Assembly: GCA_010909165.1 (NCBI GenBank)
Contig: MU008172.1
Location: 1,240,001-1,304,000, forward strand
DNA from: Anthoceros angustus
Taxonomy: Eukaryota > Plantae > Anthocerotophyta
Direction of reading: 5' to 3'
Length of the DNA stretch: 64,000 nucleotides
The notes under the pieces are model-generated. The model was not told the origin of the DNA. It ran no database searches and saw only the letters and a list, made by a program, of their open reading frames with translations. The first letter of the stretch is position 1; each line of letters starts with the position of its first letter. This document shows, piece by piece, positions 1-64,000 of this stretch. Position numbers and translations under genes: made by a program.

Positions 1-2651
1 GAAGACTACCTCACACTTCGCAAGGGATTTGTACATGTAAGGTGGAAGGAACTGCTCTTAGTTCACTTCCTTGCATTGGGTCACCGCCGTCAGCTCGTAA
101 CTACATATGCTAGATTGTTTCACGACGGTGGTTGGTTTGCAATGTCGTAATCACAACCTAGGGGATGCATTCCACTTCCGGACTACGTGGTGGGATCCAT
201 GGGGACCGAGTTCAAGGAGGTCGTAATCGTGAGCCGACTTGCTCCTTTGAAGACCGCCTTTTTAACAAATCTTAGGATGAGCGCCTAACTCGCTTCGCTC
301 TTCCTCGGTGGTGGCTTTGGTCAAGGAGATCTACACTCTGACGAATAACCATGTGGAGGATGATGACAACATGTTCGATTTGATTATTCCGTGGATTTTC
401 GCTACCGCATACCGAGACCTCCCGTTACTTCACCAATCGGCACATAGGGGTTAGGGCCAAGGGCTCTAAGAAGCTAGGCGTTATCATGTGCATTCCGCTC
501 ATATCCGAATTGAAGGCAGCTTATTCCTATTACAATGTTGCCGCAACCCCCGCTTCTACAACTCATGAATGATGCTCCGATCATGGCATAACGACTGACT
601 TTTCAATGCCCTTGACATGCACAATGACACGTTCTTGAAGGACAATGCAACAATCCTCGTAAGATATTTGCCAAGCTCACAACTTCAAGCTCCTCAAGAA
701 GTCTCGTTTGCCTCGCTATTTCCCACCAAAGATTCTGTTAGCATATATGAAAGTCAATCGCTTTAAAAAATGTGCACCGATTCTATGTCCGAAATGTTAT
801 AAGGATTCAGCCCTATAATGAGAATGCGTGTGGAGTGTGCCGGCTCAGAATCAAAAGAATGTGCAAGTGTATGTGCCGGGCCTCAGAATCCGCGCGAATG
901 TCGGTAGAGGTGCCAGCCCTCGCCTTTAACCCACGGGCCCGGCCGAAACCGAATCCTCTATTTTGCTTCTTTCAAAGGTTCGCCATCGACTGCCCCTGGA
1001 GTGCGCCGAGCGGGAGTTCACGGAGGAGTGCGCCGAGCGGGAGTGCGCCGAGCGGAGGCGCTACGGGAGGCACTGAGTGCGCGGAGCGAACGTGAGCGAA
1101 TTGCGTGCCCAGCCTTGAGTCGATCCGATCGGGGAAGGTTTACCAACGTGTTGCATCTCGAGGTCGCAGGCATTTACATCAAGTTATTGTAATGTTGAAT
1201 GCTCCTTTTGCCTCTTTTGTTTTGATTTGGTTTGTTGTTGTGCGATGCCAAGGCTTACAAGAAAAACAAGCAAATGACTGAAGCCACTTTGAAGAAGTTA
1301 CATCAAGAAAGGAACAAGTTGAAGATGTTGATGTTGAGACTTCAAGTTCACCCGAGGGACCGCTTAGAGGAAGACCTCCGCTGTTTCCAAATCAAGGCCT
1401 CTTCTTCCTTGCTCTCCTTGGCCAAACGCCATTTATTCGTAGAGTCTTGTGCAGAGGAGATTCTCCACTGGTCGCACAAGAATGCCATCTTGTTGAGCAA
1501 AGATGCACCACAGACGCAGAATGTGAATCGCTGCTATTGCACGCAGAGACCGCCGCCATTGCACAATGAGATATGCTACTACCATTGCACAACAAAGGCC
1601 TATTATTGCACAATGAGACTTGCAAGCTCCGATCGACGGTAAGTGCAACAACAATTTCAACTAGCGGTATCATTGAACGCAGATCTGAAGTGTGATAGCC
1701 GGCAATCTCCAATTGCCGATATCGACCTCAAGCGACATGCGGTGATGGACAAACACGCTCCAATTGCTCGTAGTAGACATCAAGGCCGGGCGTGTACAAG
1801 CGCAAGGGTCACCAATTGCCGGGTAGTAGACCGTGGCAAGCGCCGGCGTCGGACAACCGCAACGGTCTCCAATGCACAGACCGGGTCTCGAACGAAGTCC
1901 GGAGCGAACGAAGATCTGCTCAAGCTCAACAAGGGTTGAGTGAAGAAGAGCCAAATGCGCTCACAAGGTCACACTACGAGCATCTCAAAGACAAGCTTCA
2001 GAGCACAAAGAGACAATTTATGTCGCAAAAGTCAAATATACATGCCCTATCACAACTAGAGAAGAAGCTGATCAAGGTAACTGGCTATTGTTGCCAACCA
2101 ATCAAGACTATTGTCACCGAGTTGCTTGGGAATGGGTCCATATTCTACTATGTTCCCTTCTCGATAAAATGGTGCAAGATTTTTACTCGTGTCTATGGAT
2201 GTGGATTTATCGACGAGTCCCTATTACGTAAGTTTTATAAAGCGTGGGGTCCAATAGGAGAACGGGGGCAAGAAGATGGTTTTACAAACATACGTGATCG
2301 GAGGGGAGCTATACTAAGGTATTTATTGAATTTCAAGTTCACTTTCCTAATCTTCGCTTTTTGCGACCTAAAGTTGTATCAATTCTTGCAGTTGCTGAGC
2401 TCATTTGTATGAGCTCCTAGGCTTACCAAAGCCTGTGGATTGGATGTCACGCAGGAACTGGAGTCTTGGTTTGAAAATTTACAAGTCCGGAAACTTGGGA
2501 ATAAAATGGCGATTCAAGAGTTTGCAAATGGCAAGATAGACCCATGGGGCTCAAACTGTCAGTACGAGCTCATTCAAAGTCTTTATGGGCGCAAGGTATA
2601 ATGCCCAGAGCCTATTACAATTACTTTGGAGCAAGTGGGTTCTTCCTATAG
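1..2651 (+). pseudogene. Decayed protein-coding region of unknown family (coiled-coil segments, possibly a TE accessory protein)
   Basis: Reading frames run for 45-200 codons and resume in the same frame after single TGA/TAA stops. Examples: frame 1 from nt 1 (EDYLTLRKGF...*SQPRG...EFKEVVIV); ORF 1792-2412 continues after its TGA for about 60 more codons (APRLTKACGLDVTQELESWFENLQ...). A degenerate AIAQRD-like repeat lies at ~1533-1620 and GT-AG-like boundaries at ~2319-2391 and 2652. Family not recognised. Confidence 0.35.
999..1089 (+). repeat. 15-bp minisatellite GAGTGCGCCGAGCGG (about 4 copies, reads ECAER)
   Basis: Copies start at 999, 1026 and 1041, with a degenerate copy at 1075. Confidence 0.8.
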
Positions 2652-3456
2652 GTAAGTGAAACAACCATGAATTAATTTCATATACTATATCTAATTATAT
2701 AGTTCGACTAAGTACTTAAACTCTTGCAATTGGAATATGCAATGGATGGAAAAGTAATGGAAGCTCCTAGGATGCATGAGCATCTCTTGGGCATGAAGAA
2801 CATGGAAACTAGGATTATTGGAGCACGGGCCGAATGAGAAGGATCAAGTCCTCATTTAGTTTTCACCTCATTTAGTTCTTAGTGGTTTAGGAGATTTTTG
2901 AGGATGCTTGTTTGTAACTATGTCGTATAGTTACAAAACGCGATCCTTACATTCTCTTGCTACTTATGGTAATGTCTTTCCTCATTTTGTGGTCTTCTAT
3001 GAGAAGATTGCTAGGTTTTATATTAGCATCGGGTGTTTCTTATTAGGCATTTGAGGTGGAGTACACTTTTATTCCTTTATGCATATAGATTTCTCTAATA
3101 TTTTCAAACATATTTTTGATATAATAATATGGTATAAATAAGTAATATTTTAATATCCAATTAATTAATTAATTGATAATCTGTTTTAATAATATAGTAT
3201 CTAATGAATATATTAAAATTATTTATTTTATAAAAAATTATTGAATAAGAATAGACACTACATTGAAATATATATAACTTCAATAACTCATCATTATACA
3301 AATAATGTACTTTCATAAGGGACTACGTGTAGTCTCCCAACGTCTTTGAACCTAGATGTACTCCATATATATTCTTGTAGATTATAAATATGTATGTATA
3401 ATTTATAAAATGAATGTATTCACCATGAAGAATCCACACATTGCCAGTGTTGTCAC

Positions 3457-4612
3457 ATTGCCAGTGTTGTCTTCCAGGGTTCTCAAGAAACTGTGAAACT
3501 GCACTAACTTCAAAAGATATATCTGGTCTTGTGAAGTTGCTTAAGTATATTAAGGTTCCAACAGCACGTCTGTAAGGCACTGCTAACATTTCATCCTTCT
3601 CCGCTTATGTTCTGGGACTCATCTCTGAAGTGAGCCTTGTGCCACTAGGAAAAGGTGTAGCGGCAGGTTTTACATCTTCAAGTCCAAACTTTGCTAAACT
3701 TTCTTTAATATACTTAGTCTGAACTAAGATGATGGATTTATTACCTCTATCCTTGATGATGTTAATGCCAAGGGCATAGGTCAGCTCTCCCAAGTCTGTA
3801 ATCTCATAAAAACTTCTTAACCATGCTTTAATTTCAGCTAGGTGGGAGAGTGAGGATGATGCTGAAAATAAATCATCAACATAGAGTAAGAGGTAAAGGA
3901 TGTTGTTTCCTGATCTTAACATATACATGCTCGCGTCAGCTTTGCTTTGTACAAAGCCATACTTGATGAGTTTGTCAAGTATGTCCTTGTTCCATTCCTT
4001 TCCGGATTGCTTTAGGCCATAAAGACCTTTGATTAGTCTACATACCCAATCTTCTTTGCCTTTGACTTCATAACCCTCGGGTTGTCTCATGTATATCTCT
4101 TCTTGAATACATCCATGCAGATAAGCAGTTTTGACGTCCATCATATGAAGGTGTAAATCATGTTGAGTGGTTAAGGCAATTATCATTCTTAAGGAGGCAA
4201 ATTTTACTACTAGAGAGTATGTAGCCCAAGGTATGTAATCTAGGCCAGGTATTTGGGTAAACCCTCTGGCTACTAGTCTTGCCTTATATCTTTCAATGGA
4301 ACCATCACCCTTACGTTTAATTTTGAATACCCATTTACTCCCAACTATTTTGAATAACCATTTTCTCCCTTTGGGTGGTTTGACTAATTCCCATGTGGAG
4401 TTTTTGACTAGGGAGTCAAACTCTGAGTCCACTACGGCTCTCCATAAGTCTTTCTCAGGAGAGGAAAATGCTTGTTTCAAAGTTAGTGGCCCTTCAGGGT
4501 CAACTGTAGCTTTGTAGTGCAACGGAAATGGAAAAAGGTGAAGAGGGATCATTAAAAGTAATAAGATATCCCAAAGGTGGTTCCTTCCATCCTGCAAGCC
4601 CAGAGACAGCAA
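3457..4612 (-). pseudogene. pol: copia-1 reverse transcriptase (RVT_2), frameshifted near its C-terminus
   Basis: Motifs WELVKPPKG, SKWVFKIK, RYKARLVARGFTQ, MDVKTAYLHG, LYGLKQSGKEW, LLLYVDDL and PYRRAVGTLIYLSNFTRPDI. Confidence 0.95.
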
Positions 4613-4927
4613 GTCTGGTTCTTAGGTTGTACCTTGGTGCAGGTTGTACATCTTCATTGACGACTTGTTCTGGAATGTTGACTTCTTCTTCAGGAGCTGG
4701 TTCATATGTAGGAGAAACAGGCTCATCTTCAACCAGATATTCAGGCTCGGAGAATTCATTTTCCGGGACATAAGGGAGATCCTCAAGATGTTGAGGAATT
4801 TCCATATCTGGATCTGGAGTCCTAGGTCGTCTTGGAGAATGTGGCTCAATCACAGTATAGGTTCAACCAAAGGAGGAAGGAGGAATGTAGAATGAATTCA
4901 CAAGATCAAAAACTAAAGGTCACTATG

Positions 4928-6153
4928 TCATCGAAGGAAAATAGAGGAGTCCACTGAAGGGGAGAGGATGGGAGACTCATGAAAGATAACGCTCCTAGCA
5001 TATATAAGTCTCCTTGTAGTGGGATCAAATAATTTGTATCCTTTAATGCCTTCAGTGTAGCCGATAAAAGTACACTTGGCTGCCTTATCATCTAATTTCT
5101 TTCGCTGTGCTTTAGGAATAAAAACATAAGCGGTACAGCCAAAAGTCCGGAGATGGTCGATGGAAGGCTTTCTCCCAATGAATGCTTCGTAAGGTGTCAT
5201 ACCTGTGACTGCAGATGTTGGGATTCAATTGATGAGATAGGTTGTTGTGAGCATTGTTTCAGCCCAGTAAGTCTTGGATAATGTAGCTTGGGAGAGCAAG
5301 CAACCAGTGATCTCTTGAAGGCGTAAATTTTTATTCTCTGCTCTGCTCTGAGGTGTGTGTACAACTGTGAGTTGTTGAGCTATACCTACAGCTCGACAAA
5401 ATGCAGCAAAATTATTCGATGTAAACTCTCCTCCATTGTCGGAACGGAGGGTCTTGAGTTTCTTGTCCGTAAGTCTCTCTGCCCACATCATGTAGTCTTT
5501 GAAATACTGAAAGGCTTGACTTTTGTATTGAAGGATGTATGTTGTTGTGAAGCGGGAGAAGTCATCTATGAAGGTGATGAAGTATCTGCAACCACTAAAA
5601 GAGGGGGCAGAGATGGGGCCACAAATGTCTATATGAACTAACTCAAGAGGGGCACGAGCCCGCTGTGGAGAGTTGTTGAAGGGGCTTGGTGTCGCTTGGT
5701 TAGGACACAAGCCTCGCACTGTGATAAAGGTTTTATCTAGGAGAGGATGGGAGTTCGATAGAGATTTCCCTTAGACATTTGTATGAGTTTTTGGCTATTA
5801 GGATGACCTAATCGACAATGCCAAAATATGGTGTCGGAGGAGGTAGCAGAATTGTGGGAAGCTACATATATACTGTGTAAGGGACCCACTATGACAGATA
5901 GTTTATATAACCCGTCCTCGAGTGTGCCAAAGCAGATGGTATATGACTTATTTGTGAGATATGAAATAAGACAACTATCTGCGTTAAGGATGACTTGCAT
6001 GCTATGTTCTGAACATAAGCTAGTGGCACGCACTAGGTTCTTACACATGGAGGGTTCATGAAGGACTTGGGAAAGAGAAAGAGTTTGGCCTGAGGAACAT
6101 CTCAACACAACTGAGTCTATACCCAGTATGGGAAGGTTGTGATCATCACCCAA
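4928..6153 (-). pseudogene. pol: copia-1 GAG-pre-integrase, integrase core and SH3-like C-terminus (frameshifted)
   Basis: Motifs FWHCRLGHPN, LELVHIDICGP, FITFIDDFSRF, LRSDNGGEF, and HLRTFGCTAY...KLDDKAAKCTFIGY...GYKLFDP. Confidence 0.95.
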
Positions 6154-6243
6154 GAGGACAGACTGGTGTCATGTGACTGGGGAGTAAGACTCAAAAGAGT
6201 GCTTGTTGTACCAGATATGAGATGTGGCTCCACTGTCCAAATA

Positions 6244-7689
6244 TCAGAATTGGTTTGTTGATTTGGTTGATGCCAAGCAGACAATGAGAGCCGATGGTGT
6301 TTTCGAAGATTGTTTCTTAACAGCAATATGCGCTCCAGGTGCGGTGTCCCTTTTAGGCTCGCCGTTCTTCTTTTTCTTGCAGTCCTTCTCCATGTGCTTA
6401 GGAATTTTGCACCAATTAAATATTACTCCAACCTTCTTGTTACCTCTTGCAGGTGTTGAAGAAGATGGAGATTCTCCGTGAGGATAGTTTGGATTCGGGC
6501 GAGAGGTGTAAGGTCCTTTGCCCCGGCCTCTGCCTTGACATTTAATTGGGCTTTGCAACGGACCGTGTTTTACAACACCGGTCCGCTGTAAACAATTGTA
6601 CGTTGTAAATGTTTGAGACGGCCAAGATCGTGCCTCTCTCATGTTTTACAACATACGCATAACCAATCTAATTTACAACGATCAATTGCAAACCGCACTT
6701 TTGTACATTGTAAACGTTTAAGAGAGGCCAAGATAGGCCTCCCACAGAATTTTACAACATAGTCTAATTTACACAACCGTTGCTAAAGCGCACTTGTATG
6801 TTGTAAAATGTATGACAAGGCCGGGGTCAGGCCTCTGCACGTTTTACACCAAATTCACAATGTAGTCTCATACACAAGGTCCATTGCAAAGCGATCTTTC
6901 AGTGAACATCACTTGCTGTCTGGTGGAGCAAATGTCGTGACGACGGCTTGAGTCCTCCTGTATTATGGCTCCAATTAATTCGTTTAAGCTGATATCCAGC
7001 GTTGGGGAGCCAGTGGATGCCATTTCCTTTTGAGCATTACGAAGGACCGCATTTTGTGTTGTCACAAAAGCCCTATAGGAAGGTGGTAATGTGGATAAGA
7101 GATTGATGAATGCATTTTTCTTGGAGATCTTCTCGCCAGATGCTGCTTCGAGATTATTTTTAGCCAATCTAAAAGTACTGATATGGCTCTCAATGGAATC
7201 ATTTTATCTCATTTTGAGATTCTGGAAATTTCGGGTGGCCGTCAATATGCTCATCACATCATTGGAGGCATATATTTGGGCAAGACGGTCCCACATTTCC
7301 TTGGAGGTTCGTGCTTCAGAGACTTGTCAAACCATTGATTCGGTAAGTCCACTTATGATGATATCTTGAGCCTTCTGATCCTTAATGTCTCACTCTTCTT
7401 GAGAATCCTTACTCCAGAGGGGGCGATCATTATCACTGCTAACAATATCCCATAATTCATGTTGTCGCAGTACTCCTTTGGCACGTAGTTGCCAAACATC
7501 ATATCCTTTTCCACCGAATCTTTCTTTCTCCTTGAAGCCTTCTTCTTGAACCACAGTTGTATGTGAGTCATGTTTCTTCTTCTTCCATTCTGCTTCCCAT
7601 TTGGCTCTCTCTTCTAAAAGCCACTTTTTAAGCTTTTCGGCATCCTCGTTTGAATTTGTAACCTCGTCAATCACTTGCTCCTCAGACAT
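6244..7689 (-). pseudogene. gag: copia-1 gag, interrupted by a MITE and frameshifts
   Basis: N-terminal ERFGGKGYDVWQLRAKGVLRQHELWDIV, then LLSTLPPSYRAFVT...LNELIGAIIQE, an RGRGKG tract, and a degenerate zinc knuckle (FNWCKIPKHMEKDC). Confidence 0.9.
6550..6892. mobile_element. MITE-like insertion (~343 bp) in copia-1 gag
   Basis: 15-bp terminal inverted repeats with one mismatch: GCTTTGCAACGGACC (6550-6564) and GGTCCATTGCAAAGC (6878-6892). It holds three ~105-bp internal units, each bounded by TGTTGTAAA...TTTACAACA. The insert is absent at the homologous gag position of copia-2 (QQVMYLQRGRGRG). No clean TSD seen. Confidence 0.7.
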
Positions 7690-7701
7690 TGCAGTTGATG
7701 T

Positions 7702-8301
7702 TCAATGAAGAAAGTTGGAACGTGCTTGACGCGGAGTCCTTTTGATAACTTTAGGAGTAACGCGTGAGCACATGCTGCACTTCTTCATTGTTTTGTTGTT
7801 GCAAATATCTGTATTGCTCAAGACAGAAGGATTAGAAGTATTAACTTCTTCAACAGCTAATTTCTCAACACCTTTGGAGATTAGATGTATCTCTTGAGTG
7901 AGGTAATTCAATCTCTCATCAATTGAAGTATGAATTTGTATAGCTTTTGATTTAATGGAATTGAGTGATTGTTGCAATTTATTTGGGTTAGGAAAGAAAG
8001 TCCTAGTCTTTGTATTGATGAATTGAGAAATTGCTGACTCAATAGAACCTATTTGGTAAGGACTAAAGGTGGAGAGCAAAGTCCTTCTAGCTAATATGAT
8101 GGACTTCACTCTATGTTTAGACTTAGAGAGAAGAGCAGATATCAAATTACAAACATGGACTTCAAGCAAATCATATTCAAGTGGGGAGTAGTGATCAAAC
8201 TCCTCTGATGAAAGTTCTATGAAGTCCTTTTGTTGCCTCCTCTTTCTCTGGGTCTTGACTTTCCTCCTTCTTCCTTGTTCGCTAGGATTTGGGAAATCCA
8301 T
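7702..8301 (-). CDS. Extra 199-aa ORF upstream of copia-1 gag (MDFPNPSEQGRRRKVK...), function unknown
   Basis: Open 600-nt frame ending 12 nt before the gag ATG at 7689, in frame with it. A homologous frameshifted ORF sits at the same position in copia-2. Confidence 0.65.
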   Translation of the reverse strand: MDFPNPSEQGRRRKVKTQRKRRQQKDFIELSSEEFDHYSPLEYDLLEVHVCNLISALLSKSKHRVKSIILARRTLLSTFSPYQIGSIESAISQFINTKTRTFFPNPNKLQQSLNSIKSKAIQIHTSIDERLNYLTQEIHLISKGVEKLAVEEVNTSNPSVLSNTDICNNKTMKKCSMCSRVTPKVIKRTPRQARSNFLH

Positions 8302-8310
8302 GATGAGTGA

Positions 8311-9641
8311 TGTGCCGCGACTTTCACGCCACCCTACAAATCCCATGTCGCGTTGTAGCAAGGGTCCGCTTCCCAAGAGAATGATAGGTTCCGGCTTTGG
8401 CACGCCTCAACCGGATTCTCACCTCAACGGTCGATCGTTTTGACTTAAAGCGCGGCGCTTTGCACTACTCAACTACTTAACGCCCACCGAACGGCTAAAC
8501 GCTTAAGGACTGTCGCGTCCGTATCCTGATTCGTCCCTTGTCTGCCCAGTCCGCTCTCCTCACCACTCTCACTACGCCACTGCTCTTTGGGAAGAGTGGG
8601 TGGGTTGCGTGGTCCGACCTCCGCCGCTCCGCCGGGCCTCTCCGTCTGGCTCTACACGCCTCCCGAGTTCCACCGGCTCATCCTTGCCGGTCCATCCAAC
8701 GCTACCCCCCGCCTGAAGAGCAAGGGTCTCGATTGTTCGCCTCTGCACACACCACCACACGCTAGGGTCCGTCACCAGACCTCGATCAATCTCCGGGTCG
8801 CCGTGCCCGCTGACTCAGACTCACGTCGCAAAGACGACAAGGGTCTATAAGAAAACGCGATTCACCCCAAGAAAAGATGCTTTACTAGAGCGCCCGCCCT
8901 CTTATACTACGCCCAAGGGCGGGCGTTTATTACACTCCTATTCCAGCTGGTGGCTACCACAGCCCTAGCCACCACCCACTATCCCCCTCTTCCGCCTATC
9001 TCCGCTGTACAGTAGGAGTGCCCTTGTCTGCCGGTGGCCCAATCCCTAGCCCCGATGGGGCCAGGTGCATCAATCGGATGATCCACGACGGGGCCCCTTC
9101 CTCCCGAGACTCGTCAGTTGAGCTACCTTGACAACGCGGCCACCACCAAGTCCTCCTCACCTTCCTCCTTGCCTGGTGGGTCCCTACTCTGCGGGTCCCC
9201 CAAGAGATTGTCTCCGCTGAGCAGGCGGGTGGGGTGATTCCTCCTCTTGAGTCCTGGGACCTGTGGTCCGGTCCCGATTCTGGAGTCCGGATCTCAGGGT
9301 CCGGCCTACTGGAGTCCGGGACTGGGGTCCGGACTCGACTCTGGGTCCGGACCTGGTCCTTATCTGAGTCCGAACCTCGGGGTCCGGTCTCATTTCTGAG
9401 TCCAGGTCCGGCTCATGTGTCCTAGTCTCCTCCCGTGGAGTTCGTGGGTCCTTCCTCCCGACCCCCACGCTGTCCCAAGTCCTCCTGGACCTCTCCCTCT
9501 ATGGCCCCCTCGAGGCCCTCCTCCCGTCCTTCCATAGTGGGTGCGGAGTACTTACCTCAGCCCGCTGGGGTCCGCCATGTCCGCCTCCGGTGATCCCCTT
9601 CCCCCGCATCTTATCGCCGCCAAAGCACTCCCAAGGTCCCT
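8311..9641 (-). mobile_element. Family B unit, 3' part (inverted copy)
   Basis: Reverse-complement homology to 16300-17411, including the TATAAGAG box at ~8900 and the GGACTC repeat cluster. It ends at the same terminus (GTCGCGGCACA, versus GTCGCGCCACA at 17411). Confidence 0.8.
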
Positions 9642-9659
9642 TGGCCTCGATAGGATCGG

Positions 9660-11749
9660 GGCCTACAGCCGTGTGAATAGACATGGTGGCTGATCATGCA
9701 CATCATCAAAACATCTACCGAAACTCTCCAAAGATCGGGAGCCAACAGACGAGGCACCTTCCGAAATCCTCACTACGATAAGGAGGCTCACGCCATTGAG
9801 AGGGAGGCCTCATAGCTAGAACGACGAGGTGGAATTGGCTAAGGAACTGGCATAACATACTCGACAGGGTCATTATAGTCAGAGGGGTCGGGGGAGGAAT
9901 GCGAGGAGGGGGATGAAGCAAACCAAAACCAGGAGGTGCAAGATCCACACCAGATTCAGGAGCAACAGAGTCGGGCATATCTTCGGCCTCGGGTAATAAG
10001 GAAGGGGTATCAACAGGGTCTGGACCAGCAGGAGGGATGGGTGGAACTAAATCTGGAACAAATGGAGTCCCAAGAACAGGATCAGCATAAGATGGATCAA
10101 AACCGGGAAAATCAACAACATCAACAACACCATCTCCATCTGAAGAAACATCTTCATGGTCACCACCAACAGTACTCAAGAACGCCAAGTGGTCTATACG
10201 GCCGGATCCGTGGCGCAAACACTCTTCATCGAATGCAACTGTTCGAGCATGCACAACTCTGCGAGAGGTCGGTTCAAAAAGCTTGTACCCATGTATTCTC
10301 GCGTAGCCAATGAAGATATGTCGCTTAGATTTGTACGTGAATTTGTGACGAGCTTATCCGGATATGCGCATAGGCTACACCGCCGAATACTCAAGATGGG
10401 ATAAATCGTGCTTGATCCCGCCCACGCTTCAAAGGGTTAGCCCTGCAGAAGAAACAATAGCCTGCTTTGAAGGTATGTTGAAACTTGCACCGCTCAAAAA
10501 TCGAGCAGGCAGCCTCAAAACAGGAGTGATCTAGCAAAGATCTTGTATTGTGCCTTCTCTCAGCCCTTCCATTCATGTCGAATGATAAGGGATGGTAAGC
10601 TGCCTAGTAATACCTTTCCCGGCGATCAAAGCTATTGAAAGATACCCTTGCCATTGTCCGATCGAATGCACTTAAGCTTGAATCCACTTGGTCGTTCAAG
10701 ATAAGCCAAGTAGCGCTTAAAGCTATCAAAAACTTGGCTTTTCCGATGCAGGAGTTCAAAGAAATGAGTCTTATCATCTTCAAAGATCACGGCACCGAGC
10801 TCCTCCCCATGACAGAGTAGACACATATATATTATGAACCAAGTCCAAAACTTTGAAACTTTTAAGTAGGTTTACCATCACTAAAGAATGATTTATTTGC
10901 CATGTTGTGAAACATATAAATCAAGATCAAACTTCATGGAACCCAAAGGACCATTCTTTCTCAAGAGACGCCCCATAGCTTGAGATTTGGGTGACCAAGC
11001 CTACAATGCCACCTAAAAGCAAGTGATGATTTGACTTGGTTGAATTTGTTAAATGTACAGACGATGTATGAAGTGGACCGAAGTCTAGTAAATATAGGTC
11101 ATACAAAGGCCTCTAGCTATCATCAGAAGGAGAAGAAAGCAAAGAAATCAAGCAACCCTTCAAAGGTAATTCTATACAGTCTGCTTTTACCAAGAGCCAT
11201 AGTGCTCACCCGTGTTTTTAGCCAAAGATGGGACATGCAATGTATTTTCTAACTAAAAGGAACTTCCATTTTGAAGAACGACATGGCCCATCCTTTAATG
11301 GAAGTCGAGTTGTCACCCAAAGTTATAAAACATAAACTTTGGGATAGGCCATATAACAAAAGCTCACTGGGAGCACATGTGATTAGAGGCACTACTATCA
11401 AGGAACCACGTGAGTCCTTATCCCAGCCGGGCAGAGTTAAGAAGCTACCGCGACCCGTGGAGGCCTGCAACATTGGCTCATTTTCCTTAGATGCTAAGAC
11501 TTTCGCTATACGCCTTTAATCCAAAGGACCTAGCTTGTTACAGAATTGCACCGGGTTTCTTCCCACTTTGTGAGCCGGAGCTCGACCTCCTGGATAGAAT
11601 GCCTGCCCTTCCACGCCAAAGCTTCCACGACCACGCCACGCCCACGACCTTGGAGTCTTCCTCGCCAATAAATGCTATTGTATCGCTTGCTTGTGGGAAC
11701 AAACCTCCTTATGCATGTATCTCCTATTTGCTTCAAATTGAAAGGCCCT
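9660..11749 (-). mobile_element. Third, more decayed Ty1/copia fragment (end of gag, protease, GAG-pre, integrase)
   Basis: RGRLQGRGRG tract and degenerate zinc knuckle (~11530-11640), WFLDSSASNHM (~11380), WHCRLGHPNLK (~11000), LKCIRSDNG (~10650), and KRHIFIGY...GYKLFEPTSRRVVHARTVAFDEE (~10220-10330). Confidence 0.85.
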
Positions 11750-13171
11750 TGTGGACTACGGACTTCCCTTAAGGTTAGGAAATGAGTCGGGTTTTGTTTT
11801 TTTCATAGGTCCGCAGAAATAAGGCGGAAAAGGAGGAATAAGCACGGATGGCGCCGGACTGGCCCGGAGTCCAGGTCCGGCTCATGTGTCCTAGTCTCCT
11901 CCCGTGGAGTTCGTGGGTCCTTCCTCCCGACCCCCACGCTGTCCCAAGTCCTCCTGACCTCTCCTCTATGGCCCCCTCGAGGCCCTCCTCCCGTCCTTCC
12001 ATAGTGGGGTGCGGAGTACTTACCTCAGGCCCAGTGGGGTCCGCCATGTCCGCCTCCGGTGATCCCTTCCCCCGCATCTTATCGCCGCCAAAGCACTCCC
12101 AAGGTCCCGGTGGCCGCACTATCTCCGGGGCCTTCATCCCTCCCTCCTCTGACCCGTCGGAAGGTCCATCAATTTGACGGGGGTGACTCAGGACCTCCAA
12201 AGCCTTGAGGAGCTCCGCATGGTAGTAGGCAAAGTCTGAATTGACTTGTTAAATTGCCTCCTCCACATGTGCCCGGAGCACCCGGTATTCCCTCCTCCAG
12301 AGCTGCTCCAGTAGTTGGGCGTGCTGGCCGCCGGCTTGGCCGAGGCCGCCTCCGCTGCCAGGCCTCGGCCAACTGAAGTCGGGCGGACTCTCTGAGGCTG
12401 CCTCCGACACCTCCTGCAGCCTCTGCTGCTGCTCTGCGTGCTCCTCCTCTCGCTGTCATTGTAGCTCGACCAACTTGTTGGCCATGGAGCTACGTTCCCC
12501 CTCTGCCTTCCGCAGTCGGACCAGCAGCTTCTGCTCCTCTCTCAGAGCCCTCTCCCCTCCATCCATCTTTGCCCGAAGGGCCACCATCTCCCTCCCCAGG
12601 TGGTTCGGCACCTCTGCCCGGCTCCTGACTTCCTCCAGCTCCTTCTCCAACTCAGCGATGTCCATCTCCTTAGTTTGTCGTCGACTCTCCTCCCCCCTCC
12701 AATAGAGCTGGAGACGCTCGATCTCCCGCTCATGGTCCATGATTCTCCCTTTGAGAATTCCATGTCGCTCCACCGTGTCTTGGAGCTCCTGTGGTATCCT
12801 TGATCCTCCGCCTCGCGCCCGCACCTCCGCCTCCATCGCATTCGAGATCCTCTACCTCCCGGGTGCTGGCCTCCCTTTCTCCTTCACGGCTTGCCTGCCT
12901 CGCTTGGCCGCCACCCGCCGGACTTGCGTTAGCCGTACACCTCACTCCTCCACCGGTTTCGATCTCCGGTAGTGGTCCTATCTATCTTTGTCGCTGCTCG
13001 CCTCCCCGCCGCTTTCTCACGCCTCCAGTTCGGTGTTGCTCTGCCGAGCTGCTCGGCCCCCTAGCTCCTTCTCACCGCCTTGGCCTCCTCCGCCTCCTCC
13101 AGCTGCCCCTCCGCTTGCAAAGGTCCTCGCCTTTGCTTGGGCCTCCTATGCAGCTATTCGACATGAAGGAT
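11750..13171 (-). mobile_element. Family B composite: + strand 5' terminus (11750-~11872) fused to an inverted middle segment (11873-13171) containing coiled-coil ORF remnants
   Basis: TGTGGACTACGGACTTCCCTTAAGG at 11750 matches 13172. The minus-strand frames 12456-12836 (coiled coil) and RAHVEEAI.Q..SDFAYY (~12220-12280) match 16036-16100. Segment 11873-12108 duplicates 9404-9641 almost exactly. Confidence 0.75.
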
Positions 13172-13816
13172 TGTGGACTACCGACTTCCCTTAAGGTTAG
13201 GAAATGAGTCCGGTTTGTTTTTTCAGGTCCAAGTAGAAATAAGGCGGAAAAGGAGGAATAAGACGGCGCCCTGATCGGGCCCCGAGTATACACTGACTCG
13301 GAGGGTACCAACCTGCACCACTGGCGAAGCTCCGACCACGCCCGGTAACGGATAAGTCCGGACCCCACTCCGGTCAAAACAGGATAAGTACGCTGGAAAG
13401 TAACTTGAAGTTGAGTCGTGAGGATGCATTTGCGCGCCACGGGACGGCCCCGAGTGGAGGTCGCATGCGCAGTGCGACAGACCCTGGGGCCGCGAGGCAG
13501 GTATTCACGCCCGGACCGCGGGCGGCCGCAGTACGCGGTAAGGCCGAGTAAGCGGAGGCGTAAGGTCGAGTAAGCCATGCACCGCGCTACGACAGGAAGA
13601 GGCACCTTCCCGCCCAAATGGTTACTTCCAACGCGGCCGACGAGGAGGTCATTTCTCCGCAACCTCGAGACACCGCAGCCGGCCCGCAACCCGCCTCGGG
13701 CGCTATCTCTTTGAACGCCAGCATCTCGCTGCTCACCGCTAGCTGGAGCAGCAACGCGCGAAGAGGGCGATCGTGCCGGGTCTCCGCAAGCGCCATGACG
13801 AAGGGAGAAGAAGGCG

Positions 13817-16103
13817 ATGGCACCCAAAAAGGTCATGGAGGTCCGGGAGCCATGGAACCCGGTAGAGCGCAACATTGTGACCCGCGCTATCCGACTTTGG
13901 GCCGGCCGGAGGAAGCGGAGGATTAGTCGAGGAGTGGCACTTAGACGTGTTCCAGTGTCTGGACGCTTGATGTTGTCACCGGGTCCGGAGTTCGCCGGAA
14001 GATGTTGGCGGGCCCAACAAGGAGGTTCGTCCAAGAACCTCCGGAGGATCCTAGGCGATGGACCTTGAGGTCCCGAGGGCGCCTACAACCGCCCAAAGGA
14101 GGAAGATGGGGCGAGTCCCGCAGCCCCTCAAGGCGAGGGAAAGATAGAGCCAAGAAGGGCGGCGCGAGGCTGAACGCAACAACCAACTACCGGTTGATAT
14201 CGACCGGACAACAGAGAGTGAGGGTCAGAGCCCGGATCATTGTCCATTGAACTTGCTCACCAAGGTGGATCACCTTGGTGATAATTCTTGGTGTTCTGCA
14301 TGCGTTGCGGCGGGGAAGAGGCGGGGGGAAGGATTATCTTCGCCGGTTCGATGAGAGGCCCATGGTGAGGCGAGAAGCCCTCGCCATCTGGACTATCCCC
14401 ATACGATCCATGTATGGGGACATTACACTCTGAAGGATGGGGAGATCGGCGGGCGCTCGGAAGGGTTGGCGGCCCTACGAGCGAGGCGGGCAAGGCGGCG
14501 CTGAGGGGCCCGACCCCTAGGAGCGAGTCGGGAGGAGGCGGGGAAGGATCGGACTCCATCGTGGAGGCGGACCCCCTCACCACCAGTGTGGGAATATCCA
14601 CTTCCCTCCTCTTGTGCCTCGGGCCAGTCTGGAGGAGAGGCAGGCGGCAGCGGCCCGGCACCGGCCACAGCGGCGAGCCCGGCGGACTGGGGGCAGAAAA
14701 GGCGGAAGGCGGTGCCATCCCTTCTGACACCTCAGTGGTGCACAGCCTCTACCCTGCAGTGGCAAGTGAGGCGGTGAAGAAGCGAAGGGGCCAAAGGCGG
14801 GTCAGCAACCCCACCAGTCACATCGCCGGAGAGGCAAGGGTCGCTCGAACCCCCTCACACCTCAAGGCCCAGGTGGCTGGGAACTCGGCAATCGGGACCT
14901 AAGGGGGCTGATTAGGTCGAGAACCAGTCAGGACTTACTCGGGGCTGTGTATGGAGGTCCTTGGCGGACGTGAAATGCCCGCTCCCTCACGGACTTTGTG
15001 GGGTCTCACCGGTGGCGGCCGTGGAAGAAACACACGGGTCACAGCTAGTCATGGGACGGTATGCTTTGGGGTCTCTGGGACGAAGACCCGGAGTAAAGCC
15101 ACCCGGGCGTATGGTGCTCCTCCGGGAGGCGGTTGGAGGCCCAGGCGGAGGAAGGCGAAGCTCTCGGCCGCATCGAAGAAGAAGCGGAGGCCGAGAGGAA
15201 GTCTCCATTCGGGGACGGACTAAATTCCTTCTGGGTGGCGGTGAGCGAGCCTGAGAGGCCCAAGCAGTGAAGACCTCTGCAGGCGGAGGAGTAGCGCGGC
15301 GGGAGGCGGAGGCGGCGCAAGCGGAAAGGCTCGTGACTGGCAGGCGGAGGACCCGGTAGCCAAGTGGCGAAGCCAGTGAAAGCGGCGAGGAGGCGGAAGC
15401 CCGGCTAAGGCCGTGATCACTATCGGCGTGATCGGAATCGGTGGAGGAGGCGAGGATAGCTGCAGCTAACGAAGGAGGAGGCGGGCAGTGCAGGCCATGC
15501 AGGAGGAGGAAGCCGCGGCAAGATGGAGGATCTCGGTCTCGATTGCGTGAGGTGGAGCGGCGGAGGAGATGGAAGACCGCAAGGAGACTCGGCTGCGGCT
15601 CAAGTTACCATTGAGGAATGTGTCTGCGGGCGTGATCTCGGATCACGAGCGAGAAAGCTCCGGCTCTGGCAGACGGAGGAGTAAGGCGATGGAGCAGGAG
15701 GCGGGGCGTCGCGAAATGGAGAAGGACACAGGCGAAGCCGCAATCAGCGAGTTGCCCGACCTGGAGAGGAGATGGGCGGAGCGGCGAATAAGCGGGGGCG
15801 AAACCTGGGCCGAGAAAAAGGCTGGTCCGATTAAGGAAGGCGGAAGGGCTGCGCTATGGCGTAAGTAGCGTGGCGGCGAGCAGCGGGGCTGGGCGGTGAA
15901 CAGCGGCGGTTGCGGAGGTGGCCGGCGGCCCTTGTGGCCTCGCGAGACTCGGCCAGCTCCAGCCGAACGGGGAGGATGGTCCAACAAGCGGACGGCCGCT
16001 CGACTCCGGAGCACCAATGGCGAAGAGTATCAGTGCTCGGGCACATGTGGAAGAGGCAATCCGGCAAATTGATTCGGACTTTGCCTATTACCAGGCTCCT
16101 TAA
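13817..16103 (+). pseudogene. Family B internal ORF (MAPKKVMEVREPW...; coiled-coil C-terminal half), frameshifted
   Basis: Successive + strand frames run from MAPKK to ...ARAHVEEAIRQIDSDFAYYQAP. The C-terminal motif is conserved in the inverted copy. No gag or pol motifs. Confidence 0.5.
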
Positions 16104-16823
16104 GACATTGGCACCTCTCGGCCCCGCAAATAGGCGGACCCACAGGCTCGGAAGGGATGAAGGGCAGGGGACGGCAGGGGACTCTAGTGGCCACTGTTTG
16201 GAGGCAGGCGGGAGAAGAGCATCAAGGAGGCGGGGCCTAGCGAATCCCGGGGTAAGTCAGCAACTGCTCGGGAAGATAGGCGGGGGCCTTGAAGGAGGTG
16301 GAAGGAGGAAGCCGAGGCCAAGACAAGGAGTCGGTGGGAAGGATGAGGACCTAGCGATGGTCCGGAGTAAGTCGGAGCGTGGAGGCCGGACCCGGTAATA
16401 AGATCGGACCTTGAGGTCAGAACCCCGAATGAGGCCGGACCAGAGGCCGGACTCGGAAGCGAGACTCAGGGTTGGACTCGGGAGTCGAGGACGGACCAGG
16501 GTCGGACTCGAAATGAGGAGTCCCCTTGACTTCGTTGGGGAAGAGGCAGTCGGTGGCCCTCGGAGGGGACCGGGGAACGAGCAGCGTTGTGGTAGCGGTC
16601 GTCGGCCGCCGCCGTGTATGGCGGATTCGGGAGGAAGGGGTCGCGGATCATCCGATTGGGTGGCCAGCTGTCGGTAGGAGATTGGACCAATCCGTGAACA
16701 GGACCTTCCAGACCGGCCAGCGAAGGAGATAGGAGGGAGGAATAGGATGGTAGGCGGCCGATTAGGGCGTCTTGGTGGCCAGGCTCGAATAGGGGTGTAA
16801 TAAAGGCGCCGACCTCGGCGTAG

Positions 16824-16850
16824 TATAAGAGGCGGCTCTAAGTAAAGTAT
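16824..16850 (+). promoter_or_regulatory. Candidate LTR TATA box and poly(A)-like signal of family B
   Basis: GTATAAGAGG...AAGTAAAG, conserved at ~18556 (TATAAAGAGG...AAGTAAA) and in reverse complement at ~8900. Confidence 0.5.
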
Positions 16851-17411
16851 CTTTCTCTTGGTGTTGATCGCGTTCTTGCAGACCCTTGTCGTCTTCTTGC
16901 TAACGTGAGTCTGAGTCAGGCGAGCCACGGCTCGGGAGGCCCGGTCAAGGTTCGGTGGGACCCTAACGTGTGTGGTGTGTGCGGGGAAGGGTGGCGGGAC
17001 CCGTGCTGCGTCGAGCAGCGAGAGGGAGCGTGTGGTAGGAGAGGACTCGGGAGGCGTGTAGAGCCGGACGGAAGGCAGCGAGCAGCGGAGGAGGTCGGGG
17101 CATGTAGCCCAGCGTTTTTCCCTAAGGCGATAAGTGTAGTGTGAGTGGAGAGAGAGGAGCGGACTAGAGGTGCGGTGACAACGTGAGCGATCGGGTGAAG
17201 GTCCCTAAGCGTTTAGCCACCGGGCTGTGCGGTGAGCGTTGCGAGTAGTTAGATGCGGTGATGAATGTGTGCGTTGAGGCGAGCAGACGCAAAGTGAAGT
17301 AAGAATCGTCGAAGCAGCGACAAGCGGGCCTATCATTCCCTTGAGCGGACTCCTTCCTACAGCGACCTTGGGATTGTCGCTAGGCCTTGGCCGGCGTGAA
17401 GTCGCGCCACA

Positions 17412-17630
17412 GTCATCCAAGGGAGGTTGTATGTGGAAGGCCTCCTATAAGAGGAGGAGGATTTCACAAAGTAAAGTATCACGTCTTGCGCCCATACTCA
17501 TGAGTCCTTTGCCTCAGAAGGAATTTCGTCACTGTGAGCCAAGCGATGCGGTAGAGGAAGTCGCGGTGGTGAGTGTGGTGGAGGCTTGCTCAGCAAGCGC
17601 CTTGTGAAGTTCTTGTGAGGGAGCTAAGCG
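17412..17630 (+). mobile_element. Short fragment of the family C LTR (TATA region)
   Basis: CAAGGGAGGTTGTATGTGGAAGGCCTCCTATAAGAGGAGGAGG matches 23229 and 50243. Homology fades after ~17630. Confidence 0.85.
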
Positions 17631-19041
17631 CCTCTTGTCTCAACCTATGTATTCTCAATAATAATAATCAATAGTACAAAATGTCACTATAAGTGTTTGT
17701 TACCATGCACCCCTTCGACTAAGCAACCCTTCATACATTCGGCCCTAATAAATAACCAGCAAGTAAGCGAGTAATCCTAACGATAAACCTTGTCCGTAAG
17801 AACCTTAACTCGTCACACTCCCTCTCGAGCGCAACGAGCTACACGTTAAGTCCTTGCTGTGGCCACGAGATCCCGCTACTAGCCTCGCCATCCACCGCTA
17901 TCGAGTGCTTGCCGTAGATAACCATGGAGTCTCGTACGCTACCACCTAATGCTATTTGAACTTATGCTCTTCACTGTGATCCAACTCGATCAAATTGGTC
18001 ACAATGAGAACCAGAGCGGCAAGTGATTACAGCAATAAGCGGGGCCTTGGGAAGCGCCAAGGATGGAATACGCCAGCAAGCTGCTACACGGTCCAGCGGT
18101 AAAGTCGGAGCTTGGGGACGGACCCGGTAATAAGTTCGGACCACGAGTCGAACCCCAGATGACGGACCCAAGAGGCCGGACTCGGGAATAAAGAGACTCC
18201 GAGTCGAGGCGGACCTCGAGGTCGGACTCAAATGAGGGCCCCCTCAGGCTTCGGCTGAAGAGATCGGTGGCCTCTAGGAAGGGACCCCGGGGGGCGGGGG
18301 CAGCGTTGTGTGTGGCGGAGTCAGGCCATGGCCGTAACAACTGGCGGATTAGGGAAGGAGGGGTCCCGCCTCATGATCATCCGATTAGATGCGCCATAGC
18401 CACGGAGATTGGACCACCAATCCGGCGGAACCGGGACCTTCCAGCCCCAGCCGTGAAGGAGATAGGAGGAGGAATAGGATGGTGGCGGCGATTAGGGCGT
18501 CTTGGTAATACCAGCTCGAGAATAGTGTAATAAAGGGCGCCGACTTGGGCGTGGTATAAAGAGGCCGAGGCTCTAAGTAAATCATCTTTCTTGGGGTGAA
18601 GCGTTTTCTTGCAAACCCCTTGTGAGTCTTCTTGCTAACGTGAGGCTGAGTCACGCACAGCGACCGGGCAGATCCGGTCACGGTGGCGGACCCTAGCGTG
18701 TGGTGGTGTGTGCGAGGAAGAGCGACAGGACCTTGCTCGAGGCGGTGGCCGTCGGGCAGACGGTGAGCGAGAGGGACTCGGGAGGCGTGTAGAGCCGGAC
18801 GGAGGCCTCGGTAGAACGACTTGAGGAGGTCCGGATCTTGCCAGCCACCTCAAAGGCGGCTTTCTCAAGAGAGACGACGAGTGTAGTAAGAGTAGTGAGA
18901 GGAATCTGACTAGAGGAACGTGTGAGGAACGCCAGGATTCTAACGAGAACGATACTGGACGCCGGGACGGGTCCTTAAACGCGTCATTGGCCACACCCCG
19001 GCACATGCGTATGTGAACTTGCGAGTAGTTAGAGCCTAGGA

Positions 19042-22000
19042 CGTGGAACTAAAAAGTTTGGGCAACTGGCACCCAAAAGAGCCCTTCAAGACGAACAAGT
19101 TTGATTTTTGGCTAGGAACGATTGAAGAGGAGCATGCCAGGAAATTTTCTGAGAATCTTGAAGCTGGAGTTGTAGGATATTGTTAGGAAGGCGAAGAGGA
19201 TATCCGAGGAAGAAGAACGGGTCAAAACGACCCCAGCAAGGCAGAATGGCAGTCCGAAAGGGCGGTAGGCTGGCAGACTACCGCCGTAGGCTGCCACACT
19301 ACGTCGGTAGGCTGAGAGGAAGGGCAGACTACCGGGGTAGGCTGACGAGATCTTGGACAAAAAGGGAAATTAGGATAGGGAGATATCCACTATATATGCC
19401 CACCAATAGTGGACTAGATAAATGGGTCAGAATAGGAAATTAAAAGCTAGATTGGGCCGTTAGGAAACTAGGTGGAAATAGTATCTTAGTATAAGAGGAA
19501 TTGGGAAACTCCAATCAACTGTGGAAAAGGTGCGACGTGGTGCATATCCAAGGGCAGAGTAGATTGGTAGTTACCATTCCTAACCCCCAAGTTATCTTTA
19601 TAATCTGCTGCATGTGTGTAGGAGGTCACAACTTGAAGGTGAGGAAGCGCCAACACTGCAGAAGGCGCCACACCAAGAGAGAAGAGCCCCACACGATGTT
19701 ACGATACGTCGTGCGGGGATAGAGAAGAGGGGCGCAAGCTAGGCAGAGAGGAAAATAGGCAAGACAAGTAGGGGCAAGAAGAAGAAGGAAGGAAAGGGTG
19801 GAAGGAAGAAGGCAATGCTTGCCCAAGCCCAAAGGTGTTGGGAAGAGCAAGGCATGTCAAAATTGAAGAGAAATTGCGGAGAAGGGACTCTCAACTTGCT
19901 AGAAGATGTAAGAATCCGTGAACCTTAGAGAATTCCTTCTTCAAATCACAACAATTGGAAACTCGTAGAAAAGCAAGGGTATAAGAGCTAGGGGTGTGAG
20001 CAAGGGCGAGGTCAAGGCCGGGTGTGTGTGTGGAAATTGCAAGGAGCTGGAAGGTTCTTGGCATCCATTCGAGATTGTCCATCTCAGGCCAAGCATGGAA
20101 AGACCATTGCCTTTTATGACACTCGGAGGACAGGCATCGTCAAGCGCTGCAGATCAAGGCTGGAGGACTGCGAAGGAAGAGGAGGAAGCGGTGGTAGAAG
20201 GAGGGGTTGCTGCGGGAGGAGGAGGAAACCTCCATGAGCGAGCCCCAGAGGAGCTCAAGAGATGCAGCGGATAGGGCCAAATGGTGTATAGGGAGGCGCC
20301 TACCATGGTAGGTGCACACCCTACCGTGATAGGAACAACACGTACAAGGGTGAGTGGGGTACCCACTGCCAGGTACCCAAAGAGTGGGTAGGCAGCCTCG
20401 TTGGTAGGCAGCCCTCTGAGGAAGGGAATTGGAGTGCCTAGCACATGTTGCGGGGTGAAGGCCACAAGGCGAAGGATGAAGAAGAGAGAGAGCTGAGTTA
20501 TGGTGCACCAATGCTAGTCATTTGCAAGAGGAGGCCATGGCGGTCAAGCATGTGGAAGTACTTGCGTGGAGTAATGATGTGAGGATGGCATGATAGGGCC
20601 GTGTCGAACTAGGAGGCCATGGCAAGCTGAATTTGAAGTTGGGGCTGCAAGATGGAGGTGGCACAGCCACAGGAAGGCAGTATTGCAGATGGGCTGCAAT
20701 ATGGTGAAGGAATCGCAATGGGGTGTGCATCATGAAGGCAAAATTCGCAGTTGGGCTGCAAGTAGGTGTGAAGGGAGGTCGTTGTGGTGGCCGCGAGGAG
20801 AATTGGGCAGCAAGGTAGGCTGATTCGAGAGTTGGTGAAGGAGTTCGCTAAGGAGAAATGTGGAGAAGGAGCTTGGTGAGGAGTTCAATAATGAAACAAA
20901 ATGTATGCAAGATATGCACAAGGAACTTGGTGTGTTGGATATGGATATAAGAACTCGAGTTAAGCGTCCTGCGGATCACTCGGATGGGGTGCCTTTTGTG
21001 AGGAGTATGAGCTTATATTTGCAAAAGACACAGGAGCTGATTGGGAAAGTTCTTAGTAGGAGTTGCGGTGACGGCAATTTTGGAGGCTGAGGATTGAGCT
21101 TTTCCTTGGGTTTTGATGGGTAGGATGGTCTCTATGGGAGCCTAGGGCCAAGGAGATGCAGGGAATGTTGCTCTTGCACAAGAGCTGAAGGATTGATGAC
21201 TTAAGAGCCTTCTTGGTGCAAACCAACTAGGGTCTTGAATTTGTGCAAGATGGATGGAAAGGATCCTTAGATTCATGGTGGGGATTGATGGCTACGATAG
21301 AAATTAGAGGTTATGGCTGGTCTGCGAAATAATGGATGGGATATGGCCACATGCTTGCGAACCACTCAAATCTATGGCTGCAATTTAGGAGCTCTGCTAT
21401 AATTGTCATGAGAAGACCGAGCGTCTAAAAGTGCAGAGGGAGTGAGCTAGAGCTTGTGTGTGCTCACTGTGTGTGTGCCTTCTTAAGAGTGATGCCGCCA
21501 TCTCCTCTTGGTGTTCTCTTTCTTGTGGCAATTTCTTGGGTCTTGGTGTGCCTTGGCTTGGTTTTGAGAGTGAATTTCTTCTAAGAGGGACGTCCTTAGT
21601 GTTCTTGGTGCTTAGCTTGGTGTTTGTTCTCCTCATGGGATTGCTAAGAGCCAAGCGAGGATGAGGCGGTTCGAGGAAGCGGTGTGGATGCCGTGAAGGG
21701 TTTCAAGGCCAAGAAACCCCAACTCATGAAGCATGGTGGTAGTTTGGAGTGTAAACCCATTGCCAAAAATATTGGGCGATGGCATGGTGTGTGGAGGCCT
21801 ACAATAATTGTGAAGAGGAGGATGCTTGGGCCCACGATGATGATAGGGAGGCCCTCATGCAGTAAGCCGGGGCCTTAGATTTTGATGAGGTCACAAGCGA
21901 TATGGACTCCGAGGAGTTTGGAGAAGAAATGGCGAGAGAGCCCATAGTGCCATAAGGAAAGGGAAGAAGGCAACCTACCACGGTAGGGGAGGCGCCTACC

Positions 22001-24206
22001 CAGGCGGGCAGCCCACGTGGTCCGTCGAAGGAGGCAATGGATGCAAGTGCTATTGAGGGGAGAGCGATGGTAGGGGAGGCAAGTACTTTGGCCCCAGAGA
22101 TGTTAAGGAGGAGGTTGTCTCCCTAGGAGAATGAAAATCACAAAGAGGAGCTCAACCTACCAACATAAGTGCAGCAAGGAGGTCACTTGTTCCACAAGTG
22201 AAGGAGAGGAGGATGAGTCCTCGCGCCAAAGGAAGGAGATGGCGCGGGAGCAAGGTAGGGGTCACCCTACCACGGTGAGTGACCACCCTACCACTGTAGT
22301 CTGCCGGACTACCGTGGTGCACACCCTGCGGTGTCGCGGACTACGTGGGCGTGCTCGGGCGTGGGACGAGGGGAGCCAGCCGAAGGCCCGATTGAGGATG
22401 GAGCGGGGGATCCAACATGCCCCTAAGATAGATGATAAGGTGGTTGAGGGAGCAATGCCACGGAGGAGACCAAGGCGGGTATGGCCCGTGAAGGGAGGGT
22501 AAGAAATTCCCTCACCCCACGGATAAGGGAGCCGGGCCAAGAGGAGACCAACGCAAAGAAGGCCCGAGGAATTAGCGAGGTGACAACATCACAAATGGGG
22601 AGGAACCTTTGAAGACATGCTCCATAATAGGTATGGACAAATCAAACAACAGGAAAGGAGCAAAAGGATCTCAACCCTGTGGACCATCACCGATGAGGAA
22701 GAGGGGAAGGAGATAGGGACCGACTACCATGGTAGGTAGTCACCTACCCGGTAGTCCGGACTACCGCGGTAGGGTGCCCTTTGAAGGAGCGGTCGTGGGT
22801 GGAGGCTAGAAGATGGGCCATTCGAGTGCGGAAGGCGCGATTGCCCGGATGGCAAGAGGAATCGGGCGCCGCCCAGAGGGGAAGAAGGGCAGGAAGGTAC
22901 TTGCCCAAAGGTCGGAAGGCGGGAAGGTACTTGCCCAAAAGTCATGAGTCGGGGAAGACCAGCAAAAGGGAAGACCAGCAGCAAAGGGGATGAGAAGACC
23001 AATCGAGGGAACCCGTTGCCACCCCAAGATAAGGATGATTGTCAATGACCATAAATGAGCTTTGGGGAATGGGAAGGATAGGTGGTGGGTTGGCAACATT
23101 AAAGAGTGGCCATAGGTGAAGTTGCTAGAATAGAATTTACCTAGGATCGACAGAGACTTAGATGCCAGCCTTAAATCTGGCGGTAGGAAATAATAGAATA
23201 TTGGAAAAGGTGACTGCGGAGGGTCACCCAAGGGAGGTTGTATGTGGAAGGCCTCCTATAAGAGGAGGAGGATTTCACAAATAAAGTATCATGTCTTGCG
23301 CTTCCACGCTCAGAGTCCTTTGCCATTACTGGAGGAATTTCGTGCCGGTGAGCCAACACTATCTCGGTAGAGAGGAAGTCGCGGTGGTCGGAGTGCTTGG
23401 TGGAGGACTTGCTCAAGTGTGCCTAAACGAGTTGCTCCCTTGTGAATGGTTCTTTGAAATTGCTTTGCTTTGGGTGTGTGGCAAATGCCCGGAGAACTCT
23501 CGGCTTGAGGGTAGACTACAGGAAAGACTCCTGGAGGTTCTCGTCAGTGTCAAACTCATAGCAACCGCCCAAGGAAGAACTTGCTGGTGGAGGCGGACCC
23601 AGGCGGTTGTCGTAAGGCGAGTCGAAACCGATGGCCGAACCGAGGTTAGACTAGGAGGAAGAGGATGAGGAGATGAGAAGATGAGTAGAGGATTAGAGGT
23701 GTAGGTGTTAGTGGAAGGCCACGAGCCTAAGGGACGAATCCCAAATCTGCAAGTAAAGAGCGCTCACAGTGGAGAAGAGTAGCCTTAAGTAGGGACGAAA
23801 TCGCGGTGTGAACGGGGGTCCCAGGCGCCGTGGTAGGCTCCTTCTGAGGCGGACACACAATTGTTGTGTCGTTGTAGGTCGAGTTGGTCTTAGAAGTAGG
23901 GACGAATCGGTGTGAACCAGGGGTCCCCTGGCGCCCGTGATAGACTCCTCTGAGGCGGGACCTGCAGCTTGTTCGTTGTGGGTCAAGGGTTGGCGATTTT
24001 CAAGCTGCAAGCGTGCGGCGTGAGGGGAGAGTAGTGGGCGCCTTGCTTGTTGAGAAGGGTGAGTTGTGCAGTAGCGATTGGTGACCACAAGGCCTCGAAT
24101 TTTCACACAAGTCTCATGGGGACGAAACCCAACGTCTGACGGCGGTGGGATAAGTGTGTGGCGCTATAGTGGGAGGACCTTGGGAGTGCCCCGTTCTCCT
24201 ACCACG
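19042..24206 (+). mobile_element. Family C solo giant LTR (~5.17 kb) with a decayed internal ORF
   Basis: Starts CGTGGAACTAAAAAGTTTGGGCAAC (compare TGTGGAATATAAAAGTTTGGGCAACC at 48809, minus) and ends CCTACCACG (compare CCTACCACA at 51083). Host B sequence is continuous across it. Degenerate TSD TAGGA/CAGGC. Confidence 0.75.
23257..23290 (+). promoter_or_regulatory. Candidate U3/R TATA box and AATAAA-like signal of the family C LTR
   Basis: CTATAAGAGG...AAATAAAG, conserved at 17447 and 50271 and as CTATAAAAGG on the minus strand at ~33850. Confidence 0.55.
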
Positions 24207-24324
24207 CAGGCAACTGAATGTGTGCGTTGAGTCCGAGCAGACGCAAAGTGAGGTGAGAATCGTCGCGCGCAGCTGAGCTCATTCCCTTGGGAACGGACTC
24301 CTTACTACAACGACACGGATTATG

Positions 24325-27300
24325 TGCGCCCCGCCCGTCGTAAATCGTGCCACAAGGATCTTGGTCCAATCTTGTTGAACTGGACCGACCTCCCTCTCAG
24401 CCGGCGCCTCCTCCTCGATTCTCGCGAGACCGCCTTCTTCTATGGCTGGGCCTCCACCGACCCCCTCCACCATCCGGTCACGGTGGCCTCCACTTCCAGG
24501 TCTTCGCCGTTCAGAGACGCGCCGTCCATGACGGTTGCCAAGACCAGTGTCTCCTCTGACCGCGCGGGAGGCACCAGAAATCCTGCGCGGGCATCTCCCG
24601 TCCGCTATGATCGCCACACCGCAGCCCTGGATCGGGCTCGGACTCCACCGTCAGACCTCGTGTCCCGAGTGTTCCGGCCTGACCTTCCACCTCCTGGCCC
24701 TCTTGGCCGCTTAACTCCTTCTCCGCTCACCGCTTGGGGCTCTGAGGTGGCGAGGGGGTCTCGAACTCGCCTCACTCTCTACCGCCTGGGATGGGACCTG
24801 TGGTGCGTGGCCATGGCCTCGCCTCATGATCTCGCCTCGCCTGCGGATGCCTTCCGCCTCCGCCACCAGAGGTGGGTAGGGGAACTGGCCCCGGGCGCTC
24901 TGTGGAAGCCGCTCTTCCCGCCTCTTGGTCACCTCCTTCTGGGCGAGGGCCCGGGGCCTGACCATGTGGGTGGCCGACACGGGCGCCACCGATCACGGCC
25001 CCTCTTCCCGGTGCACCCGCCGGCATGCGACGAGTGCAAAGTGCCTCACCGAGACACCGCTTGATCTTCTCGCCCGTCCCAAGTTTGTACAGATGCTTCC
25101 CGCAGTAATAGGGTGCGGCCTTATGGAGAAACCACCCGCCTCGGACAAACCATCCGCATGATTCCATGCTCCAGTGAACTCATGTACTTCACCGTCCAAC
25201 AAATATCTGCATGAACGCCCTCACGCCCAATCTCCTCCTTCCAGCGCACTATGTCCCTCCTCCTAGGACATCCGGCTAGTAGCTCCGCATGGCGGTATCC
25301 ATCTGGCGGCCAACTTCTTTCCCTCGCCGCCCATGCCGCACGCTCGATCCGTAGGACGCCTGCATTTGCCCTTCCTTCATTAACGGTCGATTTCGTCTGG
25401 CCCCCGCCGCCCAGCCTCGCCTAGGACCAACTCTCCCCATGGCGACCTCTTCGCCTTCTTGCACTTCCATGTCCTCCAGGAGTGATCCCAAGAATCATAC
25501 CCTTCTTCCAAGTCTCTTCAAACTTGTCATGAGGTGCGCCCTTCCTTTGCCAACTCGTGGCCTCCACTTGCAGCCCTCCCTGACTGCCTCACCCTTGAGA
25601 AGCATTTCAGCCTCCTCCTCGCCATGTCGGCGCCTCTTATCCTCTCTAGGATTTCCAGATTGTTCTGTAGCTTTTCCTACAACGCCCTTCTTGCTCATTT
25701 GGCCTTCTCGCTATGGACAAGACTTCACATCAATTCTAGGCTGTTCATAACATGCTCTCGCTCCTCCTTCGACCCGTCAGCCGGGCAACCAACCGCCGTG
25801 AAATTCCACATCCGTGGCTCAAATCGCCTCCAAGTAGAAATAAATCGATTCCGTCGCCTCGGCCTAGTTTCTACGCCATAATCAAAACCTTGTAAAGAAG
25901 CAGATCCACCGCAATCCTTCCCATGCATCCGGTTTGTTTACAAGGTACTTCAACGCAAAATGGTCAACATGGAACGTCACCTTGCAAGCGATAATGTCTA
26001 AAGTTCTTACAGAGTAAATGATACCAAGTCCCTCCCGCCTCCGGTGGTTGAGTAGTTCTTTTCAAAGATCCGTGAGTCGTCACCTCGCATAGAAAATTGA
26101 TGATCCTGCTTTTCCTCATCTTCCGGTTTAGGATACCTCTAATGGCATAAGCGGACATCTACATAGAGCTGAAACGTTTCCTCCTAACTGCCACTAAAGT
26201 CGCTAAGTCAATAACTGTCAAAAGCTCTGCATTGGTCCATCTCGAAAGGTATCCTTCTTGGTCAATTGGGCAATCAATACGCTACAAACCTTGATGAACC
26301 TCCTGTGAATACCCTACGAGTCCTCGCGACCGCCTCACCGCTTAGGTGCGCCCATCTCACGGCTACTTTATCCTTATCTACCGCAACTTCATCGAACCTG
26401 TGCCAACAAAATACCTTCACATACTAAAATAATATTTCGGATGAAGCTCATGTTTGACTCTCGCACTTCAAAACATTGCCTCAAATGGTCTAGATGCGTC
26501 TCTCCCAAACACGTTAAATCATCCAGAATACCTCCATGAACTTTCTCGTAGTCTGAAATATCGGCTCATCCATCACTGGAAAGTGTGGGCATCGCACAAC
26601 CCGAAAGGAGCTTCGGTCAAGCTTTAAGTTCCCAACTGTCCGTGGAATGTTGTCTTGTCCGATCCTCCTTCCGCAAATAAATTTGATTGTACCTGCACAC
26701 CTCTGGCCCAAGAAACTGTGACATCTCATGTCCAACCATCGTGTCCAAAGATAATCATTCCATGAAAGGTAAAGGGTGATGATCCTTCTTCGCTTTCATT
26801 GAGCTTTCCAAATCTTGGCATACCCAACCTTTCCTCGCCGCTTTGGTACATATTTACGTGACCCACTCACCGGTGAGCACCGGATAAATTACCCCACCTC
26901 CAAATATTGGTCAGCTGATCCTTAATAACCATGGAATACTTGGGATTCAAATGCCAGCATTGGATCCTCACCGTGAAAGCCGCCTCCTTCAAATAACCAA
27001 GGCTCCTACCTATCAAAACCTTATAGCCTAAATCCGAAACCAGATCACAATGTAGGTAAGATGGAAGGTGAGACCCCAATCACAGTTGGTACATTCAAGA
27101 CCCCAATGGCTTCCTCTGTCCGGCCATCCGTAGAATACGGGCCGGGTGAAACTCGAACCCAAGTTGATGAGCCTCCGTCATCAAGTTGACTCGATCCGAA
27201 TCTAATGGCACGCTGGGCACCAAACACCCCGCAATCTCAACCTCAATCTCGGTGCCCCTAAATCAACGAGTTCGACCACATTTACCTCCACGCTTTCACT

Positions 27301-29977
27301 CCTACGCTTGTGGATTCCATCGCCTCCTTCACAATTTTGGGATCTTGACTCACCGCAAGCAATCGCCCGATCGACCACAAATTGTCAAGTAATGCGTCAA
27401 ACCGAGATCTTATCCGACAAAGTTTCCTCCCGCTTGCAGCTGGTCGATTCGACCTTATTGGTAAAGTTCGATTCCATGCCTCCTTTTGGGATCCCATATG
27501 GATCCTCAATTCCGGCTCCGATTCCACCTTCCCGTCGGGTGAGCTGTTAATTCATCTTCCAAAGATTGCCGCTACTTCTCGCTAATGTCGGAGGAAACGC
27601 GTCTGCTCCTCCCCTCCTTCTTCTTTCGCCCCTACCGAGGTAGTCACGGTCTACCTCAGAGGTGCCGCATCACCGGGTAGTCCGCCACTCCTGGGTCCGC
27701 TCTTTCCTCCGCTCAACACGCGCCTCCGGAGGCTGGTGAGTCATCCTCACCTTCCTCCGCTTCCTCGTGCGCACGCCGCTTTTCCGCATTCGCCCTTTCT
27801 CGCCCCGATCCGTGGTCACCGCCACCATCAACCTTCATCCGCGCATCTTCTTCATACCCTCCACAATTCGATCACATCGAGTCGTCGAGGAATCGAACTC
27901 GCCCACCTTCAACACCGGGTTATCAGAATCGCGTCTCGGATTGGGTCTTCTCTTCCACAGTGTGCCCGAACTCGACCCCGGTCATGCCACTGGCCACCCT
28001 GCACCGGGATCCCCATTTTATGTCCCAATTCCTTACATACGCAAAAGGGCACATAACCCACTTGCTTCCGTGGTTCGCATTCGCTTGAGTAGTGACCGGG
28101 CTCCGCAATTATAACAAGATCCCCGTGGAATCGCCATTGGCCTCGATGGATCCGGTCTCCATTGTCCCGCGATGTGGACGTGATCCATACCTTGAGGGAA
28201 CCGTGTAGGTAAGTCGCCTCATTGATTGAGGTGGCCGACTTCCAAAGGACCGCTGCACCGTACGCCCGCCCACATACCATCCTCGGCATGACGGTTTCCA
28301 CATGATTTACGATGTCGTGGTGCGAATACATTTGGTGGTGTCCTTTGATGACAGATTGAGCAATACACCAATCTGGTGAAGGAGATCTTCGTGGAGCTTG
28401 ATTCTTCACGCCTTGACCTCTAACTCGGTCAACCTCTTGGTCAAAGCCTCCACTTGTCCAAAGAATCCTCCTCCCGCCGCAGACGTTTCTCCTTCTCCAT
28501 CCGACGGACCGCTTCCCTTTCTCCTTCTCCAATGCCCGCCTCCTCTGCCTTTTGACCTTCTCGTGTCCTTCTCATTCGCTGCTCGTAGGCCTTCCGATTC
28601 CTTCATCCGATGTGGAGCTTCCCGAGTTCTCACTTTCTCGATGAGGATGAGGGCGACGAGAGGAGGAGGAAGACGAGGAGCTAGATCTCCTCGATCCTTT
28701 CCTCTTATGACTTCTTCTTCCTCCTCCCCAACTCGGACTCCCATTCCTCAAAGCGAGGGCTCCAACGCCTCTTGTTCCACGCGCAGTTGTACCTCCATTT
28801 TTCATGATAGCCACTCACAAACCAATCCAACGCTTGTCTTGTGAGTACCGAGGTGGGTGGATCTCCGGCCTCTCGGGTGCACGAACTCGATCCAGATATC
28901 CATAAAACCTCTCCACATAATCGAACAAAGACTCGCTTTCTTCCCACGGAGGGTTCTCAACTCGCCAAGGTGGTGTGCGAATGAGCCCTCGAACCGATTC
29001 AAGAAGGCCTTAAGAGCTTCCCAATCTGGGCGCCACGAATTATATGCGACTACCACCAAGCAGCATGCCCTCTCGCAGTCCCGGAAAGATGCGCACGATC
29101 GGCGACTCCATCCTCCAAATTGCGTGGAGACGTGAAAGTTCTTACAAACGCCTCCATCTCCTTCTTCTTCTCGCCGAATTTGACGACACATGGCGTGAAG
29201 CTCCTCCTCCACCAACTCCACTCATGTTGCTCGTTCGGAGCGTCCACGCTGCCCCAACACTTCTTCTTCCTTCGGGATAACAGGAAACAGATCGGGATCC
29301 TTGAGCACGGAAATCTTCTACCAACAAGGGAGTAGCGACCTCCCCTCTGGTCCGTCCCAACAGATCAATCTGATCAGAGATTCGATCAAGTCGTTCCGCC
29401 AAATCCTCCGACCAAGCTCCCCCCGCCACTCGACCTCGTCACACCGCCGCCTGGAAGTTGGGGTGGTATCACCGCTTGAGATAAAACGCGGGAGTTCGCG
29501 GCGAAGGCGTCGCTCGGAGAAGTGCGCCTTCCTCACCGGACACCAATTCTTCCACGACCTCCTTCCTCGCCGGTGATCTCCGCCTCTTCCTCCTCCACCT
29601 CCGTCGCTCCACCTCTGCCTTCTCGGAGCCATACTTCCTCCGTCCGCGTGACCCGGCCTCCTCCGCTGCCCGAGTGCGACAGCGCCTTCCCTTAGCCGAT
29701 TCCTCGAAGCTCAGAATCTTGCAGGATGGTGGTGACCTCTGTGGTATCTCTCCGAGATCGACCCCTACCGACATCCGCAACATCCTCATGTCCTCCAACC
29801 CACAGTGTTAAGAAAGCAAATCACACCCTTTAGTGTCTCAACCATTCACCCCTATGACAACTTAGGCGTGAAATCTTCTTCTCACCCTATGGTCGACCCT
29901 CTCCCTTTGAAAACATTCTGCAGAAGCGATGGAAACCACAAAACTTCAAACTTTCAACAACAAGTCTAACGCCAAAA
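24325..29977 (-). mobile_element. Ty3/gypsy family C internal region (PBS, gag, PR, RT, RH, partial INT), heavily frameshifted, 3' truncated
   Basis: PBS TTTTGGCGTTAG directly follows the LTR end at 29978. Gag DWEALKAFLNRFEGSFAHH (~29000), zinc-knuckle remnants (~28000-28110), DSG-type protease (~27190), RT DDHPLPFME / MEVFWMI / ELHPKYYF, RH YAIRGIL, and INT FLHKAAPYY...LYKLG. Confidence 0.9.
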
Positions 29978-30757
29978 TGTGGTAGGGAAAACCCGGGGCA
30001 CTGAGGTCCTCCCACTATAGCGCCACACTTATCCCAATCGCCGCTTGCTGGGTTTCGTCCCATGAGACTTGTGAAAGTTCGAGGTTGTGTCACCGATCGC
30101 CACCGCAGAGACACAACTTCTCACCTTCTAAACAAGCAAGGCCTCTACTCCCTACAGTAACGCTTGCACCTCCGAAGACCAATCCTCAACCTACAACGAC
30201 AAACACTTGCTGTCCCTCAACAGAGGAGCCTATCACGGGCGCCAGGGACCCCCCCGATCCACACCGCGATTCGTCCCTACTTCTAAGACCACTCTTCCAC
30301 CTGTGAGCGCTCTTTACTTGTGATTTGGGATTCGTCCCTTAGGCTCGCTGTGGCCTTCCACTAACACCTACACCTCTAATCCTCTACTCATCTTCTCATC
30401 TCTCATCCTCTTCCTATTCTAACCTCTCGGTTGACTCGCTCACGCACAACCGCCTGGGTCGGCCTCCACCAAAGAAGTTCTTCCTTGGGCCGGTTGCTAT
30501 GAGTTTGACACCAGCGAGAACCTGTGAGTCTTTCCTGTAGTCTACCCTCAAGCCGAGAGTTCCCCGGCATTTGCCACACACCCAAAGCAAAGCAATTTCA
30601 CAACAACCATTCACAAGGGAGCAACTCGCTTAGGCACTTGCAAGGAGCAAGTCCTCCACCAAGCACTCCGACCACCGCGACTTCTTCTACTGACGTTGGC
30701 TCACAAGACTAAATTCCTCCTCAGAATGGCAAAGGACTCGATGAGGGTGGAAGCGCA

Positions 30758-30999
30758 TGATAAAATAGGTTCTAGATTAGGCATTATTCATTAGGGCCTC
30801 ATAACTTAAACATTATTATTACCTAGGGTTATTTAGGTAGTTAGTTATATTAGTTATATTGGTTACAACAACTTACGGTTGTAACTACTTATGGTTGTAA
30901 CCACCCAACTACCCAGCCTATTTAAAGGCTTGTACTTTACTCATTAATCACTTACATTGTTTCTTCTTCTTCTAATCTAAGAGCTACAGATTCTCATCA
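30758..30999 (+). repeat. copia-2 5' LTR (242 bp)
   Basis: TGATAAAATAGG...TTCTCATCA, a direct repeat of 41834-42091. Confidence 0.95.
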
Positions 31000-31011
31000 T
31001 GGTATCAGAGC
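31000..31011 (+). promoter_or_regulatory. Primer-binding site complementary to the tRNA-iMet 3' end
   Basis: TGGTATCAGAGC immediately after the LTR-terminal CA. Confidence 0.95.
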
Positions 31012-31186
31012 ATCGTTGCTCTCTTGCGCATGCTTATGTTTCTTATATATGAGGAGATTATTTACAAGGCACTCTTAAATCTAGCATTCGTCTAGATGGA
31101 GTGCTATTGTTCTACATTCTCTATTTCACCAATTCTTCATCTCTTCCTTTAACATGCTTATATGTTTCAATCTTCTATAATTTCTC

Positions 31187-31720
31187 CATGGACTTCAATT
31201 CTATTAGAAGGAGAAAACAGAAGGTTAAAAGGAAAGAGAATCTCATTAGCAACAAGCTATTGAGAGTGAAATAGAACAAATCTCTTCATCTATAGCAAAT
31301 TTTCATTGCATCAATTTTATTTCCAAAACCGGATCAAGGGAAGCTTATCAAGTTATCAAGATGTCATTTACTTGAATACTTCAGCCCTATTCATATTAAA
31401 GCTTTGGAATTGGCCCTTAACCATATTCCAAATTTAATAATTGGATTAAGTTCTTCCGTACTCGTTTTGACAAATAAAATAAATTCAAACTCCATCTCTT
31501 CATGATTTTTATAATCAATTTTCATCTCTTAAAATTGGTCTCTAATCTTCAAACTGAATTATTTGATTTGAAATCAAAATTTTCTTTGCTTTAATACTAA
31601 TCAAGGATTAGAGAGTATGTCATCATCTCCGAAAGCAGTAGCGATGGATGAATTCTATATGTGCAATAAAATTGAGCATAAGCCCATCAGACTTTGTCCT
31701 TTAAGGACGATTAGCTATGA
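31187..31720 (+). pseudogene. copia-2 extra ORF upstream of gag (frameshifted homolog of 7702-8301)
   Basis: MDFNSIRRRKQKVK...FHCINFIS...RCHLLEYFSPIHIKALELAL aligns by eye with MDF...RRRKVK...HVCNLIS...RRTLLSTFSPYQIGSIESAI. Confidence 0.6.
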
Positions 31721-34700
31721 GTGATTGAAGAAGAATTTGAAGCTACCCAAAACTCGCCTATGGGTAATGATAATGTCCATCCTCCCACACATTATCATTT
31801 TGGTGATGGTTTCAAAGAGAAAGATAGATTCAACGGAAAGATTATGATATTTGGGCATTACGATGCGAGGAGCATTGAGACAAAGAGCATTATGGGGTAT
31901 TGTTGATGGATCCATAACGACCGAGGTCCGATGATGAGCGAACTTGATTTCGGGACGCCAGGATGAGAAGGCACAAGATTTATTAATAAGTGGACTCTCT
32001 CAACAAATGGTCGGGGCATGTTGCACACGCAAAAACATCTCATGAAATGTGGTCTCACCTTACTCAATTATATTCATCACAAGATGTAATGAGCATTGTG
32101 GCAGCTTCTCGTAACTTTCGTAATTTATTTATGAAAGAATCCGATACTATCGAACATCATATTAATGCTTTTAGACAAGCACGTTCCCAAGTTGAATCTG
32201 CAACTGGTGTACCTATATCTGAGATGGAAGCTTACGTCACCCTTCTATCTTCATTGCCTCCCTCCTATCGTCCATTCATTACTACTCAAAACGCAGTTAT
32301 TCGCAATTCACGGAGAACTGCAAATGATGGCACAAAGGGGTTTGACATAAGTGTTTCTGAACTGATCGGAGCACTTCTCCAGGAGGAGGCAAGTAGGCGC
32401 CATTCTCACTCCAGGCCTAATAAACAACAAGTAATGTACTTGCAGAGGGGTAGAGGAAGAGGACGAGGCAGAGGCCGAGGTTACTCTTCCCAACGCCCTC
32501 CATATTCTTCGCCAAGTACGAACATTGGAGAAAGCTCTTCATCGACACCTTCAAAGGGTAAGAAGAAGAGCGGCATTATATGCAATTGGTGTAGGATCCC
32601 TAACCATATGGAAAAGGATTGTCACAAAGAATGGTGAACCTCTTGAGGCTTCACATGGAGTTAATGTAGCATCTAAAAAGCAAACTTCATCAACTCCAAT
32701 AAAGGTTTCACCGATGTTGGCATCATCCAAGCCTGCTACCTCCCCGGTATTTAGACAAAGGAGCAACATGGGAGGAAACCCCTGGCTTCCGAGATTCACC
32801 TCTAGTGGCCACACTTATCCCACTGTCTAAGTACAATAGGTTTCGTCCCATGAGACTCTTGTTTGTCGTGTCACCAACATCCAAGGCACAAACCACACGC
32901 CTCTTCACACCCCCAAGCTCCCTCACACACCGGAGCAACTTCAACTCACTCCATGCAGCAGCCCACGCCTCACCATGCCGCCTCCACAATCACCGCTTCT
33001 AGACCTACAACGACACCCTACGACTATAGGTCCACACCCCACGGCAAGAGGGTCACACGCACGAGGGACCCCCACGCTGCAACGCGACTTCACCACCCCG
33101 TGATCGCCCACTATTCCTTTCCCATCGCCTTCCCACAATTGGCACACCTCAACCACCAACTCGACACCACGCCACTCCCGTGACCGCCCGGCCGAATCAC
33201 CACTCCTGGACCTACAACGACATCCCATGCCGAGGGTCCCACTATGGCGGTAGGTCCACCGCTCACGCACAGGGACCTCACAACAGAAGGCCGACTTCTC
33301 CACCCCGTGATTTTGAGACCTTAGCCCAGCCACCCCCTGGGTTGTGCATTTGGGACCCTCCCTTAGGCTCGACTTGGGCCTTCTTCTTACTCCTAATCTC
33401 TACCTACTCCTCTACTCAACATTCACCCACATTCTCCTCAACACTCACCTCAACTCAACTCCTCATCCTCCTAATCTAACCTTACTTCAAGCTCACTGCC
33501 CTAGCTCGCCTTACGGCACAACCGCCTGGGTCCGCCAAGCCAACAAGTTCTTCCTGTGTTGCTATGAGTTTGCACCCGAGAACCTCCTGTGGAGTCTTTC
33601 CCCGTAGTCTACCCTCAAGCCGAGAGTTCCTTGGGCATCGCCACACCCAAAGCAAAGCAATTTCAAAGAACCATTCACAAGGGGAGCAACAGAGGCGCAA
33701 GGAGCGAGCCTCCGCCAAGCACTCCGACCGCCGCAAACTCCCTCTCTACCAACGCTAGCTTGCACGACGAACTTCCTTCACAAGGAGCAAAGGACTCATG
33801 AGGTAGGGAGCGCAAGACACGATAATTTTACTTCACAAGCTCCTCCTTTTATAGGGAGGTCCTCACACAGCCTCTCGGCGCGCCCTCTGCACCGCCTCAC
33901 TCTTATTTTAGTGTATCCTTGCGATTTTAAGTTCGACATCCAAGCATCTTGGGTAAAATTCTATTCTAGCAAACTTCACCTATGTGAGCCTTAATGGCTC
34001 TCCAACATTCCTATCTAGCTAGTCAACACACCTCATCGGGTTGACAAGCATTAATGCCTCCTCCTAAAGAAAGTCTCCCCAAGCAATGAGCCACACTCCA
34101 AGCTACCACCAACCCCTTCAATTGCCTCTAGATCCCGACCGCCCGGTGATCCTACGGATGTAGGGCCACCCTCTACACCTCCTACGAGGGTCAACCTCTT
34201 ATGGCCCTACCGCCTCCACACTCCACCGCAAGAAGGTCTCCCGTGAGCGGATCTTGCTCCATGCCTTCCTCTTCCTCCTCCGAGTCATCCTCACGGCCTT
34301 CCATATACCGGATGTGTTGGGCTGTCCCATATGAATGCCAGTGCCTAGCAGCACCTTTCAAGCTCTTCGGCTCCCTAGCAACCAACTTGCCCTTCTTAGG
34401 TGCGCGCTTTCACCATCTTGTACCTTCAAAATAATCGCACAAACAAGACAAGCTTGGGCACGCCCACATGCTCGCTTTCCACCTAGTTGTCACCTCCTAC
34501 ACACAATTTAGATTTCTTCACTCACATAAAATCCACCAAGAGAGCAACTTCAGCCCTTTTCCACTTACTTCCTCTTCACTCCACAGTCCCACCTAGCTCA
34601 AACTTGATGTCCTCACACATACACTCCTTATGCGCCCAAATCCTCACTTGCAAGGTCCTAGGCACAAAAATTCAGCGCCTTGCTCTTCACAGCCAGTGCT

Positions 34701-37700
34701 TCAAATCTTCACACACAACTCCTTATGCACGCACACCTCCTTCTCCTGCACACACGGCACCTGCTTCCCACCAAGTCCTTGCTCTAGCTTTCCTGCAGCA
34801 TGCACAAGCTCTTCCTGCAATTCCTCGCAGCTTCCTAGGTGCCACTCCCTACACACCCCGCTTGCATGGCCACACCCTACACTACCTACCCCACATATTT
34901 ATGTGCTATTATTCCTAATATATCCTATTTATCCACAACCTTGCCTATGCCTTTTAGCAACTTCTAGGTTTGTACTTTATCCGGAAAGCTTGCATCCAAA
35001 AGCTTTCCAAGTATCCAAGTAGGGTGTCGACCCCACTCACGCCCACGAGGGAGACCTCACCACTCCTACTGAGGGAGACACTCATCCTACCCATCTACCT
35101 ACCTAACTAATGCCCGAGGAGCCCCCACCACATCCTACCCATGTAGGGCCACCGTCACTTCACCCATACTACCCGTGATCTCTATCCCTACTTGTGTTCC
35201 CTACCTTGCCTACCTTACATCTGGACACGCACCCATCCTCCCACTCCATCCCACCCACATACACAGGGACCCCCTACCCATGTAGGGTCCCCTGTTACCC
35301 TACTACTACTACGACCTGCCTACATGAGGGTGCACCTCTACCTAGGGGAGTGCCACCTCCCACTACCACCTACACCTCTCCATTCTCGAGGGCCACCTCG
35401 CCCTACACTGCCTGTAGGGGTGCACCTCCTCCCTACGTGAGGGAGTGCCATGCCACGCCCACTACCACCTACACCTTCTCCATTCTCGTAGGGGTGCCAT
35501 CGCCCCACACCCCTCCGAGGGGTGCACCTCCTCCTCGAGGGAGTGCCATGCTACGCCCAAGCCATACAGAGGGTGCACCACCCAAACACTCTCTGCTCCG
35601 CATCAAATATAACACCTCACACAAAAGGCCCCCATCTCGATCGATCCGCCCCTAGGACGCTTAACTTGGAGTTCTTACATTCCATTGTCCAACACACCAA
35701 TGGCTACACAACACTCAAGAATAAATGAGTTATTCCCCGTGAACTCCTCACACCTCAACAACATCTCGTATCAACCCTCCTTGCTACCCATTTCTCCTCG
35801 CCACCACAACGGCCTCCCTTCACTTTGACTTGCAGCCCCACCGCAAATTCCGCCATCATGATGCACACCGTGTGATCCTTCACCATGTTGCCCCACCGCA
35901 ACATCGCCTTCCTATGGTTTGGCCACACCTCATCTTGCAGCCCATCTACAAATTCAGCCGTGAGTGCCCTACCATGGCCTTTCCTAGTTCAACACACGGC
36001 CCTATCATGCCATCCTCCCATCGTGACTCCATTAAGAGCACTTCCATGTGCCTCACCGCCATGGCCTCCTCTTGCAACCCTTGTGGCTGCTCACCTCAAC
36101 ATGAGCTCCTCGCCTCCCATCCTTGCACCGATTGCTCCTCTCTCGCATGCCGAGCTCCCAACCTAGAGCCCCGCAGCAGATCCTGACAATTCCACCATTA
36201 CGCACTTGGCCCATCTTCCCGCAGCAACCCTTGCCACACATCTCTACCTAGCGCCCTCCATCGCAAAATCTCAGCAATATGAGCACCGCCCATGTCTCAC
36301 TTCTTCCACACGTGGCAAATTACTTTGCCTTCCCTCAAACTTGGTGGTGGCCCCAATAATCGTGCCTTTGCCTCGAAGCCTATCAACAGCTTGCAAAGAA
36401 CCTCAAGCTACTTCCTTGGCTTAATTGCCTTCACCCTTTTCCCACCGTGGTAGGAGCTACTCCACGCCCAGAGGTCATCAAAACGCTAGCTAGGCCGCCA
36501 CCTCACAGTGGTAGGACATTCTCCCACCCATACCCATGGGGTAGGAGTTCTCCACTTAGCCCCACCGTGGTAGGAGTTTCTCCGGGTAGGATACCTCCAC
36601 CACGTAGGACATCTCCACACATATGTCTCCTACCCTCCTCACTAGAAGGTCATTTCGATCCGCTTTTCCCTAAGTATCCTCTCCGCCTCCCGACAAAGAT
36701 CCTACATCTTCAATCGAACAAAAACATTTCAGATGTTTCCACCAAACCATTTCTATCAAAAGCATTCTTGACCAAAAACAACTCACTTAAACCATGCCCA
36801 AATCCTTTATGCTCCACACAACATCACTATATATGTTAATAACAAAAGTTATTTTCAATCATACTCACCAACCATGTGGCACCAAGTCGTCCTCTTGGGA
36901 GATGATCACAACCTCGCCTATCGAAGGTACGGTTACATTGACCGACATGTGATTCGGACAAGTCCTTCACCTCCACCAAGTACTCCATGTTCCATTAATG
37001 TGCAAGAATTTATTATCATTGCAAGTATTTGTCAAACCCATTCCATGTGTGACCCTTTTACGATAGTTGCTTTCTCTCTCATGTAGGTGATAGCAATCAT
37101 ATTATTTGTAGTGGTACTTTAGAAGATGGCCTTTATAGATTGTCCATCTAGTAGGAGGTCAACAATGCTTATGTCACCGCTCTTCTCCCAAAGTCCCCTC
37201 CATCAATGTTATGGCATTGTCGCCTTGGTCACCCAAATAGTCAAAAACTCACCCGGATGTCTAAGGAAACTTTTACGAAACCCATGTCTTGCAAATGTTG
37301 GGCATTTATCACAGTGCGAAACTTGTGTCCTCACAAAGCGTCACCAAGAGCCTTTTAAAACAAATCTCCACAAAGGGCAAAGAAACCTTTAGAGATAGTG
37401 CATACGACATCCGTGGACCTCTATCTACATCTTCCTTTAGTGGAAGTAGGTATTTTTGACTTTTATAGATGATTTTTCCGTTTGTCTCCTCCTATGTCTT
37501 GCAACACAAGTCCGATGCTTTTCAATTTTTCAAAGATTATATGAAATGGGCGAGAGACTGATTGCAAACGAAAACATTACGCTCGACAATGGAGGTGAAT
37601 TTACATCTAAGATTTGAGGAGTTTTGTCGAGCGTAAGGTATTGCTCAACAACTCACCGTTGTCTATACTCCTCAACAAAATGGGATATAAAATAAAAATC

Positions 37701-39993
37701 TGCGTAAGAGATAACGTTGCTTATTAACACAGCCAAGTTGCCTAAGGTTTATTGGGTGAGGCCCTTCACCGAACCTATCTTATCAATCGCTTATCCAAGA
37801 CACGGCATGACGCCTTATGAAGCGTTATTGGCAAGAAACCGTCCATTGATCATCTTCGTATTTTTGGATCACCGCATATGTTTTCATTCCTAAAGCATTA
37901 CGTAAGAAGTTGGATCCCAAGGCAGCCAAGTATCTTTTCATAGGATATCAAGGCATTAAAGGGTATAAGTTATATAACCCTTCAACAAGACAACTTCTTT
38001 ATGCTCGGAGTGTTACATTCCATGAGTCTTACCTCTTTTCTCCAAGGGAGTTGAAGTCGTTGACTCCCGATGATGCTAATGATTTTTCTACATTTGATGA
38101 TCCTAATCCCCTTCCTTTCCTTGTCCCTACTCCTCGTGTTCCTTGTTGACCCCATGTGCGGAGGAGGAGGAGCCTCTTCCACCTTCATCCGATCCCCTTG
38201 AGGCCATTTCGGAAGATGCTATACCTCCGCTCAAGATGATAATGATCGGTTGGAAGTCGATAATCAAGAAATGGATCCCTTAGAACAAGAAGATGAACCA
38301 GTTCCTGTGGAAGACACACCTGCACCAAGGTACAACCTTAGATCACGTCCACTCATCTCTGGCCCTGCTGGTTGGAAAGAACCCCCTTTGGGATACCTTG
38401 CTATTTTTCCTGATTCTAATTCTCCTGAGTCCCTTTATAATCAAGCTGTGTATGCAGCCACTGTAGACTTAGAAGAGCCTCTTACCCTAAAACAAGCCTT
38501 CTCTTCTCCCTCCAAACATCTATGGAAGGAAGCTGTAGATTCAGAGTATAATTCCCTCATTAGTAATTCTACATGGGAATTAGTTGAACCTCCTAAGGGT
38601 AGAAAAATAGTAACCAGCAAATGGGTATTTAAGATAAAGAGAAAAGGAGATGGATCCGGAAAGGTATAAAGCACGCCTAGTTGCTAGAGGTTTTACCCAA
38701 ATCGGACTAGACTATATACCTTGGGCCACTTATGCTCAGTAGCCAAGTTTGCCACTCTTCGCATGATCTTCGCTATATGTGCCCAAGACGATCTTGAACT
38801 TCATATGATGGATGTGAAGACAGACATATTTGTATGGGCGCTTGAAAGAAGAAATATACATGAAGCAACCCGAGGGTTATGAAGTAAAGGCAAGGAGCAT
38901 TTAGTATGTAAATTGATCAAGGGTCTATATGGACTCAAGCAATCCGGCAAAATTGGAACTTGACCATCCATATACAACTCTCGAATAAGGGATTTAAGCA
39001 AAGTAAAGGCGATGCTTGCTTATATATTTACCTTAAGGAAATGATATATTTTACCTTCTATTATACGTCGATGACGTCTTTATGGCAACAAACTCTCTTA
39101 TTCTCCTAGCTGAGATAAAAGCATGGCTTCGGACATTATATGAAATGACCGACCTGGGAGAAATGAATTATGCACTTGGTGTAAATATTATCCGCGATAG
39201 GAGTAATAAAAAGTGAGCATAGTTCAAACCAAGTATATAAAGGAGAGTTTAGCAAAATTTGGAATGGAAGATGCAAAGCGCACCCACACCTTTGCTAGTG
39301 GCATGGCTTACTCGATATGAGTCCTAAGAGTGCTCAAGAGAAAATGGAGATGGCATCCGTCCCATATCGACGTCTTCACTCATATTTAAGCAATTTTACT
39401 AGACACGATATTTCTTTTGAAGTCGGTTCACTCACGCTTTTGGAGAACCCCGACATCAACGGATGTCGTTAAGCGTATTTTTCGATACCTTAAAGGGACT
39501 ATGCAAACAGGTGACATTTAAGCATACACCAGCAATCAAAACATTAACACTTACGGCATATGCCGATCTTATTATGGTGATCCCGATACTCAAAAATCCG
39601 TATCGTTATGTTTTACTTCTTGGAGGAGCTCCAATATCATGGTCGAGTAAGAAACAGCCTTTTGCATTTGCCTAATCAATCAATATAGAGTACTAACATC
39701 TATTTCCAAGGATATAGTATGGTCTAGGCTAATTTTGAGTGAACTTAATCACCCTCAAGAAACCCAACATCTCTTTTAGTGATAGTCGAGCCATAGCACT
39801 TGCTAGAAACCTTTTCCATTCCAACCAAACACATAGTGTTGAGTATCACTATATCGTAGAGAAGTTGGAAGATAACACTATAGATATCACTTATATACCA
39901 ACACAAAACAATCCATTGATTTGTTAACTAAGTCATTAGGGAGAGATTTGCATTTAAGACACATGAAAATGTTAGGTATTCAAGAGGTTTAAG
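31721..39993 (+). pseudogene. gag-pol: copia-2 gag-pol (many single-base frameshifts), split at the protease motif by a solo LTR
   Basis: Gag 31721-32637 (CNWCRIPNHMEKDC); WYLDKGAT at ~32745-32768 continuing as SHY after 36823; integrase ~37390-38000; RT ~38480-39450 (SKWVFKIK, MDVKT, LYVDD); RNase H ~39560-39993 (ISWSSKKQ, YHYIVEK). Confidence 0.93.
32769..36818 (-). mobile_element. Family C solo giant LTR, 4,050 bp, with a perfect 5-bp TSD
   Basis: On the minus strand it starts TGTGGAGCATAAAGGATTTGGGCA (36818) and ends ...GGTTTCCTCCCA (32769). It is flanked by CAACA at 32764-32768 and 36819-36823. The 32769-33890 part matches the C LTR 3' region, and 35700-36100 matches 20500-20900. Confidence 0.92.
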
Positions 39994-40229
39994 TCACCTA
40001 GCTAGTATGTGTCAATGTATTTTCTATAGTCCACACATCTTGTCTAGCATAGAAATTTCCTCTCCTAACTCTATGTAGTCCTCCCGCATCGCTTATCCTC
40101 TCTTTCTAATACCCGGAAGGATCCTACAATACACACCATGGGTTATAAAGTGAAAATGATGAAAAGATAGTACTTAAGTCGTTAGTTACTTACGTACAAG
40201 TGTTTGGTGTGTCCTTCATATTTTTCACA

Positions 40230-41650
40230 TGGGGAAGCACTTAACCACATCATCTTAATCCTCTCTTTTCACATACATACTCCATGGGAACTTCATGGTC
40301 ATCCTTTCCTCCGGAAGAACCAAGTAGGTTGCCTTGCATAAGTTTCAGGTGTAGGAACTAGGAATTTTCCTTTTGCACTTGCTCTCTCTGAGTAGGTCGT
40401 AGAGGTAGGGCAAATCTCACATGGCTTGTGCCCACACTCTTATCTACACCGCAAAATAGGTAGATATTATTAGGAAAATGTTAGTTTAGTTTACGGTTTT
40501 TGGTATCATCTTTCCTACTCACTCCTTGGCTCTTCTCATTGCTGCTATTACATCCTCTATGCGCCATTTACACAAGGATGTGATCTCCAGCTTGGGCTAC
40601 CCTCACAAATAGCTTGAGGTCTCTTGGTTTTATAGAGTCCTCGACTCTTCCGAATCTTCATTCATTTTGAAGTCATCATATTCGGCCTCGATTGGTGATG
40701 CTTTTATCGGATTATCTACATCCATATTTATTAGCATTTTATGCACTCAAAATTTTATGCAATTTATTTTGCAATTTATTGACTTACCAACTTTGACTTC
40801 TCTCACAACGACCTTGGATTTTTCCATGAGCGCCCGCACACCGTGGATATCATCCTCTTCATCGGTATGTCATCACTCTTGCAATAGGACGCACTGCAAG
40901 AAATTCGATCAAGTTTGGGTCATCCGGTTCCTCCCAAGATCCGATAATGTCGGTACAACTTCATCCGGTACAAGTGGTGCACGGGCTGCACGTTTTCCTT
41001 CTTCTTTCTTCCGCAAGTATCCTCCTTCCGCCAAGTGCTTGTTTGATTTTATCGACCCATGTTTCTGCCTCACGAGTACGACCCTCCACTCCAATCAATC
41101 AGATATTTATCAAAACTCCAGCAATTTATTTAGCAATTTTCAGCAATTTATTTCAGCTATTTCCAGCATATAAATCCAGCAAATATTTCAAAATTTGATT
41201 CGAGCACCTTATGCGCGACGGCACGGCTGGATTCTCGCCAAATTTTCGCTATTTTCTCACCGATCTTGGCAACAGTTAGCGACGGCGATTTGATCGCTGG
41301 ATCAGATCATCGGTGCGAAATTTTGGAGTGATGGATCGGCATCGGATCCGGTATGATGGCGCGAGGTCGATGGCGCGATGGATGGCGCGAGTGGATGGCG
41401 CGCGGTCGGATGGCGCCCACCGATCGAGATCGAGGCGCAGATCTCGAGGATTGAGGCACCCGAGGTGCGCGGAGCCGGCGCGGGGAGAAGACGGTTTTGT
41501 CTCCGTCAGAAATCCGGAAGGCGCGGCGGCTAACGCCAGAACCGCCCCTACCCGCTCACAGGCGCGAGAGGGGCCGTTGCTTATTTATAGGCCCAAATGG
41601 GCCTATCTGTTTTAGCTTTTATTTATAGGCCATTTTGTGGCCCGTCTATT
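40230..41650 (-). pseudogene. Antisense, intron-containing, host-like transcription unit in the copia-2 3' region
   Basis: CTATAAATAA on the minus strand (41590-41581) next to GGCCCA/TGGGCC motifs, then a CpG-rich leader. A 72-nt GTAAGT...CTAAT...TAG intron (40787-40716) keeps the frame when removed (...VVREVKV-D-NPIKASPIEAEYDDF). A second 79-nt GTGAGT...CTAAC...TAG intron-like segment lies at 40522-40444. Confidence 0.5.
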
Positions 41651-41820
41651 TTGTTTTTCCATTTTCTTTATGCCTATATTAAGTCCTTATTTATGACTTG
41701 ATTATATGTTAGATGCTTAAGTTTTTAAGACCTTTTCTTAAGCGGATAACTTTAGGTTTAGTGGGAGCCTATTTAACATTTAGGCCTCATTTTAAAGGCT
41801 AGACTTCACCCCTATATTCA

Positions 41821-41833
41821 TAGTGAGTGGGAG
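41821..41833 (+). promoter_or_regulatory. Polypurine tract of copia-2
   Basis: TAGTGAGTGGGAG immediately precedes the TG of the 3' LTR. Confidence 0.8.
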
Positions 41834-42091
41834 TGATGAAATAGGTCTAGATTAGGGCACTATTCATTAGGGCCTCATAACTTAAACATTATTATTTACC
41901 TAGGGTTATTTAGGTAGTTAGTAGTTATATTAGTTATATTGGTTACAACAACTTACGGTTGCAACTACTTATGGTTGCAACCACTTATGGTTGTAACCAC
42001 CAACTACCCAGCCTATTTAAAGGCTTGTACTTTACTCATTAACACTTACATTGTTTCTTCTTCTTCTAATCTAAGAGCCACGATTCCTCAT
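41834..42091 (+). repeat. copia-2 3' LTR
   Basis: Matches the 5' LTR apart from about 4 transitions, small indels and one extra 16-bp GGTTGYAACYACTTAT unit. Confidence 0.95.
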
Positions 42092-42999
42092 CGCAAGACG
42101 TGATACTTTACTTGTGAAATCCTCCTAGGAGGCCTTCCACATACAACCTCCCTTGGGTGACCCCTACCGCAGGTCACCTTTTCCAATTTTCTATTATTTC
42201 CTACCGCCAAGATTTAATGTCCGCACCTAAGTCTATTGTCCGATCCTTGGTAAATTCTATTCTAGTAACTTCACCTAAGACCATCCTTAAGGATGTCGTT
42301 ACACCACATCCTTCTATTCTTCTACCAAAGCATTTATGGTCATTGACCATTCTTAGTCCGTCTTCACCTTGGGTGGCCGTGGTGGATTGGCTCCCTCGCC
42401 TCCTTTTGCTCTTGCCCCTTCCCGATCTTGTCGCCTTCCTAATGTGTGGGGCAAGTACAATCTGCCCTTCCTCCATCTCCGCGGCGCCGATTCTCTGTCC
42501 CCCAATCGCGCCCCTCCGGCACCTAGCGCCTTTTCTCCTCCGCTGGTCGCGCCCGTTCATCGGCACCCTACCGCGGTAGTCGGCGGACTAAGGGGTGTGA
42601 CTTCATGGTAGTCGCCCTATCTCCTTCTTTTCTCCTCTCCTTGTCTGGGTCAGATCTTGCTCCTTTCCTTGTTTGATTTGTCCATACCTATCACGCATCT
42701 TCAAAGGTTCTTCATCCCCATTACCATGATCTCTTCTAATCTCCTTGGGCCTTGACCTCCTCTTGGAACCTCCTTTGTTCCTTCTCCTCCCTTGCTCGTG
42801 GGGTGAGAACTTCTCACCCTCCTGCCTTCCTCGGCGGTCCCCCGTTAGTCTCCTCGGTGGGGTTGTCTCCCACCCCTCCTCCTCGGGGGATACTCTGACC
42901 CCGGCTCCTTCATCCTCGGCCTTGGCCGACTCCCCAGCAGCCCCGCCCACGCCTACCCGGTATGGCGGACTGCGTATGTGTCTACCACGGTAGTCTGGC

Positions 43000-45900
43000 G
43001 GACTACCGTGGTAGTCACCACTGGTGGTTGACCCCGGAGGTGGGCTTTCCCCCTCCTTGCTCTGCGCCACCTTCTACCTTTGGCGCTCACGGCCGCTCCC
43101 TCACGACTCCTCAGTTCCTCGGAGTCCATTTGTGATGGCCTCATCAAAATCGGAGGCCTCACAGGCACTTTTGCACTCCTTTGTCATCATCATGAGGACC
43201 CAATGTCCTCCTCTTGGCCAAACGCAAGATCTCATTGTTGGCCTTCAAAATTCTATTGTGGAGGTGAGCCCCAAGCTATGATATTGCATTTGGAGATCAT
43301 CAACTCGTGGCCACTCTCCATCTTCACACCTACCTTTGTAGGCGTCCCTTGAGGTGGTCAATTCCCCACCTTGACATGGAGGGTCACATTCTCCTCCCTT
43401 GCTTCCTTAATTTGGTGGCCATTTACTGAAGGGCATAGTCCGCCTAAAATCGCGCCTCACCACCAAAGATTCTGCACCACCTTCTTGTGATGCTCCTCCT
43501 CTTGGAACCTCCTTTGTTCCTTCCTCCATTTGCTTGGCAAGTTCCTTCTCCACTTGCCAAGCACTTCCCTCGCTCTAATTCTTGCTTTGATCTTGAGCCT
43601 TCTCTTCTCCTCCAAGTTGAACGATCAACTCTTCTTCCATGTCCGGATCTTGATGGCTTGGGTAGCCATCACTTTCTTGCGTCCATTCTTTGGACCGCCA
43701 TCTTCTCCTACCGAGAGCCTCTGCTTTTGCCCTTTCGTTTGCTCTAATTGGGCAAAGTGCTCCTCCCTGCCTCCATGAATGGGTGGTCGCCCGAATAGCT
43801 CTTCACCGCGACACCTTCCCTTCTAGGATTTTGCCGCCATCCATGAGGTCGCTACTGGAGCTTCTACGCCTTTCCATTTGGCTGCCTTTTCATCGGACTC
43901 CATGGCCTCCAATTGCCACTTGGTCCTCGCTCCCCACCATGTCTTGGGCCTTGACCTCCTCTTGACGCCCACAAGGAGGTTGCTAGGTCCCTAGCCCCTT
44001 CAAATCCACGGCCGAGTGCTTCACAAGCACCCAAAGAATTCTCCTAGGGGTCCTAATTCCACCCCTCCTGCCTTCTTGCCGGAAATTTCCAGCCTCTCAC
44101 TTCGCACGCGGGTCCCCTCACTGCCGCTCCATCCGCCTCCCCACCCATGGGAGATGGTGGCTCGGGCGCCCGCCTCACGCTGTTTCTCTTTCCCTTCCCC
44201 GCCAGAGGCGGCCGCCACCAGGGTGCCTACTCACTGCGGGTAGGCTCCTCACTGTAGTCGCCTACCTACCATAGGTCTCACCACTGTAGGCCGCCCACCC
44301 CAGACCGCCCCACCGGGGTGGACGGGTGCCTCGGTAGGCACAAATGAGATGGTGGGGACTCCCCACCCTTGGGCCGCCACCTCCCGTAGTAGTCCTCCTC
44401 ATAGACTACCATTCGGCCTTCCTCGGCCCTGCTCTTCTCCCTTGCTTGCCCTGGGGAAAAGATTCCCACTCCGCAACCTTGTTGCCTCGCATCTTCTCCT
44501 CTTGCTTCTAGCATGCTTGTGGAGGTCTGCCCACTGCCTTCCTCAATGCAAAAGGCAAAAGGCCTTTCCAAGCTTGGCCGGAGATGGATTATCTCAAGGA
44601 TGCCAAGCATCTTCAAGCTCCTTGCTTGTGAGAAGTCCCTTCCGCTTTCCCACAAATGCACCAAATAGGTGCCGAGGTAGCAGGGCCCTTCCTCATCCAC
44701 CGAATTTGGCTTGAGGAGTTTCTCCTGGTGGATGTACGCTTCATACATAATGGTTCCCCAATCCGCTTGGCTCATGGAAATCTTCCACAAAATTGGAGGA
44801 AGTTGGTGCCGAATAAGAAGTGTTGGTAATTTACCAACCCCAGCACAATCTTTGCGAAGAGCCTCCACTTCAGCCTCCTTGATGCTCTCGCTTCCAGCCA
44901 TTCGGCCTTCACTCCTCCATCCATCATGTCAAGGAATTATGGAATATCGAGAGGTGTCCTCTTCCTCCATTTGCTTGGCAAATTTTTCTCCACTTGCCAC
45001 TCACTTCTCGCCTCCTAATTCTGCATGCGATCTTGAGCCTTCTTCTCCTCCAAGTTGAACCTGATCCTTCGCAGTTCTTCTTCCATGTCCGGATCTTGAT
45101 GGCTTGGGTAGCCATCACTTGGTCCTGCGCGTCCAATTGCTGGACCGCTATCTTCTCCCTACCGAGAGCCTCTGCTTTTGCCCTTTCGTTTGCTCTAATT
45201 GGGCAAAGTGCTCCTCCCTGCCTCCATGAATGGGTGGTCGCCCGAATAGCTCTTCACCGCGACACCTTCCCTTCTAGGATTTTGCCGCCATCCATGAGGT
45301 CGCTACTGGAGCTTCTACGCCTTTCCATTTGGCTGCCTTTTCATCGGACTCCATGGCCTCCAATTGCCACTTGGTCCTCGCTCCCCACCATGTCTTGGGC
45401 CTTGACCTCCTCTTGACGCCCACAAGGAGGTTGCTAGGTCCCTAGCCCCTTCAAATCCACGGCCGAGTGCTTCACAAGCACCCAAAGAATTCTCCTAGGG
45501 GTCCTAATTCCACCCCTCCTGCCTTCTTGCCGGAAATTTCCAGCCTCTCACTTCGCACGCGGGTCCCCTCACTGCCGCTCCATCCGCCTCCCCACCCATG
45601 GGAGATGGTGGCTCGGGCGCCCGCCTCACGCTGTTTCTCTTTCCCTTCCCCGCCAGAGGCGGCCGCCACCAGGGTGCCTACTCACTGCGGGTAGGCTCCT
45701 CACTGTAGTCGCCTACCTACCATAGGTCTCACCACTGTAGGCCGCCCACCCCAGACCGCCCCACCGGGGTGGACGGGTGCCTCGGTAGGCACAAATGAGA
45801 TGGTGGGGACTCCCCACCCTTGGGCCGCCACCTCCCGTAGTAGTCCTCCTCATAGACTACCATTCGGCCTTCCTCGGCCCTGCTCTTCTCCCTTGCTTGC

Positions 45901-48386
45901 CCTGGGGAAAAGATTCCCACTCCGCAACCTTGTTGCCTCGCATCTTCTCCTCTTGCTTCTAGCATGCTTGTGGAGGTCTGCCCACTGCCTTCCTCAATGC
46001 AAAAGGCAAAAGGCCTTTCCAAGCTTGGCCGGAGATGGATTATCTCAAGGATGCCAAGCACTTCCCTCGCTCTAATTCTTGCTTTGATCTTGAGCCTTCT
46101 CTTCTCTTCCAAAGTTGAACGATCAACTCTTCTTCCATGTCCGGATCTTGATGGCTTGGGTAGCCATCACTTTCTTGCGTCCATTCTTTGGACCGCCATC
46201 TTCTCCTACCGAGAGCCTCTGCTTTTGCCCTTTCGTTTGCTCTAATTGGGCAAAGTGCTCCTCATATACATCTCCATGAATCCCGTTGGGTGGTTGCGAA
46301 TAGCTCTCTTGACTGCGACACCTTCCTCTAGGACTTGCTCAGCCTCATCCATGAGGTCGCTGGAGCTTCTCTGACCTTTTCCGGCTTGGCTGCCTTTTCA
46401 TCGGACTCCATGGCCTCCAATTGCCATTTGGTCCTGCCTTCCTCCGGCCATGTCTTGGGCTTCCTCCTCTTGATGCCCACAAGGAGGTTGCTAGGTCCCT
46501 AGCCCCTTCAAATCCACAGTGAGTGCTTCACAAGCACCGGCAATTCTCCTAGGGGTCCTAATTCCACCCCTTCTCTTCTTCTTTGAAATTTCCAGCTCTC
46601 AGCCCCTTCATGGCAGGTCCCCTCACTGCCGCTCCATCCGCCTCCCCACCGGTAGCGGAGATGGTGGCCTCGGCGCCCGCGCACCTCTCGCGTTCTTCTC
46701 TTTCCCCTTCCACCGCGTGGGGCTGCTGGCGTGGGTGCACCTCGTGGTGGCTGCTCCCCGGTAGATGCCTACCATGGTGGTGCCCCTTGATGCCCACCCC
46801 TTGGGTGGGCGCCTCCCTAGGTGAGGGCGGGTGCCTCGGTAGGCACAAATGAGATGGTGGGGACTCCCCACCCTTGGGTATCACCCCTCTGTGTAGTCCT
46901 CCTCTCATAGACTACCATTCGGCCTTCTCGGCGGTTCTGCTCTTCTCCCTTGCTTGCTCGTGGGGGAAAAGATTCCCACTCCGCAACCTTGTTGCCTCAT
47001 CTTCTCCTCTTGCTTGCATGTGGAGAGTCGACCTCCCCATCTTCCCTCAATGCAAAAGGCAAAAGGCCTTTCCAACCTCGGTGGAGATGGATTATCTCAA
47101 GGATGCCAAGCATCTTCAAGCTCCTTGCTTGTGAGAAGTCCCTTCCGCTTTCCCACAAATGCACCAAATAGGTGCTGAGGTAGCGGGGCCTTGGTCCTTC
47201 CTCATCCGAATTTGGCTTGAGGAGCTTCTCTCGATGGTGGATGTACGCTTCATAATGGTTCCCCAATCCGCTTGGCTCCCATGGAAATCTTCCACAAAAT
47301 TGGAGGAAGTTGGTCTTTGAAATAAAGTGCGTTGGTAATTTACCAACCCCAGCACAATCTTTAGAGCCTCCACTTCACTCCTTGATGCTCTCGGTCTTCC
47401 GACCATTCTTGGCGTGGGCCTTCCTCCTCCATCCATCATGTCGAACTCTTGCGGGAATATCGGAGAGGTGTCCTCTTCCTCCATTTGACCTTTCGAGGAG
47501 AGCAATTCCAGCTCTCCTCCTCCGGTCTCCATACACAGAATGCTCCTTACGGTCCAACCGGGATCCGCTCGAGCATTCCTTTCCGCGGCAGGCGCTTCCG
47601 ATTGATGGAGGTTGATGTAACACTCCTCAATCAATTCCAAATTGGTGTAGGCCCATTGGCGCGCCATATACCCACCCAGCGGATGTTGTCTTCCCTCGCC
47701 TTGCACGAAATCCACTAAATCTCGGGGTTGAGCTGCCCGCAAAACAAGTGAATTGGGGCATTACAAGCTCATTTCCCCAGCGGGCGAGCTGCTGCCTTTT
47801 TTCTTCTTGCCTTGAGGAAGAACCCTTGGCGGTGGCTCCTTCCTCTTCCCGGAGCGGCATGGCACCTTCCTTACTTAGAGAATTACTTTCCAATTCAAGC
47901 GTTGTGTGCTCCAAATCTTCACTCCCAAGCACTCCTTCCTTGTCACTTGGGCAACACAACTGAGGCACAAGTGCGTTAGCCACAGTTGAACAAGGCTGCC
48001 AATTTCCCTTCGCGATTTCTCCTCCCGGGGCGGCGGTGCGGTGGGCTCCTTCACTTTTCCACTTTCTTCGCCTTGGTTCTCGCGCCCTCCGTCGTCGCTC
48101 CTGCCTTAGGTCTTCTTCTCACGATTCGGAGCACGAAGACTCCTTCGGTCTTGTGATGTTTTCCTCTCGCTCCACGCTCGGTTCTTCCTTCCTTCTTATT
48201 CGGACCGTCTTCCTCTTGGCGTGATGGCGGCGGCGGCAGCGATAGCGATGGTCTACACTTCTCCTTTCCTTCTCTTGTGGTTACGCTCCGGCTCCGGTCT
48301 GCGAAGTGAAGTTGGCTCGATTCGAAGGAAGTTGCACTTGCCTCTTGGATTGCCACAGAGTTCCCAACCCTAGATTGGTTCAACAT
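43000..48386 (-). pseudogene. Family C U3-internal ORF (best-preserved copy; middle part present in three tandem copies)
   Basis: Open segments include 47116-47742 (DLVDFVQ...WAYTNLELIEECYINL) and 44278-44901 (SQADWGTIMYEAY...CYLGTYLVHLWESG). The coiled-coil/acidic tail is best seen in the + strand copy 48782-49384. No gag, pol or transmembrane motif recognised. Confidence 0.6.
43700..46260. repeat. Near-identical direct duplication (offset 1,451 bp), with a diverged third copy at ~46260-47400
   Basis: ORFs 44016-44243 and 45467-45694 have identical translations, as do 44021-44218 and 45472-45669. Confidence 0.9.
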
Positions 48387-48814
48387 CCTAAATCCTAAGC
48401 ACTAAATTACCTACCTTCACCTATCTCCTGACCTAATTAATTCTAATTAATCCTATTTCCCTATTGGTGAGCATATATAGTGGATATTCCCCTTATATTC
48501 ATTGCTTTTGGCCAAGATTGTCACCTACGCGGTAGTCTTGACTGAGCGGTGATGCTTCTTTCTCGACCTACGGGTGGTGGCGACCTCGGTGATACCGACC
48601 TACCGGCCTTCGGTGCCCTCACCTCGTCGGGGTCATTTCGACCCATTCTTCCTCACGGGATATCCTTTTCATCTCCTAACCACATCCTACAACTCCACTT
48701 TAAGATTCTCAAGTTTTCCGGCATGCTCCTCTTGATCGTTCTTAGCCAAAAAATCAAACTTGTTAGTCTTGCTCTTTTAATTTGGTTGCCCAAACTTTTA
48801 TATTCCACAGGCAG

Positions 48815-51083
48815 TGGAACAAAGGAGGTTCCAGGAGGAGGAGCACCACAAGAAGGTGGTCACGGGATCTTGGTGGTGAGAAAACGGAGATTTTGGGCGG
48901 ACTATGCCCTTCAAGCAAAGATGGCCAACCAGCTGCGGAAGTGAGGGAGGAGAATGTATCCCTCCATGTCAAGGTGGGGGAATTGACCACCGCGAGGGAC
49001 GCCTACAAGGGTAGGTGCGAGGAGGGAGAGTGGCCCACGGAGATTGATGATCTCCAAATGCAATATCATAGCTTGGGGGCTCACCTCCACAATAGGATTT
49101 TGAAGGCCAACAATGAGGTGTTGCGTTTGGCCAAGAGGAGGACATTGGGTCCTCATGATGATGACCGAAAGGAGCTGCAACAGGTGCAGCCAGAGGCCTC
49201 CGATTTTGATGAGGCCATCAGCGAAATGGACTCCGAGGAATCTGAGGAGTCAGGAGATGGGGGAGCGGCCGTAGCGCCAAGGGTGGAAGATGGCGCGGAG
49301 AGCAAGGAGGGGGCCACCTCACAGGGTCAACCTACCACGGTGGTGACCCGACCTACCACGGTAGTCTGGCGGACTACGTGGTGACCACCCTACCACGGTA
49401 GTCCGCTGCCACTGGGGTAGAGCCACCACGCCGTAGTCCGCCAGACCACCGGTAGGGCAGAGAGCTGCTGGGAGTCGGGCCGCCAAGGCCCGGCCGAGGA
49501 TGAAGGAGCCGGGGTCCAGAGTATACCCCTGGAGGCATGAGGTGGTGGGAGACAACCCCACCGGAGGAGACTAAGACGGGTCCACCGAGGAAGGGGAGGG
49601 TGAGAAGTTCCCCGCCCACGATAAGGGAGGAGGAGGAGGAGGAGGAGTCCAACGCAAAAGGGCCGGAAGTTAGACATCGGTGACAATTGGGGGGAAGATT
49701 TGAAGATGCTCATGATAGGTATGGACAAATTAAACAAGAGGAAGGAGCTCGGAGACCCAAGAGGCAGATGGAGAAAGAAGGAAAAGGTCGAGACTACCAT
49801 GGTAGGTGATGACCTACCCCGATGATGCCTACGTGAGGTCTTGATAGGCAGTGACGAGCGAGGGTGGAGAAAAGGCACAGGCGTGGAGGGGCGCGATTCT
49901 GGGACGGAGGAATCAGGCGCCCCATGATGGAGGAAGGGGCAAGATTGTACTTGCCCCACACATTAGGAAGATGACAAAGGGGAAGGGGCAAGAGCAAAAG
50001 GAGGGCGAGGGAGCCAATCCACAAGCGTCCCACCCAGTGAAGAAGGCGGAATGGTCAATGACCATAAATGAGCTTTGTAGAAGAATAGAAGGATAGGTGG
50101 TGATGTGACATCCTTCAAGGATGGTCTTAGGTGAAGTTACTAGAATAGAATTTAGGATCAGACAATAGACTTAGATGCGGACATTAAATCTTTGGCGGTA
50201 GGAAATAATAGAATTGGAAAAGGTGACTGCGGTAGGGTCACCTAAGGGAGGTTGTATGTGGAAGGCCTCCTATAAGAGGAGGAGGATTTCACAAAGTAAA
50301 GTATCATGTCTTGCGCCCACGCCATCGAGTCCTTTGCCATTACAGAGGAATTTCGTGCAGTGAGCCAACGTGGTAGAGAGGAAGTCGCGGTGGTGGTGCT
50401 TGGTGGAGGACTTGCTCGCAAGTGCCTAAACGAGTTGCTCCCTTGTGAATGGTTGTGGAAATTGCTTTGCTTTGGGTGTGTGGCAATGCCAGGGAACTCT
50501 CGGAGATTGATCCGGGAAAGACTCGAGGTTCTCGCCGTGTCAAACTCATAGCAACCGCCCAAGGAAGAACTTCTTTGGTGGAGGCCAGGCGGTTGTGCGT
50601 AGGCGGTCGAAACCGATGGCGAGGTTAGAATAGGAGGAAGAGGATGAGAGATGAGAAGATGAGTAGAGGATTAGAGGTGTAGGTGTTAGTGGAAGGCCAC
50701 AGGCGAGCCTAAGGGACGAATCCCAACTGCAAGTAAAGAGCGCCCCGAGTGGAGAAGAGTGGTCTTAGAAGTAGGGACGAAATCGCGTGTGGATCGGGGG
50801 TCCACAGGCGCCGTGATAGGCTCCTCTCTAAGGCGGGACACACTGTTGTGTCGTTGTAGGTCGAGGATTGGCGATTTTCGGCGATTAGTGGTGCTGTAAG
50901 AGGGAGAGTAGAGGCGCCTTGCTTGTTTAGAAGGTGAGTTGTGTCTCTGCGGTGTGATCGGTTATCACAGACCTCGAACTTTCACACAAGTCTCATGGGA
51001 CGAAACCCAGCGTCTGAGCGGCGGTGGGATAAGTGTGGCCGCTTATAGTGGGAGGACCTGAGTGCCCGGTTTTCCCTACCACA
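48815..51083 (+). mobile_element. Family C 5' LTR, 3' portion (5' part cut off where the inverted C element begins at 48809)
   Basis: Homologous to the reverse complement of 42092-43520 and to 21900-24206. It ends CCCTACCACA and is followed by TTTTTGGCGCG. Confidence 0.88.
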
Positions 51084-51097
51084 TTTTTGGCGCGTTC
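51084..51097 (+). promoter_or_regulatory. Probable PBS of family C (TGGCG type; tRNA not assigned)
   Basis: TTTTTGGCGCGTTC follows the LTR CA; the minus copy has TTTTGGCGTTAG. Confidence 0.6.
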
Positions 51098-51399
51098 TTG
51101 GGACTTGTTGAAAGTTTGAAGTTTTGTGGTTTCCATCGCTAGCTGCGGAATGTTTTCAAAGGGACCGAGGGTCACCATATGTTGTGAAGAAGGAACTTGC
51201 CTAAGTTGTCATAGGGGTGAATGGTTGAGACACTAAAGGGTGTGATTTGCTTCCTTCTTAACAAGTGGGTTGGAGGACATGAGGATGTTTGCGGATGTCG
51301 TAGGGGAGGATCTCAAGAGACCATAGAGGTCACCACCGTCACCGCAAGAGACGAGCTTTGGAAGAATCGCTAAGGAAGAGACCGCCGCTACCCGAGGCA

Positions 51400-54300
51400 G
51401 GAGGAAGAGTACGCGACGGAGGAAGTCGCCTTGACCCTAAAACGAAGGAGGCGGAACGACGGAGAAGGAGGAAGAAGAGGCGAGATCACCGACAAGAGGA
51501 AGGAGGTCGGAAGAGAATTGGTGTCCAGGAGGAAGAGGCGCCTCCGAGCACGACTCCACCGCCGCGAACGCGCGACCACGCTTGCTTTCGCGGTGAGACC
51601 ACCCCAACTTCCAAATGAATCGACTGACGACGAGGTCGCCGAGCGGGAATTTCAGCTTGGTCGGAGGATTTGGAACGACTCGATCGAATCTCGATCGATT
51701 GATCTTGGGACAACCACAGAGGGAGGTCGCTACTCCGCTGGTAGAAGATTTGCTCAAGGATCCCGATCTGCTTTCCCCAAGGAAGAAGAAGGGGGACATC
51801 CAACGAGCAACATGAGTGGAGTTGGTGGAGGAGGAGGACCGCCATACCCACATACGCCAAAGAATATTCAAAGCGAGAAGAAGAAGGAGATGACGCGGAG
51901 GCGCTTGTAAGAACTTTCGAGCACGCCTCCCACGCAATTTGGAGGATGGAGTCGCCGATCGATCGCGCATCTTCCGGATCGCCGAGAGGGCATAACAGGG
52001 TATGGTCGCACCTATAATTCGGTGGCGCCACGGATTGGGAAGCTCAAAGCGCCTTCTTGAATCGAGGGCTCAGCCACGCACACCACACTTTGGCAAAGTT
52101 GAGAACCCTCAAGGAAGAAACGAGAGTCGTTCGATTATGTGGAGAGGTTTTATATCCGATCGAGTTCAAATGTGCACCCGAGAGGCCGGAGATCCACCCA
52201 CTGGGTACTCACAAGAGCAAGCGTTGGATTGGTTTGTGAGTGGCTTGTCGCGAAAATGGAGGTACACCGCAGCGTGAACAAGACGTTAAGGAGCCTCCGC
52301 TTAGCCGAGGAATGGGAGTCCGCCGAGTTGGGGAGGAGGAAGAAGAGGCGAAGTCATAAGAAGAGGAAAGGATCGAGGAGATCTAGCTCGCCTTCCTCCA
52401 CCTCCAGCTGGCCGCCTCCCTCATCGAAGTGAGGACTGAACTCGTGAAAGCTCCACATCGGATGAAGAATCGAGAAGGCCTACGAACGATTTAATGAAGA
52501 AGGACCCGAGAAGGTCAAAACGACAAGAAGAGGCGGAACGCATTGGAGAAGGAGAGGAGGAAGACGGTCGGATGGAGAAGGAGAAACGTCAGGAGGAGGG
52601 ATTGCGGACAAGTGGAGGCTTTGACCAAGAGGTTGACCGAGTTAGAGGTCAAGCGTGAAGAATCAAGCTCCACGAAGATCTCCTCACCGCGAGAGCTTGG
52701 TGTATTGCTCAATGTCATCAAACGGGACACACCAACCGAGAATGTATTCGCGCACACGCCATGCGTAAATCATGTGGAAACCGCCATGCCGTGAGATTAT
52801 TGGTATGGACGGCAGTGGTCACCGAAGTCGGCCACCTCAATCAATGAGGGCGACTTACCAACCGACTACACCGCCCCTCAAGGTATGGATCACGACCGAC
52901 ATCGCCAGGACAATGGAGACCGATCCATCGCAGGCCGATGGCGATTCCAGTGGATGTTGTTATAATTGCGAGCACCGTGTCACTACTCAAACGAATGCCC
53001 GTAACCACGAAGCAAGTGGGTTATGTACCCTTTTGCTGTGTATGTAAGGAATTGGGACATAAAATGGGGATCCTGTGTACGGGTGGCGAGTGACACCAGA
53101 CGACTGTGAGTCGTTCACGAGCTCGAGCGAAGAGGCACGACCAATCCCGACCGACATTAGACACCGGTCAAGGTGGAGGAGGAAGAGGCGAGATCACCAA
53201 GCGAGAGGAAGGAGGTCGTGGAAGAGGGTGGTGTCGGCGAGGAAGTCGCCTGACTCCGAAGGGAGGCGGAACGACGGAGAAATTGGAGGAAGGAAGAGGC
53301 GAGATCACCGACAGCCGAGAGGAAGGAGGTCGGAAGAGAATTGTCCAAAGAGGAAGAGGCGCTCCGAGCACGACTACCGCCGCGAACGCCGCGTTTTTGC
53401 TTCTCAAAGCGTGATACCACCCCAGTGGCGGTGACGGCGAGGTCGTCGATGGTGGGGAATTTCGTGCTGGTCGGAGGATTTGGCGAACGACTCGATCGAA
53501 TCTCGATCGATTGATCTTGGGACGACCACAGAGGGAGGTCGCTACTCCTCCGTTGGTGAAGATTTCCGCATTCAAGGATCTCGATCATTTCTGTTACCGA
53601 AGAAGAAGCGTTGGCGTGGCACTGCGAGCAACATGAGTGGAGTTGGTGGAGGAGGAGCCTGACCCGACGCGTCAAATTGGCGAGAAGAAGAAGGAGATGA
53701 CGCGGAGGCGTTTGTAAGAACTTTCGAGCACGCCTCCCACGCTAATTTGGAGGATGGAGTCGCCGATCGCGCATCTTCCGGATCCGAGAGGGCATGCAGG
53801 GTATGGTCGCACCTACAATGCGGTGGCCGTGGTTGGGAAGCTCAAAGCGCCTTCTTGAATCGGTTCGAGGGCTCATTCGCACACCACACTTTGGCAAAGT
53901 TGAGAACCCTCAGGAAGAAACGAGAATCTTTGTTCGATTATGTGGAGAGGTTTTATGGATATCCGGATCGAGTTCAAATGTGCACCCGAGAGGCCGGAGA
54001 TCCACCCACTGGGTACTCACAAGAGCAAGCGTTGGATTGGTTTGTGAGTGGCTTGTCGCGAAAATGGAGGTACTGCGTGGGGCGAAGGCGTTGGCGGGGA
54101 GCCTCCGCTTAGCTGAGGAATGGGAGTCCGCCGAGTTGGGGAGGAGGAGAAGAAGAGGCGAAGTCATAAGAAGAGGAAAGGATCGAGGAGATCTAGCTCC
54201 TCGCCTCACCTCCTCCAGTCCGCCTCCCTCATCGAGGGGAGGCGGAACTCGAAAGCTCCACATCGGATGAAGAATCGAGAAGGCCTCTGAGCGGAATGAA

Positions 54301-57300
54301 GAAGGACCCGAGAAGGTCAAAAGACGACAAGAAGAGGCGGGCAGCGCATTGGAGAAGGAGAGGAAGGGAAGGCGGTCCGTCGGATGGAGAAGGAGAAACG
54401 TCGCAGGAGGAGGGATTCTTGGACAAGTGGAGGCTTTGACCAAGAGGTTGACCGAGTTAGAGGTCAAGCGTGAAGAATCAAGCTCCACGAAGATCTCCTC
54501 ACGGGGCAGTTGGTGTATTGCTCAATCCATCAAACGGGACACACCAACCGAGAATGTATTCGCGCACCACGACATGTGTCATGTGGAAACCGCCATGCCG
54601 GGAGATTATTGGTATGTGGATGAAGCCTACAGTGCTGCGGTCAGCTGGTCGGCCACCTCAATCAATGAGGGCGACTTACCAACCACACGGTTCCCTCAAG
54701 GTATGGATCGCGACCGACATCGCCAGGGCCATGGAGACCGGGCCGATGGCGATTCCACAGGGATGTTGTTATAATTGCGGAGCACCAGGTCACTACTCAA
54801 ACGAATGCCCAGAACCTCGGAAGCAAGTGGGTTATGTGCCCTTTTGCCAGGTATGTAAGGAATTGGGACATAAGATGGGGGATCCCAGGTGTACGGGAGT
54901 GGCGCGAGTGACACCACGACCAGTCGGGGTTCAAGAACTGGCGGAAGAGACCCAATCCGAGACCGCGATTCACGGTAACACGACAGGTCTTGAAGGTGGG
55001 CGGGTCGATTTCTCGGCTCGATGTGACATCCGGATTGTGGAAGAGGTATGAAGGAGAGATGAGCGGATGAAGGTTGATGGTGGCGGTGACCGGATCGGGA
55101 CCGTCGAGAGAAAGGCGAGTGCGGAAGAGGCGTGAGCACGAGGAAAGGAAGCGGAGGAAGGTGAGGGACGACTCACCTTGGCCCGGAGACGCGTGCGCGG
55201 AGAGGAGAAGGAACCCACCAGGAGGGCAGATCACCCCGGTCCGGCACCACGGTAGACAGCACTACCCCGTAGGGCGACGAAGGGCCAGGAGGAGGAACGA
55301 ATCGCTTCCTCCCGATATAGCGGCGGCGGCGGCCGGAAGATGAGCTAAACAGCTCACCCGACACGGAAGGTGGTCGCGAGCGAATTGTGGATCCGCTGCA
55401 TGGGTCCCACCGATAGGAGGGATCATGGAATCGAAACTTTACCAATAAGGTCGGAGTCGACCAGCTGTGGCTGCAAACGGGAGGAAACTTGTCGATAAGA
55501 TCTGGCCACGACGCATTACTTGACCGCGAATTTGTGGTCGGGCTGAGATGCTTGTTGGTGAGTCCGAGATCCCGCAAAATTGTGAAGGAGGCGATCGTGG
55601 GAATCCAAGGGAGGAGGAGAAAGCGGAGGTAAATGTGGTCGAACTCGTTGATTTGGGGCACCCGAGATTGAGGTTGAGATTGCGGGTGTTTGGTGCCCAA
55701 CGTGCCATTAGATTCGGATCGGAGTCAACTTGATGACGGAGGAGACGGCTCATCAACTCACCGAGTTTCACCCGCCCGAGTATTTTACGGATGGCCGACT
55801 GCATAAGGAGAAAGCCGGTGAAGAATGTACCCACTGATTGGGGTCTCACCTTCCATCTTACCTACATTGTGATGCGCGGTTCGGATTTAGGCTATAAGGT
55901 TTTGATAGGTAGGCCTTGGTTGTATGGTACCGCGGTGTTTTTGATTTTGGTCGAGTGGCATCACCTTCAAGTCCAAGAGAAACGACCGCGGCGATCGCTT
56001 TTGTGTCATGGAGCAAGGCTCCTATGAGGGGAGTCTGCAACCACTGACGGGTACACCTGTAGCACGGGTAAGCTCGCAAAAGGACGAGCATATCGGGGTC
56101 CTCAGGTCACCAAATAAAGAGTGATTTTGGTGTACTGCTTACATATAGAGGAAGTCAGAGGAGTCCGAGGATGAGGCCCATAGAGAAGGAGTAGCCTTTT
56201 GGAAGGGTAAGGCCTATGATCGAGATTTTCCAAGAGGGATCCGAACCAAGATAGGTAGCACCGAGGAACATATGTAGATCCCGGCGTCAGAGAAGACCTA
56301 GAGTTAGAACCTAGCAAGGTAGTCAAGATTTCTAAGTACCTAGGACAGAGAAAGAAGAGTTTCAGATGCTTAGAGTATGTCGATGTGTTTGCCTTCAAGA
56401 TTACGACATGAATACCGAAGAACCGGGGATACATCGAATCGACTTGAAGGAGGGCAAGACTGAGGATCAAGCAATACAGCCGAATCCCAAGTATTCCATG
56501 GTTGTTAAGGATCACCGACCAATATTTGGAGGGTGATTTATCCGGCTCACCAAAGGAGTGGGTCCCATCGTGATTGTACCAAAGAAGCGCAGGGAAAGGT
56601 TGTGTCAAGATTTCGTGAAGCTCAATGAAGCAACGAAGAAGGATCATCACCCTTTACCTTTCATGGACAGCAGGGACATGAATGGACATGAGATGTACAG
56701 CTTGATGGATATTCGGTACAATCAAATTTCGGAAGGAGGATCGTGACAAGACAACGCTCACGACGGATTGGGGAACTTACGCTATTCAAGCTCCCTTCGG
56801 GTTGTGCAATGCCCCGCCACTTTCCAAGGTGAACGCGATATTCCGAGATTTTCCGAGGAAGGAGGCAGGCGTTCCTCCGATGTCGAAGTGCGGCGATCTT
56901 TGGAGGATGAGCTAAACAGCTCACCCGACACGGAAGGTAGTCGGAGCCAAAATTGTGGATCCCGGGTATAGGATCCCACCGATAGGAGGGATCATGGAAT
57001 CGAACTTTACCAATAAGGTCGGAATCGACCAGCGCCCGGGAGGCAAGCAGGAGAAACCTTGTCGATAAGATCTGGCCACGACGCATTACTTGAATTTGTG
57101 GTCATTGAGATGCTTGCGGTGAGTCCGAGATCCCGCAAAATTGTGAAGGAGGCGATCGTGGGAATCCACAAGGGAGGAGGAGAAAGCGGCGGTGAGGTAA
57201 ATGTGGTCGAACTCGTTGATTTGGGGCACCCGAGATTGAGGTTGAGATTGCGGGTGTTTGGTGCCCAACGTGCCATTAGATTCGGATCGGAGTCAACTTG

Positions 57301-60300
57301 ATGACGGAGGAGACGCTCATCAACTTGGGTTCACCGAGTTTCACCCGCCCGAGTATTTTACGGATGATGTGCATAAGGAGGAAGCCTGTCAAGAATGTAC
57401 CCACTGATTGGGGTCTCACCTTCCATCTTACCTACATTGTGATGCGGCGGTTTGGATTAGGCTATAAGGTTTTGATAGGCGGCCTTGGTTGTATGGTACC
57501 GCGGTGTTTTTGATTTTGGTCGAGTGGCATCACCTTCAAGTCCGATGAAACGGACTGCGGCGATCGCTTTTGTGTCATGGAGCAAGGCTCCTATGAGTCC
57601 AATCGATCGGTACACCTCGTGTACGGGGAGCTCCTCGGGCAGTGACCAAGCATATCGGGGTCCTTCAGTCGAGGTCGCCAAAATAAAGAGTGATTTGGTG
57701 TACGCCTGTTTACATATAGAGGAAGTCGTAGAGGAGTCCGAGGATGAGGCACATAGGGAAGGTGTAGCCTTTTGGAAGGGTAAGGCCTATGATCGAGATT
57801 TTCCGGAGGAGGGGTCCGGAACCAGTATAGGTAGCAGTCCAGAAGGAACATATGTAGATCCCGATGCTGTAGAAGACCTAGAGTTAGAACCTAGCAAGGT
57901 AGTCAAGATTTCTAGGTACCTAGGACAGGTAGAGAAAGAGGAGTTTCAGTGTGCTTAGGGAGTATGTCGATGTGTTTGCCTTCAAGATTACGACATGACA
58001 GAATCTAGGAAGCGGGATACATCGAATCGACTTGAAGGAGGGCAGCACTCCGGTGAGGATCAAGCAATACAGGCTGAATCCCAAGTATTCCATGGTTGTT
58101 AAGGATCAGCTCGACCAATATTTGGAGGCTGGGGTAATTTATCCGGTGCTCACAAGCGAGTGGGTCGCACCCATCGTGATTGTACCAAAGAAGCAGCAGG
58201 GAAAGGTTTGAGTGTGTCAAGATTTCAGGAAGCTCAATGAAGCGACGAAGAAGGATCATCACCCTTTACCTTTCATGGATGTCTTGGACATGGCGGACAT
58301 GAGATGTACAGCTTGATGGATTCGGTACAATCAAATTTCGGAAGGAGGATCGTGACAAGACAACGCTCACACGGATTGGGGAACTTACGCTATTCAAGCT
58401 CCCTTCGGGTTGTGCAATGCCCCGCCACTTTCCAGCGTGTGGTGAACGCGATATTCCGAGATTTTCCGAGGAAGTTCATGGAGGTATTCGGATGATTTCG
58501 TGTTTGGGAGAACTGCATTTAGACCATTTGAGGCAATGTTTCTGGAGTCGAACATGAAACTTCATCCGGGAAGTGTTATTTTGGCATGACGGAGGGCATT
58601 TTGTTAGCACATCGAGTCTCTCAGACGAGGATTGCGTAGATAAGGAGAAAGGTAGTTATAGAGATGGACGACACAAACGGTGAGGCAAAGTAGCTTTTGT
58701 AGGGCTAGTAGGGTATTACAGAGGTTCATCAAGGATTTCGCCAAGAAGGCAGCCTTGTTGACACAATTGACCAAGAAGGATACACCTTCGAATGGACCAA
58801 TGCAAGACAGAGGCTTTTCAGCTGAAGGACAGCTTGGTGAACGCGATATTCCGAGATTTTCTGAGGAAGTTCATGGAGGTATTCCTGGATGATTTCTGCG
58901 TGTTTGGGAGGAGAGACCTGCATCTAGACCATTTGAGGCAATGTTTTCAGAAGTGCAGGGAGTCGAACATGAAACTTCATCCGGGGAAGTGTTATTTTGG
59001 CATGACGGAGGGCATTTTGTTAGCACATCGAGTCTCTGTACGAGGATTACGGTAGATAAGGAGAAAGTCGTAGTTATAGCTGAGATGGACGCACCACAAA
59101 CGGTGAGACAGGTGCGAGCTTTTGTAGGACTCGTAGGGTATTACAGGAGGTTCATCAAGGATTTCGCTAAGAAGGCAGCCTTGTTGACACAATTGACCAA
59201 GAAGGATACACCCTTCGAATGGACCAATGCAAGACAGGAGGCTTTTCGTGGTGAAGGACGCTTGGTGAGCGCACAACGTTACAACCCATGGAGGGTTTCA
59301 TGTATACGTGGATGTGTCCGCTATGCCATTGGGACCGCCTTAAGCCGTATGAGAAGAAACGGATCATCCGATTTTCTATGCAGAGAACCACGATGCGAAA
59401 AGAACTACTCAACCACGGAGGGAGGGTCTTGGTATCATTTACTCGTAAGAAGTTTAGACACTATCCGCTTGCTTGCAAGGTGACGCTTCATGTTGACCAT
59501 TTTGCGTTGAAGTATCTTGTCAACAAGCCGATTTGTCGAAGGATTGCCGATGGGTATATCGCTGCAAGAGTTTGACTACGACGAGAAACTAGGCCAGGAA
59601 GCAACATCGATCGATTTCATTTCTCGTCGAAACCGGAGAGCGACTTGAAGCCACTGATCGATTTCGACGAGGAGTTGGTTGCCACATGGTCAAGGGGAGG
59701 ACGTGAGCATGTTGTAGACGGCCTAAGAATTGATCAGCAAGTCTTGTTGCCAGCAGAGAGGCCAAATGAGCAAGAAGGGAGCAGGTGAAAAGCCGCAGCA
59801 GGACAACTGGAACCGAGGAGATAGGATGGCGCCAGCATGGGCGCAAGGAGGAGGCTGGAATGCTCCTCAAGGGTGAGCCGAGGGCTGCAAGTGGAGGCCA
59901 CGTTGGCAAGAAGAAGCAAAACGACATGAGAGCACCGCTTTTGAGCGAGAGGAAGGCCCCACTTGGCGGTCGGGTGCGCCATGAGGCCGCGAGGAGGAGA
60001 AGGCCCTAGGGAGGTGGTGCGCAGAGGGCGGGAAGGAGATGCCATCATGACAAGTTTGAAGAAATTGGAGAGGGAGGTGGCGATTCATGGGCAATCACTC
60101 AAGACCATGGAGGTGCAACAAGGCGAGGAGGTCGCCATGGAGCACGAGATGGACCTAGACACGAGGCTAGACCAGGGGAATGGACGAAATCAACGTTAAT
60201 AGAGGAGCATGCGACGACCGCAGTCAAGGAACGCAAGATGGGCGGGCATGGAGAGGATGGATACACGCCATCCGGAGCTACTAACGGACGTCCTAGGAGG

Positions 60301-63300
60301 AGGCGAGACCGGAAGGAGGAGATTAGAACGTGAGGGGCGTTCATGCCCGATATTTGTTGAGCGTGAAGTACGAATTCTCGGAGCATGGAATCATGCCGAT
60401 GGTTTGTCAAGGGAAGGGCGAGAAGAAACGGATCATCCGATTTTCTATGCGAGCACTCACGGAGAAAGAACTACTCAACCACGGAGCGGAGGGTCTTGGT
60501 ATCATTTACTCGTAAGAAGTTTAGACACTATCCGCTTGCTTGCAAGGTGACGCTTCATGTTGACCATTTTGCGTTGAAGTATCTTGTCAACAAGCCGATT
60601 TGTCGAAGGATTGCCGATGGGTACTGCAAGAGTTTGACTACGACGAGAAACTAGGCTGTGGAAGCAACATCGAATCGATTTCATTTCTCGCTGGCGGAGG
60701 CGACTTGAAGCCACAGATGACCGATTTCGACGAGGAGTTGGTTGCCACGCTGGGTCAAGGGGAGGACGTGAGCATGTTGTAGACGGCCTAAGAATTGATC
60801 AGCAAGTCTTGTTGCCAGCAGAGAGGCCAAATGAGCAAGAAGGGCGTTTTTCTCCATAAAGCCGCAGCAGGACAACTGGAACCGAGGAGATAGGATGGCG
60901 CGGCGCAAGGAGGAGGCTGGAATGCTCCTCAAGGGTGAGCAGGAGGCTGCAAGTGGAGGCCACGTTGGCAAAAGGAAGCAAAACGACATGAGAGCACCGC
61001 TTTTGAGCGAAGGAAGGCCCCACGTGGCCAGCCGGGCGCCATGGGCCGCGAGGAGAAGGCCCTAGGGAGGTGGACGCTGAGGCAAGGAAGGAGATGCCTT
61101 CATGACAAGTTTGAAGACTTGCAGAGAGGGAGGTAGCGGATTCATGGGAAATCACCCCGCAAGACGGCATGGAGGTGCAACAAGGCGAGGAGGTCGCCAT
61201 GGGAGCACGAGCTGGACCTAGACACGAGGCTAGACCAGCAGGAATGGACGAAATCAGTCCGTTAATAGAGGAGGAGCATGCGGACGGACTGCAGGTCAAG
61301 GAACGTGCAGCATGGGCGAAGCAGGGAGGCCATGGACCCGTAGATGGATACACGCCATCTGGAGCTACTAACGGACGACCTAGGAGGAGGCGACGTAGTG
61401 CGCCTGGAAGGAGGAGATTAGAACGTGAGGGGCGTTCATGCCCAAGATACCTGTTGAGCAGTGAAGTACGCAAGTTCCTGGAGCATGGAATCATGCCGGA
61501 TGGTTTGTCCAGGGAAGGGCGGGCTGTTTTTCTCCATAAAGCCGCACCCTATTGCCTAAGGGAAGGCATCCTGTACAAACTTGGGCCGGACGAGATCCAC
61601 TTGTCTCGGTTAAGGAGGTCACTGCCACGGAGGCACATATGCAAGAGGCAGGACACTATTCGCAGTGACCGTTAAGAAGATTTTGAATGGGGGTCGTGGG
61701 CTACGATGCAAAAGGATGTGTGGAGTTCACCGGAGGTGTGATGCGTGTCGAGGGTTGCCACGTTGTCGACACAATGGCCTCTTACCTACATCTTACCTAG
61801 CACCGCTCGAGAAGTGGGGAATCGATTTCAGACCAATCAAACCACCAACGCAATGGACGAGGAAGCGACATTTTGGTGGCTACGGATTATTGTAAAAGAT
61901 GGTGGAGGTGAAGCAACGAGGAAGGACGACCTAGGAGGAGGCGACGTAGTGCGCACAGGAGGAGATTAGAACGTGAGGGGCGTTCATGCCCGATATTTGT
62001 TGAGCGTGAAGTACGAATTCTCGGAGCATGGAATCATGCCGGATGGTTTGTCCAGGAAGGGCGGGCTGTTTTTCTCCATAAAGCCGCACCCTATTGCCTA
62101 AGGGAAGGCATCCGTACAAACTTGGGCCGGACGAGATCCGACTGTCTCGGTTAAGGAGGTCGCCATGGAGGTGCAACAAGGCGAGGAGGAGAAGGCCCTA
62201 GGGAGGTGGACACTATTCGCAGTGACCGTTAAGAAGATTTTGAATGCGGTTCGGTGGGCTACGATGCAAAAGGATGTGTGGAGTTCACCGGAGGTGTGAT
62301 GCGTGTCGAGGGTTGCCCACGTTGTCGACACAATGGCCTCTTACCTACATCTTACCTAGCACCGCTCGAGAAGTGGGGAATCGATTTCAGACCAATCAAA
62401 CCACCAACGCAATGGACGAGGAAGCGACATTTTGGTGGCTACGGATTATTGTAAAAGATGGTGGAGGTGAAGCAACGAGGAAGGACGACCTAGGAGGAGG
62501 CGACGTAGTGCGCACAGGAGGAGATTAGAACGTGAGGGGCGTTCATGCCCGATATTTGTTGAGCGTGAAGTACGAATTCTCGGAGCATGGAATCATGCCG
62601 GATGGTTTGTCCAGGAAGGGCGGGCTGTTTTTCTCCATAAAGCCGCACCCTATTGCCTAAGGGAAGGCATCCGTACAAACTTGGGCCGGACGAGATCCGA
62701 CTGTCTCGGTTAAGGAGGTCGCCATGGAGGTGCAACAAGGCGAGGAGGAGAAGGCCCTAGGGAGGTGGACACTATTCGCAGTGACCGTTAAGAAGATTTT
62801 GAATGCGGTTCGGTGGGCTACGATGCAAAAGGATGTGTGGAGTTCACCGGAGGTGTGATGCGTGTCGAGGGTTGGGCGGCCTCGTTGTCGACACAATGGC
62901 CTCTTACCTACATCTTACCGTTAGCACCATTCGAGAAGTGGGGAATCGATTTCGTGGGCCAATCAAACCACCAACGCAATGGACAAGGAAACAGTACATT
63001 TTGGTGGCTACGGATTATTGCACAAAGATGGTGGAGGCGGACGAGGAAGGACGGCCTGCTGGCAAAATTTTTATTCGAGAACATCGCACGGTGTCCTTTG
63101 GAGTTGGTTAGACCAGGGGACACATTTCCTCAACTCGTTGAGTCCCTAACCACCTATTTTCAACATTCGCATCGAAGACGACCCCTACAACCCCAAAGCG
63201 AATGGATTGACGGAGAAGACAAATGGGTTGCTGTGCACAATCCTCACCAAGGTAGATAACGCATGTATGATTGGGATGCTAAGTTGCATTCGACCATGGG

Positions 63301-63685
63301 CCGCGAGGAGGAGAAGGTAACCACCAAGAAGACCCCTTATTATCTAACGTATGGCATGTCACCTGTGATGCCCGTGGAATTTGAAGTACCTACCTACAGG
63401 ATCATGGAGGATGAACGCATGACTGTAGAGGATAGCCAGGTAGCTAGACTAGAATCGTTCATAGAGCAGGAGGAACGTAGGGAGGATGCTTTAGAGGAAA
63501 CCCAGCGGATTCAGGAACTCAGGAAGGACAGGCATGATGGGAGGTTGAGGAAGCAAGAGACTATCGTGGACGGGGATTTGGTTCTTCTATATGATAGTCG
63601 ATACCTAGACTTTCCAGGGAAGCTTAGGCTAAGATGGATGGGACCTTACGAGGTGGTCGCAGTATACGAGAATGGATCGTGGTAA
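51400..63685 (+). mobile_element. gag-pol: Ty3/gypsy family C gag-pol (non-chromovirus, OTA-like), with most domains present twice in staggered order
   Basis: Gag AFLNRFEGSFAHHTLAKLRT and DWFVSGL; two zinc knuckles CYNCGAPGHYSNEC and CQVCKELGHKMGDPRC (~54765-54890); DSGSES protease (~55710, 57280); RT QDF.KLNEATKKDHHPLPFMD and MEVFLDDFCVFG; RH; INT PFEKWGIDFVGP and ILVATDYCTKMVEA; GPY/F motif LRLRWMGPYEV, stop at 63685. No chromodomain. Confidence 0.93.
61660..62940. repeat. 559-bp near-perfect tandem repeat of a scrambled integrase segment (about 2.3 copies)
   Basis: ORF pairs are offset by exactly 559 nt: 61931/62490, 62254/62813 and 61969/62528. Confidence 0.9.
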
Positions 63686-64000
63686 CCAGTATTGGGAAGC
63701 GGGCGCTCGGGGCGCACGGCTCAAGCGGTCGAGGCCGGCATCCGACCCGGGCGCGCGCGCGCGTACGAAACGGCCGAGGCCGGCGGTAGGGGTCGAGACC
63801 GTTCTAGGCCGCGGCGCCCGACGAGCCGCTCCCTCATGTAAGGGAGCGGCCCGGGCCGAGACGCGCCTACCACTCGACTTCGCATCGAGGCGAGCCGAGG
63901 TCGATCTTTAGAATTGTTGCCTTGTGCAACCACTTAAAAGTCTTTTTCTCTCTTTCACGCCACTTTCGCACTTCAGTTTTCACTTTCACTGCACGCTTGC

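What the first reader, a model, noticed from the sequence alone, without database searches (positions are those of the whole stretch)
32764..36823. A 4-5-kb gypsy LTR that carries its own protein-coding gene in U3 (family C)
Seen: a 4,050-bp insertion with TG...CA ends and a perfect CAACA TSD splits the copia protease motif (WYLDKGAT|SHY), which is the signature of a solo LTR. The same 5' terminus (TGTGGA-x-ATAAA-x-G-x-TTTGGGCA) recurs at 19042 and 48809. The same 3' terminus (CCTACCACA) is followed by a PBS and gag-pol at 29978 and 51083. A second solo copy (19042-24206) cleanly interrupts a family B sequence. Inside the unit are a 5' TATA-like box (TATATAT at 19391; reverse complement ~48474), ORF remnants spanning kilobases (208-aa, 207-aa and 200-aa open pieces at 47116, 44278 and 48782), and a canonical LTR TATA 0.8-1.1 kb from the 3' end. 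Known: extra ORFs of plant Athila/Tat/Ogre elements normally lie between the LTRs, whereas ORFs within U3 are known from retroviruses (MMTV sag; HIV nef overlaps U3). Inference: this family duplicates an accessory gene in both LTRs and leaves it behind in every solo LTR, a route for spreading a self-contained gene cassette. I cannot confirm from here that this is undescribed.
Basis: partly seen in the sequence, partly recalled or inferred. Interest (0 to 1): 0.85.

Follow-up and report, generated by a model that had tools for sequence, protein, structure and literature searches.

The report
Protein gene inside a retrotransposon LTR
A jumping gene, likely from a moss- or liverwort-type plant, carries a protein-coding gene inside its 4-5-kb end repeats, so the gene stays behind in solo repeats; the protein may be a DNA-binding anti-silencing factor, an untested guess from the predicted fold of a similarly placed gene in related elements.

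Summary
The layout holds. 32769-36818 (- strand) is a 4,050-bp solo LTR with an exact 5-bp target duplication. A sister copy runs from the same TGTGG end to a primer site and gag-pol. A public contig shows a purine tract directly before that end, so the 4-5-kb unit is the LTR.

The interior is coding: 9 of 11 differences in one open frame are silent third-position changes (P=0.0014).

The element has Athila-like features; its closest named pol proteins are from Riccia and Physcomitrium. Metagenome relatives carry a sense extra ORF after pol whose predicted fold best matches the anti-silencing protein VANC21 (Z 7.2, next 4.2). Homology of the window's ORF to it is suggestive only (best E 0.016-0.08). 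A palindrome, CTACC-NN-GGTAG, is concentrated in these LTRs (11 of 12 copies; 0.05 expected).

No start site at the 5' TATA was shown. Ten literature searches found no plant U3 gene; this scan noted the same layout in fungal windows. New variant of a known kind; interest 0.65.

The parts
32764..32768 (+). left target-site duplication CAACA
32769..36818 (-). solo LTR A, 4,050 bp, TG...CA, a diverged subfamily
   Evidence: empty-site contig
36819..36823 (+). right target-site duplication CAACA
33847..33853 (-). LTR TATA box of A (U3/R boundary expected about 30 bp downstream)
   Evidence: X2 contig 9 ends 33 bp downstream of it
34240..36100 (-). degenerate U3 gene remnant in A (limits approximate): 334-bp block 77.5% like B's gene region, and an acidic tail like that of B, C, D
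19042..24206 (+). solo LTR B, 5,165 bp, ends CG...CG, flanks agree at 3 of 5
19391..19397 (+). 5' TATA-like box in B; function untested
19950..21950 (+). broken U3 gene in B (limits approximate)
   Evidence: shared peptide with C at 20071
42092..48809 (-). 5' LTR of element C, U3 part, starting at the TGTGG end; about 4,990 bp in all once the triplication and the copia are left out
   Evidence: purine tract before this end in X2 contig 11
48473..48479 (-). 5' TATA-like box in C; function untested
43050..47760 (-). broken U3 gene in C, its middle triplicated in tandem (43520-47487); about 2.2 kb, or 700-750 codons, without the extra copies (estimate)
30758..42092 (+). copia element inserted in C's LTR (LTRs 30758-30998 and 41834-42092); host of solo LTR A
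29978..30760 (-). R-U5 part of C's 5' LTR, ending CCTACCACA
25045..29977 (-). degenerate PBS and gag-PR-RT-RH-start of INT of element C, truncated
48810..51083 (+). 3' part of the 5' LTR of element D, abutting C's 5' end in the opposite orientation
48816..49330 (+). C-terminal part of the U3 gene in D; silent third-position variation in the family
51084..63682 (+). degenerate PBS and gag-pol of element D with several tandem duplications
19329..49805 (.). 12 exact copies of the palindrome CTACC-NN-GGTAG, 11 in LTRs B, C, D and one in C's gag region; A has only one-mismatch copies (4)

Best explanation
This is a Ty3/gypsy retrotransposon with Athila-like features whose 4-5-kb LTR contains a sense protein-coding gene in U3, likely moved there when plus-strand priming came to use a purine tract upstream of the gene, and the protein likely binds short motifs in its own LTR to oppose silencing, as VANC proteins do. 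Shown: the LTR limits, the solo copies, the purine tract before the 5' end, and selection on the protein. Inferred: the gene is copied at both ends of a full element (a 5' copy and a 3' junction were seen in different copies, never in one). Inferred: the priming shift; four relatives have a purine tract 27-42 bp after the pol stop, and one has a second tract after its extra ORF. Inferred in two weak steps: the VANC-like role (the window's protein is probably homologous to the relatives' extra ORF; that ORF's predicted fold best matches VANC21), with CTACC-NN-GGTAG as candidate target. Untested: expression from solo LTRs. Odds: LTR layout about 0.9, coding about 0.9, homology to the relatives' ORF about 0.65, DNA-binding anti-silencing role about 0.4-0.5.
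For: Exact TSD and TG...CA. Same 5' end in three different flanks. C runs from that end to PBS and gag-pol. X2 contig 11 (567 nt) lies on 48772-48809, stops at the TG and continues upstream with an 11-base all-purine tract and two spacer bases. 11 of the 16 listed X1 differences fall in D's open frame; 9 of the 11 are third-position and all 9 silent (P=0.0014). X2 contig 9's 30 flanking letters give the same 9 residues as the window, 7 codons differing and all silently (read by hand). B and C share a peptide where DNA likeness is patchy. Relatives L003-L006 (INT 49-51% identical): purine tract just after pol in 4 of 4, followed directly by TG in 2 of 4 (TGTGG in L003); sense extra ORF in the 3 of 4 long enough to show it, 742 aa in L004. 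Model of that ORF's N-domain pLDDT 77.8; top match VANC21 in Foldseek (E 0.29, probability 0.57) and VIA-align (Z 7.2, 200 residues aligned, rmsd 4.4, next Z 4.2). Atlas leads at 0.90: PF03078 (17% of members), PF20167 (94%). The two best tblastn hits of L005's ORF in the 64 kb are the two copies of the expected motif, 44781-44641 (E 0.081) and 47233-47144 (E 1.0). Palindrome 12 against 0.05 expected, the only repeated palindrome of its shape in the LTRs (11 against 1 each). VANC21 binds a short motif arrayed in non-coding parts of its own element (PMC5735166, passages).
Against: Homology between the window's ORF and the relatives' ORF is not significant: hhalign E 0.016 but probability 2.8%, N-half E 0.22 on an unrelated register, frameshift-aware scans below the null over the whole window, p=0.11 local, p=0.09 glocal with a gag control at p=0.05; L004's ORF gave no tblastn hit at the expected place and L003 was run in a wrong frame in that test. 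VIA Z 7.2 is under the tool's caution line of 8, both fold searches use one model, and the other four models scored 38-58. The palindrome was chosen after looking, its copies are partly homologous positions, some lie inside the gene, and A has no exact copy. Motif repeats in the relatives' non-coding DNA do not exceed shuffled maxima. Contig 11 matches over only 38 bases with 7 differences, so it is a sister subfamily, and what lies further upstream of its tract is unseen. The window is noisy (4-7 gap openings per 100 bases between most copies; 493 indel places against contigs in 19.5 kb), so its larger rearrangements may be assembly faults. X1 and X2 are one sample, possibly the window's own, and 'RNA' for X2 is the tool's guess.
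Confidence: 0.5

Rival explanations
1. Same layout, but the protein is an Athila-ORF-like accessory factor with another job (particle, RNA or protein scaffold). It is made from read-through or spliced RNA at the 3' LTR, and the copies in 5' and solo LTRs are passengers.
For: X2 contig 11 spans the purine tract and the LTR end, and contig 9 (4,405 nt) is about as long as all of U3 or longer, which fits read-through rather than a start at the 5' TATA. The 5' TATA-like box is missing in A. The ATHILA ORF has no assigned function (10.64898/2026.03.20.713144, passage). A shared fold shows no function.
Against: Best fold match of the relatives' ORF is a proven DNA-binding anti-silencing protein; a family-specific palindrome is concentrated in the LTR; the TATA-like box with its flanks is kept between B and C.
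Confidence: 0.3
2. The U3 gene is real but unrelated to the relatives' extra ORF: a separately captured or fast-evolved gene of no known family, so the VANC reading does not apply.
For: No relative among 1.84 billion representatives, none in the word-indexed search, no Pfam or Atlas hit; homology tests not significant.
Against: Queries were frameshifted pieces. Position, orientation, estimated length (700-750 codons against 742) and the order of motifs (W-G, L-K-P, Y-L) agree with the relatives' ORF, and the best hits fall on the expected place.
Confidence: 0.12
3. The true LTR is the roughly 1-kb part after AAGGGAGGT and the ORF is an ordinary internal 3' extra ORF, as in L004; the long units come from deletion, nesting or mis-assembly.
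For: AAGGGAGGT followed by TGT lies just upstream of the TATA in B, C and D; L004 looks like a short-LTR element with an internal ORF; the window is noisy and D begins exactly at a breakpoint of C's triplication; no two-LTR element is in the window.
Against: A defined TG end in three unrelated flanks, an exact TSD around the whole 4,050 bp, no direct repeat at the two ends of A or B, an empty-site contig and a purine tract before the TGTGG end.
Confidence: 0.05
4. U3 is non-coding and the open pieces are chance products of GC-rich DNA.
For: Open pieces of 200 aa are not above chance; the frame-free periodicity test on window copies was not significant.
Against: 9 of 11 silent third-position changes; silent divergence in contig 9; that periodicity test also missed most gypsy gag-pol controls.
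Confidence: 0.03

Closest known systems
Athila (non-chromovirus|OTA|Athila; Neumann et al. 2019, PMC6317226)
   Same: 5-bp TSD, tRNA-Asp/Asn-type PBS, no chromodomain or aRH in the relatives, sense extra ORF after pol
   Different: [quoted passage not shown] PF03078 is not hit by sequence. No RT tree with reference Athila was made.
VANC21 of VANDAL21 (Mu-like DNA transposon; PDB 9LNJ/9LNK; PMC5735166)
   Same: Predicted fold of the relatives' extra ORF; a short motif repeated in the element's own DNA
   Different: VANC is in a DNA transposon and binds a non-palindromic 9-mer in same-orientation arrays; here a retrotransposon LTR and a palindrome; binding and demethylation untested; link to the window's ORF unproven
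Plant mobile domain (PF10536) extra ORFs of Ogre, and MAIN/MAIL1
   Same: VANC and MAIN/PMD are reported as structurally alike (PMC13547354; 10.1101/2024.09.27.615353), so a VANC/PMD fold in an LTR element's extra ORF has precedent
   Different: Ogre's PMD ORF is almost always antisense and 3' (431 of 434 hits)
Retroviral genes in or overlapping U3: MMTV sag, lentiviral nef (recalled, not checked in a paper here)
   Same: A gene inside the LTR, copied at both ends
   Different: No sequence or fold link seen; different host and superfamily
Long-LTR plant elements: Ogre (over 5 kb), BAGY-1 (4.2 kb), Retrosat2 (over 3.2 kb), Diaspora (2.5 kb)
   Same: LTR size class (PMC1142308; PMC3485330)
   Different: Their extra ORFs, where present, are described between the LTR and gag; no LTR-internal gene in the passages read
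Phygy (Physcomitrium non-chromovirus)
   Same: Bryophyte non-chromovirus; a Physcomitrium protein is among the closest INT hits
   Different: Phygy has a 4-bp NCGN target, tRNA-Trp PBS and no extra ORF

Membership tests
Ty3/gypsy LTR retrotransposon | TG...CA ends with target-site duplication | tested here: met
   A exact; B degenerate
Ty3/gypsy LTR retrotransposon | PBS after the 5' LTR, then gag-PR-RT-RH-INT order | tested here: met
   C and D
Ty3/gypsy LTR retrotransposon | Polypurine tract directly before the LTR 5' end | tested here: met
   X2 contig 11, a sister subfamily, 38 bases laid with 7 differences
Ty3/gypsy LTR retrotransposon | Two matching LTRs on one element | not testable with these tools
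   C and D are truncated; no genome held
Gene in U3 | ORF lies between the LTR 5' end and the LTR TATA | tested here: met
   A, B, C
Gene in U3 | Purifying selection on the protein | tested here: met
   9 of 11 silent third-position changes in one 300-bp part; not tested over the whole ORF
Gene in U3 | Own promoter, active in solo LTRs | not testable with these tools
   only contigs held; they cannot show a start
Athila | RT/RH/INT phylogeny within the Athila clade | not tested
   no reference set at hand; REXdb FASTA too large to read
Athila | tRNA-Asp/Asn PBS TGGCGCCGTTGCC | tested here: inconclusive
   L004 matches 12 of 13; window copies begin TGGCG and then diverge
Athila | 5-bp TSD | tested here: met
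Athila | No chromodomain, no aRH | tested here: inconclusive
   met in L004 and P0001 by Pfam; D's INT end is cut
Athila | Extra ORF internal, LTR 1-2 kb | tested here: not met
   LTR 4.0-5.2 kb with the ORF inside
Athila | PF03078 domain | tested here: inconclusive
   no Pfam hit; Atlas lead 17% of members for a relative
Phygy | 4-bp NCGN target, tRNA-Trp PBS, no extra ORF | tested here: not met
VANC anti-silencing proteins | VANC21-type fold | tested here: inconclusive
   relatives: top match, Z 7.2, rmsd 4.4, 200 aligned; window piece gave pLDDT 37
VANC anti-silencing proteins | Short target motif enriched in the element's own DNA | tested here: inconclusive
   palindrome enriched in LTRs but picked after looking, partly in coding DNA
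VANC anti-silencing proteins | Sequence-specific DNA binding and loss of silencing marks | not testable with these tools
   needs bench work
VANC anti-silencing proteins | Encoded by a VANDAL Mu-like DNA transposon | tested here: not met
   carrier is an LTR retrotransposon

The most novel reading that the evidence does not exclude
A bryophyte Athila-like retrotransposon has moved a VANC-like anti-silencing gene into U3 by switching polypurine tracts, so that each LTR, solo ones included, is a self-contained module of promoter, sequence-specific anti-silencing protein and that protein's own binding sites, able to de-repress the family in trans after gag-pol is gone. It would also give the long-unassigned Athila-type extra ORF a function and extend VANC-like proteins to retrotransposons of non-seed plants.
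Probability: 0.22. Interest if true: 0.88.

Novelty: new variant of a known kind. Interest (0 to 1): 0.65.

Why it matters
Plant LTRs are treated as non-coding, and solo-LTR formation as the way a host disarms an element. A selected gene inside U3 survives that step and is present twice per element. The relatives suggest a simple route in, a change of priming tract, which can be tested in any good bryophyte assembly. If the protein is VANC-like, it points to sequence-specific anti-silencing in retrotransposons and makes the function of the Athila-type extra ORF directly testable with a named candidate motif. [quoted passage not shown]

Tried and rejected
No own genome is held, so copy counts and two-LTR elements could not be checked. 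No RNA holder listed; X2 is a guess. Parts of C's 5' region had no contig cover (47810-48376, 48539-48619), which proves nothing. Searches with the window's ORF pieces found nothing: Pfam on 30 pieces, of which only gag, zinc-knuckle and weak unrelated hits; phmmer on 1.84 billion proteins; word-indexed search; Atlas; metagenome scan. The profile of the relatives' ORF found only L004's own protein and nothing in viral contigs. DNA pattern and pol scans of viral and prokaryote collections gave nothing useful. A frame-free 3-periodicity test on 20 copy pairs was underpowered: copia pol p=0.0005, but gypsy gag-pol controls 0.29-0.40 (best p=0.047), ORF pairs 0.31-0.39 (p 0.08-0.67), non-coding pairs 0.23-0.33. 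Four frameshift-aware or profile tests with different settings never reached significance. The fold search in BFVD had no match at E 0.001. A single-sequence model of 47269-47757 had pLDDT 37 and was not searched. A bacterial promoter scan was irrelevant. A DNA-transposon reading was rejected because the 3' end is followed by PBS and gag-pol; Phygy was rejected on TSD and extra ORF. Three papers were not held.


Full report
Observation. A 4,050-bp insert at 32769-36818 on the - strand (copy A) reads TG...CA and is flanked by CAACA on both sides. It splits a copia element (LTRs 30758-30998 and 41834-42092) at the protease motif; the residues are RYLDKGAT and the following S-H-Y is not in one frame. 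A contig of run X1 joins 32738 to 36841, so an empty site exists. Three more copies lie in the window: B, 19042-24206 (+), a solo with CG...CG ends and flanks that agree at 3 of 5; C, whose LTR starts at 48809 (-), is interrupted by the copia, and ends at 29978 before a PBS-like site and gag-pol; and D, 48810-51083 (+), only the 3' part, also followed by PBS and gag-pol. C breaks off in integrase near 25050 and D is cut near 63680, so no element with both LTRs is present. No genome is held.

Quality of the sequence. Most copy pairs differ by 4-7 gap openings per 100 bases, and contigs of X1 show 493 indel places against 238 substitution places in 19.5 kb. C has a tandem triplication (43520-47487) and D several tandem duplications of 0.4-1.7 kb; D begins at the point that matches a breakpoint of C's triplication. 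Some of this may be assembly fault. It explains why every frame is broken and why searches with window pieces failed.

Is the long unit the LTR? The same 5' end occurs in three unrelated flanks, A and B have no direct repeat at their two ends, and C runs from that end to the PBS. The missing piece came: X2 contig 11 (567 nt) lies on 48772-48809 with 7 differences in 38 bases, stops at the TG, and goes on upstream with an 11-base all-purine tract and two spacer bases. That is a 3'-LTR junction in a sister subfamily. LTR lengths are 4,050 (A), 5,165 (B) and about 4,990 (C without the extra copies), with the main TATA 815-1,087 bp from the 3' end. X1 and X2 are one sample, perhaps the window's own; they are independent of the assembly, not of the organism.

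Is U3 coding? One search lists 16 substitution places in 47000-49400; 11 fall in D's open frame, 9 of them at third positions, all 9 silent (binomial P=0.0014). The other 5 fall in C where the frame is broken; 3 are silent in the frames I take as conserved, a partly circular choice. The 30 letters by which X2 contig 9 runs beyond its laid part give the same 9 residues as the window with 7 codons changed, all silently (read by hand). B and C share a peptide at 20071 where DNA likeness is patchy, A and B share a 334-bp block at 77.5%, and all four copies end the region in an acidic tail. The gene is in sense, about 700-750 codons by estimate. A frame-free periodicity test was inconclusive and missed most gypsy controls too. 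In A, the focal copy, the gene is a remnant.

Lineage. The closest named integrases are from Riccia sorocarpa (53-61%) and Physcomitrium patens (54%), so the host is likely a bryophyte. The 5-bp TSD, the TGGCG-type PBS and the lack of chromodomain and aRH in relatives fit Athila and not Phygy; no tree was made.

Relatives. A metagenome scan gave 14 loci; I studied the four closest, L003-L006 (INT 49-51%). All four have a purine tract 27-42 bp after the pol stop; in two it is followed directly by TG, in L003 by TGTGG, the window's own end. The three long enough show a sense extra ORF after it. L004 is a collapsed circular contig of a whole element: pol, tract, a 742-aa ORF, a second tract followed by TA-TG, about 1 kb ending CA-TA, then a PBS matching 12 of 13 bases of the Athila PBS. 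It most likely has a short LTR and an internal ORF, though a collapsed contig cannot show LTR length. So one lineage holds both layouts, and use of the upstream tract would place the ORF in U3. Two tracts flanking the env-like gene of Athila4 and Calypso are recalled from Wright and Voytas 2002; the paper is not held and a search did not confirm it.

What the protein is. Pfam names neither the window's pieces nor the relatives' ORF. The Atlas gives leads at 0.90 to PF03078 (17% of members) and PF20167 (94%) for L004's protein. A model of its N-domain from three sequences has pLDDT 77.8, the other four models 38-58. VANC21 is the top match in Foldseek (E 0.29, probability 0.57, TM 0.45) and in VIA-align against 48,161 chains (Z 7.2, 200 aligned, rmsd 4.4; next Z 4.2), below the tool's caution line of 8. 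VANC and the plant mobile domain are reported as structurally alike. The step from the relatives to the window is the weak one: L005's two best tblastn hits in the window are the two copies of the expected motif (E 0.081 and 1.0), hhalign gives E 0.016 with probability 2.8%, the glocal path lands on 47596-47147 at p=0.09 while a gag control reaches p=0.05, and searches are not significant. Position, orientation, size and motif order agree; I put homology at about 0.65.

Candidate target. CTACC-NN-GGTAG occurs 12 times in the window against 0.05 expected, 11 times in LTRs B, C and D; with one mismatch 24 times in 19 kb of LTR and 3 times in the other 45 kb. VANC21 binds a short motif arrayed in its own element. 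The motif was picked after looking, copies are not independent, and a host-factor site or hairpin would look the same. Repeats in the relatives' non-coding DNA do not exceed shuffled maxima.

Expression. X2 has 8 records laid against 4,816 for X1, which fits RNA, but the tool only guesses so. Contig 9 (4,405 nt) ends 33 bp past A's TATA and holds the ORF at the spacing of an unduplicated U3; contig 11 crosses the tract and the LTR end. This fits read-through into U3 as well as, or better than, a start at the 5' TATA-like box, which A lacks. Expression from solo LTRs is untested.

Literature. Ten searches found no plant LTR retrotransposon with a gene in U3. Seen: PMC7264820, main text, parts 1-2 of 3; PMC6317226, passages and Additional files 4 and 5 (files 1 and 3 too large); passages of PMC3485330, PMC13468544, PMC13547354, PMC12844716, PMC5735166, 10.64898/2026.03.20.713144 (86), PMC1142308, PMC2844528, 10.1101/2024.09.27.615353 (99); PMC2426827 only as a listing. 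Not held: the VANC21 structure paper and Sasaki 2022. Steinbauerova 2011 was not looked up. Neumann et al. place extra ORFs only relative to the polyprotein, and Tekay and TatII have both 5' and 3' sense ORFs, so LTR-internal genes may be hidden there. MMTV sag and nef are recalled. Two earlier notes of this scan report the same layout in fungal-type windows; unchecked.

Verdict. The layout and the coding nature are well supported, the priming-shift origin is a reasonable inference from relatives, and the VANC-like role is a lead. New variant of a known kind; interest 0.65.

Noticed in passing
window 51419-63057: Element D's gag-pol stutters: five or more head-to-tail duplications of 0.4-1.7 kb at 83-93% identity. 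Real tandem duplication or assembly fault is not settled.
   Followed up: partly
window 43520-47487 and 48810: C's triplication junctions seem to sit on short shared words (by eye), and D starts at the point matching one junction, head to head with C's 5' end. Nested insertion, inversion or mis-assembly.
   Followed up: partly
window 17412-17602: A 190-bp piece spanning this family's TATA region (85-87% like B and D) sits inside the other repeat family, without TG...CA ends.
   Followed up: no
window 19042 and 24206: Solo B ends CGTGG...CCACG: both ends depart from TG...CA in mirror fashion.
   Followed up: no
L004 1-10852: Collapsed circular contig of a complete Athila-like element with intact gag, pol and a 742-aa extra ORF between two purine tracts; a clean model for the VANC-like fold lead.
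   Followed up: partly
L004 6748-6802 and 7992-8030; L003 2404-2475; L006 1400-1530: Each relative has its own short repeated word in non-coding DNA (AGCGCTA; GAAACCG), not above shuffled maxima.
   Followed up: partly
window 3605-6645: A second, broken copia on the - strand, 69% like the copia at 37206-39324, with clear codon periodicity.
   Followed up: no
   Followed up: no
window 7702-8406: 234-aa open frame on the - strand with a weak DUF6671 match (E 0.0064, under the curated cut-off).
   Followed up: no
window 63682-64000: GC-rich sequence with a 32-bp imperfect inverted repeat (63822-63853) replaces the end of D's integrase.
   Followed up: no
window 35351-35559: About 100-bp tandem duplication inside solo A.
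   Followed up: no
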